Shown here: positions 1-64,000 of the stretch, in pieces
Layout: each line of letters starts with the position of its first letter
Numbering within the stretch: the first letter of the stretch is position 1
Source: Macrostomum lignano
Lineage: Eukaryota
Assembly: GCA_002269645.1 (NCBI GenBank)
Contig: NIVC01000037.1
Location: 372,001 to 436,000 of the forward strand
DNA: 64,000 nt
Direction: 5' to 3'
Program-made: the position numbers and the translations under genes
Notes under the pieces: generated by a model
The model's database searches: none
What the model was told of the DNA's origin: nothing
What the model saw: the letters and a program-made list of their open reading frames with translations, nothing else

Positions 1-762
1 TACGAGTATATCATAAAATATTTAGAGAATGGCAAAGAAAAAACTTTATGATGAAAATTAAAAGCTGATATAGAAATTGTTCTACAAGCCTATTTAACAT
101 TTTATAATTTCGCCTTGATTACTTAACAAACTATAGTTACGGATGCTTGTCAATAAAGCAATTAAATTGACTATTTAATGTTACCAGCTCTAAGTATGAG
201 CTACATAGCATATAGTATGCTATTTTTCATAACGAAAGAACTTTCTTCTTTATATAAGTATCGACCCAAAAACTTAAGGATGAAAAGTCAAAAGTTTCAC
301 CTCAATAATAAATATTAAATATATACTGAACTTTGAACAAAAATGAGTCTATATAATAGCTTCTGAGAGAAATAGGATACAACCCATTTCTCAAAAATGA
401 AATTAAATTCCATGAACATCTTTCACATAAATTTGTGATTTTCCAAAATTTTATTGTAAAATTTTGTGAATTTTTATATATATCTTTTATCTTTTTACTG
501 AAGAACACAATAAGGCATAGGGCCTTTATTTGCATTTATCTTTTGTAAAAACTCTTGGATGAAATGGATGCAAAAAAGATATAATCATCAAAGAATGAGA
601 AGAAATGTTTTTTTAAAAAGAGATTTTTTATATTTTTTGCTTTAAATATCTTCAGTTTACCTTTTAAGCTGTTTGTAAAATAACTTAAATTGATTATTAA
701 AATGCCTGACTAGCTATATTTGTCAGCTAGGTTCAAACTGATTCGCAGCCATTCTAATCCTC

Positions 763-2340
763 ATGTCAGTCCTTCGCCAGCGGTCTGCAAATTCTCGTCA
801 TCAGCAGCCGCAGCAGCCTCTGGTTGCTAAAAACTTCCCCCTTCGCCGTGAGCGAATTCGCTGGAACTCTGAGCAGCCGCTCACCGACAGTCAGCTGCGC
901 TCGAAGCGAGACGAATTCTGGGACACCGCGCCGGCATTCGAAGGCCGCAAGGAGATCTGGGACGCGCTGAAGGCGGCCGCCGCCGCCCTGGAGTCCGGTG
1001 ATCACGAACTGGCTCAGGCGATCGTCAGCGGCGCGGGTGTCACCCTGCCGCACGGACTCCTCACTGACTGCTATGACGAGCTGGGCAGCCGCTACCAGCT
1101 GCCGCTGTACGTGCTGGCAGCTCCTGTCAACCTCATCAGCAGCCCGGCAGCTGCGGGGGCTGCCGCTCTCGACGGATCAGCGGGTAGCCGAGCTCGTTTT
1201 GTTTCACTTTTTTACGAGTAGTAGTTCCGGGTTTCTGTTTCTAAGAAACTTGTTAATCGAATTTTTTAACTGGGTCTCCAACTCCGAAGGCGACTCCCCC
1301 AACACCGGAACCGACTTCCCCAACACCGGAACCGACTCCCCCAACACCGAAACCGACTTCCCCAATACCGGAACCGACTTCCCCAACACCAAAACCGACT
1401 CCTTCATTACCGGAACCGACTTCCCCAACACCAAAACCGACTCCTTCATTACCGGAACCAACTTCCTCAACACCGGAACCGGTCGACTCCTCCAACACCG
1501 GAACCGGTCGACTCCTCCAACACCGGAACCAACTTCCCCAACACCGGAACCGGTCGACTCCTCCAACACCGGAACCAACTTCCCCAACACCGGAACCGGT
1601 CGACTCCTCCAACACCGGAACCAACTTCCCCAACACCGGAACCGGTCGACTCCTCCAACACCGGAACCAACTTCCCCAACACCGGAACCGGTCGACTCCT
1701 CCAATACCGGAACCGACTTCCCCAACACCGGAACCGACTCCTTCAATACCGGAACCAACTTCCCCAACACCGGAACCGGTCGACTCCTCCAACACCGGAA
1801 CCAACTTCCCCAACACCAGAACCGACTCCTTCAATACCGGAACCGACTTCCCCAACACCGGAACCGACTCCTTCAATACCGGAACCAACTTCCCCAACAC
1901 CGGAACCGACTCTCCCAATACCAGAACACTTCTCCAACACTGGAATCGACTTCCTCAATGCTAAAATCTGTTTCCAATGTCGGAATTTCACCCTTCAAAA
2001 GCTTTTCGACACTCCCCACTCGCCAGACGCCAGCTGTCCGGATGCCGACGGTGACTCGGCCACATCCGACTCCGCGCCGAGGCAGCAGCAGGTGTTGCTG
2101 AACCTGCGCCTGTCCGACGGTCGCGAGCTCAGCCTGCCGGTTCAGCCAGACGATACGATTCAACGGGCCAAACGGCTGCTGGAGCGGCGCACCGGCTGCT
2201 CGGCCGACGGGCAACGCTGGTTCTGCTACGGCAACCTGCTGGCCGACCGGATTCGAGTTCGGGACTGCACAATACCCCGCGGCTTTGTGGTTCAGGTCAT
2301 TGTGAGACAGTCCAGCGCGCCGCCGCCGGTAACTGACTGA
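763..2340 (+). CDS. UBTD: Ubiquitin domain-containing protein UBTD1/UBTD2-like (DC-UbP); join(763..1183,2027..2340), 244 aa
   Basis: The translation contains the family hallmark [28 protein letters not shown]...LPHG.L..CYDELG.RYQLP. Exon 2 encodes a ubiquitin-like domain (LRLSDG...[10 protein letters not shown]...FVVQVIV). The GT at 1184 and CCAG ending 2026 are both phase 1. An acceptor-like ATTCGCAG ending at 748 opens in frame, so an upstream exon carrying the usual MG start may lie outside the model. Confidence 0.93.
1292..1925. repeat. Intronic minisatellite, ~21-bp unit CAACACCGGAACCGACTTCCC
   Basis: Direct tandem repeat filling the UBTD intron. Confidence 0.95.
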
Positions 2341-2766
2341 CCTGGGTTGCCTTCCCGATGCACCTGGGTTGCCTTCCCGATGCACCTGGGTTGCCTTCCC
2401 GATGCACCTGGGTTGCCTTCCTGGTTGATTAGATTCACCTGGGTTGCCTTCCTGGTTGATTAGATGCACCTGGGCTGCCTTCCTGGTTAATTAGATGCAT
2501 CTGGGTTGCCTTCCTGGTTGATTAGACACACCTGGGTTGCCTTACTGGTTGATTAGATGCACCTGGGTTGCCTTCCTGGTTGATTAGATGCACCTGGGCT
2601 GCCTTCCTGGTTGATTAGACACACCTGGGTTGCCTTCCTGGTTGATTAGATGCACCTGGGTTGCCTTCCTGGTTGATTAGATGCACCTGGGTTGCCTTCC
2701 TGGTTGATTAGATGCACCTGGGTTGCCTTCCTGGTTGATTAGATGCACCTGGGCTGCCTTCCTGGT
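2341..2766. repeat. Minisatellite starting at the UBTD stop codon; 22-bp units, then ~32-bp units (core CACCTGGGTTGCCTTCC)
   Basis: Visible tandem repeat immediately after the TGA at 2338-2340. Confidence 0.95.
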
Positions 2767-3129
2767 TAAATAGGTAAACCTGGTTTGTTTGTTTAGTCTA
2801 TAATATTTTGTTGCAAATCTAGTTCAAAAAAATCTACATTAAACAACCATTAAGAGTTTGTTGTTTTTTAATTTAAGTATATTTTTAACTTTAACACGCA
2901 CTTTGCATTCCAACATGCTGCATCACATAGCACAGATTTTGTAAATGATCGCTTCAAATTCACAACAGAGTGATTGTGGAGTGGCAGGTTCGATTGTCTT
3001 TCCAGATTTAAAATCACACACTTTCGCTATTCTTAACTGCTTTGTTTCTGTTGCCTTTGTTTGAAAACTTATTTTTATTAAAACTTTACCACGTTTTGAT
3101 CGATTTGTTGTTCAAAGCTCTCTCCGCTT

Positions 3130-3865
3130 TTTCTGTTTCTCCCCCCTCTGTTTCTCCCCCTCTGTTTCTCCCCCTCTGTTTCTCTCCCCTCTGTTTCTCT
3201 CCCCTCTGTTTCTCTCCCCCCTGTTTCTCCCCCCCTCTGTTTCTCTCCCCCCTGTTTCTCTCCCCTCTGTTTCTCTCCCCCCTGTTTCTCCCCCCCCTGT
3301 TTCTCCCCCTCTGTTTCTCTCCCCTCTGTTTCTCCCCCCTCTGTTTCTCCCCCTCTGTTTCTCCCCCTCTGTTTCTCTCCCCTCTGTTTCTCTCCCCTCT
3401 GTTTCTCTCCCCCCTGTTTCTCCCCCCCTCTGTTTCTCTCCCCTCTGTTTCTCCCCCCTCTGTTTCTCCCCCCTCTGTTTCTCTCCCCTCTGTTTCTCCC
3501 CCCTCTGTTTCTCTCCCCTGTGTTTCTCTCCCCTGTGTTTCTCTCCCCTCTGTTTCTCTCCCCTCTGTTTCTCCCCCCTCTGTTTCTCTCCCCTGTGTTT
3601 CTCTCCCCTGTGTTTCTCTCCCCTCTGTTTGTCTCCCCTCTGTTTCTCTCCCCTCTGTTTCTCCCCCCTGTGTTTCTCCCCCCTCTGTTTCTCCCCCTCT
3701 GTTTCTCTCCCCTCTGTTTCTCCCCCTCTGTTTCTCCCCCTCTGTTTCTCTCCCTCTGTTTCTCTCCCTCTGTTTCTCTCCCCTCTGTTTCTCCCCCTCT
3801 GTTTCTCCCTCCTCTGTTTCTCTCCCCTCTGTTTCTCCCCCTCTGTTTCTCCCCCCTCTGTTTCT
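3130..3865. repeat. Pyrimidine-rich ~15-bp minisatellite (CCCTCTGTTTCTCCC)
   Basis: Visible tandem repeat with strong C/T strand bias. Confidence 0.95.
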
Positions 3866-4395
3866 TCGCTCACTGGCGACTCGAACCCCGGACCTGTCTT
3901 TAGACTTCTTGAGCACATGGGGCATTGTTGTAAAGCATTGCATTGATTGTTTTTTTCTAGTCAGGCAGACGTGCAACTGGCGTCACATTGACTGTTTCTT
4001 ACAGAAAAATTTTTTAATTGACCTAATACTCGTTATGCTACATGAGTTGATTGCATTGCTAATCCCAGATCAGACATTCCGCAATCTGTGCTCCAGTGCC
4101 TGCAAATTTTAAATTGTTTTTCAAATGTAATGTAATACTCACAGTAGGCTAATAGTGTGTTTATTGTATTTTTTATGCAAACTTGACGGTAGCCGTCTTA
4201 ATATTTCTGTCCGATTTCATCTGTCGAAAGACGGTTTTGAACTTACGCAATAAATCATTCGCCAGAAGGCACAATTTATTAAAATTTGCAAATATTTTGC
4301 TTTAAATAATAATTGAAATTAATCATTGTCAATTGAATGTGCGAGGCTGGTGTTCTGCTTTTGACATGCTTTTGAAATTTGGGCCTCTGACATCA

Positions 4396-4763
4396 AGCTT
4401 GGCGCTCAGCTGACACCCAGCTTGGCGCTCAGCTGACACCCAGCTTGGCGCTCATCTGACACTCAGTTTGGCGCTCATCTGACACCCAGTTTGGCGCTCA
4501 TCTGACACCTTACTTGGCGCTCATCTGACACCCAGTTTGGCGCTCATCTGACACTCAGTTTGGCGCTCAGCTGACACCCAGTTTGGCGCTCATCTGACAC
4601 CCAGTTTGGCGCTCATCTGACACTCAGTTTGGCGCCCATCTAACACCCAGTTTGGCGCTCATCTGACACCCAGTTTGGCGCTCATCTGACACTCAGTTTG
4701 GCGCCCATCTAACACCCAGTTTGGCGCTCATCTGACACCCAGTTTGGCGCTCAGCTGACACCC
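4396..4763. repeat. 23-bp minisatellite CTGACACCCAGTTTGGCGCTCAT
   Basis: Visible tandem repeat. Confidence 0.95.
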
Positions 4764-5674
4764 ATTTTCAGTTCTTATGCTCAATTAGGCATTTTTCGAA
4801 TTTAATTTATTTTAAATTTTTGGAATTTTGCTATGCATATTATAATTTTATTTTCTATTTTCAAATTTTTTAAAACGATTGAATTTCTGATTGGCAGAGC
4901 CTTTGAGCCCAGGTCCCCAGGGCAGCCAGTGCAGGGTCCACTAGCGCGCAATAGTTCTGATCACTGCTGAATCTGAAGCAGAATTTCAGAATTGAAAGCG
5001 CTTTCCTGCTTCAGGAAGCCGTACCTGCTGTAATTTATGATGCTTTCTATAATTCATATAGCGATTAAGCAATAGTCGCTTCCTTAGCAACTGGCTCAGG
5101 ATTGAAAATTCCCCCAAATTGAGGCTGTATAAAAAAGTGAAACTCAACCGTGGGAGAGGAGTCAAAGAGTTGGCCCATACCTTTCTCCTTCCAAGAGAAT
5201 CCACCTTTAGCTGTTTACGGGCTGCGCAAGACAATTAAAAATCTGTACCGGTAAGATTTTCTGTACTATTTTATCCCTATCCCTAGTATCGCTTTTGACA
5301 ATCTAAATGGGAATTTGGACAATCAAAACGGGACGCCACAGACATCCAAGCCAGGCCGCAGACTCGGACTGCTTGGGAATACACAAGCATAGAATGTGGA
5401 ATGGACAATCAAAATGGCAAAATGCCATATTCTAAACGGGAATTCGCCCAATTTAATGTATTTTTTATATCACGGATTGTGTCTAAATTCTTGCAGCTCC
5501 TGCGATGGATGACTCTGTTCAATCGCATCATTCAGCCGCTGGCGATCTGCTGCAGGAATTGGTGGCGCCATTGGATGTGGTCGCTTTCAGGCCAAAGACA
5601 AGCAAGCAGGGGAGGGAGGGACAGAGAGCTATGAAATCTCAGTCTGATTCCCGTTTTGAATGTCCAAAGTTATA

Positions 5675-6190
5675 GTCTATGGCCAAGCCTCCCTCAAGCC
5701 TCCCTACCCATTATAGTTAGCCTAGGCGTGTTGAAACGGGGAGAAACGCACGGCATCCCGCCCGCTGCAATAATCTATGGCCAACTTCAATAAGTAAAAA
5801 AACTCGTATGCATTTAAGTATCTTGTTAATGTTTCTACAACTTGTATATTTTAAAAGTAAAGCTGCTTAATAATTCTTAGTATCAGTTACTATTTTTTTC
5901 ATTTCGCAAAATAAGGAGTTTTGGCCATAGACAATTTTTGGATTTCATTATTTCTTTCTTTGTCTTGTGTGCTGGTATGCTAATGTGGGGGCTCTCCCAT
6001 GCAAGGGGGCTCAGCGCCCCCTTGACCCCGCTTTCTTCTGACTTTGCCATAGACATTTTCAGCGGGCCGTGAAACCGACTGAATGCATTGGAGTAAATGG
6101 GATTTTACCATAGACAGTCTCAGCGGGCCGTGAAACGCGGTTTCACGCCTGCTAACTATAACACTAATATGGATGGGCCGAATATACCAA
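5675..6190. mobile_element. Putative non-autonomous element related to the end of the Crypton-like remnant at 47.7-48.7 kb
   Basis: There is an inverted pair GTCTATGGCCAA (5675) / TTGGCCATAGAC (5921). Direct CCATAGAC motifs at 6047 and 6108 are 61 bp apart, each followed by ...GTGAAAC, then AACACTAATATGGA at 6160. The same layout occurs at 48475/48536/48597. Confidence 0.5.
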
Positions 6191-6780
6191 TATTGGTATA
6201 TTCCCTGATTCGGCTGCATCAGATAAATAAATTATGATAAAAATTTTGTCCTGCTGGAATTAGCTACTCAAAGTAGCGCGTCTAATTTTGAAAATAACAA
6301 CAAAAAATAGAATAGATAAGAGTGCACTGAGTATTTTTTATTGGCTTGAGCTGCTTCCTACTGTCAAACTCGCCAATTGGAAAAAAATTAGTTAATTGCC
6401 GGTGGCAAGCTGACAATAGCGCTGCAGGGCCCAGCTATAATTCCTATCTGTCTGTAGCATCTGTGCCCCAAATTATTGATAAGGTCAAGGTCATCGAGTT
6501 GAGAGTTGGGCAGCGCTCACGCTTGCATGGCCCGCCTCTCTGAAGAGCCAATCGAGTTGACCATTAATTCAGATTAACAATCAGCCCTTGCTCAATCCTA
6601 TAGATGGGATAATTGCATTATGTTTATTGTGGACTAGAACTGGACAGGAAAATTAATTGCCCTGCCATTGTTGCCAGGGAAACCATTGTTTCGATGGGGA
6701 TTATAAAGAGTCAATAAAATAATGGGCATCGGCCAGTGATAATGTTTCTAGGGTGAAATAGGAGGATTGAATCTGTATTT

Positions 6781-7229
6781 AAAGATACCCAAATCTGGAC
6801 TTAAGCATACCTGCATTTGGACTTAAACTTACCTGCATATGGATTTAAAGATACCTGCATCTGGATTTAAAGATACCCAAAGCTAGATTTAAAGATACCT
6901 GCATCTGGATTTAAAGATACCTGCATCTGGATTTAAAGATACCTGCATCTGGATTTAAAGATACCTGCATCTGGATTTAAAGATACCTGCATCTGGATTT
7001 AAAGATACCCAAAGCTAGATTTAAAGATACCCAAAGCTAGATTTAAAGATACCTGCATCTGGATTAAAGATACCTGCATCTGGATTTAAAGATACCTGCA
7101 TCTGGATTTAAAGATACCTGCATCTGGATTTAAAGATACCTGCATCTGGATTTAAAGATACCTGCATCTGGATTTAAAGATACCTGCATCTGGATTTAAA
7201 GATACCTGCATCTGGATTTAAAGATACCT
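6781..7229. repeat. 22-bp minisatellite GATTTAAAGATACCTGCATCTG
   Basis: Visible tandem repeat ending just before the exon at ~7238/7286. Confidence 0.95.
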
Positions 7230-7285
7230 TAATCTAGATCAGAGACACAAGGAAGCCATCAGCAAGCCTGCAACGCACCGCAGTC

Positions 7286-10200
7286 ATGCCAAAGTTGCAC
7301 AGACTGTCGCAACTGCGCGCCGCCGAGGCCGCCGCCGCCGGTCCCCGCATCGACATCGAGGCGGAGCTGGGCCGCTGGAATCATCGATTCCGCGAAGCGG
7401 CCAGCCAGGTGGCAGCAGCCGCAGCTTCCTCCTCCGCCTCAACGTCGTCGGCGAGGCCGAACTCGCCAAGGCTGGCTGGCATCGCGGCCAGGGCAATGCT
7501 GCTGCGCCACCGGGGACCGGACGGCCTGGCCGACTTCGGCGGCGGCGGCGGCGGCGGTAGCCGCGGAGGCCGCTCGGCCAGTCTGATTGCGGCCAGGCGG
7601 AAAAACCTTCGGCCGAGGAGCCCGCCGACACAGACGTCAGCGGCCCCGGCGGAGCAGCCGACCGCTGGCCGGCTGTCGCCAGTGCCGTCGGATTTGCGAC
7701 GACAACAGCAGCGGCAGCAGCGACGAGTCTCCATAGCCTCCACAGCCTATGAAGGGCCCGAGCTGCCGATGGAGAACAGCAGTGTTAGCCACTGACAGCT
7801 TGTGAAGCCTAGATTAGCGGCCAGCGTTGACTCTGGTGTCACAGACCCTGCATGGTTTGATTCGGTGCCCGGCCACATTCATTTGGGGCTTGCGTGCACG
7901 AAAATTGGCCGGTGGAAGGGGGTTGTCATGCCATTCACTGCCATGAGGGCCAGCCCCCAAGGCACAGAAAGTGTACATCCTGTGTGAGCGTGTGTGCGAG
8001 TGCGTGCCTGCGTACGTATCCGTGTGTACGTGTCCGACATTCAGAGAGCCGAATTGCTAGTTTACAAGCTCAGCTGCCAATACCTTCATAAGTAGTTGAG
8101 GCAGAGGCACTAGTAAAGTGAGCCCCAGAAACTCAGCACAGTAAACTGACCAGCCAATTTTCCTCTTCAGCTCCAGTTTCTGCTCAGCGCTGCCAACGTC
8201 GCCACAGAAGACGCCGAAGCCGATTCAGCGGACGACACCAACTCACCGATGCCGCCGCCGCCGGGGTCGTCAACGGCGACGCCGAAGCGAAAGCCGCTGC
8301 AGGCGAAGCAGAAATCGCAAAAGCAACAGCAGCAAAAGCAACAGCAGCAAAAGCAAGAGAGACAAAAAACGGCTGGTTGCCGAGTGGTCGGGCAGCTGAA
8401 CCTGGACCAGGCTGATGAGGCAAATGAGGCGGCCAGCCTGGCAACACGGGACCGACTCGGGGGTGAGCAGTAAACTGGGGCAGGACAGCTCAGCGGTGAA
8501 CGCGTCAAAACCCTTGGTTCGATTCCGTGCGCAAACACATTCATTCATTCGGGGCTCGTGTGCACGAAAATTGGTCTAAGGAGATTGTCCTGCGATTCAC
8601 ATCCAAGAGAGCCAAACCCCATGCTTAACAATTAGAAAGTCAGGGCCCCTGTGTACACCCTGTGTGAGCATGTGCACGAGTGCATGCCTGCGTACAGTAC
8701 AGTACACCTCCGGCAGGTCCGGGCCAGTCGCGCGACCGCGGTCTCCAACAACAACTGACGGCCGTCCTCGGTGACGTCAGCCGGCAGCGGCTGCGCAGCT
8801 TCCTGGCCGCTGTCCGCGCTGCCGCCGGGCCCGAGGGCGGCCTCGCCGAGCCGGAGCTGCGCCGCCTGGTGGCCGTCGAGTTGCCGCCGATGCCGGCCGG
8901 TTGGTCGGGCCTCCTGGCTCGACTCGTCCACGTCTGCGCGGCCGACAGCGACGACACCACCGCCGCCGCCGCCGACATCGGCGGAGACTCCGACGCTGCC
9001 ACCGGCCCGGCCGTGGACTCCGAGCGGCTCGCCGTGTGGCTGACCGCCGCGCATGCCCGCACCAGACGGGACAGCGTGGTGGCAGCGGCAGAGTCCGAGA
9101 TGGCGACTCCGCCGGCCAAGAAGTCGTCTTCGTCGTTGTCTGGATCGTCGGGCTCCCGCGGCGGCGCCAACGAGGCCGAGCTGATGGCGCGCGCCGTGGA
9201 CCAGTTCGACTCGGGTCGGCCGGCTTTCTTTGATCTTGCCGCCCTGCGGGCCGACCTGAAGAGACGCGACTCGGCTAAGCGGGGCAAATTGCCGAAGTCT
9301 GAGGTTGGTGGCCCGGTGGCGTCTCCCATGGGGCTCTCCAGTGGGATTTTTATGGGCTTTCCGGTAGGGTTTCTGGTGGGTTTTTGGATGGGATTCTTGG
9401 TTGGGATCACTATGGGATCTAGATGGGATTTGGATGGTATTTAGATGGGATTTGGATAGGGTCTGGATGGGATCTAGATGGGATTCGAATGAGATTTGGA
9501 TGGAATTTGGATGGGATCTAGATGGGATCTGGGTGGGAGCTTAATGGGATTTAGGTGGGATTTGGATGGGATTTGGATGGTAGTTCGAATCTTTGTTCGG
9601 ATATTAGTTTGAATTTCCTGCCCTTTTTTGCATTTTGATTTTCTAATTGGGATTCACAAGGTTACCGTTCAGGTTTCAACTGGCTGCAACAGGCAAGGGA
9701 AGGCATCTGGTTGACTTCAGTTAGGCTCGTAAGAAATGGAAGCGGATTAACTCGAATAAAATAACTCAACCTCCTCAGATTCTTCAAGCCGTCAGCCATC
9801 ACGACTGCCCAGTTTATGGGGCGCTGCTCAACTGTCTACTCAAACTGTGCGACGCCGAGACCACGGAGATAATCCGGTGAGCAGGGCTGACTGACCCGTA
9901 GCATTTTTTAATAACCGAAAAATTGATTCATACATGATGAAGGACCTGGGGTACGTGAGCAACATAATAAAGCTGGTTTTGCATACAGAAGAAGAAAATA
10001 ATTTTAAACTGCCCAGATTTGAGGACCAAATTTACCGGATGATCAGGTGAGAGCGACGGTTTTCTGCGAACTTCTTTTCCACTATAATTACACCTGCTGC
10101 CAATATGCTATTCCTGTGTGCTACGGGTACGGTTGAAGAAGAGGGACCCTTACACTCTGACCCACTTTTGTCTGACCCAACCCACCTCTGACTCACTTGT

Positions 10201-13200
10201 CTGACCTGCCCCACCTCTGACCCACTTTTGTCTGACCCAACCCAACTCTGACTCACTTTCGTCTGACCTGCCCCACCTCTGACCCACTTTTGCCTGACCC
10301 AACCCACCTCTGACCCACTTTTGTCTGACCCAATCCACCTCTGACCCACTTTTGTCTGACCCAACCCAACTCTGACTCACTTTCGCCTGACCTGCCCCAC
10401 CTCTGACCCACTTTTGTCTGACCCAACCCAACTCTGACTCACTTTCGTCTGACCTGCCCCACCTCTGACCCACTTTTGCCTGACCCAACTGTTATGTTTT
10501 GGATATGAATGTTATATTACGGCATAGCCGTCTGTGCTGCGCTTAGTTCGTATCTGCAGCTCTCGTATATTTAGCTTATAAAGACAAAGCTAAGGTCATA
10601 GACAACTTAATTCGGTCTGTCTGCGACATCCCTTTTTTCCAAAAAGAAGTGTCATACGCATTAATGGATGAATGAATGAAAATGGCATTGTCAGTTAGTT
10701 CAGTTTGAGTGCATATAATTATGTAGCCTTGTAAAATTGAGTTGGCTTCACTTCACGTCCATATCGTGTAATGTATTTTGTTCCACCAGATTTTCCAGAA
10801 TCCAGCTGTGAATTGTGTACTGTATCGGATGCATGAGCGTCTGAGCTGTAAGTCTGAATCGTTCCATTGTTAGAATCATGATTAGGTAGTTGAATCCTTG
10901 AATACTCTGGTATGGTCTGCATTCTGCAGTCTGTATTGCGCTTTGCCAGAAATCTGCGATTTCGTCTGAATTCACGACCTGTAGCAGTTCGAACTTTGTA
11001 TGACCTGTCTGGGTCAGTGACATCGGGTTTCACGATTTCTGCAGGAATCCATTGTCTTCGATCTTCTTGCATCCACACCTGATCTCCTTCTTTAAACGGT
11101 CGCAGGTCTCTTGCAGTGCGATTGTAGTAGAATGCCTGTTTACTGTTCTCTGCTAAAATCTCAAGTTCACGTTTTGTCCAGACTTGTCTTGGTTTCAGCT
11201 GTTCAATGGGCAGTGGCATTTGATATCTGAGCTTTCGTCCCATCACTAGCTCAGCCGGTGTCGGTAGCCCTCTTTCAATTGGCGTATTCCGATAGTGTAG
11301 TAATGCACAATTTATATCTTCTGCTTTGTTTAGAAATCCTTTAACTGTCTGAACAGCTCTTTCTGATAGGCCATTTGATTGAGGATATTTTGGCGACGAT
11401 GTCCTAATTCGTATACCTTTCTGGTCAGCAAACTCTTTAAACCTGTTGGATCCAAATGGAGGTCCGTTGTCACATCTTATCACTTCTGGAGTACCATAGG
11501 TAGCAAAATATTGTGACAGCTGTTTTATGACGCACTCTGCTGATGTAGTCGTGATTTTATCAGTGCAGATCCATCGACCTAACCTGTCAACCAGGACAAT
11601 GTGTGTTTCTCCTTTCCAATAGAAAATGTCAGTTCCACACTCTTGAAATGGATACTCAGGTATTTCAACCATTTTCATGGATTCTTTTTGATGAAGAGCT
11701 TGGTAACTTTGGCATTTTTCGCATGAAGAAATGTATTGCTCAATGTCATGGCGCATTCGAGGCCAAAATACAGATTCAGTAGCCTTCATCAACGTCTTTT
11801 CCACGCCTTGATGACTTTCATGGAGGATTTGAAGCATTTGTCTTCGCATTGCATCAGGAATGAATATTTTGCTGCTCTTGTATATGAGTCTGTCATTCTC
11901 CATCAGTTCATGCCGAATATTCCAGAATGGCTTCAGCTCTTTAGCTATTTGGGATTTGGCATCTGGCCAACCCTCTCGAATCTGGTCCTTTAGCTTATGA
12001 CATAAATCGTCAGCATTTGTGTGATGCTGGATGTCCTTTAGCAAGTTGTCTGGTAGGCATACACGAGCTACTCCAAGTATTTGGCACTGAATATCATCAT
12101 CAATATCATTGGATGAATGTACGGATTTCAGATAAGCGCGGCTTAGTGTATCCGCAAGGTATAGTTCTTTTCCGGGTACATACGTCACATTGAGATCGAA
12201 TTCTTGAATTTTCAAAGCTAGTCGCTGCAGTCGAGCTGATAGTTCACTCAGTGGCTTTTTCATAATGAATTGCAGGGGCTTGTGATCTGATTCAACCTGT
12301 ACGTGCCGACCCCATAAGTATTGTCGAAATCTGCGACATCCAAAGACTATTGCCAAGAATTCTTTTTCGATTTGAGCATATTTCTTTTGAGCAGGAGTCA
12401 TCGATGACGATGCGTATTCAATGACGTGTCCGTCTTGCATCAATGCGGCTCCGAGTCCATCTTTACTGGCATCTACACTTAGAATGACACTCTGATCTGG
12501 GTTAAATTGTCCCAATAGTGGAGCTTTGCACAGTGATTCCTTAATTGCTTCATATGCTTCTTCCTGCCGTTTTCCCCAGTTCCACGCTACATCTTTTTTC
12601 AGTAACTGTCGCAAAGGTGAAGCAAGCGCTGAGAAATTTGGTATGAACTTCGACAAGAAGTTTGCGCTGCCGATGAATCTTTGTAGCTGCGCGGCTTTTT
12701 CAGATATCTGGGAGTAACTGTGCGGATGCGGCATGTCTTTGATGCTTCGTATCTTTTCCGGATCGATCTTGACTCCTTCGCTGGTTAGAATATGTCCTAG
12801 GAATTTCAACTCTCGCTGTCCGATTTTAGCTTTGGTCTTGTTTAGCTTTAAATTCTTATCCTTGCGCTGCTGTAGCAGTTGCCTCACCGAGTCATCATGC
12901 TCTTTTCTTGTTCTGCCCCACACGATTATATCGTCAATATAGTTTGCGGAGTTTGCAACATGACTCGTGATCTCTTCTCTGATTTTTCTCTGATACGCCT
13001 GTGGAGCATCCTTCAATCCGAATGGCAGTCTGTTCCACCTGTAGACTCCGAAAGGTGTATGAAAGGCGGTTAGAAGAGAGCTTTCATGATCTAAAGCTAC
13101 TTGATGAAATCCTGCTGTAGCATCAAAAGTTGAAAAAAACTTTGCGCTAGTCATCTTGCTAATAATTTCATTATATGATGGAATTGGGTACCGGTCTCGA

Positions 13201-16200
13201 ATGATGAACTCGTTTAGACTTTGCGGATCGAGACAGAGACGCACAGAACTGTCAGGCTTCCACACAACCACAACGTTGGATACCCACTCCGTGGGGTGCG
13301 AACACTGGGAAATCATTCCTTGCTCACTGAGGCGATGCAGCTCATCTCTTAATGCTTTCAATTCTGCAAACGGAACTTTTCTTGGACCCTGAACTCTGGG
13401 AACAGCGTTCGTCTGTAAAACTATGTGGTGTGTTCCTGGCAGACAACCTAGCCCTTCAAAGACATCGGCGTATTCTTTCAAAATCACTTCCTTTGTAAGT
13501 GGTTCTTCCGATACCGGAACATCCTGTTGAACAGCATGCAGTATCCGTATCAGTCCGAGACTCTCTGCTGTATTTGTCTCAAGCAATGGCATATTATCTT
13601 CAGCGATGACAAAGAATTTTGCTTGAATTTCTTCATTCTGGTGTCTGAGAAGCAGTTGAATTTGTCCCAAAACTGTCAGCCTCTGTTTGTTGTACTCAAC
13701 TAACTGTGTGCTTCTATCCTCTCGGTATTCCTTCTTGGTAATCTGCCTAAGTCTTTTTGCAGACATAATGTTAACATCGGCTCCTGTGTCGATTTTAAAC
13801 GAAATCAACTGACGATCCTCAACCAGTACACTCGCGATTGTCTTGCTGTTCGTGCGAGCGGTCTTATTTTGCATTATTTCCAGCCATCTGGTCACAGCTA
13901 GCAACTGAAGATACAGCCCATGATTTTGTTAAGCTGCCTCCTGTGTCTTCGTCATTTTCGTCATCATGTTCATCTACCAGTCTGACATGTCTTGTAGGGT
14001 TATTTCGAAACTTTTGCTGACACATGGCTTTAAAATGGTTCTTTCTTCCACAATTACTACACATCTTTCCAAATGCAGGACAGTGCTTACTACCAAAGGT
14101 GTGCTGTTTTCCGCAGTATCTGCAACTGGTTCTGCCCTGATGCGAGTCCTTGCGGGAGCCTTGGGAGGAGTTTCTCACTCGGTTTCTCTGGTGCTTTGCT
14201 GTGGGTGCCATTTTTTTAACTGTGTCCACACTTGGTCTTGGGTTTTCATACGCCTTACCGATCATTTTCTGTGCTTGCACTTTGGATGCTTCACATGCTC
14301 GACACAATGCGATTGCCTTCTCGAGCGTCAGCTTGTCCTGTTCCAATAGCCTCTCCCTGACCGAAGGATTGTGCACTCCATACACGATTTGGTCTCTTAG
14401 AATTGCATTTTCGATTGTTTCGGATGCCATTGGCTTTGCAAAATTGCATTGTTTTATGAGTGTTCGCAGCTCGCCAAGATAGTGATCAAATTCTTCGAAT
14501 TGCTGCTGTGTGCGCATTCCGAACTTGTATCTTTCGAATGTTTCACAGTCCAGCGGCTTGCAGAATTTCTCAAATGCGGCAACAATTTGGTCGAATGAAT
14601 TACCTTCAGTCAAATCTAGCGTATCGTAAATATCTCGACCTTGTTCACCCAATGCCGTGAGGAGAATTGCTGTCTTGACCTCGTCGGCCTCTTTTTCTCT
14701 CTTAGTCGCCGTGAGGAATAGTTTGAAACCGTTGATCCACTTTCGCCATTTCTCGGCTTTGTTTTCATCAAAGGAAAATGGTGCAGGCGGCTTTAGGCTT
14801 CCAGAATCAGCCATATGTATGCTTTAGTGGAGCTCGAATTGAAGTTGCACTTTTACGGTTTCCTCTGACACCATGTTATGTTTTTGGATATGAATGTTAT
14901 ATTACGGCATAGCCGTCTGTGCTGCGCTTAGTTCGTATCTGCAGCTCTCGTATATTTAGCTTATAAAGACATAAAGCTAAGGTCATAGACAACTTAATTC
15001 GGTCTGTCTGCGACACCAACCCACCTCTGACCCACTTTTGTCTGACCCAATCCACCTCTGACCCACTTTTGTCTGACCCAATCCACCTCTGACCCACTTT
15101 TGTCTGACCCAATCCACCTCTGACCCACTTTTTTCTGACCCAATCCACCTCTGACCCACTTTTTTCTGACCCAATCAACCTCTGACCCACTTTTGTCGGA
15201 CCCAATCCATCTCTGACCCACTTTTGTCTGACCCAATCCACCTCTGACCCTCTTTTGTCTGACCCATCCCTCCGCTGACCCAACCCACTTCTGCCCCACT
15301 TTCGCCTGACCCATCCCACCCCTGATCCACTTTCTCCTGACCCAACTACTTGCATCCTATGCTTCACTTTTGCATCTAACAATACCTTCTAAAATGATAA
15401 TGAGTCATGCAGTCTACCTAAAATTCTTAAATGCTAATATTTTTTATGAATCTCGTTAAACTTGGATTAAAAACACTGTACTATAGTACTGTGAGTAGCT
15501 AAGCTCGGCAGTATATTTAACGAAAACAACCTCTCACCGCCCCTTGGGGCTGGCCGCAGCTGGAAGGATTTCGTCGACTTTCTGGAGCGCGCGCAGGCTG
15601 CCTACTTCCAGCGCAACCCGAACGCTCTCCGGGCGCCACCGCCTAAGCTGGCAGCTGAGAAATCAAAGACGCCGACAGAGCCCCCGCCGGAGCCGGCAGT
15701 GCAACCGCAGGACAGGTTCAAAAGTGCCGCCGCCAAGGTAGGCTGAGGGCGGGTGTTGCTGTAAATGAAAAAAAATCATAGTTTCATATAAATCATATAA
15801 ATCATATAAATCATAGTTTATTAATTTGAATTCGCGCCAAAAATGAGAACCTTTAAACACCCTTGATTTATTTTTATCTAATGAACAAAAATTATTATCC
15901 TGTCATTTTTCTGAGCATTTCAAGCGTCCTTTTGCAATAAATTCAGGAAACTTAATTGACAATAAATTAGATATTTCAGTGCCATTTCAGTGTGATTATA
16001 GTGCCATTTAAGTGCCATTTAAGTGCCATTTAAGTGCCATTTCAGTCCGGTTTTATTGCCACATAATTTCCAGTTCCATATCAACTTTCTTGCCGTCTGA
16101 TTTCAGACAATATATAGAAAATGCTAGCATGCAGTTCAGAGGCTTGAAAAGCCCAGACATTCACACCGCGCAGATTATTGCAGGAGAGTTGAGGCGAAAA

Positions 16201-16885
16201 CCGGCATCGGCTGCAGGCTGCTCGGTGCTGCAGGCTCCCGTCGCCGCTGCCGTCACGATGAAGGTGTCCCAATTGCACCAACCAAATTAGCTCGGAGCAC
16301 CTGGCTAGACTCCAAGGACAATTTGAATAGAAGGACGGGAGACTTCTTTTCTTAGAAAATCTTTGAAGGGCTGGTTTTACCAAAAACGCTACGGAGATAT
16401 AATTATAGGACGTCTGTTAATGCACCGAACTTATTTTTTACATTTGTTTTTTGTTAAAGTAAAGAAATTCTTCGGTAGCATTTTTTGCGGAGAGCTGGCA
16501 GATTTGAAACTTTTCTAAGAAACGAAGTTTCCCGTACTTCTACTTAAGTCGCTCTTTCTAATACGTTTTTACTGTTTATGTAGCTCTCCGTAGTTTTGAG
16601 TCCAGGTTAGCTGTGACTGTAGCCAGGGACATCAGTCTCTCTCTCTCTCGCTCTTTCTCGCTCTCTCTCGCTCTTTCTCGCTCTCTCTCGCTCTTTCTCG
16701 CTCTCTCTCGCTCTTTCTCGCTCTCTCTCGCTCTCTCTCGCTCTCTCTCGCTCTCTCTCGCTCTTTCTCGCTCTCTCTCTCGCTCTCTCTCGCTCTCTCT
16801 CGCTCTGTCTCTCCCTCTCTCTCCCTCTCCCCCTGTCTCTCTTCCTCTCTCACTCTCTCTCTCTTTCTCTCCCTCTCCCCCTGTC

Positions 16886-16917
<32 letters not shown>

Positions 16918-19900
16918 CCAGTTTTGAGTCCAGACTAGCTATGACTGTAGCCAGTCATGCAGTTCACCAGTGCAACTCAATTGCATGATGCATATTCGGA
17001 CACAAATGAAAGAATTCATTTCATTTTCTGCTTGCCTTCTGCAAACTTCAGCGCACTGAACCAACCACTGCGTCCGTGTCGGCTGCGAGACCACCACCAC
17101 CACCACAACAGCAAGAGTTGCAAAAACCCCAGCAGCAAACGGTTAAAAAAGATTCTAACATAAACGCGGCTGGTTCGAAAGAGAAAACTAGTGAGCAAGC
17201 TTCCTTCTGGATTATGTGGTGCAGAGTGGGATGGGTGCAGGGTGGGGTAGGTGCAGGGTGGGGTGGGTGCAGGGTGGGTTAGGTGCAGGGTGGGGTGGGT
17301 GCAGGGTGGGGTAGGTGCAGGGTGGGGTGGGTGCAGGGTGGGTTAGGTGCAGGGTGGGGTGGGTGCAGGGTGGGGTAGGTGCAGGGTGGGGTGGTTGCAG
17401 AGTGGGGTGGGTTGTAGAGTGGGGTGGGTTGTAGAGTGGGGTGGGTGCAAAGTGGGGTGGGTGCAGCGTGGGGTGGGTGCAGAGTGGGGTGGGTGCAGCG
17501 TGGGATGGGTGCAGGGTGGGGTAGGTGCAGGGTGGGGTGGGTGCAGGGTGGGTTAGGTGCAGGGTGGGGTGGGTGCAGGGTGGGGTAGGTGCAGGGTGGG
17601 GTGGTTGCAGAGTGGGGTGGGTTGTAGAGTGGGGTGGGTTGTAGAGTGGGGTGGGTGCAGAGTGGGGTGGGTGCAGCGTGGGGTGGGTGCAGAGTGGGGT
17701 GGGTGCAGCGTGGGGTGGGTGCAGAGTGGGGTGGGTGCAGCGTGGGGTGGGTGCAGAGTGGGGTGGGTGCAGGGTGGGGTGGGTGCAGAGATGGGGTGGG
17801 TTGCAGAGTGGGATGGGTGCAGAGTGGGGTGGTTGCAGTGCAATGAGGGGTGAAGGAAGGCAGAGTGATGCTCATTGTTTCATACATGTAATTCCAAAGT
17901 TACTGCACTTACTCTACTCTATAGGCGTGGAGCCAGTCCCAGCCAAGTCGCAGGATGCAGAAGCTCAACTGCAGTCTGAGCTGCCGACATTGCAGGAGTC
18001 AGTTGCTCAGAAATCAGAACAGTTGCAAGAAACGCAAAAAAAGCAGCAGCAACAACAACAACAACAGCAGCAGCAGCAGCAGCAACAACAGCAGCAGCAG
18101 CAAGCTGTTTGCGATGAGTCTGGTGCCGTGTCAGCCACAGTCCTTGGCCGCTGCTGCGTCGCCTTTTGCCCTACCGGCTTCGATCCGATAGCGGAAGCGC
18201 CCGGAGACCCGCCGTTGAGAAGCTTGCAGCTGGAGTGGGTGTGAGTGAGGGTGGGCTGCAGCTGGAGTGGGTGTGAGTGAGGGTGGGCTGCAGCTGGAGT
18301 GGGTGTGAGTGAGGGTGGGCTGCAGCTGGAGTGGGTGTGAGTGAGGGTGGGCTGCAGCTGGAGTGGGTGTGAGTGAGGGTGGGCTGCAGCTGGAGTGGGT
18401 GTGAGTGAGGGTGGGCTGCAGCTGGAGTGGGTGTGAGTGAGGGTGGGCTGCAGCTGGAGTGGGTGTGAGTGAGGGTGGGCTGCAGCTGGAGTGGGTGTGA
18501 GTGAGGGTGGGCTGCAGCTGGAGTGGGTGTGAGTGAGGGTGGGCTGCAGCTGGAGTGGGTGTGAGTGAGGGTCAGCCGTCAGCTCCCACCTTTTCAGCTA
18601 CGGCTACAGAGGCAATGACTGCCGCAACAACATCCTCGTGCTGCCCTCGAGGGAGCTGCTGTACTTCACGGGGCGAGTGGCCGTGCTGCTGTTGGTAACG
18701 CGGCAGCAGCAGAGGCACTACTGCGAGCATTCGGCCGAAATAACCAGGTGATAATCAATGTTCTCCTCTGTCGGTTTTTTTTTGAATTTGCACATTCTAA
18801 TAGTAAATTTTGCATTGCAGCATCGCTCTGCATCCGGACGGTGTTACCGTGGCAACCGGACAGTGTCCGGCCGAACCGGAAGGGCAGGCAGCATCCATTC
18901 GCCTGTGGAGTGCAGACAGCCTGCAGACTGCCTGCGTGCTGAAAGGTGACGAACTGCAGGGCTCGATCAACTGCCTGGCATTCGCGGAGCAGAGGGTGAG
19001 CGCTGAGCACACTGTGAGCAGCTTCATTTCCCTTGCTCTCCTGAACCTGCTTCCTCTTTGAGAGCTTCTACACGTGTATCCGAAAGTGAGACTCGAACTC
19101 CCGATAGGCCAGGACCGTTTTTTGAGTTCTTACTCGGTTCTGTCGCAACAACCCAACTAGCAACTTTTCTTGCACACACTTTAAGAGACATTTGCTTCAA
19201 ATTCTTTCTATACTACTCTTCAGTAGGCGATCTTTAATACTTTGCATTTACTTGATTCGATAACCCTGGCTCTAAACATAGCCCTAAACCCTAGCCATAG
19301 CCCTAGCCATAACCATAGTCCTAACCCTAGACATTACCCTAGCCATAACCATAGCCCTAACCCTAGACATTACCCTAGCCATAACCATAGCCCTAACCCT
19401 AGACATTACCCTAGCCAAAACCATAGCCCTAACCCTAGACATTACCCTAGCCATAACCATAGCCCTAACCCTAGACATTACCCTAGCCATAACCATAGCC
19501 CTAACCCTAGACATTACCCTAGCCATAACCATAGCCCTAACCCTAGACATTACCCTAGCCATAACCATAGCCCTAACCCTAGACATTACCCTAGCCATAA
19601 CCATAGCCCTAACCCTAGACATTACCCTAGCCATAACCATAGCCCTAACCCTAGACCTTACCCTAGCCACCATAGCCCTAACCATAGCCCTAACCATAGC
19701 CCTAGCCCTAGTCCTAACCATAGGCCTAGATCTAGCCACACCCCTAACCCAACCTTGCAGGACCGCCTGTGGAGCGTCGCCTCCAAGCCAGACGGCCAGT
19801 CCGTCCTGGGCCTGTGGGACACCCGGCAGTCCCGAGGCAGCCGCCTGTGCTCAGTCCAACTGGGCACGGACGTCCTCTGCGACCTGGCCTGCAGCCCCGC

Positions 19901-22900
19901 CGATCCCACTCTGCTGGTGACCGCCGGTCGCGAGCACGCCGTCTGGTGGCGCGTCGCCGTCGACGGCTGCAGCATTGAACGGCGGGCCAGCGCCGACTTC
20001 AAGCGGCTGACTGGCCGGGCGCCGCGCTTCGTGGTAGCGCTGCTGCACTCGCCAACTGACGGCCGGCTGGTGAGCGGCGACTCAAGCGGCAACGTCTGCG
20101 TGTGGACAGCCGCCGGCTCCGGGGAGATGCTCGACTGCGTGCAAGGAGCGCACGAGGTCAGAAGGGACGGCGTGTGACCGATATTGAAATGCGTAGATCT
20201 AAATATTCTCAGGAGCGTTTCACAAACCAGCAGGGGACTGACGGCAGTTCTGCCATTCCGCTGGCTCCTGAGCACATGCAAGTGCCAATACTGTACGCAG
20301 GCACAGCACTCATACACACGCTCACACAGGGTGTACACAGCGGCCTTGATTTTCTAATCGTCTGGCATGTACACTCTCTGAGACTTGGTGGGGGGTTTCA
20401 CATAGTACTTCAGTAAGTTCACCAATTTTCGAGCTGGTGAAACTTTGAGCGCGTGAGAGCGATCGATTCTCTCAATCTTTTTTCTCACCGCAGGGTCCGG
20501 TGTTTGCTCTCTGCCTTTACAACAGCAAGTGGCTGCTGACGGGCGGGCGGGATGGCCGCCTCCGCTGCTGGCAGTGGGGCAGCGGCCTCGAACGGCTGGG
20601 AGAGATTCGCCTGCCAGACGGTGAAGGCGGCATTCGCTGCGTCCGGATTCTTCGTGGCGGCCAGGGCGATCAGCTGGTGCTGGGCACCACCGCCAACTCC
20701 ATCTTGCTGTGCAGGATCAACACGGAGCAGGGCTGGTAGGTGGCGATGCCCTGCTGCACTGCATTGTAAAATCAAGAAGATTAATATTGAGGGTTATTTT
20801 AGATTTTTTAAAATTTATCCAGAGGTTGTCTTTTATCCAGAGAGAAGAGCCAAACAGCTTGCTTGATTTGAAGTCTGTTGGAGACTGCAGCTAGGAATTC
20901 CGCTTGATCGGCTTTATTGTCTATGGCCGAGAGCAGTTGAAGATTATTAACTTGATCGGATTTATTGTCTATGGCCGAGAGCAGTCGAATATTCTTAACT
21001 TGATCGGCTTTATTGTCTATGGCCGAGTGCAGTTGAAGATTCTTAACTTGATCGGCTTTATTGTCTATGGCCGAGAGCAGTCGGAGATTCTTAACTTGAT
21101 CGGCTTTATTGTCTATGGCCGAGAGCAGTCGGAGATTCTTAACTTGATCGGCTTTATTGTCTATGGCCGAGAGCAGTCGGAGATTCTTAACTTGATCGGC
21201 TTTATTGTCTATGGCCGAGTGCAGTTGAAGATTCTTAACTTGATCGGATTTATTGTCTATGGCCGAGTGCAGTTGAAGATTCTTAACTTGATCGGATTTA
21301 TTGTCTATGGCCGAGAGCAGTCGAATATTCTTAACTTGATCGGCTTTATTGTCTATGGCCGAGTGCAGTTGAAGATTCTTAACTTGATCGGCTTTATTGT
21401 CTATGGCCGAGAGCAGTCGGAGATTCTTAACTTGATCGGCTTTATTGTCTATGGCCGAGAGCAGTCGGAGATTCTTAACTTGATCGGCTTTATTGTCTAT
21501 GGCCGAGAGCAGTCGGAGATTCTTAACTTGATCGGCTTTATTGTCTATGGCCGAGTGCAGTTGAAGATTCTTAACTTGATCGGATTTATTGTCTATGGCC
21601 GAGTGCAGTTGAAGATTCTTAACTTGATCGGATTTATTGTCTATGGCCGAGAGCAGTCGGAGATTCTTAACTTGATCGGCTTTATTGTCTATGGCTCAAG
21701 CCTCTCCACCTAATGCCGCCCCCTGCACTTCAGGTGCCCCCTAGACGGTGCCATCGTAGAGCCGGTGGCGCTCACCCGAGGCCACTACGACCAGCTGCAG
21801 GGCCTTGATTGCGTGACCGGCCGTCCAGGCCTTTTCGTCACGGCCGGCTTTGATGGTCAGGCGTGCGTCTTTAGCGCGGAGACGCGACAGTGCCTGCATA
21901 GGACTGCCGTTCCAGTGAGGCTCATGGACTGGTGATGGGGCTGATGATCGGGCTGGTGATCGGGCTGATGATGGGGCTGGTGATGGGGGTGATGATGGGG
22001 CTAATGATGGGGCTGACAATGGGGCTGATGTTGGGGCTGATGATGGGGCTGATAATGGAGGTGATGATGGGACTGATGTTGAGGCTGATGATGGGGCTAA
22101 TGATGGAGCTGATGATGGGGCTGATGTTGGGGCTGATGATGAGTCGTGAAACTCATTATTCGCAGTTTTGGCTGCCTCAATCTGTCTATAAGCTAGCTGA
22201 ATCAAGCAAATGTCAGCTTAAAAAACCGCTTGCAGAAGAAGTGCCTCTCCTGCGTCTGCTGGAAGGAAACCAGCACAATCGTGCTGGGCACCCGCTCCGG
22301 CGAAGTAATCATTCTTTTCGAGAAGAATGGCAGCCTAATCGAAGTTTTTAAGGAGAGTGTCGCAGCGCATCGCATCGATGCTATTGCTATGTCACACGGT
22401 GAGTGAATTCCACGGGGTATAACAAAGTGCTTGCTAGCGATAAGGCAGTGGAGTGAGTTGACTGGACAGGGGCTTGTGAGGTGGTGGGGCAGGGAGTGAG
22501 GTTGGTGGGGCAGGAGTGAGGTGGTGGGGCAGGAGTGAGGTAGGGGTGATTGACTGAGTGAGGCAGTGCAAACAACTGAGGCCACCCCACCCTGCCAGAC
22601 AAGCAAGCAATCGCCGTTGGCTCCTCTGACGGCCGCGTCCACTTTCTGGAGCTGCAGCCGGACCCGGCGGACCCCGGAATGAAATCATGGCGTCGGCCCG
22701 AGACTGCCGCTGCCAGCAACCTGCTGGTCTTGCGCCGAGGCGGTGTTGAATCGCTCGACTTTGCCAATGCCACTTTCGAGGGCTCTCGACTCCTCTGCGC
22801 CAGCAACTCGACTGGAGAGGTCGCCTTCTGTGAGTTCAATAGCATTGCTATGCACTTTTATGAACAATTGCATGACAAAAATATCATTCTCCCGAAACGC

Positions 22901-24209
22901 CAGGTGATGCCACTCATTATCACCTGGTCGTGGACGCTGAGCGATTTAGAGACGTTTCCTGGAAAAACTGCAGCTCACTGTTTGCGTACTTCACAGTTGG
23001 TGAGTGGTTTTTTGCAGCTCGCTTTGTATCAAACCTGTTGCCATGGTAACTACATGTACGATCGTAACACAAGACTAATCCCAGTGAAACTTGAACCAAA
23101 GTCAATTAACGCTCATAGCTCTTGGGTTAGCCAGTCGACACCTCGAAAGTTAGGCCTTTTAAAATTTTAAATTCTACAAGTATTTCATTATCGATGAAAA
23201 AACTTTTCTGTAGATCAGTAGCTTCTGCCAAGATCTGGCATAAGTTCACTGGCGCACACCTGCTTAACTTCCTTCAAAGGTGCCTGGAATTCGCCTCTGC
23301 TTGACCCGCCGTCCGGTGCACGGATTTGCTCGACCGCGGTGTCTCTGAAGGCTAAACTGCTGGCCGTCGGACTGAGCAACGGTCGAATTCTGCTGTACAG
23401 ATTTCCCTGCGTCATGCCCGCAGTGAGTGCCTCCTGTAGGCAAGGCCTTAAAACACGTGACCACAACTAAAGCTCTGTAGAGAAGGACTGCAATCACGTG
23501 ACCACAACTAAAGCTCTGTAGAGAAGGACTGCAGTCACGTGACCACAACTAAAGCTCTGTAGAGAGGGACTGCAGTCACGTGACCGAAATTAACGCTCGG
23601 TAGAGAGGGACAGCAGTCACATGACCACAGCTCCGGCTCTGTAGACAAGTCACATGACCACAGCTCCAACTCTGTAGACAGGGCACATGACCACAGCTCC
23701 AGCTCTGTAGACAGGGCACATGACCACAGCTCCAGCTCTGTAGACAAGTCACATGACCACAGCTCCAACTCTGTAGACAAGTCACATGACCACAGCTCCA
23801 GCTCTGTAGACAGGGCACATGACCACAGCTCCAGCTCTGTAGACAGGGCACATGACCACAGCTCCATCTCTGTAGACAAGTCACATGACCACAGCTCCAG
23901 CTCTGTAGACAAGTCACATGACCACAGCTCCAGCTCTGTAGACAGGGCACATGACCACAGCTCCAGCTCTGTAGACAAGTCACATGACCACAGGTCCAAC
24001 TCTGTAGACAGGGCACATGACCACAGCTCTAACTCTGTAGACAGGGCACATGACAGACTGCCCTCACTCCCCTACACAACCCTCAGGCGGAATGCCGGCA
24101 GATCGCCGCTCCGATTCGCCCGGTCCAGCTTCGATTTACTCGCGACGGCGCCCACCTGATCGGCATTGGCGGCAGCGACGCGTCGGTGGTGCAGTGGCGA
24201 CTCGCCTAG
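7286..24209 (+). CDS. EML: EML (EMAP-like) HELP/WD40 protein with N-terminal C1orf87-like EF-hand-type module; join(7286..7783,8171..8462,8717..9303,9779..9876,15560..15737,16174..16263,17052..17190,17925..18240,18598..18747,18821..18995,19761..20156,20494..20735,21734..21914,22236..22398,22599..22829,22904..22999,23280..23422,24087..24209), 4098 nt, 1365 aa
   Basis: Splicing restores the HELP motif LQLEWV|YGYRGNDCRNN, followed by ALHPDGVTVATGQ, WD repeats (LVSGDSSGNVCVW, GPVFAL...LLTGGRDG, LLYRFPC) and the typical EML end LIGIGGSDASVVQW. All 17 introns are GT-AG and phase-consistent, and the total length is divisible by 3. The EML half is high confidence. Exon 16174-16263, the donor at 7784 and the true start are less certain; the frame is open from an AG ending at 7237. 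Confidence 0.85.
7810..8030 (+). mobile_element. tRNA-derived SINE-like element, copy 1
   Basis: A-box-like TAGCGGCCAGCG (7815), B-box-like GGTTTGATTC (7854), shared core GTGCACGAAAATTGG and 3' block CCTGTGTGAGCGTGTG..GAGTGCGTGCCTGCGTAC. Confidence 0.6.
8483..8702 (+). mobile_element. tRNA-derived SINE-like element, copy 2
   Basis: AGCTCAGCGG (8487) and GGTTCGATTCC (8516) resemble Pol III A and B boxes. It has the same core and 3' block as copy 1. Confidence 0.65.
9400..9580. repeat. Degenerate ~11-bp repeat (GGATTTGGATG/GGATCTAGATG)
   Basis: Visible intronic tandem repeat. Confidence 0.85.
10155..10489. repeat. ~31-bp minisatellite (CTGACCCACTTTTGTCTGACCCAATCCACCT), left part, interrupted by the LTR element
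   Basis: The same array resumes at 15016. Confidence 0.93.
10490..10628 (-). repeat. 3' LTR (139 bp)
   Basis: TGTTATG...CTGCGACA, matching 14874-15015. Confidence 0.95.
10629..10640 (-). other. Polypurine tract GGAAAAAAGGGA
   Basis: Purine run abutting the 3' LTR on the minus strand. Confidence 0.85.
10719..13904 (-). CDS. pol: Pol polyprotein (protease, RT, RNase H, integrase)
   Basis: Motifs: FKIDTGA protease; RLCLDP...FSTFDATAGFHQ...RLPFGL...YIDD RT; VDASKDGLG...ESDHKPL RNase H; HESHQG...CEKC zinc finger; D..DNG..E integrase core. The ORF is uninterrupted over 1061 aa. Confidence 0.97.
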   Translation of the reverse strand: MLAVTRWLEIMQNKTARTNSKTIASVLVEDRQLISFKIDTGADVNIMSAKRLRQITKKEYREDRSTQLVEYNKQRLTVLGQIQLLLRHQNEEIQAKFFVIAEDNMPLLETNTAESLGLIRILHAVQQDVPVSEEPLTKEVILKEYADVFEGLGCLPGTHHIVLQTNAVPRVQGPRKVPFAELKALRDELHRLSEQGMISQCSHPTEWVSNVVVVWKPDSSVRLCLDPQSLNEFIIRDRYPIPSYNEIISKMTSAKFFSTFDATAGFHQVALDHESSLLTAFHTPFGVYRWNRLPFGLKDAPQAYQRKIREEITSHVANSANYIDDIIVWGRTRKEHDDSVRQLLQQRKDKNLKLNKTKAKIGQRELKFLGHILTSEGVKIDPEKIRSIKDMPHPHSYSQISEKAAQLQRFIGSANFLSKFIPNFSALASPLRQLLKKDVAWNWGKRQEEAYEAIKESLCKAPLLGQFNPDQSVILSVDASKDGLGAALMQDGHVIEYASSSMTPAQKKYAQIEKEFLAIVFGCRRFRQYLWGRHVQVESDHKPLQFIMKKPLSELSARLQRLALKIQEFDLNVTYVPGKELYLADTLSRAYLKSVHSSNDIDDDIQCQILGVARVCLPDNLLKDIQHHTNADDLCHKLKDQIREGWPDAKSQIAKELKPFWNIRHELMENDRLIYKSSKIFIPDAMRRQMLQILHESHQGVEKTLMKATESVFWPRMRHDIEQYISSCEKCQSYQALHQKESMKMVEIPEYPFQECGTDIFYWKGETHIVLVDRLGRWICTDKITTTSAECVIKQLSQYFATYGTPEVIRCDNGPPFGSNRFKEFADQKGIRIRTSSPKYPQSNGLSERAVQTVKGFLNKAEDINCALLHYRNTPIERGLPTPAELVMGRKLRYQMPLPIEQLKPRQVWTKRELEILAENSKQAFYYNRTARDLRPFKEGDQVWMQEDRRQWIPAEIVKPDVTDPDRSYKVRTATGREFRRNRRFLAKRNTDCRMQTIPEYSRIQLPNHDSNNGTIQTYSSDAHASDTVHNSQLDSGKSGGTKYITRYGREVKPTQFYKAT
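13864..14814 (-). CDS. gag: Gag (316 aa) with tandem zinc knuckles
   Basis: W.KW...F..FL N-terminus, LRDQIVYG motif, and CRYCGKQH...CPAFGKMCSNCGRKNHFKAMC double knuckle typical of Mag-clade elements. Confidence 0.93.
   Translation of the reverse strand: MADSGSLKPPAPFSFDENKAEKWRKWINGFKLFLTATKREKEADEVKTAILLTALGEQGRDIYDTLDLTEGNSFDQIVAAFEKFCKPLDCETFERYKFGMRTQQQFEEFDHYLGELRTLIKQCNFAKPMASETIENAILRDQIVYGVHNPSVRERLLEQDKLTLEKAIALCRACEASKVQAQKMIGKAYENPRPSVDTVKKMAPTAKHQRNRVRNSSQGSRKDSHQGRTSCRYCGKQHTFGSKHCPAFGKMCSNCGRKNHFKAMCQQKFRNNPTRHVRLVDEHDDENDEDTGGSLTKSWAVSSVASCDQMAGNNAK
14864..14873 (-). other. Primer binding site TGGTGTCAGA (consistent with the tRNA-Leu 3' end)
   Basis: Immediately internal to the 5' LTR and begins with TGG. 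The 10-nt match is to my recollection of the tRNA-Leu acceptor end. Confidence 0.7.
14874..15015 (-). repeat. 5' LTR (142 bp)
   Basis: Identical to 10490-10628 except for +T and +TA indels. Confidence 0.95.
15016..15345. repeat. ~31-bp minisatellite, right part
   Basis: Continuation of the 10155-10489 array. Confidence 0.93.
16635..16918. repeat. (CT)n/(CTCG) microsatellite
   Basis: Visible. Confidence 0.95.
17215..17838. repeat. G-rich minisatellite (GGGTGGGTGCAGGGTGGGGTAGGTGCA variants)
   Basis: Visible; dense GGG/GGGG runs. Confidence 0.95.
18225..18572. repeat. 32-bp x 11 minisatellite containing the exon end and splice donor
   Basis: Unit TGCAGCTGGAGTGGGTGTGAGTGAGGGTGGGC at 18225, 18257 ... 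18545. Confidence 0.97.
19270..19750. repeat. 36-bp telomere-like minisatellite (CCCTAA CCCTAG ACATTA CCCTAG CCATAA CCATAG)
   Basis: The unit parses into six CCCTAA-like hexamers. Confidence 0.9.
20285..20362 (-). mobile_element. 3' fragment of the SINE-like family
   Basis: The reverse complement reads ATTAGAAAATCAAGGCCGCTGTGTACACCCTGTGTGAGCGTGTGTATGAGTGCTGTGCCTGCGTACAG. Confidence 0.65.
20904..21696. repeat. 48-bp minisatellite (AACTTGATCGGCTTTATTGTCTATGGCCGAGAGCAGTCGGAGATTCTT and variants)
   Basis: About 16 tandem copies inside intron 20736-21733. Confidence 0.96.
21925..22142. repeat. 12-bp repeat GATGATGGGGCT
   Basis: Visible intronic tandem repeat. Confidence 0.9.
23452..24050. repeat. 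Minisatellite, ~40-bp then 33-bp units (CACATGACCACAGCTCCAGCTCTGTAGACAGGG)
   Basis: Fills the last EML intron. Confidence 0.95.
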
Positions 24210-24949
24210 CAGAGCGATGGAGCGACGGTTGTCAAGGGAGATGTTGCTGACGAAAAACAATTGTCGTACCTTTATAGACCTTGATAAATACTTTGTCTGT
24301 TGTATCAGATATATTTTGCACTAGAAATTTCAACAACTGTTTCTTTTAAAAAGCACATTACTTATGCCGCTGGCCTCTGTAAACAGTCACGATTCACCTG
24401 ATTTTTTAAATATTAAATATAAAGCTTAAAAAATACTGAAGCAAAAAAGTGCCACTAAAAGTGGAGAAGTTTGAGAATACTATATATTATTGTATTTGTG
24501 CAGGAATAATATGTTATATATACGTACACTGACAATAAAAGTACAAAACTTGTACTTTTAAGAACTTTGAACTATGAAAAAGCAGAAAAGCTGTAACTTG
24601 AGGACACAAATCAAAAAGTTAGACTTGTTGAGTATAAACTACTGCCAGTAGTCTCTCCATGACACTCTGGGCAGTTATTCACCGAAAAAATGTAATTACA
24701 CTTCAATAAGATTGAGCAATAATTTAAATTTCTTTGCCTAAATACTTTAGAAATGTTTAGATTTATTTTGAGATCGATCTGATGCTAACCTGTGGATACT
24801 TGTGTGTGAGCTCGATTGCTTTGTAGAAGTTATTATTTAATTTTTAAGGACTAAGGAAAAGGCAGAGTTGATGCTAAGTGAAAGCGCAGTATTGATTTCT
24901 AAACTATGCCCGAAGCCTGAAGTTTTTTTTCCTGTGACGTAATTTTTTC

Positions 24950-25070
24950 GGCTGTTGTTGTTGTTTTTATTATTGTTGCTGTTTTTGTTGTCGTTGTTAT
25001 TATTGTGACTTTTGTTGTTGCTGTTATTGTACTTGTTGCACTTGTTGTTGCTGCTGCTGTGATTGTTGTT
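24950..25070. repeat. Compound (GTT/ATT/GCT)n array, homologous to 26548-26820
   Basis: Shares ATTATTGTGA.TTTTGTTGTTGCTGTTATTGTAC..GTTG...GCTGCTGCTGTGATTGTTG with the 26.5-kb array. Confidence 0.85.
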
Positions 25071-25460
25071 GTTGTTATTGTTATTGTTGTTATTGTTGTT
25101 GTTATTGTTATTCTGATTGTTGTTGTTGTTTTGTGATTTTTGCTGTTATTGTTGTTATTATTATTATTATTGTTGTTGCTGTTGTTGTTGTTGTTAGTGC
25201 TGAGACGTTTTCCACCTGGACCGGTACCAGCCCCAGTACGCCAGGGCTGCATCCGGGTCTTCATTAAGCCAGCTCAACTCGGACGCTTCGTACTGCCGGC
25301 GCATTCCCTCCGTGGCCGGGCAGGAGCAGATCACGTGCTCGACCGTCTCGGCCTCCTCGCCGCAGGTGTCTTTATCGATCTTCCTGATCCTATGGCGATA
25401 AGTCTCCAGCTCCAGCGAGTGTCCGGTGCGGAGCCTCCGGAAGCTGACACCTTCCGCCCG
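25071..25460 (-). mobile_element. 5'-truncated non-LTR retrotransposon (I/Nimb/Ingi-like ORF2 3' end) with (CAA/TAA)n tail
   Basis: The minus strand translates as FRRLRTGHSLELETYRHRI...TCGEEAETVEHVICSCP...KTSQH*, an RLRTGH + CCHC-type C-terminus. The stop runs directly into CAACAACAA. A 22-bp TSD TGCTGCTGCTGTGATTGTTGTT lies at 25049-25070 and 25461-25482. Confidence 0.8.
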
Positions 25461-26547
25461 TGCTGCTGCTGTGATTGTTGTTATTATTATTGTTGTTGTT
25501 ATTATTATTATTGAAGTACTTAGGATGTTTCGGGTTGCCTGTTAGGTCTTTGAATCCCACAGCTGCCACCAATGTTGTACTTATGCTTCTCCTGTCTAGC
25601 ACAGTGATTTGGGCTCTCCGTCTTCTCAACCGGAAGCCTTCTATTAGCTCTTAGTAGCGTAGGTAGTGCTGCCACCAGTTCCTTCAGGTCTCGGCCTTCG
25701 GTGAGGTGAGCTTCCCGTCGGAACGAAATAAACAAGTCAACGAACTCAGCACAGCGTGCAGATTTGCAGATTAATGAACAAGGCGTCCTGGTCAGCAGAT
25801 CCCGCCGGGCTCAGGGGGTGGCTGGGAAGGCAGTGTTAGCCTCCCTTAGGCTTTGGCGTCTAAGTTTAGTCAGGCCAATTACAGATAGCTTAAATGGGCA
25901 ACTAAACGAAGCCTGGAAAACTAGACTAAAGAAGAACAACACGAAGAAGACGAAGCCAATAAGAATACGAAGAATCTTTGACCGAACCAAGGGTGAGGGG
26001 CACGTATTTATAGGCAGGAAATCCCCGCTGCACCAGTGTGCGCCGGACCTCGTGACTCTGTTCTATTTTTAGAACTGACCTCACTCTCTGCCTTAGAGAA
26101 GGCAGGGTCTGCGGGTAAAGTGCACAGGGCCGCATGACTCAGTATCTATTTTTAGAAACATGAGTCACCTATTACCATAGAGAAGGCAAGGGCCCCGAAG
26201 CACGTGATTCCTCCCGTAAACACGGGCCAACGAGTGCAGTAAACATGTTTACTTTACTTTAGGACTTCGAGAAAACAAGACTTGTCAGGTGACTTGCTCA
26301 CATGACAAGGGAAACAGGCCGCCAGCGTGACCTCAGGACAGGAACGAACCGCAGAGCAGGCCACAGCAGAGAAGCTCGTGGCTGCAAGCAAGAGCGCAGA
26401 GAAGAGGGGGGCGACAGAGAACAGGCAGCAGAAGGAGAGGGAGGCTGCCCAGCGGCAGACAGCAACCCAGGGCGAGGGCGAGGGCAAAGGAAGCTGCTGA
26501 CAATAGTGCGACACTTAACACCAAACTAGTGGATCACTACATTATTG

Positions 26548-26820
26548 TGATTTTTGTTGTTGCTGTTATTGTACCTGTTGTAATTGTTGTTTTTGCTGCT
26601 GCTGTGATTGTTGTTGTTGTTATTGTTGTGATTATTATTGTTGTTGTTGTTATTATTGTTGTTGCTGCAGCTGTGATTGTTGTTGTTATTGCTGTTGTTG
26701 TTATTATTATTATTGTTGTCGTTGTTGTTGTTATTGTTGTTGTTGTTGTTATTGTTGTTGTTGTTGTTATTGTTTTTGTGATTGTTATTGTTGATTTTTG
26801 TTTGTTTTGTTTGCTGTTCC
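26548..26820. repeat. Compound (GTT/ATT)n array
   Basis: Visible. Confidence 0.92.
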
Positions 26821-27425
26821 AGCAGCTGTTGTGAAAACTTTGATCACATTTATATATCAAAGAATTAGATCGGCCTCAGAGGAACAAACACTACTTGCCC
26901 AAGATTTAATTTCTTCCAAGAAACGGAAGTGTCCCGTTCATCTACCAGACTCGTCTTTTTATCAATATTAGTCCTTGGGTCAGACAGAATCAGACAATTA
27001 GACATGTCAGTCAGCTTAGTTGCGTAAATCCGCTTTGCAGAATTAAATTGATTATTCCTAAGTGATCTTCTCAGGTTTATCCATAGCAAACAAGCTTTCA
27101 GTCCTCGGGGGCCTCAAATCTCCTAAGAAACGTGTCCTAAAGTGGCAGTTGCTAATTGCATTTCTGTTGCTAATGTAGAGCCTCATCGAAATTTTGTTAG
27201 CAGCTACGAGTATAAGCTGTACTTTTTAGGGTGAAAAAGTTTTTTTCTATCAGTCTGGGAAATCTGTGATTGCGAGTTTTGCCTTCTGCCCTCGTATCCG
27301 CTTTTCGCGGTGCCAACGGGCGCACTGCACTGTAGGTGACTTTTTGCGTCACTTTCGTTGCTCGTGTGCTGGCAGTTCCCACACCAATGACCACAACGAT
27401 CAGTTTGCCAAAAAGGTGTCCCGAG

Positions 27426-30400
27426 TCACGCCGGCCGGCCCTTGTACAGCATGTAGGTGAGCCAGTAGACCAGGTTGAACAGCATGAAGCACACCGGATA
27501 GGCGAACACGCACATGTTGTCCACTCGCTCTGCTTCGAAAGAGCCGCCGCCGCTGCCACCGCCGCTTCCGCCGCCTCCATCAGCGTTGCCGTCATCTCTG
27601 TCTCCGCGAAAGCGCCGCAGCGGGCGGCGAATCTGATCGCCGCTGCACCCGTCGCCGCCAGCTGCGTCGCCACCGCCGCCGACGTGGTTGTCTCCAGCCG
27701 GCTGGTGCTTCTTTGACGCGGTCTGCTGCCGCCTGCTGCCCAGCAGGTTGCCGCCCAGTCGGGTCATCTCCCTGCGCATCAGGCCACGCAGCTCGTCCCG
27801 TAGCTGCTGCTGCTCCTGCCGTCTGGCCAGCATGTTCACCAGCGCGAACTCCAGCAGGGAGGCCACCACGAAGGCCAGACAGGCGAACAGCCACACGTCG
27901 ATGGCTTTGATGTAGGAGACTCTGGGCAGCTTCTGTTAGTAGCAGAGAAGACATGGTGAAGGCGTGTTATGAAAGCGCAAAATCATAATTCCAGAAGCTA
28001 TTCCGGAGAGGTATTGCAGAGAGCTGCAGTAACCTAAGCCTGTGATTGAAACAATGTAACCAGCAACAGCCCCGTTTAGCACTAGCAGGGCGTGCATAAT
28101 TGCGGATCCCGCTCTAATTTAGTTACCGAGTTTTGCCCCAGGCATGCATTAATGCAGACTGATTTGATGAGCAGATTAAGGTAGAGTTGAAGTCAAGAAC
28201 TTTTATGATTCAAATGGGATTAGAAGGCAAGTACATTTTGCATAGAAGTAGTCTTTTTTCTCCTTTCTTCACACTCCCAGTGCTGGTGAGACCAGTTCCA
28301 CACTGTCAGAGGAGAACACACAACTCCCAGTGCTGGTGAGACCAGTTCCACACTGTCAGAGGAGAACACACAACTCCCAGTGCTGGTGAGACCAGTTCCA
28401 CACTGTCAGAGGAGAACACAACTCCCAGTGCTGGTGAGACCAGTTCCACACTGTCAGAGGAGAACACACAACTCCCAGTGCTGGTGAGACCAGTTCCACA
28501 CTGTCAGAGGAGAACACAACTCCCAGTGCTGGTGAGACCAGTTCCACACTGTCAGAGGAGAACACAACTCCCAGTGCTGGTGAGACCAGTTCCACACTGT
28601 CAGAGGAGAACACAACTCCCAGTGCTGGTGAGACCAGTTCCACGCTGTCAGAGGAGAACACACAACTCCCAGTGCTGGTGAGACCAGTTCCACACTGTCA
28701 GAGGAGAACACAACTCCCAGTGCTGGTGAGACCAGTTCCACACTGTCAGAGGAGAACACAACTCCCAGTGCTGGTGAGACCAGTTCCACACTGTCAGAGG
28801 AGAACACAACTCCCAGTGCTGGTGAGACCAGTTCCACACTGTCAGAGGAGAACACACAACTCCCAGTGCTGGTGAGACCAGTTCCACACTGTCAGAGGAG
28901 AACACAACTCCCAGTGCTGGTGAGACCAGTTCCACGCTGTCAGAGGGGAACACACATCTCCCAGTGCTGGTGAGACCAGTTCCACACTGTCAGAGGAGAA
29001 CACACAACTCCCAGTGCTGGTGAGACCAGTTCCACACTGTCAGAGGAGAACACACAACTCCCAGTGCTGGTGAGACCAGTTCCACACTGTCAGAGGAGAA
29101 CACACAACTCCCAGTGCTGGTGAGACCAGTTCCACACTGTCAGAGGAGAACACACGACTCCCAGTGCTGGTGAGACCAGTTCCACACTGTCAGAGGAGAA
29201 CACACAACTCCCAGTGCTGGTGAGACCAGTTCCACGCTGTCAGAGGAGAACACACAACTCCCAGTGCTGGTGAGACCAGTTCCACACTGTCAGAGGAGAA
29301 CACACGACTCCCAGTGCTGGTGAGACCAGTTCCACACTGTCAGAGGAGAACACACAACTCCCAGTGCTGGTGAGACCAGTTCCACGCTGTCAGAGGAGAA
29401 CACACAACTCCCAGTGCTGGTGAGACCAGTTCCACACTGTCAGAGGAGAACACAACTCCCAGTGCTGGTGAGACCAGTTCCACGCTGTCAGAGGGGAACA
29501 CACATCTCCCAGTGCTGGTGAGACCAGTTCCACACTGTCAGAGGAGAACACACAACTCCCAGTGCTGGTGAGACCAGTTCCACACTGTCAGAGGAGAACA
29601 CACAACTCCTAGTGCTGGTGAGACCAGTTCCACACTGTCAGAGGAGAACACACAACTCCCAGTGCTGGTGAGACCAGTTCCACACTGTCAGAGGAGAACA
29701 CACGACTCCCAGTGCTGGTGAGACCAGTTCCACACTGTCAGAGGAGAACACACAACTCCCAGTGCTGGTGAGACCAGTTCCACACTGTCAGAGGAGAACA
29801 TACAACTCCCAGTGCTGGTGAGACCAGTTCCACACTGTCAGAGGAGAACACACAACTCCCAGTGCTGGTGAGACCAGTTCCACACTGTCAGAGGAGAACA
29901 CACAACTCCCAGTGCTGGTGAGACCAGTTCCACACTGTCAGAGGAGAACACACAACTCCCAGTGCTGGTGAGACCAGTTCCACACTGTCAGAGGAGAACA
30001 CACAACTCCCAGTGCTGGTGAGACCAGTTCCACACTGTCAGAGGAGAACACACAACTCCCAGTGCTGGTGAGACCAGTTCCACACTGTCAGAGGAGAACA
30101 CACAACTCCCAGTGCTGGTGAGACCAGTTCTACACTGTCAGAGGAGAACACACAACTCCCAGTGCTGGTGAGACCAGTTCCACACTGTCAGAGGAGAACA
30201 CACGACTCCCAGTGCTGGTGAGACCCGTCACTCAGTGCTGAGGCTGCTTCAAGCACAGAGCTGCGGTCGTCTTTTAAATCACTCTAGGCAGCTCAGCATC
30301 TCAACAATGCGGATCATTTTCTAGACAGCCAGGACACCGTTCACCCCACAGGCAATTCAAGTGCCTACATCTGAGTAGTTCGCAATCTCAATACAAATGA

Positions 30401-33400
30401 AAGTTCAACGCAAAGGCATCTAGAATAACAAAGCAGTGATGAGTTGGGCCTGAGTATTCAAATATATGACATCTCTATGCTTATCAATTAGTTTGATGAA
30501 ATATCCTATATACGATTGAGAATCGATCGCATGACCCAATGATCCAGTCGAGTTGTGTCTTTCCTGCTCATAGTTCGCTGCGGGAAGTAAAATGGCAGCA
30601 GCATGACAGAACAGCTAAGAGGATGCAGATACATTTCAACCAAGGACTTCCGGGCTGGAAAAAAAAACTAGTTGACGATCGGTTTTTGCTACAGAATGCA
30701 TTAGCAAGATAGGATATAACTACCATTTTTGCCTCTTTCGTTACTTCCAAGCGTCAATTGAAGCTAGTGTGTGCTTGATATACGAGTAATACATGTATAC
30801 ATGTGCTTCCCACAGACCAGACTGGCTCGACGTGTCACCTGACTGCGTCCACAAGGAGCTGCGGCGTCGCTGCGGACTTGCCGTTCGGCTGTACAATGCC
30901 GAGACTCAACCTCTGACAGAGGCGCACGAGGGGCGACTCCAGCTGGTAGGCCATAGCATCCGCGCCGAGTCGCACGGACCACGTTGATGCGCTTCAGGCA
31001 TCAACATTAGCATAAGCATTCGACACACTATTGAGCCGACCCGTATCATGAACCAACTAAAAGTACATTTGATTTCGTTGAAGTTCCGGTCGCTAAGAAT
31101 TGCAAAAATTGCAAATTGCAAAAAGATAAAACAGAGAATTCAACTGTCGGATCGCTTAATCAGCTGAGCCATACAGTACGTTACATTTATAAACTTACGC
31201 TCGTATTGCTATCTATACGCGTACATTCTGGCAATAAATAAACGAGTTTAATTCTTGCCACCTTTCCGATTTAAAACAAGAGAAAATATTTAGACGATGG
31301 ATACAAGATTCGACTTGAGCCGACAGTACATCCGCAGTCAACGAGGTACACTTTGTGCCTTGGAGTTTTGCCCTCGTGGACGAGAATTGCGCAGATTGAT
31401 TTGGTCAAGCGCAGAATTAAACCTATGGACTTTAACAGAAGAGTCAAACGTGCTACCGCTCCGACACTCAGATCTACCCGAGAATAAATGTCGAGGTAAA
31501 AGGGCAAGTGTCAACATGATCGACACTATAGATGGACTCACAAGTTGAATCTAATTAATCGTGTCGCATGGCACAGGACTCGCCAGCTGGTGGTGCACTG
31601 ACAGTGTCAACAAAAAACAAGCAACAAACAGCATGCTAGCGCAAACGCATAACCCAGAATCCGTAATGAATTCTTATTGCGGTATCGGTCAAGAGGACTC
31701 AGTTTTTGAGCAGCAATAAATCACCATCACCAGCCAGTTCGCTGAGTGGGACAGAGAGTGATCCGGGACCGGACCAGCATAGTCGCCAATGCATAATTCA
31801 TTCTAAGCTGCGCACAATGGCCTGCTCCAATCCAGAAAACCAAGTGGGAGCGCACACACAACACTGTAAAGTTAACCTATAACGAAAGCATAAGACGCCT
31901 GCATATAAAAATTGTCTGTCGAAATATAGCCTCAAAAATCGCCTTTAGCATCTACTCAGAACACACTGAATATCATTCTGAGTCAATTGAGCACTCAATT
32001 CAGGATCATAAATTATTAAAGACATTTCTTACTCTCAATGAAAGCAACATATTGCTGCAAATGGTTTCATTTTTTAAGACGCATCGATGGACCAGCCCCC
32101 CTCCCCTGGGGAGTCTCGAGATGCGTCTGGGTACATCGACTCAGCTTTTAAACACGAAATTAGTCGCTCTGTGGGAATCCACTGCTCTCAATTGCTTCAT
32201 CTCCGTCCCCTCCCATTCCCATCACCTCCTTTCTTCCATCTCCATCTCCCTTCATCATCCATCTGCATCTCCCTTCATCATCCATCTGCATCTCCCTTCA
32301 TCATCCATCTACATCTCCCTTCATCATCCATCTGCATCTCCCTTCATCATCCATCTGCATCTCCCTTCATCATCCATCTACATCTCCCTTCATCATCCAT
32401 CTACATCTCCCTTCATCATCCATCTGCATCTCCCTTCATCATCCATCTGCATCTCTCTTCATCATCCATCTGCATCTCTCTTCATCATCCATCTGCATCT
32501 CCCTTCATCATCCATCTACATCTCCCTTCATCATCCATCTGCATCTCTCTTCATCATCCATCTGCATCTCTCTTCATCATCCATCTGCATCTCCCTTCAT
32601 CATCCATCTACATCTCCCTTCATCATCCATCTGCATCTCTCTTCATCATCCATCTGCATCTCTCTTCATCATCCATCTGCATCTCCCTTCATCATCCATC
32701 TACATCTCCCTTCATCATCCATCTACATCTCCCTTCATCATCCATCTGCATCTCTCTTCATCATCCATCTGCATCTCTCTTCATCATCCATCTGCATCTC
32801 TCTTCATCATCCATCTGCATCTCTCTTCATCATCCATCTGCATCTCCCTTCATTATCCATCTGCATCTCCCTTCATCATCCATCTGCATCTCCCTTCATC
32901 ATCCATCTGCATCTCCCTTCATCATCCATCTACATCTATTTTCACCATTCATCTACATCTCTCTTCACCATCCATCTGCATCTCCCTTCATCATCCATCT
33001 ACATCTCCCTTCATCCTCAATCAAGCCTTATCTTCCAAGGTCCCGGGCTCGAACCTGCATGGCAGCAGCGGACTGAGTCATGAGCGCCAGAACGGATAGC
33101 AGGCCCAGGGTGATGCGAGCTGGCACGGCTCTGTAGTCAATCCAGAAGGAGATCCAGGAGATGGCGACAATCAGAATAGACGGCAGGTATGTGTAGATCA
33201 GATAGAAGCCAAACTTCCGTACCAGGCAGAATTCCACAAACAGGCAGGTGAAGGCGCCGGTGGCGTTGTAGGCTTTGAGACAGCTGCCAACTCGAACTGA
33301 GGGCAGTTCGAATTCGTTTAGCATCATCTGACGGTTCAGCTTCACCGAGGGACCCTGGCGCATCCAGATGAATTGCAGATCTCTGACTGAGAACCCGTAG

Positions 33401-35330
33401 CTGCCAATCTCCAGCGGGCAGAGCTGGGTGTCCATTGGGAAGTTCCACAGCTGGTTGAGGGAGGGGGGGGGGTAAACGTTGACTCAGAATAAGTTTCTTT
33501 TTCTGCAACGATCGCGGTCAATCTGCGGTTTGGTCTCCGCATTTATATACTCGTAAGCATTCTATTCACGAAGGTCTCATGAGAATAAAAACTTTTTCAC
33601 AAAAGAGAAACTGATGAATTTTCCATAGATTGAAGTCTGAGAGTGTGTTTACTGTTAAAGATAGGATTTTATTGGTATTAGTTATTGAGGCTTGAGCTGC
33701 TAGATGGTTTACGGGGAATTGAGTAAAGTAGAGCAAACTGTAATGGGATGGCAAGATACTGGAGTAAACTGTAATAGGATGGGAGATACTGGAGTAAACT
33801 GTGAAGAGATAGGGAGATACTGGAGTAAGCTGTTAAGGGAGACAAAATATAAACAAGACAATATTGCAGTGCAAAGTGAAAAAGGGTGGACAATGAACTG
33901 AGACTAATTTAGAGGGCAAACAATGAAATCGAAAGTAAGTCATGCCAAGATTTGAACATAGCTGTCAAGAAGGGAAAAGATTTTAACATACTTTGCGGAA
34001 TCATAAAGTTTTATGCTACCAGGCGACTTAAAGGCAGCCATTCTCAATTCAGGTCAAATCAGACCGTTTGCAATCTCACCTGCATCGGGCAGGCCAGTCT
34101 GATTGTTAGCTTCTGAGAGAACGTAATTAAGCCGTCGGGCCGCAGCCAAATCAGGTAATTTGGGGTCGTGATTACGTGCAAAAAGCCGTGCTTGGCGTTG
34201 CGAAAGAATAAATCCGGTATCCAGATCTTTTCCTTGAGGTAGCTGAGGCTCAGGCTGTGGTTGTAGCCAACAAACTGCAGTCTGGGGTCGCGCCACTTCT
34301 GGCGCAGCAGAATGTCAATGCTGTAGTCCATGTCGATGACGTTGATGCTGCCGAAGCTCTGCACGAACATGTTGATCTCGACTATTGTGGCCGCGCCTGA
34401 GTAGCCCGGCCTGTGGGTATGACAGGGTTTAGCGCTGCCTAGTAACCTTCGGGTTAGTAACCTTCTGGTTATAGTAAGTAACCTTCTGGCTACTACTCGT
34501 AACCTTGTTGGTAACCTTTCGGTTGGTAACCTCCTGGTTAATAACCTTCTGGTTGATAGCCTTCGAATTTGTAACCTTCCATGCAGTTAGTAACCTTCCG
34601 GTGAATAGCCTTCCGGTTGGTAACCCTCTTGTTGGTAACCTTCTGGTTAGTAACCTTCCGGTTGGTAACCTTTCGGTTGTTAACCTTCTGGTTGATAACC
34701 TTACGGTTGGTAACCTTCTGGTTAGTAACCTTCCGGTTGGTAGCGTCATTACTGCGAGGCCATGTCCTCTTGTCCTCTTAAGCTAATTGCCTTCTAAATT
34801 TGGAGCTAAGCTTTTCGTCAAAATATCCCGCTGATAGACGCTTAACAGGACAATGGAGCCCCACAAAAGACAATTAGCCGTTTCAAAATGAATCTACTTC
34901 AATGCATCTGTCCAAACAGATTTAGCGATCTCTATTGTCTATTCGCTTTAGACCCATGCGCAACCAGCTGCAGTCACCTGTGATGATTCTCATAGTCATC
35001 AAGCAGCCGGTGAGCAATCTCCTCAATCGTGTAGTTGGCGTGAATCCGCAACGGCGCCCTGTTCTCAGAGCGCAGTCGACGGCTACTCGAAATCACCTCC
35101 GATGGCGTTTGAGTAGCTGACGTTGGTGACGGCTGAGTTGTCGCAGCGTCCGTCGGTCGCCAGCCCGCGGCACTCCAGCTTCCTTGCTCGGCAGCTGCGT
35201 CAGTGGTAGCGTGCTGAGTAGTGATCTCGTCAGTTGTTTCGGCAACCGTTGTCGTAAAGCTTTCTTTGGAGTAGCTGGCTGTGGTGAGGCGAAGCAGCAG
35301 CTGCAAGAGCAGCACCAAATTCTGTCGCAT
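27426..35330 (-). CDS. Anion-selective Cys-loop ligand-gated ion channel subunit (GluCl/GlyR-like); complement join(27426..27932,33055..33450,34080..34410,34978..35330), 528 aa
   Basis: Signal-peptide-like N-terminus, LRQKW.D.RL, IWIPDLFF, Cys loop CPMQ|LWNFPMDTQLC, second Cys pair CLKAYNATGAFTC, M1 YLPSILIV..SW.SFW, PAR motif, LPRVSYIKAIDVW and M4 F.LFNLVYW. Splice phases 2, 0, 0 are consistent. Confidence 0.95.
28271..30225. repeat. 47/49-bp minisatellite (CTCCCAGTGCTGGTGAGACCAGTTCCACACTGTCAGAGGAGAACACA[CA]A), ~40 copies
   Basis: Highly homogeneous tandem array in the last channel intron. Confidence 0.97.
30810..30990 (+). mobile_element. Possible degenerate RTE-type LINE C-terminal fragment
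   Basis: HKELRRRCGL...QPLTE...RLQLVGHSIRAESHGP resembles the post-RT RRL.L.GH.IR motif; short and isolated. Confidence 0.35.
32235..33015. repeat. 23-bp minisatellite CCATCTGCATCTCCCTTCATCAT
   Basis: Visible; ends near the donor at 33054. Confidence 0.95.
34440..34742. repeat. 15-bp minisatellite GGTAACCTTCCGGTT
   Basis: In channel intron 1; reverse-complement relative of 35800-37050. Confidence 0.9.
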
Positions 35331-35529
35331 TTCGACCCGCAAGAGTGCAGAACAGAAACAGAAGTGAGAGCAGTGCTCAGGCAGTCTGCAGATAGCACTA
35401 AGATCTATATGCTATGCAGTTTTGTTATATTATCAACTCGCAATCTTAGCGTTGATTGGCAGTCGGGCAATCGGCTTTTGAGCATAGGGCAAATCAAGGG
35501 CCACTAGAAGTTACCGTTTTATCAGGACG

Positions 35530-35796
35530 TAACACTCGTCCAGGTCTCCCCATACTACTGGAACAATTTGTGTCCTTGAGCAAGACACTTAACTCTGCAT
35601 TGCTTCAGTTCACCCAGCTGTAAAATGGGTGCCAGCATTAGCTGGGGTAATTGAGGGTGTGTGTGGCGACCCCCCAGTCCTTGGACTGAACAGCCGTACG
35701 CAGCCTTCAAATGCGCCACGCAATAGCTGCGGCTGAGCTGTCGGTTGCACATCTGGCCCAATTGGGTCAGGTGTAATCAATTATTATTATTATTAT
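35530..35796 (+). mobile_element. CORE-SINE (MIR-core-like) with (ATT)n tail
   Basis: TGTGTCCTTGAGCAAGACACTTAACTCTGCATTGCTTCAGTTCACCCAGCTGTAAAATGGG (35569-35629) aligns colinearly with the CORE consensus TGTG.CCTTGGGCAAGTCACTTAAC.TCT..G...CTCAGTT..CTCATCTGTAAAATGGG. ATTATTATT tail at ~35780-35795; the tRNA head is degenerate. Confidence 0.75.
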
Positions 35797-35799
35797 GAA

Positions 35800-37050
35800 G
35801 GATACCAACTGAAGGCTAACAACTGAAGGCTACCAACGGATAGCCACCAACTGAAGGCTAGCAACGGATAGCTACCAACTGAAAACTACCAACCGTAAGG
35901 CTACCCAACCGGAAGGCTACCCAACCTGAAGGCTACCCAACCGGAAGGCTACCCAACCGGAAGGCTACCCAACCGGAAGGCTACCCAACCGGAAGGCTAC
36001 CCAGCCGGAAGGCTACCCAACCGGAAGGCTACCCAACCTGAAGGCTACCCAACCTGAAGGCTACCCAACCGGAAAGCTACCCAACCGGAAGGCTACCCAG
36101 CCGGAAGGCTACCCAGCCGGAAGGCTACCCAGCCGGAAGGCTACCCAACCGGAAGGCTACCCAACCGGAAGGCTACCCAACCGGAAGGCTACCCAACCGG
36201 AAGAGTACCCAACCGGAAGGCTACCCAACCGGAAGGCTACCCAACCGGAAAGCTACCCAACCGGAAGGCTACCCAGCCGGAAGGCTACCCAACCGGAAGG
36301 CTACCCAACCGGAAGGCTACCCAACCGGAAGGCTACCCAACCGGAAGGCTACCCAACCGGAAGGCTACCCAACCGGAAGGCTACCCAACCGGAAGGCTAC
36401 CCAACCGGAAGGCTACCCAACCGGAAGGCTACCCAACCGGAAGGCTACCCAACCGGAAGGCTACCCAACCGGAAGGCTACCCAACCGGAAGGCTACCCAA
36501 CCGGAAGGCTACCGAACCGGAAGGCTACCCAACCGGAAGGCTACCCAACCGGAAGGCTACCCAACCGGAAGGCTACCCAACCAGAAGGCTACCAACAGAT
36601 AGCTACCAACTGAAAACTACCAACCGGAAGACTAACCAACCAGAAGGCTACCCAACCGGAAGGCTACCCAACCGGAAGGCTACCCAACCAGAAGGCTACC
36701 AACAGATAGCTAGAATACCAACTGAAAACTACCAACCAGAAGACTAACCAACCAGAAGGCTACCCAACCGGAAGGCTACCCAACCGGAAGGCTACCCAAC
36801 CAGAAGGCTACCAACAGATAGCTAGAATACCAACTGAAAACTACCAACCAGAAGACTAACCAACCAGAAGGCTACCCAACCGGAAGGCTACCCAACCGGA
36901 AGACTACCCAACCGGAAGGCTACCCAACCGGAAGGCTACCCAACCGGAAGGCTACCCAACTGGAAGGCTACCCAACCGGAAGGCCACCCAACCGGAAGGC
37001 CACCCAACCGGAAGGCTACCCAACCGGAAGGCTACCCAACCGAAAGGCTA
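35800..37050. repeat. 16-bp minisatellite AACCGGAAGGCTACCC
   Basis: Visible, upstream of the channel start codon. Confidence 0.96.
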
Positions 37051-37074
37051 CGCACTCTCGTTCAGTGATTTATG

Positions 37075-37445
37075 TATAAGATATTCTATGGGTTTGAGGT
37101 CGGTATGTGATTATCGACATACGGCTCTCGGGATTTAAGTGAAATACCGACCGAAAAACCCATAGAATATCTTATTTAAACTACTTTAATTTTGCGGGAT
37201 GTATTCAGATAAATCCCGGAGCCATACTTGTATGTCTATGGTTGAAGTTGGGGATGGGGGTGTGGGGGCGAAGCCCCTGCTGGGGGTGTGGGGGCGAAGC
37301 CCCCACATTCTTACCATAGACAAATTTTCATTAAGAAATTTCTCGAGTCACGAAGGAAGAGAAGAGAGAAGCTCGCATATTTAGATACATTCAATAATCC
37401 TTGCAATATGTCTGGGAAAGTGATCGATTAAATCCCGCAAAATAA
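37075..37445. mobile_element. Palindrome-rich MITE-like element
   Basis: A perfect 19-bp inverted repeat (37077-37095 / 37156-37174) with an inner 9-bp pair, GTCTATGG/CCATAGAC motifs and GGGGCGAAGCCCC hairpins. Confidence 0.45.
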
Positions 37446-38227
37446 AATCTATGTCAATAACCTCCCTGAAAGTGAGCTTTAAAGTGGTTTAAAGTATTAT
37501 TGATGATGAACAAATCCGATGAATATGAAGAATATTATTTTAATATCAATATTGTATTTGACTAAAATAGTTAGGAAACGGTGGAGAGAAAGGGAGATTC
37601 AATACAAACTTGAATATTAGAAAAGTTTAGATAGTAAATAAAGTTCAGCAGCATCAACACAAGGGTGGCAGTGCTAGTTATTACATGTCTGTCTACGCTA
37701 GCACAGGCGCATTGCTCATGGCATGGGGAACATCAAACACAAAATTGCGTTAGAAAAAGCATCATATCGTTTTCGTTGTAAAATGCGTTAACACAGCATG
37801 CATACAAATAAAAAATCTAAAAGGCTATCATAGTAATTGTAGGCTCTGTAAAAGGTCCAGTCGAAGTTAATGCAAAACAACGGAATGTGGAGAAGCTAAA
37901 TCCTATTCTACTACTTAATAGTAATAACTTAATAGAAAGTTTGAGTAATTATTCAACTGCCTAATGTATACCGGTACATAAGGCCTGGTAAGAGTTTTAG
38001 GAAAGTAAAAAAAATTGCACAACAGACATTTTCAACTGAAGATGTCACAGATAAATCCGCTCGTACCGCGGCACTGCCCGACAGACAAGCGGTGTTGATG
38101 CAGAGCGAACATTTCTTATGAAAGGACATTCTCTACTTTTGGAATCTGGTTAGAGAAACTTATCTAACTGGAAGTATTATTAATTACAGCTGGCTCACTT
38201 TGACAACACCGCATGTGCTATCAGGGA

Positions 38228-39308
38228 GGGAGGGACAGACAGGGTTCTATCACCCACAGTAGGGACAGGCAGGGTTCTATCACCCACAGTAGGGACAGGC
38301 AGGGTTCTATCACCCACAGTAGGGACAGGCAGGGTTCTATCACCCACAGTAGGGACAGGCAGGGTTCTATCACCCACAGTAGGGACAGGCAGGGTTCTAT
38401 CACCCACAGTAGGGACAGGCAGGGTTCTATCACCCACAGTAGGGACAGACAGGGTTCTATCACCCACAGTAGGGACAGGCAGGGTTCTATCACCCACAGT
38501 AGGGACAGACAGGGTTCTATCACCCACAGTAGGGACATGCAGGGTTCTATCACCCACAGTAGGGACAGACAGGGTTCTATCACCCACAGTAGGGACAGGC
38601 AGGGTTCTATCACCCACAGTAGGGACAGGCAGGGTTCTATCACCCACAGTAGGGACAGGCAGGGTTCTATCACCCACAGTAGGGACAGGCAGGGTTCTAT
38701 CACCCACAGTAGGGACAGGCAGGGTTCTATCACCCACAGTAGGGACAGGCAGGGTTCTATCACCCACAGTAGGGACAGACAGGGTTCTATCACCCACAGT
38801 AGGGACAGGCAGGGTTCTATCACCCACAGTAGGGACAGACAGGGTTCTATCACCCACAGTAGGGACAGGCAGGGTTCTATCACCCACAGTAGGGACAGAC
38901 AGGGTTCTATCACCCACAGTAGGGACAGGCAGGGTTCTATCACCCACAGTAGGGACAGGCAGGGTTCTATCACCCACAGTAGGGACAGGCAGGGTTCTAT
39001 CACCCACAGTAGGGACATGCAGGGTTCTATCACCCACAGTGGGGACAGACAGGGTTCTATCACCCACAGTAGGGACAGGCAGGGTTCTATCACCCACAGT
39101 AGGGACATGCAGGGTTCTATCACCCACAGTGGGGACAGACAGGGTTCTATCACCCACAGTAGGGACAGGCAGGGTTCTATCACCCACAGTAGGGACAGGC
39201 AGGGTTCTATCACCCACAGTAGGGACATGCAGGGTTCTATCACCCACAGTGGGGACATGCAGGGTTCTATCACCCACAGTGGGGACATGCAGGGTTCTAT
39301 CACCCACA
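38228..39308. repeat. 30-bp minisatellite GGGACAGGCAGGGTTCTATCACCCACAGTA, ~36 copies
   Basis: Near-perfect tandem array. Confidence 0.97.
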
Positions 39309-39917
39309 TTGTGGACAGGGACATCACAGAGAAGCGAAATCTTCACCCTGCATATAGGATAAAAGCAGTTTAAGGTTGTGAACAAAGTCTTCAATGCAGT
39401 TCGCAGTCTTTATTGGGCATGAGAATGTTACCACCATTTCATTAGAAATTTACATGGGTCAAAAATTGAAGAAACATGCAAACAGCCATCGAAAGTAATA
39501 AGAAAATATAAAATAAGATTTGGAGTACACATTTATTACTAACAGCATTAACAAACAAAACTTGGTATATATTCGTAGCATTCTGATTAAAAAAAAGAAA
39601 ATGTCAATTTTGATTTCTTGAACGGATCATTTATATCGGTGTAAATGCTATTTATACCTACAGCCGAAATGCTTTAGGAATGTTCTTTAAACATGCATTT
39701 TCAGTTTGAGTAATATTTAACTCAACTTTTATTATCCGGTCAAGAGATCACTAAATTATCAGTGTAAAATTTCTTACGTAAAATGGAAAAAGTCTAACAA
39801 AAGTACATCAGAAAAACTTTTTTATCAAAAGGCTGAGTACATCGAAAAAAAAGTTTTCATTTCTCTTTTTCAACCCAATAAAAGTACATGAGATTCTAAG
39901 AAATCATGAGGATTCGA

Positions 39918-40890
39918 ACTTGAAGAATTAGGATAGAAGTCCTTGAAGAATTATGATAGAAGTCCTTGAAGAACTAGGATAGAAGTCCTTGAAGAACTAG
40001 GATAGAAGTCCTTGAAGAATTATGATACAAGTCCTTGAAGAACTATGATACAAGTCCTTGAAGAATTATGATACAAGTCCTTGAAGAATTAGGATAGAAG
40101 TCCTTAAAGAATTAGGATACAAGTCCTTGAAGAACTATGATACAAGTCCTTGAAGAATTATGATACAAGTCCTTGAAGAATTATGATACAAGTCCTTGAA
40201 GAATTATGATACAAGTCCTTGAAGAACTATGATACAAGTCCTTGAAGAATTATGATACAAGTCCCTGAAGAATTAGGATAGAAGTCCTTGAAGAACTAGG
40301 ATAGAAGTCCTTGAAGAATTAGGATAGAAGTCCTTGAAGAATTAGGATAGAAGTCCTTGAAGAATTAGGATAGATGTCCTTAAAGAATTAGGATAGAAGT
40401 CCTTGAAGAATTATGATAGAAGTCCTTGAAGAATTAGGATAGAAGTCCTTGAAGAATTAGGATAGAAGTCCTTAAAGAATTAGGATAGAAGTCCTTGAAG
40501 AATTATGATACAAGTCCTTAAGAATTAGGATAGAAGTCCTTGAAGAATTATGATAGAAGTCCTTGAAGAATTAGGATAGAAGTCCTTGAAGAATTATGAT
40601 AGAAGTCCTTGAAGAATTATGATAGAAGTCCTTGAAGAATTAGGATAGAAGTCCTTGAAGAATTAGGATAGAAGTCCTTGAAGAATTAGGATAGAAGTCC
40701 TTGAAGAATTAGGATAGAAGTTCTTGAAGAATTAGGATAGAAGTCCTTGAAGAATTATGATACAAGTCCTTGAAGAATTAGGATAGAAGTCCTTGAAGAA
40801 TTATGATAGAAGTTCTTGAGGAATTAGGATAGAAGTCCTTGAAGAATTAGCATAGAAGTCCTTGAAGAACTAGGATAGAAATCCTTGAAA
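39918..40890. repeat. 22/23-bp minisatellite GAAGAATTAGGATAGAAGTCCTT
   Basis: Visible; same family as 50775-51312. Confidence 0.95.
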
Positions 40891-41036
40891 GATCAAGCTT
40901 AGCTGAAATTGGGCTGATTGTCAGGCTCTTGTTGGCCTGGAATTACTAGCTAATTTAACGCCTGATCATTGCTTAGTCTACAATAACCTCATAATTCACT
41001 TTATCACATAGCTATATCGTTATGTAATGTGTCTGC

Positions 41037-41585
41037 TTAAAGACCCGTAACCCGAAGAGCAACCACAGACAGCAGCAGAAGCAAGAGGTGGCCCATCAAC
41101 AAGCCATGCTGCAGTTGCAGTCGCCCCGCCGCATTGCAATAGTCTCCTTTGCAGTAGCACATCTCTGTAGTGCTTCCAGCGCCGTACAGCATGTGACACC
41201 CGACGCCCATTGCTTTGGGAATCTCGGCGCAGTCGCGAGTGACCACAGTTGAAATGAGAGTCTCCGGAGCCCGCATGCCGACGCCCTCTCGGTCGATGTG
41301 ATACCGGTAGGAGCGGGTGACAATCTTCACGCAGCCGTCATAGTCGGCACCACCGCAGTCGGCCTGGTTGCTATCCGTGATACGAGCTTCTATTCCGCAG
41401 TAGCGCTTCAGAATCTCCGACTTGCTAGTGGTATCCAGGTTGCGCAAGTTCAACTCGAAATAGTTGTCGCAGGCTAAGCACTTTGACGCGCCGTTGCACC
41501 TGCCGCAGAGCTGCAGAAACAGCAGCAGCAGCAGCGGCATCGGAGCTTTCGACAGCCTAAATGTCGGTCTGGCAAAGGCGGGCAT
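41037..41585 (-). CDS. Ly6/uPAR three-finger (quiver/sleepless-like) GPI-anchored protein, single exon, 182 aa
   Basis: Hydrophobic signal peptide, ten mature-domain Cys (CLAC...C...C...CVK...RDC...C...CYCKGDYCN), small residues after CN and a hydrophobic C-terminal GPI signal. Confidence 0.9.
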   Translation of the reverse strand: MPAFARPTFRLSKAPMPLLLLLFLQLCGRCNGASKCLACDNYFELNLRNLDTTSKSEILKRYCGIEARITDSNQADCGGADYDGCVKIVTRSYRYHIDREGVGMRAPETLISTVVTRDCAEIPKAMGVGCHMLYGAGSTTEMCYCKGDYCNAAGRLQLQHGLLMGHLLLLLLSVVALRVTGL

Positions 41586-42493
41586 AGCTGCAAAATTGAC
41601 AAAAATTCAAGGATTTAATCAAGCTAAAAGCCTATGATTGAATTCCTACCGACCACAGTACCAAACAGGACTGAATTTTCCCTTTTTCCCTTGTCAATAT
41701 CACTCATCAATAGCCTGCAGAAGTTCGAGAAGCCAAATATATTGGGATGAGAGGGAAGATATACACAGAAAAATATAAAAGGATGGGGTACCAAGGCTTC
41801 TATGGTGGCGAGACAGACATGGTCGGTGCCAGACCATCAACGCTGCATCCTTCACTCGACCATTTTCTCCAACCTCCAACCCATTGATTCTTCCCTCACT
41901 CTCCGTGCCTGTTTGGTTTGCTAGCGGCAAAAGCAAATCCTGCCTCCTTTCTATCCCCAACTTCTTCCCGAGAAAATCCTTTCCAACGGCGATTGCGTCT
42001 GAATCCATTCACAGACTTCTGCACCTTTGCCCATAAATGCCGGACCCATGCGGTGCAGGCGCCTCTGGCAGACGGAGGATAGCTAGTACCTGCAGCCAGC
42101 AACGGGGCGCTGCAAACCGGGGGTTCAAAGGCTACGCAAGAAGTAAGAAAATAAAAAGATTAGTCGACGTTAATCTCCTGTCCCATCGGTAAAGTGTTTA
42201 TAGTGTTTTTCCTAGTTGAACCTGCGGCGCTTTCATGCAAGCCAATATGGCCAGCTACGTTGCTATAGCAACAAAGCTTTTTATTGCCGGTAAGCAACGC
42301 ATAGTTTTTGTTTAACTTTGAGAATGATAAAGCCCCAACATGAACTCTGATGTACACAAGTGGCATCTAATCAAAACATTCTGATTCCAGTTGCGTGTCA
42401 CACGCTTCTACAGTCGGTCATAGTCAGCGCGTCTGATCCGGAAGAGTCGTGTCAAAGTGAGCACCAGCCACTCGTTTGATTGACCCGGGGGGA

Positions 42494-42525
42494 CACTGTG
42501 TGAGCGTGTGTATGAGTGCGTGCCT
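42494..42525 (+). mobile_element. Short 3' block of the SINE-like family
   Basis: ACACTGTGTGAGCGTGTGTATGAGTGCGTGCCTG. Confidence 0.45.
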
Positions 42526-43033
42526 GAATCTGAATGCAACTTGAGCTCGGGTGGTTTATGGCGTGGAAGTTTTATGGACTACGACTATATAAGGCTAGAT
42601 TAGAGGGGCGCTAGTCAGTCAGGCGATGTACATCTTTTATGGTCCTAAATCTACGATGAATGCCTACAACCACGAAGATCGGAATTGTGTATGGCTGTTT
42701 GTGCATTATGCCCGCTACTCTTATTCCAATGTCACTAATCTGAACAGTTTGATAATGGAGCTAGTCGCGGGCAACCGAAGAGGCCCTCAATTGTCTGTGC
42801 GCTTGTGTCACTGCCACGTTTGCGCGCTTCTGCTTGTGAGCGCCTATGCCAAATATTGTAAAAAACACGCAAACATCCGCGCTAATGTCATGCGCGCCTA
42901 TTCAGCCCTCAAGAGTCACTGTAGGGTTGTGTAGCGATGTCGCCAAAGACGTCGCGCCAGTGTGCTCCCTGTCCCTAACTAGGTAAAGTATTTCAAATAA
43001 ACTGTTTTCTAACTCGACACCGCACGCACACAG

Positions 43034-43997
43034 AGAAAGGCATCAGCTGCCTCCAGTGCAGCACAGAGCCCAGCGACCCAGCCCGGAGCAAGTGCAGCGA
43101 TCCATTCGATCCCAAGCTGCACAAAGAGCTGAAGCGGCCACTGCACAAAAGGCCCGCAAACTTGAGCATTGTGCCATGCGATGGACTCTGTGTCAAATGG
43201 ATCAAGATTTCAGATACAGGTACAGTCAAGGGTACTGAGAAAGAGCTCGTTTGATCTTCAATATACGAGTTAGCTTAATGTTAGCTAATTATACCATTTT
43301 GTTTTAATCTTCACTAAGTTTCGTGGAATATTTTGGCGTTAAAACAAGGGTCGGCGAACTCCGGCCGCGGGCAACATGGGGCCTGCGAAGCCTCTCTATC
43401 CAGCCCTCGGGTTCTTTGAAACTTCACAATAGCAATCCGGTCCGCTCAAGGCTTGTGTCTCTTTTCAGCTTTCTTCTCTCATCTTCTGTTCCTTCTCTCC
43501 CCTCTCTTTTCTCCTCTCCTCTCCTTTCTGCTCTTCTAAGAGTATCTCTTCTCTTCCTTCGCCTGTCATTTCTCATAGCTCTCTTCTCTCCCCCCTTATC
43601 TGGTTCTCAGTCATGCGCTGGGTTCTCTATCTGATCCCTGCCTTAAATGATCGCATCGCATGACTTAAGACATTTTGCAAAACAATTAAGGTGCTGTACT
43701 CGTATGCTTTCACTGATATTATCTCTATCTGCAAGAACCACTTTATTAATTTTTAATTCCAACCACTCGTTCAAAGGCGGACCAAGCAGCATAATGCGCA
43801 CTTGCTCAACAAGCCTAGACCTGCGCTTCGTCCAGACAGCGTCTGTGTGCATTTACGAGTCGCGCAGCGGCCAAGGATTCATGTGCTTCTGCAGGGGCGA
43901 CGTGTGCAATGCCGGCGGTAGATTACTGACGCAATTAACCCTCAGCTTGGTCTGTTTACTGGCAGTGCTAGTGACTTGGCATTGTGCAAGTCATTAG
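43034..43997 (+). CDS. Second Ly6/quiver-like protein, 5'-partial; join(43034..43219,43777..43997)
   Basis: GISCLQCS...KCSDPF...PCDGLCVKW...|GGPSSIMRTCS...VCIYES...CFCRGDVCNAGG gives ten Cys plus a hydrophobic tail. The GT-AG intron is phase 1. The signal-peptide exon was not resolved. Confidence 0.85.
43345..43410 (+). mobile_element. hAT (Charlie-like) terminal fragment
   Basis: CAAGGGTCGGCGAACTCCGGCCGCGGGCAACATGGGGCCTGCG resembles the CAGGGGTCGGCAAACT..GGCCCGCGGGCC terminus; no matching second end was found. Confidence 0.4.
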
Positions 43998-46900
43998 CCG
44001 AGACTGTTAAATTTGGACACTATACTGCTTGGAATAATCGTCGAGTACTTTTTGTACTTATATCCTTCTATCCTTAAAATCAGGAGTTTACAATAATAAC
44101 GCTAGTGTCATTAACAACGCTGCCGGCTACTATAGGGAATTTTATTACCACTTTTTTAGGCTTGTCCCGACTACCTGACCTTTCCACAGGCCGTAAGAAG
44201 ACAAATAGATCCGAGCCTTTTACACCCGTTTTAAGCTGAACTTTCAAAGGCGCCCTGACAGTACCTACTAAACTTTCAAGTGTGTTCGCAAAAGGTCTGC
44301 AAGCCATGGTGAAAAGTTACTCACCTGAATTCGAGCGTTGATCAAGCCACCGCTAGCGTTTTTTCTCTATATGTCTCTCGAATTCAGTGCAAAGATATAT
44401 TAACCTGGCAGAATCTTCATAAACTGTTCTCTTAATAGCGACTGCACTATTATAGCTAAGCACAAATGCTATTTGGAAGGCATGGCCTCGGGTAGGTGTT
44501 CTAAAAAGAAAGAATTGGCTAGCCTGTGTGCACTCTATATTACAAGTATAGAGTTGAGAGCATCTAAAGCCGAAACGAACCGGCTCAAAATGGAGGAGGG
44601 ATGGCTGCTTATAGCCAACTCTCACAGAACTGTGGAGCGGTTGGGTTTTACCGAAACAAAAGCGAAATGACGCCCTTAAAAATGCTGCTTCTTCGTAACG
44701 CCGGGCCTCCTGTTGAAAAAAAACTTAACTTCAGGTAGCTAGCGGGAAACTTAAGACGAAAAAATATTTCAGCTCAGTTCACTGTCTGTAATTATTAAAC
44801 ACTTAGACTGCTGACTCACGCAGGGGGTGCGCGACAAGTGACCGCCTCTCCCGCAATTCTGTATGAGCATGAGCTCCAAGCGAAACAGTAGCTAGCTAAT
44901 GCCTATATAAAGGCGGGTTTTGTCAGCCTCTCTGCACCCAGAATTCTTTTTATTCTCTTCGAGGGGCGGCTGGCTTAATACCAATTAATCAATGCCATTC
45001 GCAACCTCAGCATTTGCGCACAGGTAACTCTCAGCCGGGTGCAATTGCAGGCTTAAATTTTGAATAAAAGCGAATAAAAAACTATAGGCGGTATACAGAA
45101 AGCCCATGTGAGCCATATTTAATTTATGACCCAAGCTACATACAAGCCGTCGTGTTTTATAGGGTTTAAAGAGGTCACGAAGGCAAAGAGTGAGAAAGCA
45201 ATCCAAGCATTTGGAGCTTACTGCCTGCTTTTACAATTATAGCTTGACCGAATTTGCACTGACTTGAGAATTTTTCGGATAATTTAATTCCTATATAGAA
45301 TCTAAGTAGAAAATTCAAAATTCAAAAGTCCTGATGAACTCCTGGTATAAAATAATTGCTGCGATTCATAATACCGGTAAACAAAATATTTTATGGTATA
45401 ATACTTGCATGGGAGTTTTTGAATAACAAAATGTTTAGAAAACTGTCCAGTAACTAAAACAAACCGAGACCCGAAGAAAGCAAAATCATGGCAAAAAATC
45501 TTAAGGCTTCGCTTCCCAATTCCCTGTGAGAATCGCCCCATTCTCGTCAAGAATCGCCCCATTCCAGGGACTACATGGCCAATGCCAGACTATTTTGAAG
45601 TCTATAGAATTTGCATAAATTAACCACAAGTTTAAGTCCCATCTTTACTAATTATCTGTTTCAGCCAAGTGTCAAACAAATTTTCTGACTCGTAAAATGA
45701 AATTCAGCTTAGAAATGAAAAAATCTAGTTCCTTACAGTTGAAATTTTTTGCAGCCAAATGCTACTATAAGTAGAACTGAAAAATATCCCAATAAAAAGC
45801 TGAAAAAGTATGTATTTATTAATCTTATAGTCTCTAGATGAAAACTCGTTAGATTAATAAAAATGATTCATTGATTATGAGTTCAATCTTGAGAATAAAG
45901 GAAAATATCCTCTTTTTATGCTACTTAATGCAGTTTAAAAACTTTATAAAAAGATATAACTGGCTGCGTGGATTTCAAATAGTTAAAGTAATATATATTA
46001 GACTAAATAATTCTATGTCAAAGTTTCATCAAGATTTGAATATAAAAATAATATGGTTAGATGTCACTAAAAAAGATTATGGTATACATAATAAAAATTG
46101 ACACTGCTGCCACTTTATATTAATTTAAAAATCCACAAAAAATTCAAACATTACTACAACAGGATTAAATATGGTTACATTCATTACTAATATTGTAGCA
46201 AATAGCAATATTCATTATCTTATTATTTTGGCTATAATTTTCACCTTAATCCAGTGTAGTTTAAATTGAATATGTATACATCTATTTTAATATCATAGTT
46301 ATAAGTTATATCAATTAATTTAATGACTTCTGTATCATATAAGATAGTATCTTAAGTTAGCTTAAGATATTACTACTCATTATATCCAATAAAGACTTGT
46401 ATCATATGACAGCTATATTATAATATAAATCAGCAAAATTAAATAGCAGTATTATGAACATAAAGACGAAACTGAAATATGCCCAGATTTGCGGAGTAAT
46501 GTGAGGATAATTTAATCGATGCAGAAGTTACATTTTTTTTTCATTTTACTCGCACACTTTTGACGACTTGTGAATAGTGAATTATGACTTCTGGTCTCAA
46601 AGAAATTATTATATTGCCATATAGTTTTTCTACGTTCTTATAGCTATTTAGTGAGTAAATAAACGTACTACTATTACTGAACATATAATTATTAATGTGC
46701 TAAAATTAGCAAACTTACGTGTTGAAGAAAAGTGACTGTGGGGTTCACAATGCAGCGCGATAATTAAAACTAAAGTTCATATTTGTACGCTCGTCGCTTC
46801 GTTTTTTCCTAGTAACTTACGAATTTATAATATTACTAAGATTTGACCACTAAAACAAAACTTGTCTCACTGTTTGTGTACTATTAGAGTAATTTTTTAA

Positions 46901-47714
46901 TAACTGGTTTAAAAGAGTTTTAACCTATTATTTTAAAATTTGAATTGCTATATTCTATTTTATTTGCACTGGATTCTAAACGCGTCTAGAGCGGACTCTG
47001 GATACTGTACTCAGAACTGTGCTAGATACAGCTCTAGATAATAGCTGTTGTGTATTTATAATATGAATAAAAATGTGCTAAATTCGGCGCGTAAATTATA
47101 GTGTAGTAATACGAGTACTAGCTCCCTGTAGAATCACACTTGCATCTTTGATATTTTAGATTCAAGCTAGCTCACGCATTCAGTTAATCTGACAATTTTT
47201 TATCTACGAGTAGTCTAAATCATATCAGGCTGTGGAGTCTAGCTCAAAATGAAATGCTCGATCTTGGTTCTCAGCTTCTTGCAGAGCGCCAGGCCCGGGT
47301 GCTTTATTTATTTCTCTGCTTCTTAGCTTGGGGAAATACAATCCGGTAGGCCTATGCTTTTTGGGGGTGCGGGGTCGATGCAGACAGGATTAGTGCATCG
47401 GACTTGCGCGTGCATTAGCCAGTGATAACTGTACAGTGATGACTGTAACGGCTAGACAAAGACAGGCGCCTGGTGGGACCACTGAGAAGTGCGAGTAACA
47501 AATAGACAGACACTACTATACGCAGGCCACTCAAGCTATTGTAGTCTATGTTCCAAATCAATAGCACCCCTAGCTAGCAATTTTAGCTGTATATTGTCTT
47601 TAAGGGCGCAGGAGGATTTGCCATTTATATTGTACGCTCGTAAAAGAATGGGTATTATGGGTAGGCTGCCTGGGTTGAAACGCGATTGAAACGCTCTACA
47701 TTTGTCCGCCGTCA

Positions 47715-48670
47715 CTGTCTATGGTTGAAGCATATTTCAATTATATTCAATTCATCACTTATAGCCACTGTATATTTCACTGCCAACAAACACAAGACCA
47801 AACACAACAGGAATGAAAGTAAACGAAATAATTCAGTAAATAACGCTTGGAAGCTCAAAATGATATGTGGCTGGAGAGTTCATCAATAGTTACCTCAATT
47901 CGCACGTTCCTTGTCTCCAGCACGTACCGATGAATAGACGCCCTGAAGCACACCAGACTTCGGACAGCGTATGGCTTGCCTTCCTGAGTCCTCAGTGACA
48001 CAAACCACAGCCGCATATAGGCACAAAGATAGCGGATCGGCATTGTTTTGATGTTGTCCGGCAGTTTCTGTTCCACCAGATATTTTTTGAAGCGTTTCAC
48101 ATGGAGAGCGGTTTGATCCGTGGTCGATTTGCGTTTTGCAGCCTCTTCGACGTCTTGCACAGCAGCTTCCTCTTCTTCCGTCAGTTCCCGCAGAAGCTCG
48201 GCATTATTCAGAATGCTTGGATTGGACATTTCTGCGTCAATCAACTCCTGCTGTCTTACGGTCACACCGGTCCACTGACTAACTTCTTCACCAGGATCAC
48301 GATGTCCAAGTTGCTGCAGAAACTCAATCTCATTCATTTCTAAACCGCTAATATCTTCCTCTAGTATTGATTCCCAGTGAAACATGGCTAATTCCGAACC
48401 TTAAAGCTGTTTAAATCTTATTTTCTCTCCCACCCACCAAGAGAAGAATGCTTCAAACTCTATTTGGGTTTCAACCATAGACAGTCTCCGCGGACTGCGA
48501 AACCGCCACGAAGCATATAGCTAAAGCTTTTTCAACCATAGACAGTTTCTGTGGACGTGAAACCGCGTTGTGCGTCCGCACTTCAGCCTAACCCAAAACA
48601 CTAATATGGACTGGCTGTTCGGGCTGAAATGAACTGAAAAGCCTCGGCGCGTCCTCAACAGCCAGTCTAT
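47715..48670 (-). mobile_element. Internally deleted Crypton-like (tyrosine recombinase) DNA transposon
   Basis: Contains a truncated YR N-terminal ORF, bracketed by the inverted 13-mers GTCTATGGTTGAA (47717) and TTCAACCATAGAC (48470, 48531). Boundaries are approximate. Confidence 0.6.
47855..48385 (-). pseudogene. N-terminal fragment of a Crypton/DUF3504-type tyrosine recombinase (ZMYM/KCTD1/QRICH1-related)
   Basis: KRKSTTDQTALHVKRFKKYL...LCAYMRLWFVSLRTQEGKPYAVRSLVCFRASIHRYV matches the N-terminal pattern (T..kT...v..f..yl ... L..ff...R...G..Y...sl...rssi.Ry). No catalytic R-H-R-Y region follows. Confidence 0.7.
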
Positions 48671-49461
48671 ATTAATACGAGTATATTGCAGCAAAAACGG
48701 AAAGAGCGACCGCTGTTTTTCGTCAGTTGTGCGAAAAAGCTCGACATGGGTTGCTTAAATTGTTTGTTTAGTACGAGTAGCTTAGGGACATAAACGCTAA
48801 ATATTGAGAATGTGATAGAACTTTTCAAGAAATTAAATAAAAAGCTATTCAAGCAAACTAAAAAAGATATATGCAAGATATATGAAATTGAGTTCAGTAG
48901 TTATGATTTTCGCGCTGTCGCGAGTTGCGAAAATTTTTATATTGTCTTCTATGGCCACATAAGTGCATGGTTAATGAGTGGGCCATCCTGTGTACGTGTA
49001 TATGATCTTTGGGCGAAGCACCTAATTTCAACCATCGACACTTTCATTTGATGAAAACGAAGCTTACTGAATCAGCAATTTTGCGGGCAGTTAATGTTTT
49101 GACTTTTACTTTTGTTAACTAATTAACTAAATGTAGTCTACGAGTATGGTATTAAAGAGAATGGTTTAGTTCCCGCCGGGCAAAAAGGTCATGGACAATG
49201 ACCGTGTGTCATTGCTACAATGACGTTGCTTAGTTCACGGACTGAAATAATGACCAAACAGCACGAGTAGTACGCACTAGCTTATACCTTGGTGGTGATT
49301 CAGTATAACGTGTGAGGAACTGGTCACTGGTCATGACATCTGAGGTGTGGCCAACAAGATCTTTCATTGGAGCCGCGTCTGTGGGGAATTGGGGGTAGAG
49401 GCGGCGCCACTTCAATTGAGTGGACGCTAAAGCTATTCTGCATGGGGGCAACTGGCTGAGC

Positions 49462-49918
49462 ATAGTTATCGGTTGCTGAGTATACTGTTATCTGTTGCTG
49501 AGCATAGTTATCTGTTGCTGAGTATACTGTTATCTGTTGCTGAGTATACTGTTATCTGTTGCTGAGTATACTGTTATCTGTTGCTGAGCATAGTTATCTG
49601 TTGCTGAGTATACTGTTATCTATTGCTGAGTATACTGTTATCTGTTGCTGAGTATACTGTTATCTGTTGCTGAGTATACTGTTATCTGATGCTGAGTATA
49701 CTGTTATCTGTTGCTGAGTATACTGTTATCTGATGCTGAGTATACTGTTATCTGATGCTGAGTATACTGTTATCTGATGCTGAGTATACTGTTATCTGTT
49801 GCTGAGTATACTGTTATCTGTTGCTGAGTATACTGTTATCTGTTGCTGAGTATACTGTTATCTGTTGCTGAGTATACAGTCATCTGTTGCGAGTATATTA
49901 TAGTTATCGGTTGCTGAG
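49462..49918. repeat. 22-bp minisatellite GCTGAGTATACTGTTATCTGTT
   Basis: Visible. Confidence 0.95.
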
Positions 49919-50368
49919 GAGTAGCTAAATGATGCTTGAGCTGCCGAGTCAGTGCGCATACCAATATGCATTAGCTCCGAGCCCCTGGTTATTTAAACAA
50001 ATAATTGCGTCACCCACGCATGCAAACGCAAATAGTTGCTTATGTAAAATGCATTTATACTTGCATGAGACTCACTGGTGTATTCATGCAGATAAATTCA
50101 TGCAGCTTAGTGGTGAGTACGATCTAGATCATGCTCGTCAATGAGAGAATGACGCAACAGGAATGAGCTGTGCCTTCGCTGCACATCCAGAATAGTTCCA
50201 CAGTATAAAGTCAAACAGAACTCACAAGTTATAGCCTGTTTCTTCTCAATATTTCAATTGAATTGCGCAGAGGGCCGCCTATGAACCAGAAAACGAGCCC
50301 CCCCCCCCCCAAAAAAGGGTCGCGAATGGGGCCCCGCCCCCACTTCATAGGGTATATGGAGGCCAATT

Positions 50369-50373
<5 letters not shown>

Positions 50374-50440
<67 letters not shown>
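50374..50440. repeat. (AG)n microsatellite
   Basis: Visible. Confidence 0.97.
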
Positions 50441-50441
<1 letters not shown>

Positions 50442-50619
50442 ACACAGAGTTCATATACATAGCTCACACAGTGTACGCATGCATCAACTCATGTTTGCAC
50501 GCATCGCACTCCCCGTTCTCACCATGAGTAATACTGGTTTGCAAGGCTATCTTTGCAGTCTATAAATTGAAGCAAGCCACTGACCAACCCCTCTCAGAAC
50601 AATATACACAGCAGCAGCA

Positions 50620-53600
50620 ATGCGTCGGTCACAACAGGATCCGCAAACGATAGAAAAGGCGCAGCCGGTCGCCGCCGCCTCTGGGACTCGACGAAGAAGC
50701 ATCAGTCAGAAGCTGAACAAGCTGGCTAGAAGGCTGCGACTGTCGCACAGGGACAGCATTGTGACAAGTGAGACAATTAGGATTAGGTTAGAAGTCCTTG
50801 GAGGATTAGGATAGAAGTCCTTGGAGGATTAGGATAGAAGTCCTTGAAGGATTAGGATAGAAGTCCTTTGAGGATTAGGTTAGAAGTCCTTGGAGGATTA
50901 GGTTAGAAGTCCAGCTTGGAGGATTAGGATAGAAGTCATTGGAGGATTAGGTTAGAAGTCCTTGGAGGATTAGGATAGAAGTCATTGGAGGATTAGGTTA
51001 GAAGTCCAGCTTGGAGGATTAGGATAGAAGTCTTTGGAGGATTAAGATAGAAGTCATTGGAGGATTAGGATAGAAATCTTTGGAGGATTAGGTTAGAAGT
51101 CCTTGCCGGATTAGGATAAAAGTCCTTGGAGGATTAGGATAGAAATCTTTGGAGGATTAGGTTAGAAGTCCTTGGAGGATTAGATTAGAAGTCCAGCTTT
51201 GGAGGATTAGGATAGAAGTCTTTGGAGGATTAGGATAGAAGTCTTTGGAGGATTAGGATAGAAGTCTTTGGAGGATTAGGATAGAAGTCTTTGGAGGATT
51301 AGGATAGAAGTAATGTGGAAGAAGAAATGAAATCATATGATCGATAATTGAATGATCAGAAAAAGCAGATTTCGGCAAGTATATGAGGATAAAAATCTCC
51401 ACCCCACCACCCCAAACTTGAAGCCATGCCCGCATTTTGCGTATCGGACGTGCCCGCACGCGGCACCATCGTGATCACTCGCCGGCACATCTGCTTCTGG
51501 CCGGCACTGCCCAGCCTCACCCCGGAGGTAAGTTTTGCTGCAGAACCATTACCTTGGCATCCACACATGATTGATTGCTGACAAAAGTGCAAACTGATTC
51601 ACAATTACGATATCAGGTGAAACTAAAATTCTCTGACGTCGTCTCCATCTGCAAGGAGAAGGTTTTCTCCCTGTTTCCCACCGGGATCAGAATCGCCACG
51701 GCTCAGCGGGCGGTGAGAGGCTTACAGTGCATTACGAGTTTTGCATTTGGGTCATAAGGATCTGGGTCATAAGGATCTGGGTCATAAGAATCTAGGTCAT
51801 TTGAATCTAGGTCATAAAGATCTGGATGATAAGGATCTGGGTCACAAGGATCTGGGTCATAAGGATCTGGATCATAAGGATCTGGGTCATAAGGATCTGG
51901 GTCATAAGGATCTGGGTCATAAGGATCTGGGTCATAAGGATCTGGGTCATAAGGATCTGGGTCATAAGAATCTAGGTCATTTGAATCTAGGTCACAAGGA
52001 TCTGGATGATAAGGATCTGGGTCATAAGGATCTGGATGATAAGGATCTGAGTCATAAGGATCTGGATCATAAGGATCTGGGTCATAACGATCTGGGTCAT
52101 AAGGATCTGGGTCATAAGGATCTGGGTCATAAGGATCTGGGTCATAAGAATCTAGGTCATTTGAATCTAGGTCATAAGGATCTGGATGATAAGGATCTGG
52201 GTCATAAGGATCTGGATGATAAGGATCTGGGTCATAAGGATCTGGGTCATAAGGATCTGGGTCATAAGGATCTGGGTCATAAGGATCTGGGTCATAAGGA
52301 TCTGGGTCATAAGAATCTAGGTCATTTGAATCTAGGTCATAAGGATCTGGATGATAAGGATCTGGGTCATAAGGATCTGGATGATAAGGATCTGAGTCAT
52401 AAGGATCTGGGTCATAAGAATCTGGGTCATAAGGATCTGGGTCCTAAGGATCTGGGTCATAAGAATCTAGGTCATTTGAATCTAGGTCATAAAGATCTGG
52501 ATGATAAGGATCTGGGTCACAAGGATCTGGGTCATAAGGATCTGGATCATAAGGATCTGGGTCATAAGGATCTGGGTCATAAGGATCTGGGTCATAAGGA
52601 TCTGGGTCATAAGGATCTGGGTCATAAGGATCTGGGTCATAAGGATCTGGGTCATAAGAATCTAGGTCATTTGAATCTAGGTCACAAGGATCTGGATGAT
52701 AAGGATCTGGGTCATAAGGATCTGGATGATAAGGATCTGAGTCATAAGGATCTGGATCATAAGGATCTGGGTCATAACGATCTGGGTCATAAGGATCTGG
52801 GTCATAAGGATCTGGGTCATAAGGATCTGGGTCATAAGAATCTAGGTCATTTGAATCTAGGTCATAAGGATCTGGATGATAAGGATCTGGGTCATAAGGA
52901 TCTGGATGATAAGGATCTGAGTCATAAGGATCTGGGTCATAAGAATCTGGGTCATAAGGATCTGGGTCATAAGGATCTGGGTCATAAGGATCTGGGTCAT
53001 AAGGATCTGGGTCATAAGGATCTGGGTCATAAGGATCTAGGTCATTTGAATCTAGGTCATAAGGATCTGGATGATAAGGATCTGGGTCATAAGGATCTGG
53101 ATGATAAGGATCTGAGTCATAAGGATCTGGGTCATAAGAATCTGGGTCATAAGGATCTGGGTCCTAAGGATCTGGGTCATAAGAATCTAGGTCATTTGAA
53201 TCTAGGTCATAAAGATCTGGATGATAAGGATCTGGGTCACAAGGATCTGGGTCATAAGGATCTGGATCATAAGGATCTGGGTCATAAGGATCTGGGTCAT
53301 AAGGATCTGGGTCATAAGGATCTGGGTCATAAGGATCTGGGTCATAAGGATCTGGGTCATAAGGATCTGGGTCATAAGAATCTAGGTCATTTGAATCTAG
53401 GTCACAAGGATCTGGATGATAAGGATCTGGGTCATAAGGATCTGGATGATAAGGATCTGAGTCATAAGGATCTGGATCATAAGGATCTGGGTCATAACGA
53501 TCTGGGTCATAAGGATCTGGGTCATAAGGATCTGGGTCATAAGGATCTGGGTCATAAGAATCTAGGTCATTTGAATCTAGGTCATAAGGATCTGGATGAT

Positions 53601-56600
53601 AAGGATCTGGGTCATAAGGATCTGGATGATAAGGATCTGGGTCATAAGGATCTGGATGATAAGGATCTGGGTCATAACGATCTGGGTCATAAGAATCTGG
53701 GTCATAAGGATCTGGGTCATAAGGATCTGGGTCATAAGGATCTGGGTCATAAGGATCTGGGTCATAAGGATCTAGGTCATTTGAATCTAGGTCATAAGGA
53801 TCTGGATGATAAGGATCTGGGTCATAAGGATCTGGATGATAAGGATCTGAGTCATAAGGATCTGGATCATAAGGATCTGGGTCATAACGATCTGGGTCAT
53901 AAGGATCTGGGTCATAAGGATCTGGGTCATAAGGATCTGGGTCATAAGAATCTAGGTCATTTGAATCTAGGTCATAAGGATCTGGATGATAAGGATCTGG
54001 GTCATAAGGATCTGGATGATAAGGATCTGGGTCATAAGGATCTGGATGATAAGGATCTGGGTCATAACGATCTGGGTCATAAGAATCTGGGTCATAAGGA
54101 TCTGGGTCATAAGGATCTGGGTCATAAGGATCTGGGTCATAAGGATCTGGGTCATAAGGATCTAGGTCATTTGAATCTAGGTCATAAGGATCTGGATGAT
54201 AAGGATCTGGGTCATAAGGATCTGGATGATAAGGATCTGGGTGATAAGGATCTGGGTGATAAGGATCTGGGTCATAAGGATCTGGGTCATAAGAATCTGG
54301 GTCATAAGGATCTGGGTCATAAGGATCTGGGTCATAAGGATCCGGGTCATAAGGATCTGGGTCATATGGATCTGGTTCATAAGGATCTGAGTCATAAGGA
54401 TCTATGTCATAAAGCTCTAAGTCACTATGTTTTGGGCATCAGAAAAATAACTTGAGTCATAAGCTTTGCCAATCTGCATTAACTATTTAATATAAAAAAT
54501 GCTTCTTTTGTCACACTTTTTTAGGTAACCTTCTCAAACATTGGCTCCCGAGATCGACTGCTGCAGCAGCTGCAGTCCGCCTGGGATGCCTCAGCTGATG
54601 CAGCGAACAGTGCCAGCGCAATTGTAGAATCCCACGCTGCTCTGGTGAGGACGCATCTTTTAGGTTGCTTTGGTTTGCTCAAATTGAGGCTAGACTGTAG
54701 CTCAGATTGAGGCTAGACTGTAGCTCAGATTGAGGCTAGACTGTAGCTCAGATTGAGGCTAGACTGTAGCTCAGATTGAGGCTAGACTGTAGCTCAGATT
54801 GAGGCTAGACTGTAGCTCAGATTGAGGCTAGACTGTAGCTCAGATTGAGGCTAGACTGTAGCTCAGATTGAGGCTAGACTGTAGCTCAGATTGAGGCTAG
54901 ACTGTAGCTCAGATTGAGGCTAGACTGTAGCTCAGATTGAGGCTAGACTGTAGCTCAGATTGAGGCTAGACTGTAGCTCAGATTGAGGCTAGACTGTAGC
55001 TCAGATTGAGGCTAGACTGTAGCTCAGATTGAGGCTAGACTGTAGCTCAGATAGGCTAAAATGCGCCTCAGATCTTCGAGTTGAAAATAGATGAGCAAAG
55101 TTTGACAAGCAGTTAGAGTTTCATATTCAATTCTACTGACAGGGCTCTTTCTAAGTTTATGCTATTAAGTTCGCAGTCACGCCTTTTGCTCGCCACTCCC
55201 CGTAAGCAAAATGGTGGCGTGATTCGCTCTAAGAATAGAAATTCAGAATCCATTGAATTTGTGGCCGTCTCTCTTCTCTTCTTTTCTATTCTACGAGTAT
55301 TTGTTTCCAGATTTCTGCTTCTGCCTTACATTTAAACTGATGCGAAGCAATAAAAGAAGTGGTTATCTTAGTAACATCAATCAAATGCCACTCTCATTAG
55401 TATGAGTTATTAATTACGCACTTACTTAGCTCGTACAGGTGGCTGAAATGCCAAGGTTTAAGGTTTGGTTGGGCTTGGTTTTTCAAGGCTCATGGGGGAT
55501 TGCTGATATGGCAAGGCTCATGGGGGATTGCTGATATGTCAAGGCTCATGGGGGATTGCTGATATGGCAAGGCTCATGGGGGATTGCTGATATGTCAAGG
55601 CTCATGGGGGATTGCTGATATGTCAAGGCTCATGGGGGATTGCTGATATGTCAAGGCTCATGGGGGATTGCTGATATGGCAAGGCTCATGGGGGATTGCT
55701 GATATGGCAAGGCTCATGGGGGATTGCTGATATGTCAAGGCTCATGGGGGATTGCTGATATGTCAAGGCTCATGGGGGATTGCTGATATGTCAAGGCTCA
55801 TGGGGGATTGCTGATATGTCAAGGCTCATGGGGGATTGCTGATATGTCAAGGCTCATGGGGGATTACCAAGATGTCAAGACTCATGTGGGAACTGCTGAG
55901 AAGTCAAGGCTTACTACTGAAATGTCAAGGCTCATAGGGGGATTCTGATATCTTTGGCTAGATAGCCGGCTGTAAACATAATTTTCCTTAAGAAGCTAAG
56001 GAACTAACCCGGTTAAAGCTGAAGAAATATTCCACATCCCGCTCTCAATCCAATCAACAGGCCGTCGTCAGTCAGGTCGAAGCTTCAACGGACGACTCAG
56101 GTGACTCGGGATTCGACGCCAGCCCAGTTGTTCAGCAGCTGCAGTTACAACAGGACGTCGGCGATCGAATAGAGGATGATGGAGAAGAGCTCGATGGCAA
56201 TGTGGAGGAGGAGGATGAGGAGGAGGAGGAGGAGGAGGAGGAGGAGGAGGAGGAGGAGCAAGAGGAACAGCAAGAGGACCGGCAGTTAGAGACGAACAGA
56301 AATCAGCCAGCTACGGAGACTGGAAGATTGACCAGTGTCTGCCACCGCTGGCTGGCAAAACTGGCTACTCTTGTTCGATACGCACCGCGACTCACTTGGG
56401 TGTCAGCGGGGGCAGTTCTCTCTCTGATGCTGTGAGTTGTTGTCTTCTTCTGCTATCCCGCTCTCGTACGCTGGCGCTTTAGCTGGACGAACTATCAATC
56501 CACGACCAAAGCCACTGTCCCTCCAGGATATCAAGGACCAAAGCCACTGTCCCTCCAGGCTATCCAGGACCAAAGCCACTGTCCCTCCAGGCTATCCAGG

Positions 56601-58047
56601 ACCACAGCCACTGTCCCTCCAGGATATCCAGGACCAAAGCCACTCTCCCTCTAGGATATCCAGGACCAAAGCCACTGTCCCTCCAGGATATTCAAGACCA
56701 AAGCCACTGTCCCTCCAGGATATCCAAGACCAAAGCCACTGTCCCTCCAGGATATCCAAGACCAAAGCCACTGTCCCTCCAGGATATCCAAGACCAAAGC
56801 CACTGTCCCTCCAGGATATCCAAGACCAAAGCCACTGTCCCTCCAGGATATCCAAGACCAAAGCCACTGTCCCTCCAGGATATCCAAGACCAAAGCCACT
56901 GTCCCTCCAGGATATCCAAGACCAAAGCCACTGTCCCTCCAGGATATCCAAGACCAAATCCACTGTCCCTCCAGCATATTCAGAACCGAAAGCCACCGTT
57001 CTCTTAGCCATCTTGAATTTGTTGAAAGTGGAGTTTTAGTGACCTTGATTTGTACAGTTATAAAGGAGGAAAATAAAAAAGAACCATTTTAACCTATGTA
57101 AACATTTACCGTTGCAGCCTCCTTCTATGCACAATATCTGCTGTCACTCTCTCTTACCGGGTAATATTGCTGCAAAGGCAGGTCGCGGCTCTCACGGCGA
57201 CGCAAACGTAAGCATTATTTTTTGTCTGGTAGTGCCTGTCGAAAACCTCATGTGACAAGAATCGCTTAAAGTCATTACAAACAACTCACTAGTGACTCTA
57301 GCGACTCTGGGGCGACTCTTGTGACGACTCAAAAGACTGTAACGCGACGGAGAGGCGACTGTTGAGTCACGAGCGCATCACTTGAGTTGCAGAATCGTAA
57401 AAGAGTCTAGAAAAGTCATCCAAGAGTCGTTGTGTTAGTGCTTAACATTCTACTAACTCAAGTAGTCTAAATAGAATTTTTATAAATGCGAAATGCGATT
57501 CTAATTCATAAAGTGACGCAGATGCGCTTTAGACGCAACTCAGTGATTCTTTGGCGACTCTGGAACGTCTCAGATACGACTATCTGTCCTGAAAGCCTTC
57601 ATAGAAGCGCCCCAGAGTTCCTTGCCTCACCCAAGAGTCGTTTCAGAGTTGCTGACAATAAAACGCCTCAACTTGACTCTTAGACGATTTGTACAGTGAC
57701 ATGTCGTCGTTTTAGAGTCACCTAGAGTCATTTCTTTACTATTTTTAGTGACTCTGGAACGCTTCTTGGTCTCCATATCGTTTTCATCGGGCTGCGTCAT
57801 TCAATCGTAGAATAAATTAATCCAGTGCAGTAAATTTTTGAGCATTTACAACCCGAGCCTCTCCTCGCCCACTTCTGGAACCCGCAGCGCGACAGCGGCA
57901 GAGTCTTCATTCGTAGATGACCCGCTGTCCCTCAAGCGGCCGGCGCTGGAGCATCAAATTGGTTGGACCTTGAGAGGCGTGTCAAAGTTGTCTCGCCAAT
58001 TAGACAGCCTCGTTCAACGCGTCGCCAGCATAGAGAATGGACGTTAA
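50620..58047 (+). CDS. GRAM-domain membrane protein (GRAMD2/3-like architecture); join(50620..50767,51424..51527,51617..51712,54525..54644,56061..56431,57118..57207,57843..58047), 377 aa
   Basis: The spliced GRAM domain reads PARGTIVITRRHICFW...|VKLKFSDVVSICKEKVFSLFPTGIRIAT...|VTFSNIGSRDRLLQQLQSAW. It is followed by a poly-Glu linker, a hydrophobic TM segment (VSAGAVLSLMLLLLCTISAV) and a C-terminal coiled-coil-like helix. Phases are consistent; the 5' edges of exons 2 and 7 are uncertain. Confidence 0.8.
50775..51312. repeat. 22-24-bp minisatellite GGAGGATTAGGATAGAAGTCCTT
   Basis: Fills GRAM intron 1. Confidence 0.95.
51748..54425. repeat. 15-bp minisatellite GGTCATAAGGATCTG (~178 copies) with higher-order structure
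   Basis: Lies in intron 51713-54524; blocks recur at 690-720 bp and 390 bp. Confidence 0.97.
54682..55052. repeat. Perfect 23-bp minisatellite AGATTGAGGCTAGACTGTAGCTC
   Basis: Visible. Confidence 0.97.
55484..55915. repeat. 28-bp minisatellite AAGGCTCATGGGGGATTGCTGATATG(G/T)C
   Basis: Visible. Confidence 0.96.
56500..56985. repeat. 32-bp minisatellite GGATATCCAAGACCAAAGCCACTGTCCCTCCA
   Basis: Intron 56432-57117. Confidence 0.95.
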
Positions 58048-58154
58048 AATAAGATTTATTGTAATTAATGAAACAGGAAAATATTGCTTAAGTCCATAGC
58101 ATAGCTAATGCGGGTCCAGTATTTTTTAAACTGGCCACCTATATACTTTATTCC

Positions 58155-59112
58155 CAAGCAATCCACTGGTCACCTCTACCCCTATTCCCAAGCATTCCAC
58201 TGGTCACCTCTATCCCTTATTCCCAGTCATTCAACTGGTCATCTCTATCCCTTATTCCCAGTCATTCAACTGGTCATCTCTATCCCTTATTCCCAGTCAT
58301 TCAACTGGTCATCTCTATCCCTTATTCCCAGTCATTCAACTGGTCATCTCTATCCCTTATTCCCAGTCATTCAACTGGTCATCTCTATCCCTTATTCCCA
58401 GTCATTCAACTGGTCATCTCTATCCCTTATTCCCAGTCATTCAACTGGTCACCTCTACCCCTATTCCCTGGAAGCATTCCACTGGTCACCTCTACCCCTA
58501 TTCCCAAGCATTCCACTGGTCACCTCTATCCCTTATTCCCAGTCATTCAACTGGTCATCTCTATCCCTTATTCCCAGTCATTCAACTGGTCATCTCTATC
58601 CCTTATTCCCAGTCATTCAACTGGTCACCTCTACCCCTATTCCCTGGAAGCATTCCACTGGTCACCTTTACCCGTATTCCCAAGCATTCCACTGGTCACC
58701 TCTACCCCTATTCCCTGGAAGCATTCCACTGGTCACCTCTACCCCTATTCCCAAGCAATCCACTGGTCACCTCTACCCCTATTCCCTGGAAGCATTTCAC
58801 TGGTCACCTCTACCCCTATTCCCAAGCATTCCACTGGTCACCTCTACCCCTATTCCCAAGCATTCCACTGGTCACCTCTACCCCTATTCCCAAGCATTCC
58901 ACTGGTCACCTCTACCTCTATTCCCAAGCATTCCACTGGTCACCTCTACCCCTATTCCCAAGCATTCCACTGGTCACCTCTACCCCCATTCCCAAGCATT
59001 CAACTGGTCACCTCTACCCCTATTCCCAAGCATTCCACTGGTCACCTCTACCCCCATTCCCAAGCATTCAACTGGTCACCTCTACCCCTATTCCCAAGCA
59101 TTCCACTGGTCA
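58155..59112. repeat. 34/35-bp minisatellite (TTCCACTGGTCACCTCTACCCCTATTCCCAAGCA variants)
   Basis: Visible, downstream of the GRAM stop codon. Confidence 0.95.
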
Positions 59113-59969
59113 CATGCAGCCCCATGTCTAGGAGGATCCCTATAGGAAAAATGGGTCACTGAACCCTTATACCCATTTTCGCGCAACTAGACCCGAATGC
59201 ATGTATCTGACGTGGGACTTCTAGAGTTCTATATGCAAAATTTTGCTTAAATCGCAATTCAATGCTTGCAATAGCGAGCAATTTTCAGTAGAAATTGGCT
59301 CAGTTAGAGCATAACCTAATAAGTAGCTAGGCGAACCTGTTATCTAGGATTTAATCATTGGTTCAGGTGTCAACCCTGCCTCTAACTGTACGCGATTTGC
59401 TGTAAATTATTTTTTATTGCTTATGCGACCGTGTGGCGTCGTCTTCTTTAATGATTGGCAAAAATTATTTTTTAATTGTGTTTTATGATGCAGACGGGTG
59501 GCACAGACTCTGTAATGATTTTTATATAGCCAACATTCATACAAATCCTTCATCATATCTCTTGAAGCCATGCTAATTAGTGCTTATCTGTTCTGTGTCG
59601 CAACTTCATGAATTCTAATTGACTTTAGTCATATCAGCATTTTTACTCCAGATTTAATTATCGAATGAACAGAATAATTAAATCGAATCTAACGGACTCT
59701 GGTCTGAGTCCTTGAGTCCTTTTTAATTCGTTACACAAAAACTTGATTACATTTATGCATGAAAGAATTATAATTCATTCATGGCAAAGTCAATAGGATG
59801 TTGGCCTCGGAAGTGACACAAACACATTCGGCTGTGACACAAACATTGTAGAGTGTTCTACCTCCCGTAAGAAGACATAAAAGTGTTAATGTACTACTCA
59901 CACATTTTATTTAGTAGTAAATTGAAGAGCATGAATAAAGGTATGCTTTGAACTATAAGTATATTCGGA

Positions 59970-60270
59970 CTAACCAATAGGAAGAGAGAGACCTCGAGCA
60001 TGCTAATTTTAGAAATCACCCAATCACGTGCGACCAACAACTGTCAATTCAAACCCCACCTTCAAGTCATCATTTTGTTTGCACTCGGGTTGCACCCGGA
60101 TGAACCAATCAAAGTCTACCAGCTACGGTAACCAATCATGCGCTTTTACAGTAGACTAGTTGCGCAACTTTCTACCCTGTCATGCTTGACAGCCACCGAA
60201 TCGTGACCCTTTGACATTTGCGAAGACAGTGATGTACGACCTCGAGAGAGGTCTGAACGCCTATAAATAC
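59970..60270 (+). promoter_or_regulatory. CCAAT-box cluster plus TATA-like element (promoter- or LTR-like)
   Basis: CCAAT at ~59974, 60020, 60105 and 60132, a CACGTG E-box at ~60025, CCTATAAATA at ~60260, and a later donor-like G|GTAAG at ~60384. Confidence 0.35.
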
Positions 60271-60924
60271 AAGTGGTCCGGAACGGACCCGGAGCCAGAA
60301 AATCTCCAAGGGAGAGAAGCTCCGAAGAGGAAGCTCTAGTGAAGCCTTCCTGAAGAAACTCGCGTCGTGGACGAGTTCTTGCGGTAAGCCTTACTCATTT
60401 GCGCCCGTTGGTTGAGACGTCTCGCTCAAGTCTATTGAGACTTGAGTTTATTTGAGTCTGTTGAGACTCTTGAGTCTGTTTAGACTCCACTGGTTGCAGT
60501 CTCCAGAAGGACTGCCCCTGATAGATCTTAGAAGACTATCAGTGGTTTCCGGAGCCATACCTAGAGTGCATAGAGGCACTACTAGAAGGAGTAGGCTTAT
60601 ATTAAACCGCAGTTTGGCGCAGGGATCCCCATTGTTAATTTGGAAGCTTCCGATTGGTCCGAACTACAGATACCGGCCGGCAAGAAGTCAAGAGGACAAA
60701 GGAGATAACGGACCAGATCAACTGTTACCAGGCGCCTAAACTTCCTGAAGGACAGGAAAGTTACTGATCGCGATACTACGGACGAGGATTATTACGAAAG
60801 CTCTCATTTAAGGACTCAAAGGTAATTGAATACCTTCATTTGATTACTGGGTTGCCTAGCTACAGAGCTAGAAGTGATTGTTCCTTGATTACAGTTGAGG
60901 ACTGGTAATAAGGAACACATCAAC

Positions 60925-61325
60925 ATGTTCGGCAGTGACACAAACATGTTCGGCAGTGACAAAAACATGTTCGGCAGTGACACAAACTCGTTCGGCAGTA
61001 GTGACACAAGCACGTTCGACAGTGACACAAACACGTTCGGCAGTGACACAAACATGTTCGGCAGTGACACAAACATGTTCGACAGTGACACAAACATGTT
61101 CGGCAGTGACACAAACATGTTCGGCAGTGACAAACTCGTTCGGCAGTGACACAAACATGTTCGGCAGTGACACAAACATGTTCGGCAGTGACACAAACAT
61201 GTTCGGCAGTGACACAAACACGTTCGGCAGTAGTGACACAAACATGTTCGACAGTGACACAAACACGTTCGACAGTGACACAAACACGTTCAGCAGTAGT
61301 GACACAAACATGTTCGACAGTGACA
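60925..61325. repeat. 21-bp minisatellite GTGACACAAACATGTTCGGCA
   Basis: Visible. Confidence 0.95.
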
Positions 61326-61636
61326 CGAGCTTGTTAGACAGTTGAGCAAGCCTGTCCTCGCTTGTAGGGTGCCTGCAGCGTCAGAAGCAGCACCTCCTAC
61401 ACCGGCTATGGGCAATACGACTCGGCGTGGATGTTGTGGCCCGTCCAGTTGCCGACTGCACAACACGTCGCTTGATTCCACACTACTCGATACAATTGCA
61501 TAAAAATGCTCGGCTTAAGATCCAGTTCTGCTTTCTGTGACAGGGAGTTAGCAGCTCTGAGCAGAAATCTACGGTGGTGTGAGTCGGGGGGGGGAGTTCG
61601 AAAGTCTCCCTACATGCATCCACAATCTCAGCGCTT

Positions 61637-61732
61637 GCATGCCGTACACACGCAATTACAGTGGCTGTACATGCCGTACACACGCAATTACAGTGGCTGT
61701 GCATGCCGTACACGCGCAATTACAGTGGCTGT
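61637..61732. repeat. 32-bp x 3 tandem GCATGCCGTACACACGCAATTACAGTGGCTGT
   Basis: Visible. Confidence 0.85.
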
Positions 61733-62010
61733 AAGGACGTCCTTGATTGCCAACGGACAATATTTAGCAAGTATCCATTGATCTCCTTCCTTGTGGAGTT
61801 ATTATTACAGCAGCCACTCCATAAAAATATTTGTTCTCTCTGAAATCCTTTTAAAATCGAATAGGTTTGAAGCTTATGACATGTCAGCTTTTTTCTCACT
61901 TTGGTTGGGAGTAGACAAGTGTTTTTGCTCCAACACACATTTTCAACCGCGGTCAAACTTTTTTTCGATAATTTTATTAAATGAGAATCAGAGAAATCAA
62001 TTTAATCGGG

Positions 62011-63712
62011 TCAGGTGGAGTAGTAAGCCTCGATCTTCCTGGCCGTCAGGCTGAAGAATTGCTGCCCAGCGAACTCAAAGTCGCACGTGGACGACAGGCG
62101 CTCGTCCAAATCCATGCTGATGTGCACCTCGCGGCCGAAATTGTCCCGCTCGGAGTCGATCTGGCTGGCCAGGTTGGCCCGGCCGGTGTAGATGTTCAGC
62201 TTGGCCGGCTGGCCAGGCTGCGACATCCGACGGAGAATCTTCAACTCGAAGAACACCGTATCGTTGAACTGGGCCTGCATTGGGCGGTGATTGCGCGATT
62301 GTTCAATGACCGAAAGTACCGGTCTGTATACAAATCAGTCACTTGATTGTTAAACAAAAGACACTTTTTGAATAGACCAAAATAGAGAGATGGAACCAAG
62401 CTGGAGTCAATAACGAAGCAACAGAGTTGGCTTGGAAGGGTCAGGCCGTCGCGGCGCTACAGTGTCTCGTTGGTTATCCCGTCGCCGATCTTACGCCAAA
62501 ATGTTACTCGGGTAAGTCTGTCAGTGTCCACGGTCTCCAAGTTTATAACTTTTAGCTATTGAGAATTTTTTGCGAGGGATTAGCTACTCTGTTAAATGCA
62601 CTCGGCAACATTTTATAGTTTGCGCCTTGAAACAAGTAGCCAATTTTTCTCAGAGCTCAGCCCCAAGTGACGCAATTCACTCTCCATGCCCACGGTTCTC
62701 GTCCTGTCTCTCGTGGGTGATGCAATTTGCGATATAAGGCCACAGCTTAGACTGATGAGGAGAAAGCGAAGAGTTACGGCTACGGCTAGAGAAGGACCAT
62801 TTAGAACGTGATTTATAGCTATAGCGGAAGAATTTATTTTGACATTGAATTGAATGTTCAGTTTGCGCAGGCTCTGTGATACGAGCCTGCGCTTCAGGCA
62901 CTGAGTTAGCCGATCGTCTGGCCAAGGCTGGCTCTATCGGGGTCTTTTACTATTATAAAATTTTAAACTACGATTAAGTATGATTTTAAGTAAGCTGTGG
63001 ATCCAGTGCGCGAAAATCGGCCATGGCTTATCGTGCGTGCTACGAGCTAGACTCATGAGTGTACGTGCCTGACGATTAGAAAGTCAGGGCTGCTGTACAC
63101 CCTGTGTGAGCGTGTGTATGAATGCTGTGCCTGCGTACAGAGTCTGCGCGCATGTACGTGTAAGTGCTCAGAAAGTTAGCGGAATGAGCAGAATTGCTGT
63201 CAGCACTGGTTGTGGGACGACGTAGCTGAAGGCGTTGCGTCAGGGTGCCCAAAACCCTCTTGTAATTGTTTTTGTCATGCACGTCGAAGAAGTGTAAAGT
63301 GGTGGAAGTCCCATTGAAGCTATTAAGCAGAACGGCCACCTGCTACAGCATAGAAAATTCAAGAGTAGCTAATTAGCTCTAAAGGCGAAGAATGTGAGAA
63401 GACTAGGCGCACTAAGCCTTAAAGCTCAATTGGAAGGAGCTGAATTATGTAATAATTGCGAACAAACCAATCGAAAAATAGTTTCACCTGCATCTTGGCC
63501 ACACTCTTGAGGAACTCGCTGATCTTCGGTTCGCAAGTAAATTTGACGGACACGGCGCGCCGATTGTCTAGCCGTTGGATTTGAGTAATGTTGCCGGGTA
63601 TGGGGCCGTAGATGGACAGGCTCGGGTACAGCAGGAGCAGCTCGCGCTGGTAGCCGTGCTTGCACGACGGCGATTCGTCCGATGAATTCTGCGGCGACGA
63701 GTTTCTCGGCAT
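62011..63712 (-). CDS. Uncharacterised protein; complement join(62011..62323,62681..62917,63158..63339,63488..63712), 318 aa, possibly 5'-partial
   Basis: Exons 63488-63712 and 62011-62323 show GC3-rich codon usage. GT-AG junctions have consistent phases (0, 2, 2). No family was recognised. Exon 62681-62917 is phase-symmetric and the least certain. Confidence 0.6.
63000..63140 (+). mobile_element. 5'-truncated copy of the SINE-like family
   Basis: GTGCGCGAAAATCGGCC core and ATTAGAAAGTCAGGGC...CCCTGTGTGAGCGTGTGTATGAATGCTGTGCCTGCGTACAG 3' block. Confidence 0.6.
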
Positions 63713-64000
63713 TATCGATCGGTTGAAGCTCCTGCTTGATGCTAAATTTTAGAAAACCAAAACAACTGCGGCGTGACTATTGAGCAATTCTTAAATGTCC
63801 TTGAACTCAGGGTAGGCATTGTAGCAATAAAATGTTGAACCCCATAGACATTGATTAAGTTCTAGCTTAAATTTATCGATTATATGCTAGTTGTGTGGTT
63901 TGTCGCTATAAATAAAAGCAAGCAACTTTTTCATAAACACTCAACAAGACAATGACCCATCGCTTGACTCATTCCCTATGCCCACCCCATTCCCTTGCCA

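Follow-up and report, generated by a model that had tools for sequence, protein, structure and literature searches.

A gene joining a C1orf87-like EF-hand module to an EML TAPE domain probably represents a metazoan EML subfamily

Introduction

Does the locus at 7286-24209 (+ strand) of the window, that is, the whole stretch of 64,000 nucleotides analysed here, encode a single protein in which a C1orf87-like module is fused to an EML microtubule-binding domain, and what might such a protein do? A preliminary description of this DNA had read the locus as one such fusion and had suggested that it could link C1orf87 to microtubules or cilia, possibly as a Ca2+-sensing EML. EML proteins have been studied almost solely through vertebrate EML1-4, in the context of cortical malformations and of EML4-ALK, and ideas on their microtubule binding are dominated by the N-terminal coiled coil and the basic region.

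Gene structure

The locus forms a phase-consistent GT..AG gene of 17 exons (4038 nt, 1345 aa; Table 1), which starts with the ATG at 7286 and ends with the TAG at 24207-24209. The phase-consistent reading frame of the preliminary description therefore stands, with 17 exons and not the 18 it had counted. Every exon that it had named (8717-9303, 15560-15737 and 18598-18747) is present with the AG/GT borders given there, and the spliced peptide that it had quoted, FDLAALRADLKRRDSAKRGKLPKSE / ILQAVSHHDCPVYGALLNCLLKLCDAETTEII / RWKDFVDFLERA, is the exact product of exons 8717-9303, 9779-9876 and 15560-15737. The 1345 codons are closed by a single terminal stop and contain neither internal stop nor frameshift, and GT..AG borders are found at 16/16 introns. 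Intron 4 carries a retrotransposon with intact ORFs. The window also has a single-exon Ly6-like ORF, for which an exact look-up gave no match.

Table 1. Exons of the fused gene, with their content and the basis of each assignment
Feature	Position	Strand	Content	Basis
Exon 1 (tentative)	7286..7783	+	ATG and 166 low-complexity codons; donor GTTAGC	Open frame, phase fit
Exon 2 (tentative)	8171..8462	+	Lys/Gln-rich; donor GTGAGC; ends in phase 1	Phase fit to exon 3; no homology found
Exon 3	8717..9303	+	First EF-hand pair, C1orf87 N-domain-like (DVSRQRLRS...TRRDSV); second pair begins (FFDLAALRADLKRRDSAKRGKLPKSE)	tblastn (Macrostomum, Lingula and Haliotis proteins), alignment A1, hhalign
Exon 4	9779..9876	+	ILQAVSHHDCPVYGALLNCLLKLCDAETTEII, middle of DUF5580_M-like pair	tblastn P0121, 52% identity; Pfam DUF5580_M
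Exon 5	15560..15737	+	RWKDFVDFLERAQ, end of EF-hand module and start of linker	tblastn P0121; DUF5580_M to aa 506
Exon 6	17052..17190	+	Pro/Gln-rich linker	Phase-compatible bridge between exons 5 and 7
Exon 7	17925..18240	+	Linker with Q20 run (18035-18103) and first half of HELP (..PLRSLQLEWV)	Pfam HELP aa 693-732; BLASTP to P0122 HELP, E 5e-12
Exon 8	18598..18747	+	YGYRGNDCRNN..., second half of HELP and start of propeller 1	tblastn, 48-63% identity, five relatives
Exon 9	18821..18995	+	Propeller 1	tblastn; Beta-prop_EML aa 740-1014
Exon 10	19761..20156	+	Propeller 1	tblastn with Lingula, E 5e-23
Exon 11	20494..20735	+	End of propeller 1	tblastn
Exon 12	21734..21914	+	Start of propeller 2	tblastn; Beta-prop_EML_2 aa 1045-1344
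Exon 13	22236..22398	+	Propeller 2	Phase-consistent splice sites; Beta-prop_EML_2 coverage
Exon 14	22599..22829	+	Propeller 2	Gene model and Pfam scan
Exon 15	22904..22999	+	32 codons, 96 nt, ..RFRDVSWKNCSSLFAYFTV	Conserved motif W.[ST]..C.L...G.W
Exon 16	23280..23422	+	Propeller 2 (..GRILLYRFPC)	Gene model and Pfam scan
Exon 17	24057..24209	+	Last blade (..GGSDASVVQWRLA) and TAG stop	tblastn with Lingula C-terminus

Homology support, in the form of tblastn or profile matches to relatives, covers 15 exons, from 8717 onward; exon 6 itself shows no homology to relatives, as expected of so variable a linker. Exons 1 and 2 are tentative. Both lie in GC-rich low-complexity DNA in which every frame is open, and they were placed by open frame and splice consensus. 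No homology was found between exon 1 and Macrostomum P0122 or other relatives. The phase of exon 2 fits because exon 3 needs one upstream base, and an alternative acceptor at 8177 is possible. Exon 15 was recognised because a model without it missed 30 alignment columns conserved in relatives, and its addition turned a Beta-prop_EML_2 match of 118 bits in three pieces into one of 145 bits in a single piece (profile 1-266/266). The exon 7 donor recurs in tandem: in the assembled sequence, intron 7 has 11 identical donors in a perfect array (32 bp x 11, 18225-18572), and all but the first bring in a TGA. The donor choice in intron 7, the 5' end and the two linker exons are predictions from the sequence.

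The linker region is minisatellite-rich and all its frames stay open. In such low-complexity DNA a frame could have been threaded from a short C1orf87-like gene into a neighbouring stand-alone EML gene, giving a mis-joined model. This would be consistent with the openness of every frame, with the lack of homology support for 17052-17190 and for the 5' part of 17925-18240, and with the absence of the N module from the database models of some relatives (Ptychodera P0007, B. belcheri P0006). However, joining exon 5 straight to exon 7 is out of phase and the frame is restored by exon 6, no in-frame Met occurs along the exon chain between the N module and mid-propeller 1, and the EML part lacks an N-terminal domain belonging to itself. 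The distribution of the fusion, described below, also argues against a mis-join.

Domain content

The predicted protein consists of a C1orf87-like N+M module (aa ~264-510), a Gln/Pro/Ser-rich linker including the Q20 run, and HELP with the EML double propeller (693-1345), and thus contains the poly-Gln linker into a full HELP and WD40 part that had been reported earlier. HELP (PF03451) is matched with 55.9 bits (cut-off 27, E 3e-15, aa 693-732, profile 1-40/40), propeller 1 (Beta-prop_EML, PF23409) with 224 bits (cut-off 88, E 2.9e-66, aa 740-1014, profile 1-265/267) and propeller 2 (Beta-prop_EML_2, PF23414) with 145 bits (cut-off 90, E 3.1e-42, aa 1045-1344). DUF5580_M (PF20742) scores 34.1 bits with the module alone and 31.4 bits with the full protein (cut-off 24, aa 435-506). 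These domain matches are far beyond chance. With exon 15 still left out, the window protein fills 554/585 conserved TAPE columns.

With the canonical EMLs (human EML1-4 and the sea urchin 77-kDa EMAP) the window protein shares a complete HELP and both propellers, in the same order and with Pfam matches of full length, but the canonical EMLs carry a coiled coil where the window protein has two C1orf87-type EF-hand pairs. A profile of the trimerisation coiled coil, built from five canonical EMLs, recovered 10/10 canonical EMLs (E 1e-13 to 1e-31), bearing out the earlier account of these proteins, and detected no such segment in the 14 fused proteins scanned, with no match in the window protein and none better than E 0.25 in the 13 others. 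The linker varies among relatives from 55 to 587 aa, with a pI of 4.8-10.4, and a conserved basic linker of the EML4 kind was looked for among the fused relatives and not found. EML4 has been described as binding the lattice via its basic N-terminal region (10.1101/466979). With a linker whose basic character varies from relative to relative, lattice binding of the EML4 type may not apply here.

Relationship to C1orf87

The C1orf87-like nature of the N module, first suggested from a human C1orf87 motif that occurs near letter for letter in one mammalian C1orf87, is supported by the DUF5580_M match and by profile comparison: hhalign of an 18-module profile against a 14-member C1orf87 family gave a probability of 99.8% (E 1.4e-28), and 202 columns aligned collinearly with the N and M domains. 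PF17743, the DUF5580 N domain, had no Pfam match at E <= 1; in the profile-profile alignment, however, the C1orf87 N domain is aligned in collinear order. The module profile is also matched without a break (positions 2-211) by several C1orf87 members, among them Lineus at 91.7 bits. A word-indexed protein search with the N module alone returned no match, and relatives were found by exhaustive HMMER scan only, so the empty search reflects a limit of sensitivity and not evidence of absence.

When sequences of solved structures were searched with the module profile, EFCAB6 ranked best (E 2.7e-25, summed over its repeats). An EFCAB6-like identity was rejected because this score sums ten weak repeats: with the A1 profile, single-domain scores are 55-92 bits for C1orf87 members and at most 24.6 bits for any one EFCAB6 repeat. 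EFCAB6, CFAP115, RSP7 and Rib74, known from solved axonemes, are remote axonemal EF-hand relatives which share the EF-hand pair fold with the module but have many repeats and no propeller.

The AlphaFold2 model of the N module (mean pLDDT 83) has two helical lobes with short paired strands. All listed Foldseek PDB matches identifiable by title were either EF-hand proteins (troponin C, calmodulin, centrin) or single chains from models of the axoneme. Chains from models of mammalian doublet microtubules could be superposed on one lobe at 1.9-2.6 Å over 83-85 columns, with weak Foldseek E values of 0.01-0.1. As modelled, the module has an EF-hand pair fold.

By profile comparison, the first two EF-hand pair domains of C1orf87 (CREF; DUF5580 N, M and C) are collinear with the window module, the M domain being homologous to it and the N domain probably so. 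C1orf87 is, however, a stand-alone protein of 500-730 aa without a propeller, and all members listed carry DUF5580_C (PF20743), whereas the window protein has the TAPE domain and, like every fused relative scanned, lacks DUF5580_C. Both the stand-alone C1orf87 and the fused gene are present in Branchiostoma (amphioxus) and in Antedon (crinoid), which indicates that they are old paralogs and not orthologs. C1orf87 had been described as a stand-alone and uncharacterised protein; the first part is correct, but the second no longer fully holds, since motile-cilium protein maps report C1orf87 and it has been listed among the proteins of the ciliary tip.

Distribution of the fusion

The proposed fusion to a full EML TAPE in one gene recurs in relatives from at least eight phyla. 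The order of parts is shared by proteins of 930-1470 aa from molluscs, a brachiopod, a bryozoan, nemerteans, Macrostomum, echinoderms, amphioxus and corals. PF20742 and/or an EF-hand Pfam domain occurs together with HELP and the propellers in Haliotis, Ylistrum, Solemya, Lingula, Watersipora, Lytechinus, Antedon, Branchiostoma and Oculina, nine genera which are the best TAPE matches of the window protein, and alignment A1 places the same module in Pomacea and Tubulanus. Subfamily members include Lingula XP_013415115.1 ('EML4 isoform X2'), Watersipora XP_067943293.1 ('EML2'), Lytechinus XP_041458220.1 and Macrostomum lignano A0A1I8IEK1. The subfamily models share with the window protein the motifs SRQRLR, TGRDSV, P.YGALL..LL.RC and W..F..FLEKAQ, followed by HELP and TAPE, at 25-34% identity in the module and 33% in the TAPE.

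Searches with each half of the protein returned none encoded by the window itself, and the best relatives of the window protein are from Macrostomum (34-47% identity). P0122 matches it in the same order (N module E 1e-28, HELP E 5e-12), but its DUF4485 and coiled-coil part has no counterpart in the window, and the P0122 model is probably chimeric. Only the window and Macrostomum proteins have in common an insertion in the first EF-hand pair. By its best relatives and this insertion, the gene is from an animal genome, probably that of a flatworm related to Macrostomum. In a coral-like sample, a transcript contig of 3374 nt holds the whole fused ORF uninterrupted. With the same part order in independently annotated proteins of many phyla as well as in a Macrostomum protein, and with one contig spanning the entire fusion, a mis-joined gene model is very improbable, and the fusion is better read as a single gene.

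In a neighbour-joining tree, the bilaterian fused TAPEs, including that of the window, form a clade in 100% of 300 bootstraps, separate from the canonical EMLs. With 33% identity to its best TAPE matches, the window protein sits on a long branch; over conserved TAPE columns it is 34% identical to the fused clade and 29% to canonical EMLs. The placement of the coral fused TAPEs in this tree is unreliable, as they join the bilaterian fused clade in 17% of bootstraps and canonical EMLs in 57%. The homology of their modules favours a single fusion event for corals and bilaterians.

Calcium-binding loops

The suggestion that the fused protein could sense Ca2+ requires separate consideration. In the corresponding reading, the EF-hand module would bind Ca2+ and switch the binding of the TAPE domain to microtubules or tubulin. 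It is encouraged by the EF-hand pair fold of the module and by the loops of some orthologs: canonical ones occur in Oculina (EF1 and EF4), Ylistrum (EF3 and EF4), Haliotis (EF4) and Solemya (EF3), a near-canonical EF4 loop, DDEKNGxISWPEF, is found in many others, and the Pfam EF-hand_7 model gives significant matches to Oculina (1.4e-16) and Ylistrum (5.7e-9). However, the window module has no canonical 12-residue EF loop (PROSITE PS00018), at variance with the preliminary proposal, and the Macrostomum relative likewise has none that fits the pattern. In EF3 of the window, D-S-A-K-R-G-K-L-P-K-S-E, ligand positions 3 and 5 are occupied by Ala and Arg; in EF4, D-A-E-T-T-E-I-I-R-W-K-D, Gly6 is replaced by Glu and position 12 is Asp. 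Across the subfamily, PS00018 matches are confined to 5 of 21 scanned fused modules. As read from alignment A1, EF2 is degenerate in every member, and EF1 in every bilaterian one. Canonical loops are almost absent from the stand-alone C1orf87 family too (one match in 10 proteins scanned). A Ca2+-sensing role is therefore considered unlikely, and the loss of the Ca2+-ligand pattern from the EF loops of this lineage leads us to expect a Ca2+-independent, structural module.

Degenerate loops could alternatively mark a decaying copy, in which a formerly functional fused gene has become a pseudogene or a non-functional duplicate. The long branch, the retrotransposon in intron 4 and the 11-fold exon 7 donor, with its TGA after any but the first copy, could be seen in the same light. 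Against this, the 17 exons retain an uninterrupted frame between 16 regular introns, the conserved TAPE columns are filled nearly throughout, both propellers have near full-length Pfam matches, and the retroelement and repeats are intronic. Moreover, the degenerate loops and the insertion in the first EF-hand pair are shared with Macrostomum and so represent lineage traits and not recent decay. There is thus little reason to regard the gene as decaying, and an intact gene remains by far the better reading.

Discussion

In our view the locus is in all probability one intact gene, in which an EF-hand module is joined to an EML TAPE, and belongs to a metazoan EML subfamily; the identity and architecture of the protein, taken by themselves, are held with still greater confidence. 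The presence of the same fusion in many invertebrate phyla implies an old EML subfamily and not a one-off event. RefSeq and UniProt already hold this subfamily as 'EML2/EML4-like', and the window copy is one divergent ortholog. No paper describing an EF-hand-EML subfamily was found in the literature searched.

Replacement of the coiled coil of an EML has precedents. In Drosophila DCX-EMAP, a doublecortin domain takes the place of the N-terminal coiled coil before an EML TAPE, and an EML TAPE is likewise combined with doublecortin PF03607 in the Acanthaster 'EML2 X2' model (P0100). The replacing domain in these proteins is itself microtubule-binding, whereas that of the window protein is an EF-hand module without known activity of this sort. 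The TAPE domain can be regarded as a portable cassette that follows N-terminal partners of at least three kinds, namely a coiled coil, a doublecortin domain or an EF-hand module.

By analogy with EML1-4, the TAPE domain would bind tubulin or microtubules. The EF-hand module could serve for targeting or for binding a partner, with axonemal (ciliary or flagellar) microtubules as the most likely site. Two observations point this way: C1orf87, the closest paralog of the module, belongs to the motile cilium, and the solved proteins next in relatedness are axonemal EF-hand proteins. An axonemal role for the window protein is proposed only tentatively. As a Rosetta-stone link, the fusion would suggest that C1orf87-type modules work with microtubules, in agreement with the cilium data.

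More speculatively, and with somewhat less likelihood, the EF-hand-EMLs may constitute an ancient, pre-bilaterian class of axonemal or ciliary-tip MAPs, in which the module is the partner-binding device of C1orf87. The fused gene would then have been lost in vertebrates and ecdysozoans, which would have kept at most the stand-alone paralog.

As the architecture is already visible in public databases, the value of the present analysis is as a generator of hypotheses. The paralogy with C1orf87 offers a testable lead on a human motile-cilium protein, whose EF-hand domains may operate beside tubulin or microtubules. If the proposed class is real, the ciliary role of C1orf87 would be revealed by study of the fused protein in a flatworm or sea urchin amenable to experiment.

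Structure of the fused gene

Five lines of evidence show that the fusion of a C1orf87-like EF-hand module to an EML protein is real. The gene was rebuilt from three-frame translation and splice sites and then refined against relatives. The final model comprises 17 exons on the + strand (see table), with 16 of 16 introns GT..AG and a coding sequence of 4038 nt (1345 codons) closed by a single terminal stop. It reproduces exactly the start, stop, named exons and quoted spliced peptide of the preliminary description, but not its count of 18 exons. Without exon 15, 30 conserved columns are missing from the window in the alignment of TAPE domains (HELP plus both EML beta-propellers). This exon encodes the conserved motif RDVSWKNC..FTVG.W; with it, Beta-prop_EML_2, which otherwise matches in three pieces at 118 bits, aligns over its full length in a single piece at 145 bits. 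The assignment of exons 1 and 2 is tentative: both are located in GC-rich low-complexity DNA in which every frame is open, and neither matches the closest relative, the Macrostomum lignano protein P0122 (UniRef A0A1I8IEK1).

In the full model, Pfam recognises DUF5580_M at aa 435-506 (31.4 bits, cut-off 24), HELP at aa 693-732, Beta-prop_EML at aa 740-1014 (E 2.9e-66) and Beta-prop_EML_2 at aa 1045-1344 (E 3.1e-42).

Features of the gene and of the surrounding window
Feature	Position	Strand	Remarks
Exons 1-2	7286-7783, 8171-8462	+	tentative
Exons 3-5	8717-9303, 9779-9876, 15560-15737	+	
Exons 6-7	17052-17190, 17925-18240	+	
Exons 8-11	18598-18747, 18821-18995, 19761-20156, 20494-20735	+	
Exons 12-14	21734-21914, 22236-22398, 22599-22829	+	
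Exon 15	22904-22999	+	conserved motif, gap-filling in TAPE alignment
Exons 16-17	23280-23422, 24057-24209	+	
Ty3/gypsy-type LTR retroelement	10086-15375	-	intron 4 (5.7 kb), antisense to gene
Retroelement ORFs	10719-13904, 13864-14814	-	intact
Arrays of 31-bp unit	10086-10596, 14927-15375		retroelement flanks
Array of 32-bp unit	18225-18572		10.9 copies, 100% identity
Minisatellites	6771-7229, 9383-9580, 16636-16917, 17218-17838, 19261-19737, 20903-21695, 21929-22141, 23454-24054		
UBD/UBTD-like ORF (ubiquitin-binding domain)	763-1221	+	upstream of gene, E 5.9e-38
Cys-loop receptor transmembrane fragment	27426-27896	-	downstream, Neur_chan_memb
Ly6/QVR-type protein	41037-41585	-	downstream, 182 aa, complete-looking, DUF5746, E 1.9e-46
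176-aa ORF	47855-48385	-	no Pfam match
Further long tandem arrays	51741-54455, 38195-39394, 32052-33083, 58108-59145, 3042-4112		

Identity of the N-terminal module

C1orf87 belongs to Pfam family DUF5580, and 'C1orf87-like' proteins of Saccoglossus and Branchiostoma match the N, M and C domains of that family. Profile-profile comparison of 18 N-terminal modules from window-like proteins with 14 C1orf87 family members gave 99.8% probability (E 1.4e-28) over 202 columns, collinear across both the N and M domains of C1orf87. Together with the DUF5580_M match, this bears out the assignment first proposed by eye; the human C1orf87 motif then quoted was essentially correct, since a mammalian C1orf87, that of Galeopterus, has ..LSLSFRKEDRSFSGCLP..IKWQNFVELLSRA.

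The AlphaFold2 prediction on the 18-module alignment (mean pLDDT 83) consists of two helical lobes, each with short paired strands of the EF-hand-pair type; module residues 120-145 form a Ser-rich loop that is disordered. All Foldseek PDB matches identifiable by title are EF-hand proteins (troponin C, calmodulin, centrin) or axoneme-model chains, at weak E-values of 0.01-0.1. Among solved structures, the module profile scored EFCAB6 highest; CFAP115, RSP7 and Rib74 came next, and all four are EF-hand proteins of the axoneme. For EFCAB6 that score adds up ten weak repeats, the best reaching 24.6 bits, whereas C1orf87 members score 55-92 bits in one single domain; C1orf87 is therefore the closest relative of the module, and the axonemal proteins are remote cousins.

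Evidence for the fusion

The TAPE half finds its best matches outside the canonical EMLs, in proteins of ~970-1150 aa from Pomacea, Tubulanus, Haliotis, Ylistrum, Patella, Solemya, Branchiostoma and Oculina. In many of these, PF20742 or EF-hand Pfam domains precede HELP and the propellers; in Pomacea and Tubulanus the module is present by alignment, though without such a Pfam match. Independently, an exhaustive HMMER scan with the N-terminal module alone recovered proteins of Macrostomum, Lingula, Watersipora, Lytechinus, Antedon, Owenia and Branchiostoma, mostly of 930-1470 aa and labelled 'EML2/EML4-like'. Pfam finds DUF5580_M, HELP and both propellers in Lingula, Ylistrum, Lytechinus and Watersipora. 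The architecture initially proposed for this single gene is present in many invertebrates.

P0122 keeps the order of the parts: it aligns to the window's module (E 1e-28, 34% identity), beginning exactly at the exon 2/3 junction of the window gene, and to its HELP motif (E 5e-12). In a coral-like sample, a 3374-nt Logan contig holds an entire, uninterrupted 977-codon fused ORF and, given the many exons of the gene in the window, looks like an assembled transcript. A separate EML start would argue for two genes, but no in-frame Met was found in the window's exon chain between the module and mid-propeller 1. A direct join of exon 5 to exon 7 is out of phase, the frame being restored by exon 6. 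The canonical trimerisation coiled coil, searched for as a profile, is recognised in 10 of 10 canonical EMLs and in none of the 14 fused proteins.

Evolution of the fused subfamily

A neighbour-joining tree built from 30 TAPE domains unites the fused proteins of bilaterians, including that of the window, in one clade with 100% support (300 bootstraps); it gives no reliable placement to those of corals. Branchiostoma and Antedon possess both the fused gene and a stand-alone C1orf87 (N+M+C domains), and among nemerteans Lineus has a stand-alone member and Tubulanus the fused form. This coexistence marks the two as old paralogs. Fused proteins of vertebrates or arthropods are absent from the matches listed; as the queries are divergent, loss in these two groups is put forward as a hypothesis.

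Common to the window and P0122 is an Ala/Asp/Ser-rich insertion of ~25 aa (exon 8717-9303, aa ~340-365 of the model), placed in loop 2 of the first EF-hand pair and absent from the other 16 aligned modules. It is a lineage marker and, taken with introns rich in minisatellites, suggests that the sequence comes from a macrostomid-like flatworm. P0122 also has a DUF4485 domain and ~800 aa of coiled coil upstream of its EF-hand module, and ends just after HELP. Nothing similar to this upstream part was found in the window, and the P0122 gene model is probably chimeric or cut short.

Introns, repeats and neighbouring sequences

Most of the larger introns contain a minisatellite (periods 10-48 bp, up to 38 copies), and a 22-bp x 21 array stops 57 nt upstream of the putative ATG. 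These arrays give long spurious ORFs on both strands. The 32-bp unit TGCAGCTGGAGTGGGTGTGAGTGAGGGTGGGC joins the final 16 nt of exon 7 (..LQLEWV) to its GTGAGT donor and the 10 intron bases that follow, so that intron 7 has 11 identical donor sites, of which the first alone avoids an in-frame TGA in the mRNA. Such an array points either to a very recent expansion or to an error of assembly. The retroelement of intron 4 encodes an uninterrupted pol ORF of 1061 aa (RVT_1, RT_RNaseH, Integrase_H2C2, rve) and a gag-like ORF of 316 aa, and the same 31-bp unit is arrayed on both its flanks.

The whole window is unusually rich in long tandem arrays. Those outside the gene, which are probably non-coding satellites, translate into repetitive ORFs 300-900 aa long, such as one of HKDLG repeats (904 aa). 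The 176-aa ORF (..KRFKKYLVEQKLPDNIKTMPIRYLCAYMRLWF..) may be similar to the N-terminal region of mobile-element proteins of the Crypton/DUF3504 type.

Calcium binding and possible function

The protein had been proposed as a possible Ca2+-sensing EML, a reading that does not pass the sole test applied, the PROSITE EF-hand loop pattern. Neither the window nor the Macrostomum module matches it: in the window, ligand positions 3 and 5 of loop 3 are occupied by Ala and Arg, and loop 4 has Glu replacing Gly6 and Asp at position 12. Only Oculina, the coral-like Logan protein, Ylistrum, Haliotis and Solemya match among 21 modules scanned. Ca2+ regulation may be ancestral and kept in some lineages; judging from its loops, the module here is more likely a Ca2+-independent structural domain.

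The architecture of the protein is established; its function we infer. The TAPE domain is, as Richards et al. reportedly described in 2014, the tubulin-binding unit of EML1. Fused-subfamily linkers span 55-587 aa and pI 4.8-10.4. For EML4, one report attributes lattice binding to a basic N-terminal region (10.1101/466979). Unlike EML4, the fused subfamily has neither a coiled coil nor a consistently basic linker, and its lattice binding, if any, therefore differs; the EF-hand module would be the obvious candidate targeting domain. C1orf87, the paralog of the module, has been detected in motile ciliated cells and is listed among ciliary tip proteins in a DNAAF9 interactome study (PMC12700831). 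Because of these data and the axonemal nature of the remote solved relatives, an axonemal or ciliary microtubule role is tentatively favoured for the fused EML.

The literature search found no article pairing DUF5580/C1orf87 with an EML and none on an EF-hand-bearing EML. The architecture is already held by RefSeq, UniProt and Pfam under automatic names, and the window copy is one divergent ortholog. After the coiled coil and doublecortin, the EF-hand module of the window protein is a third kind of N-terminal partner for an EML.
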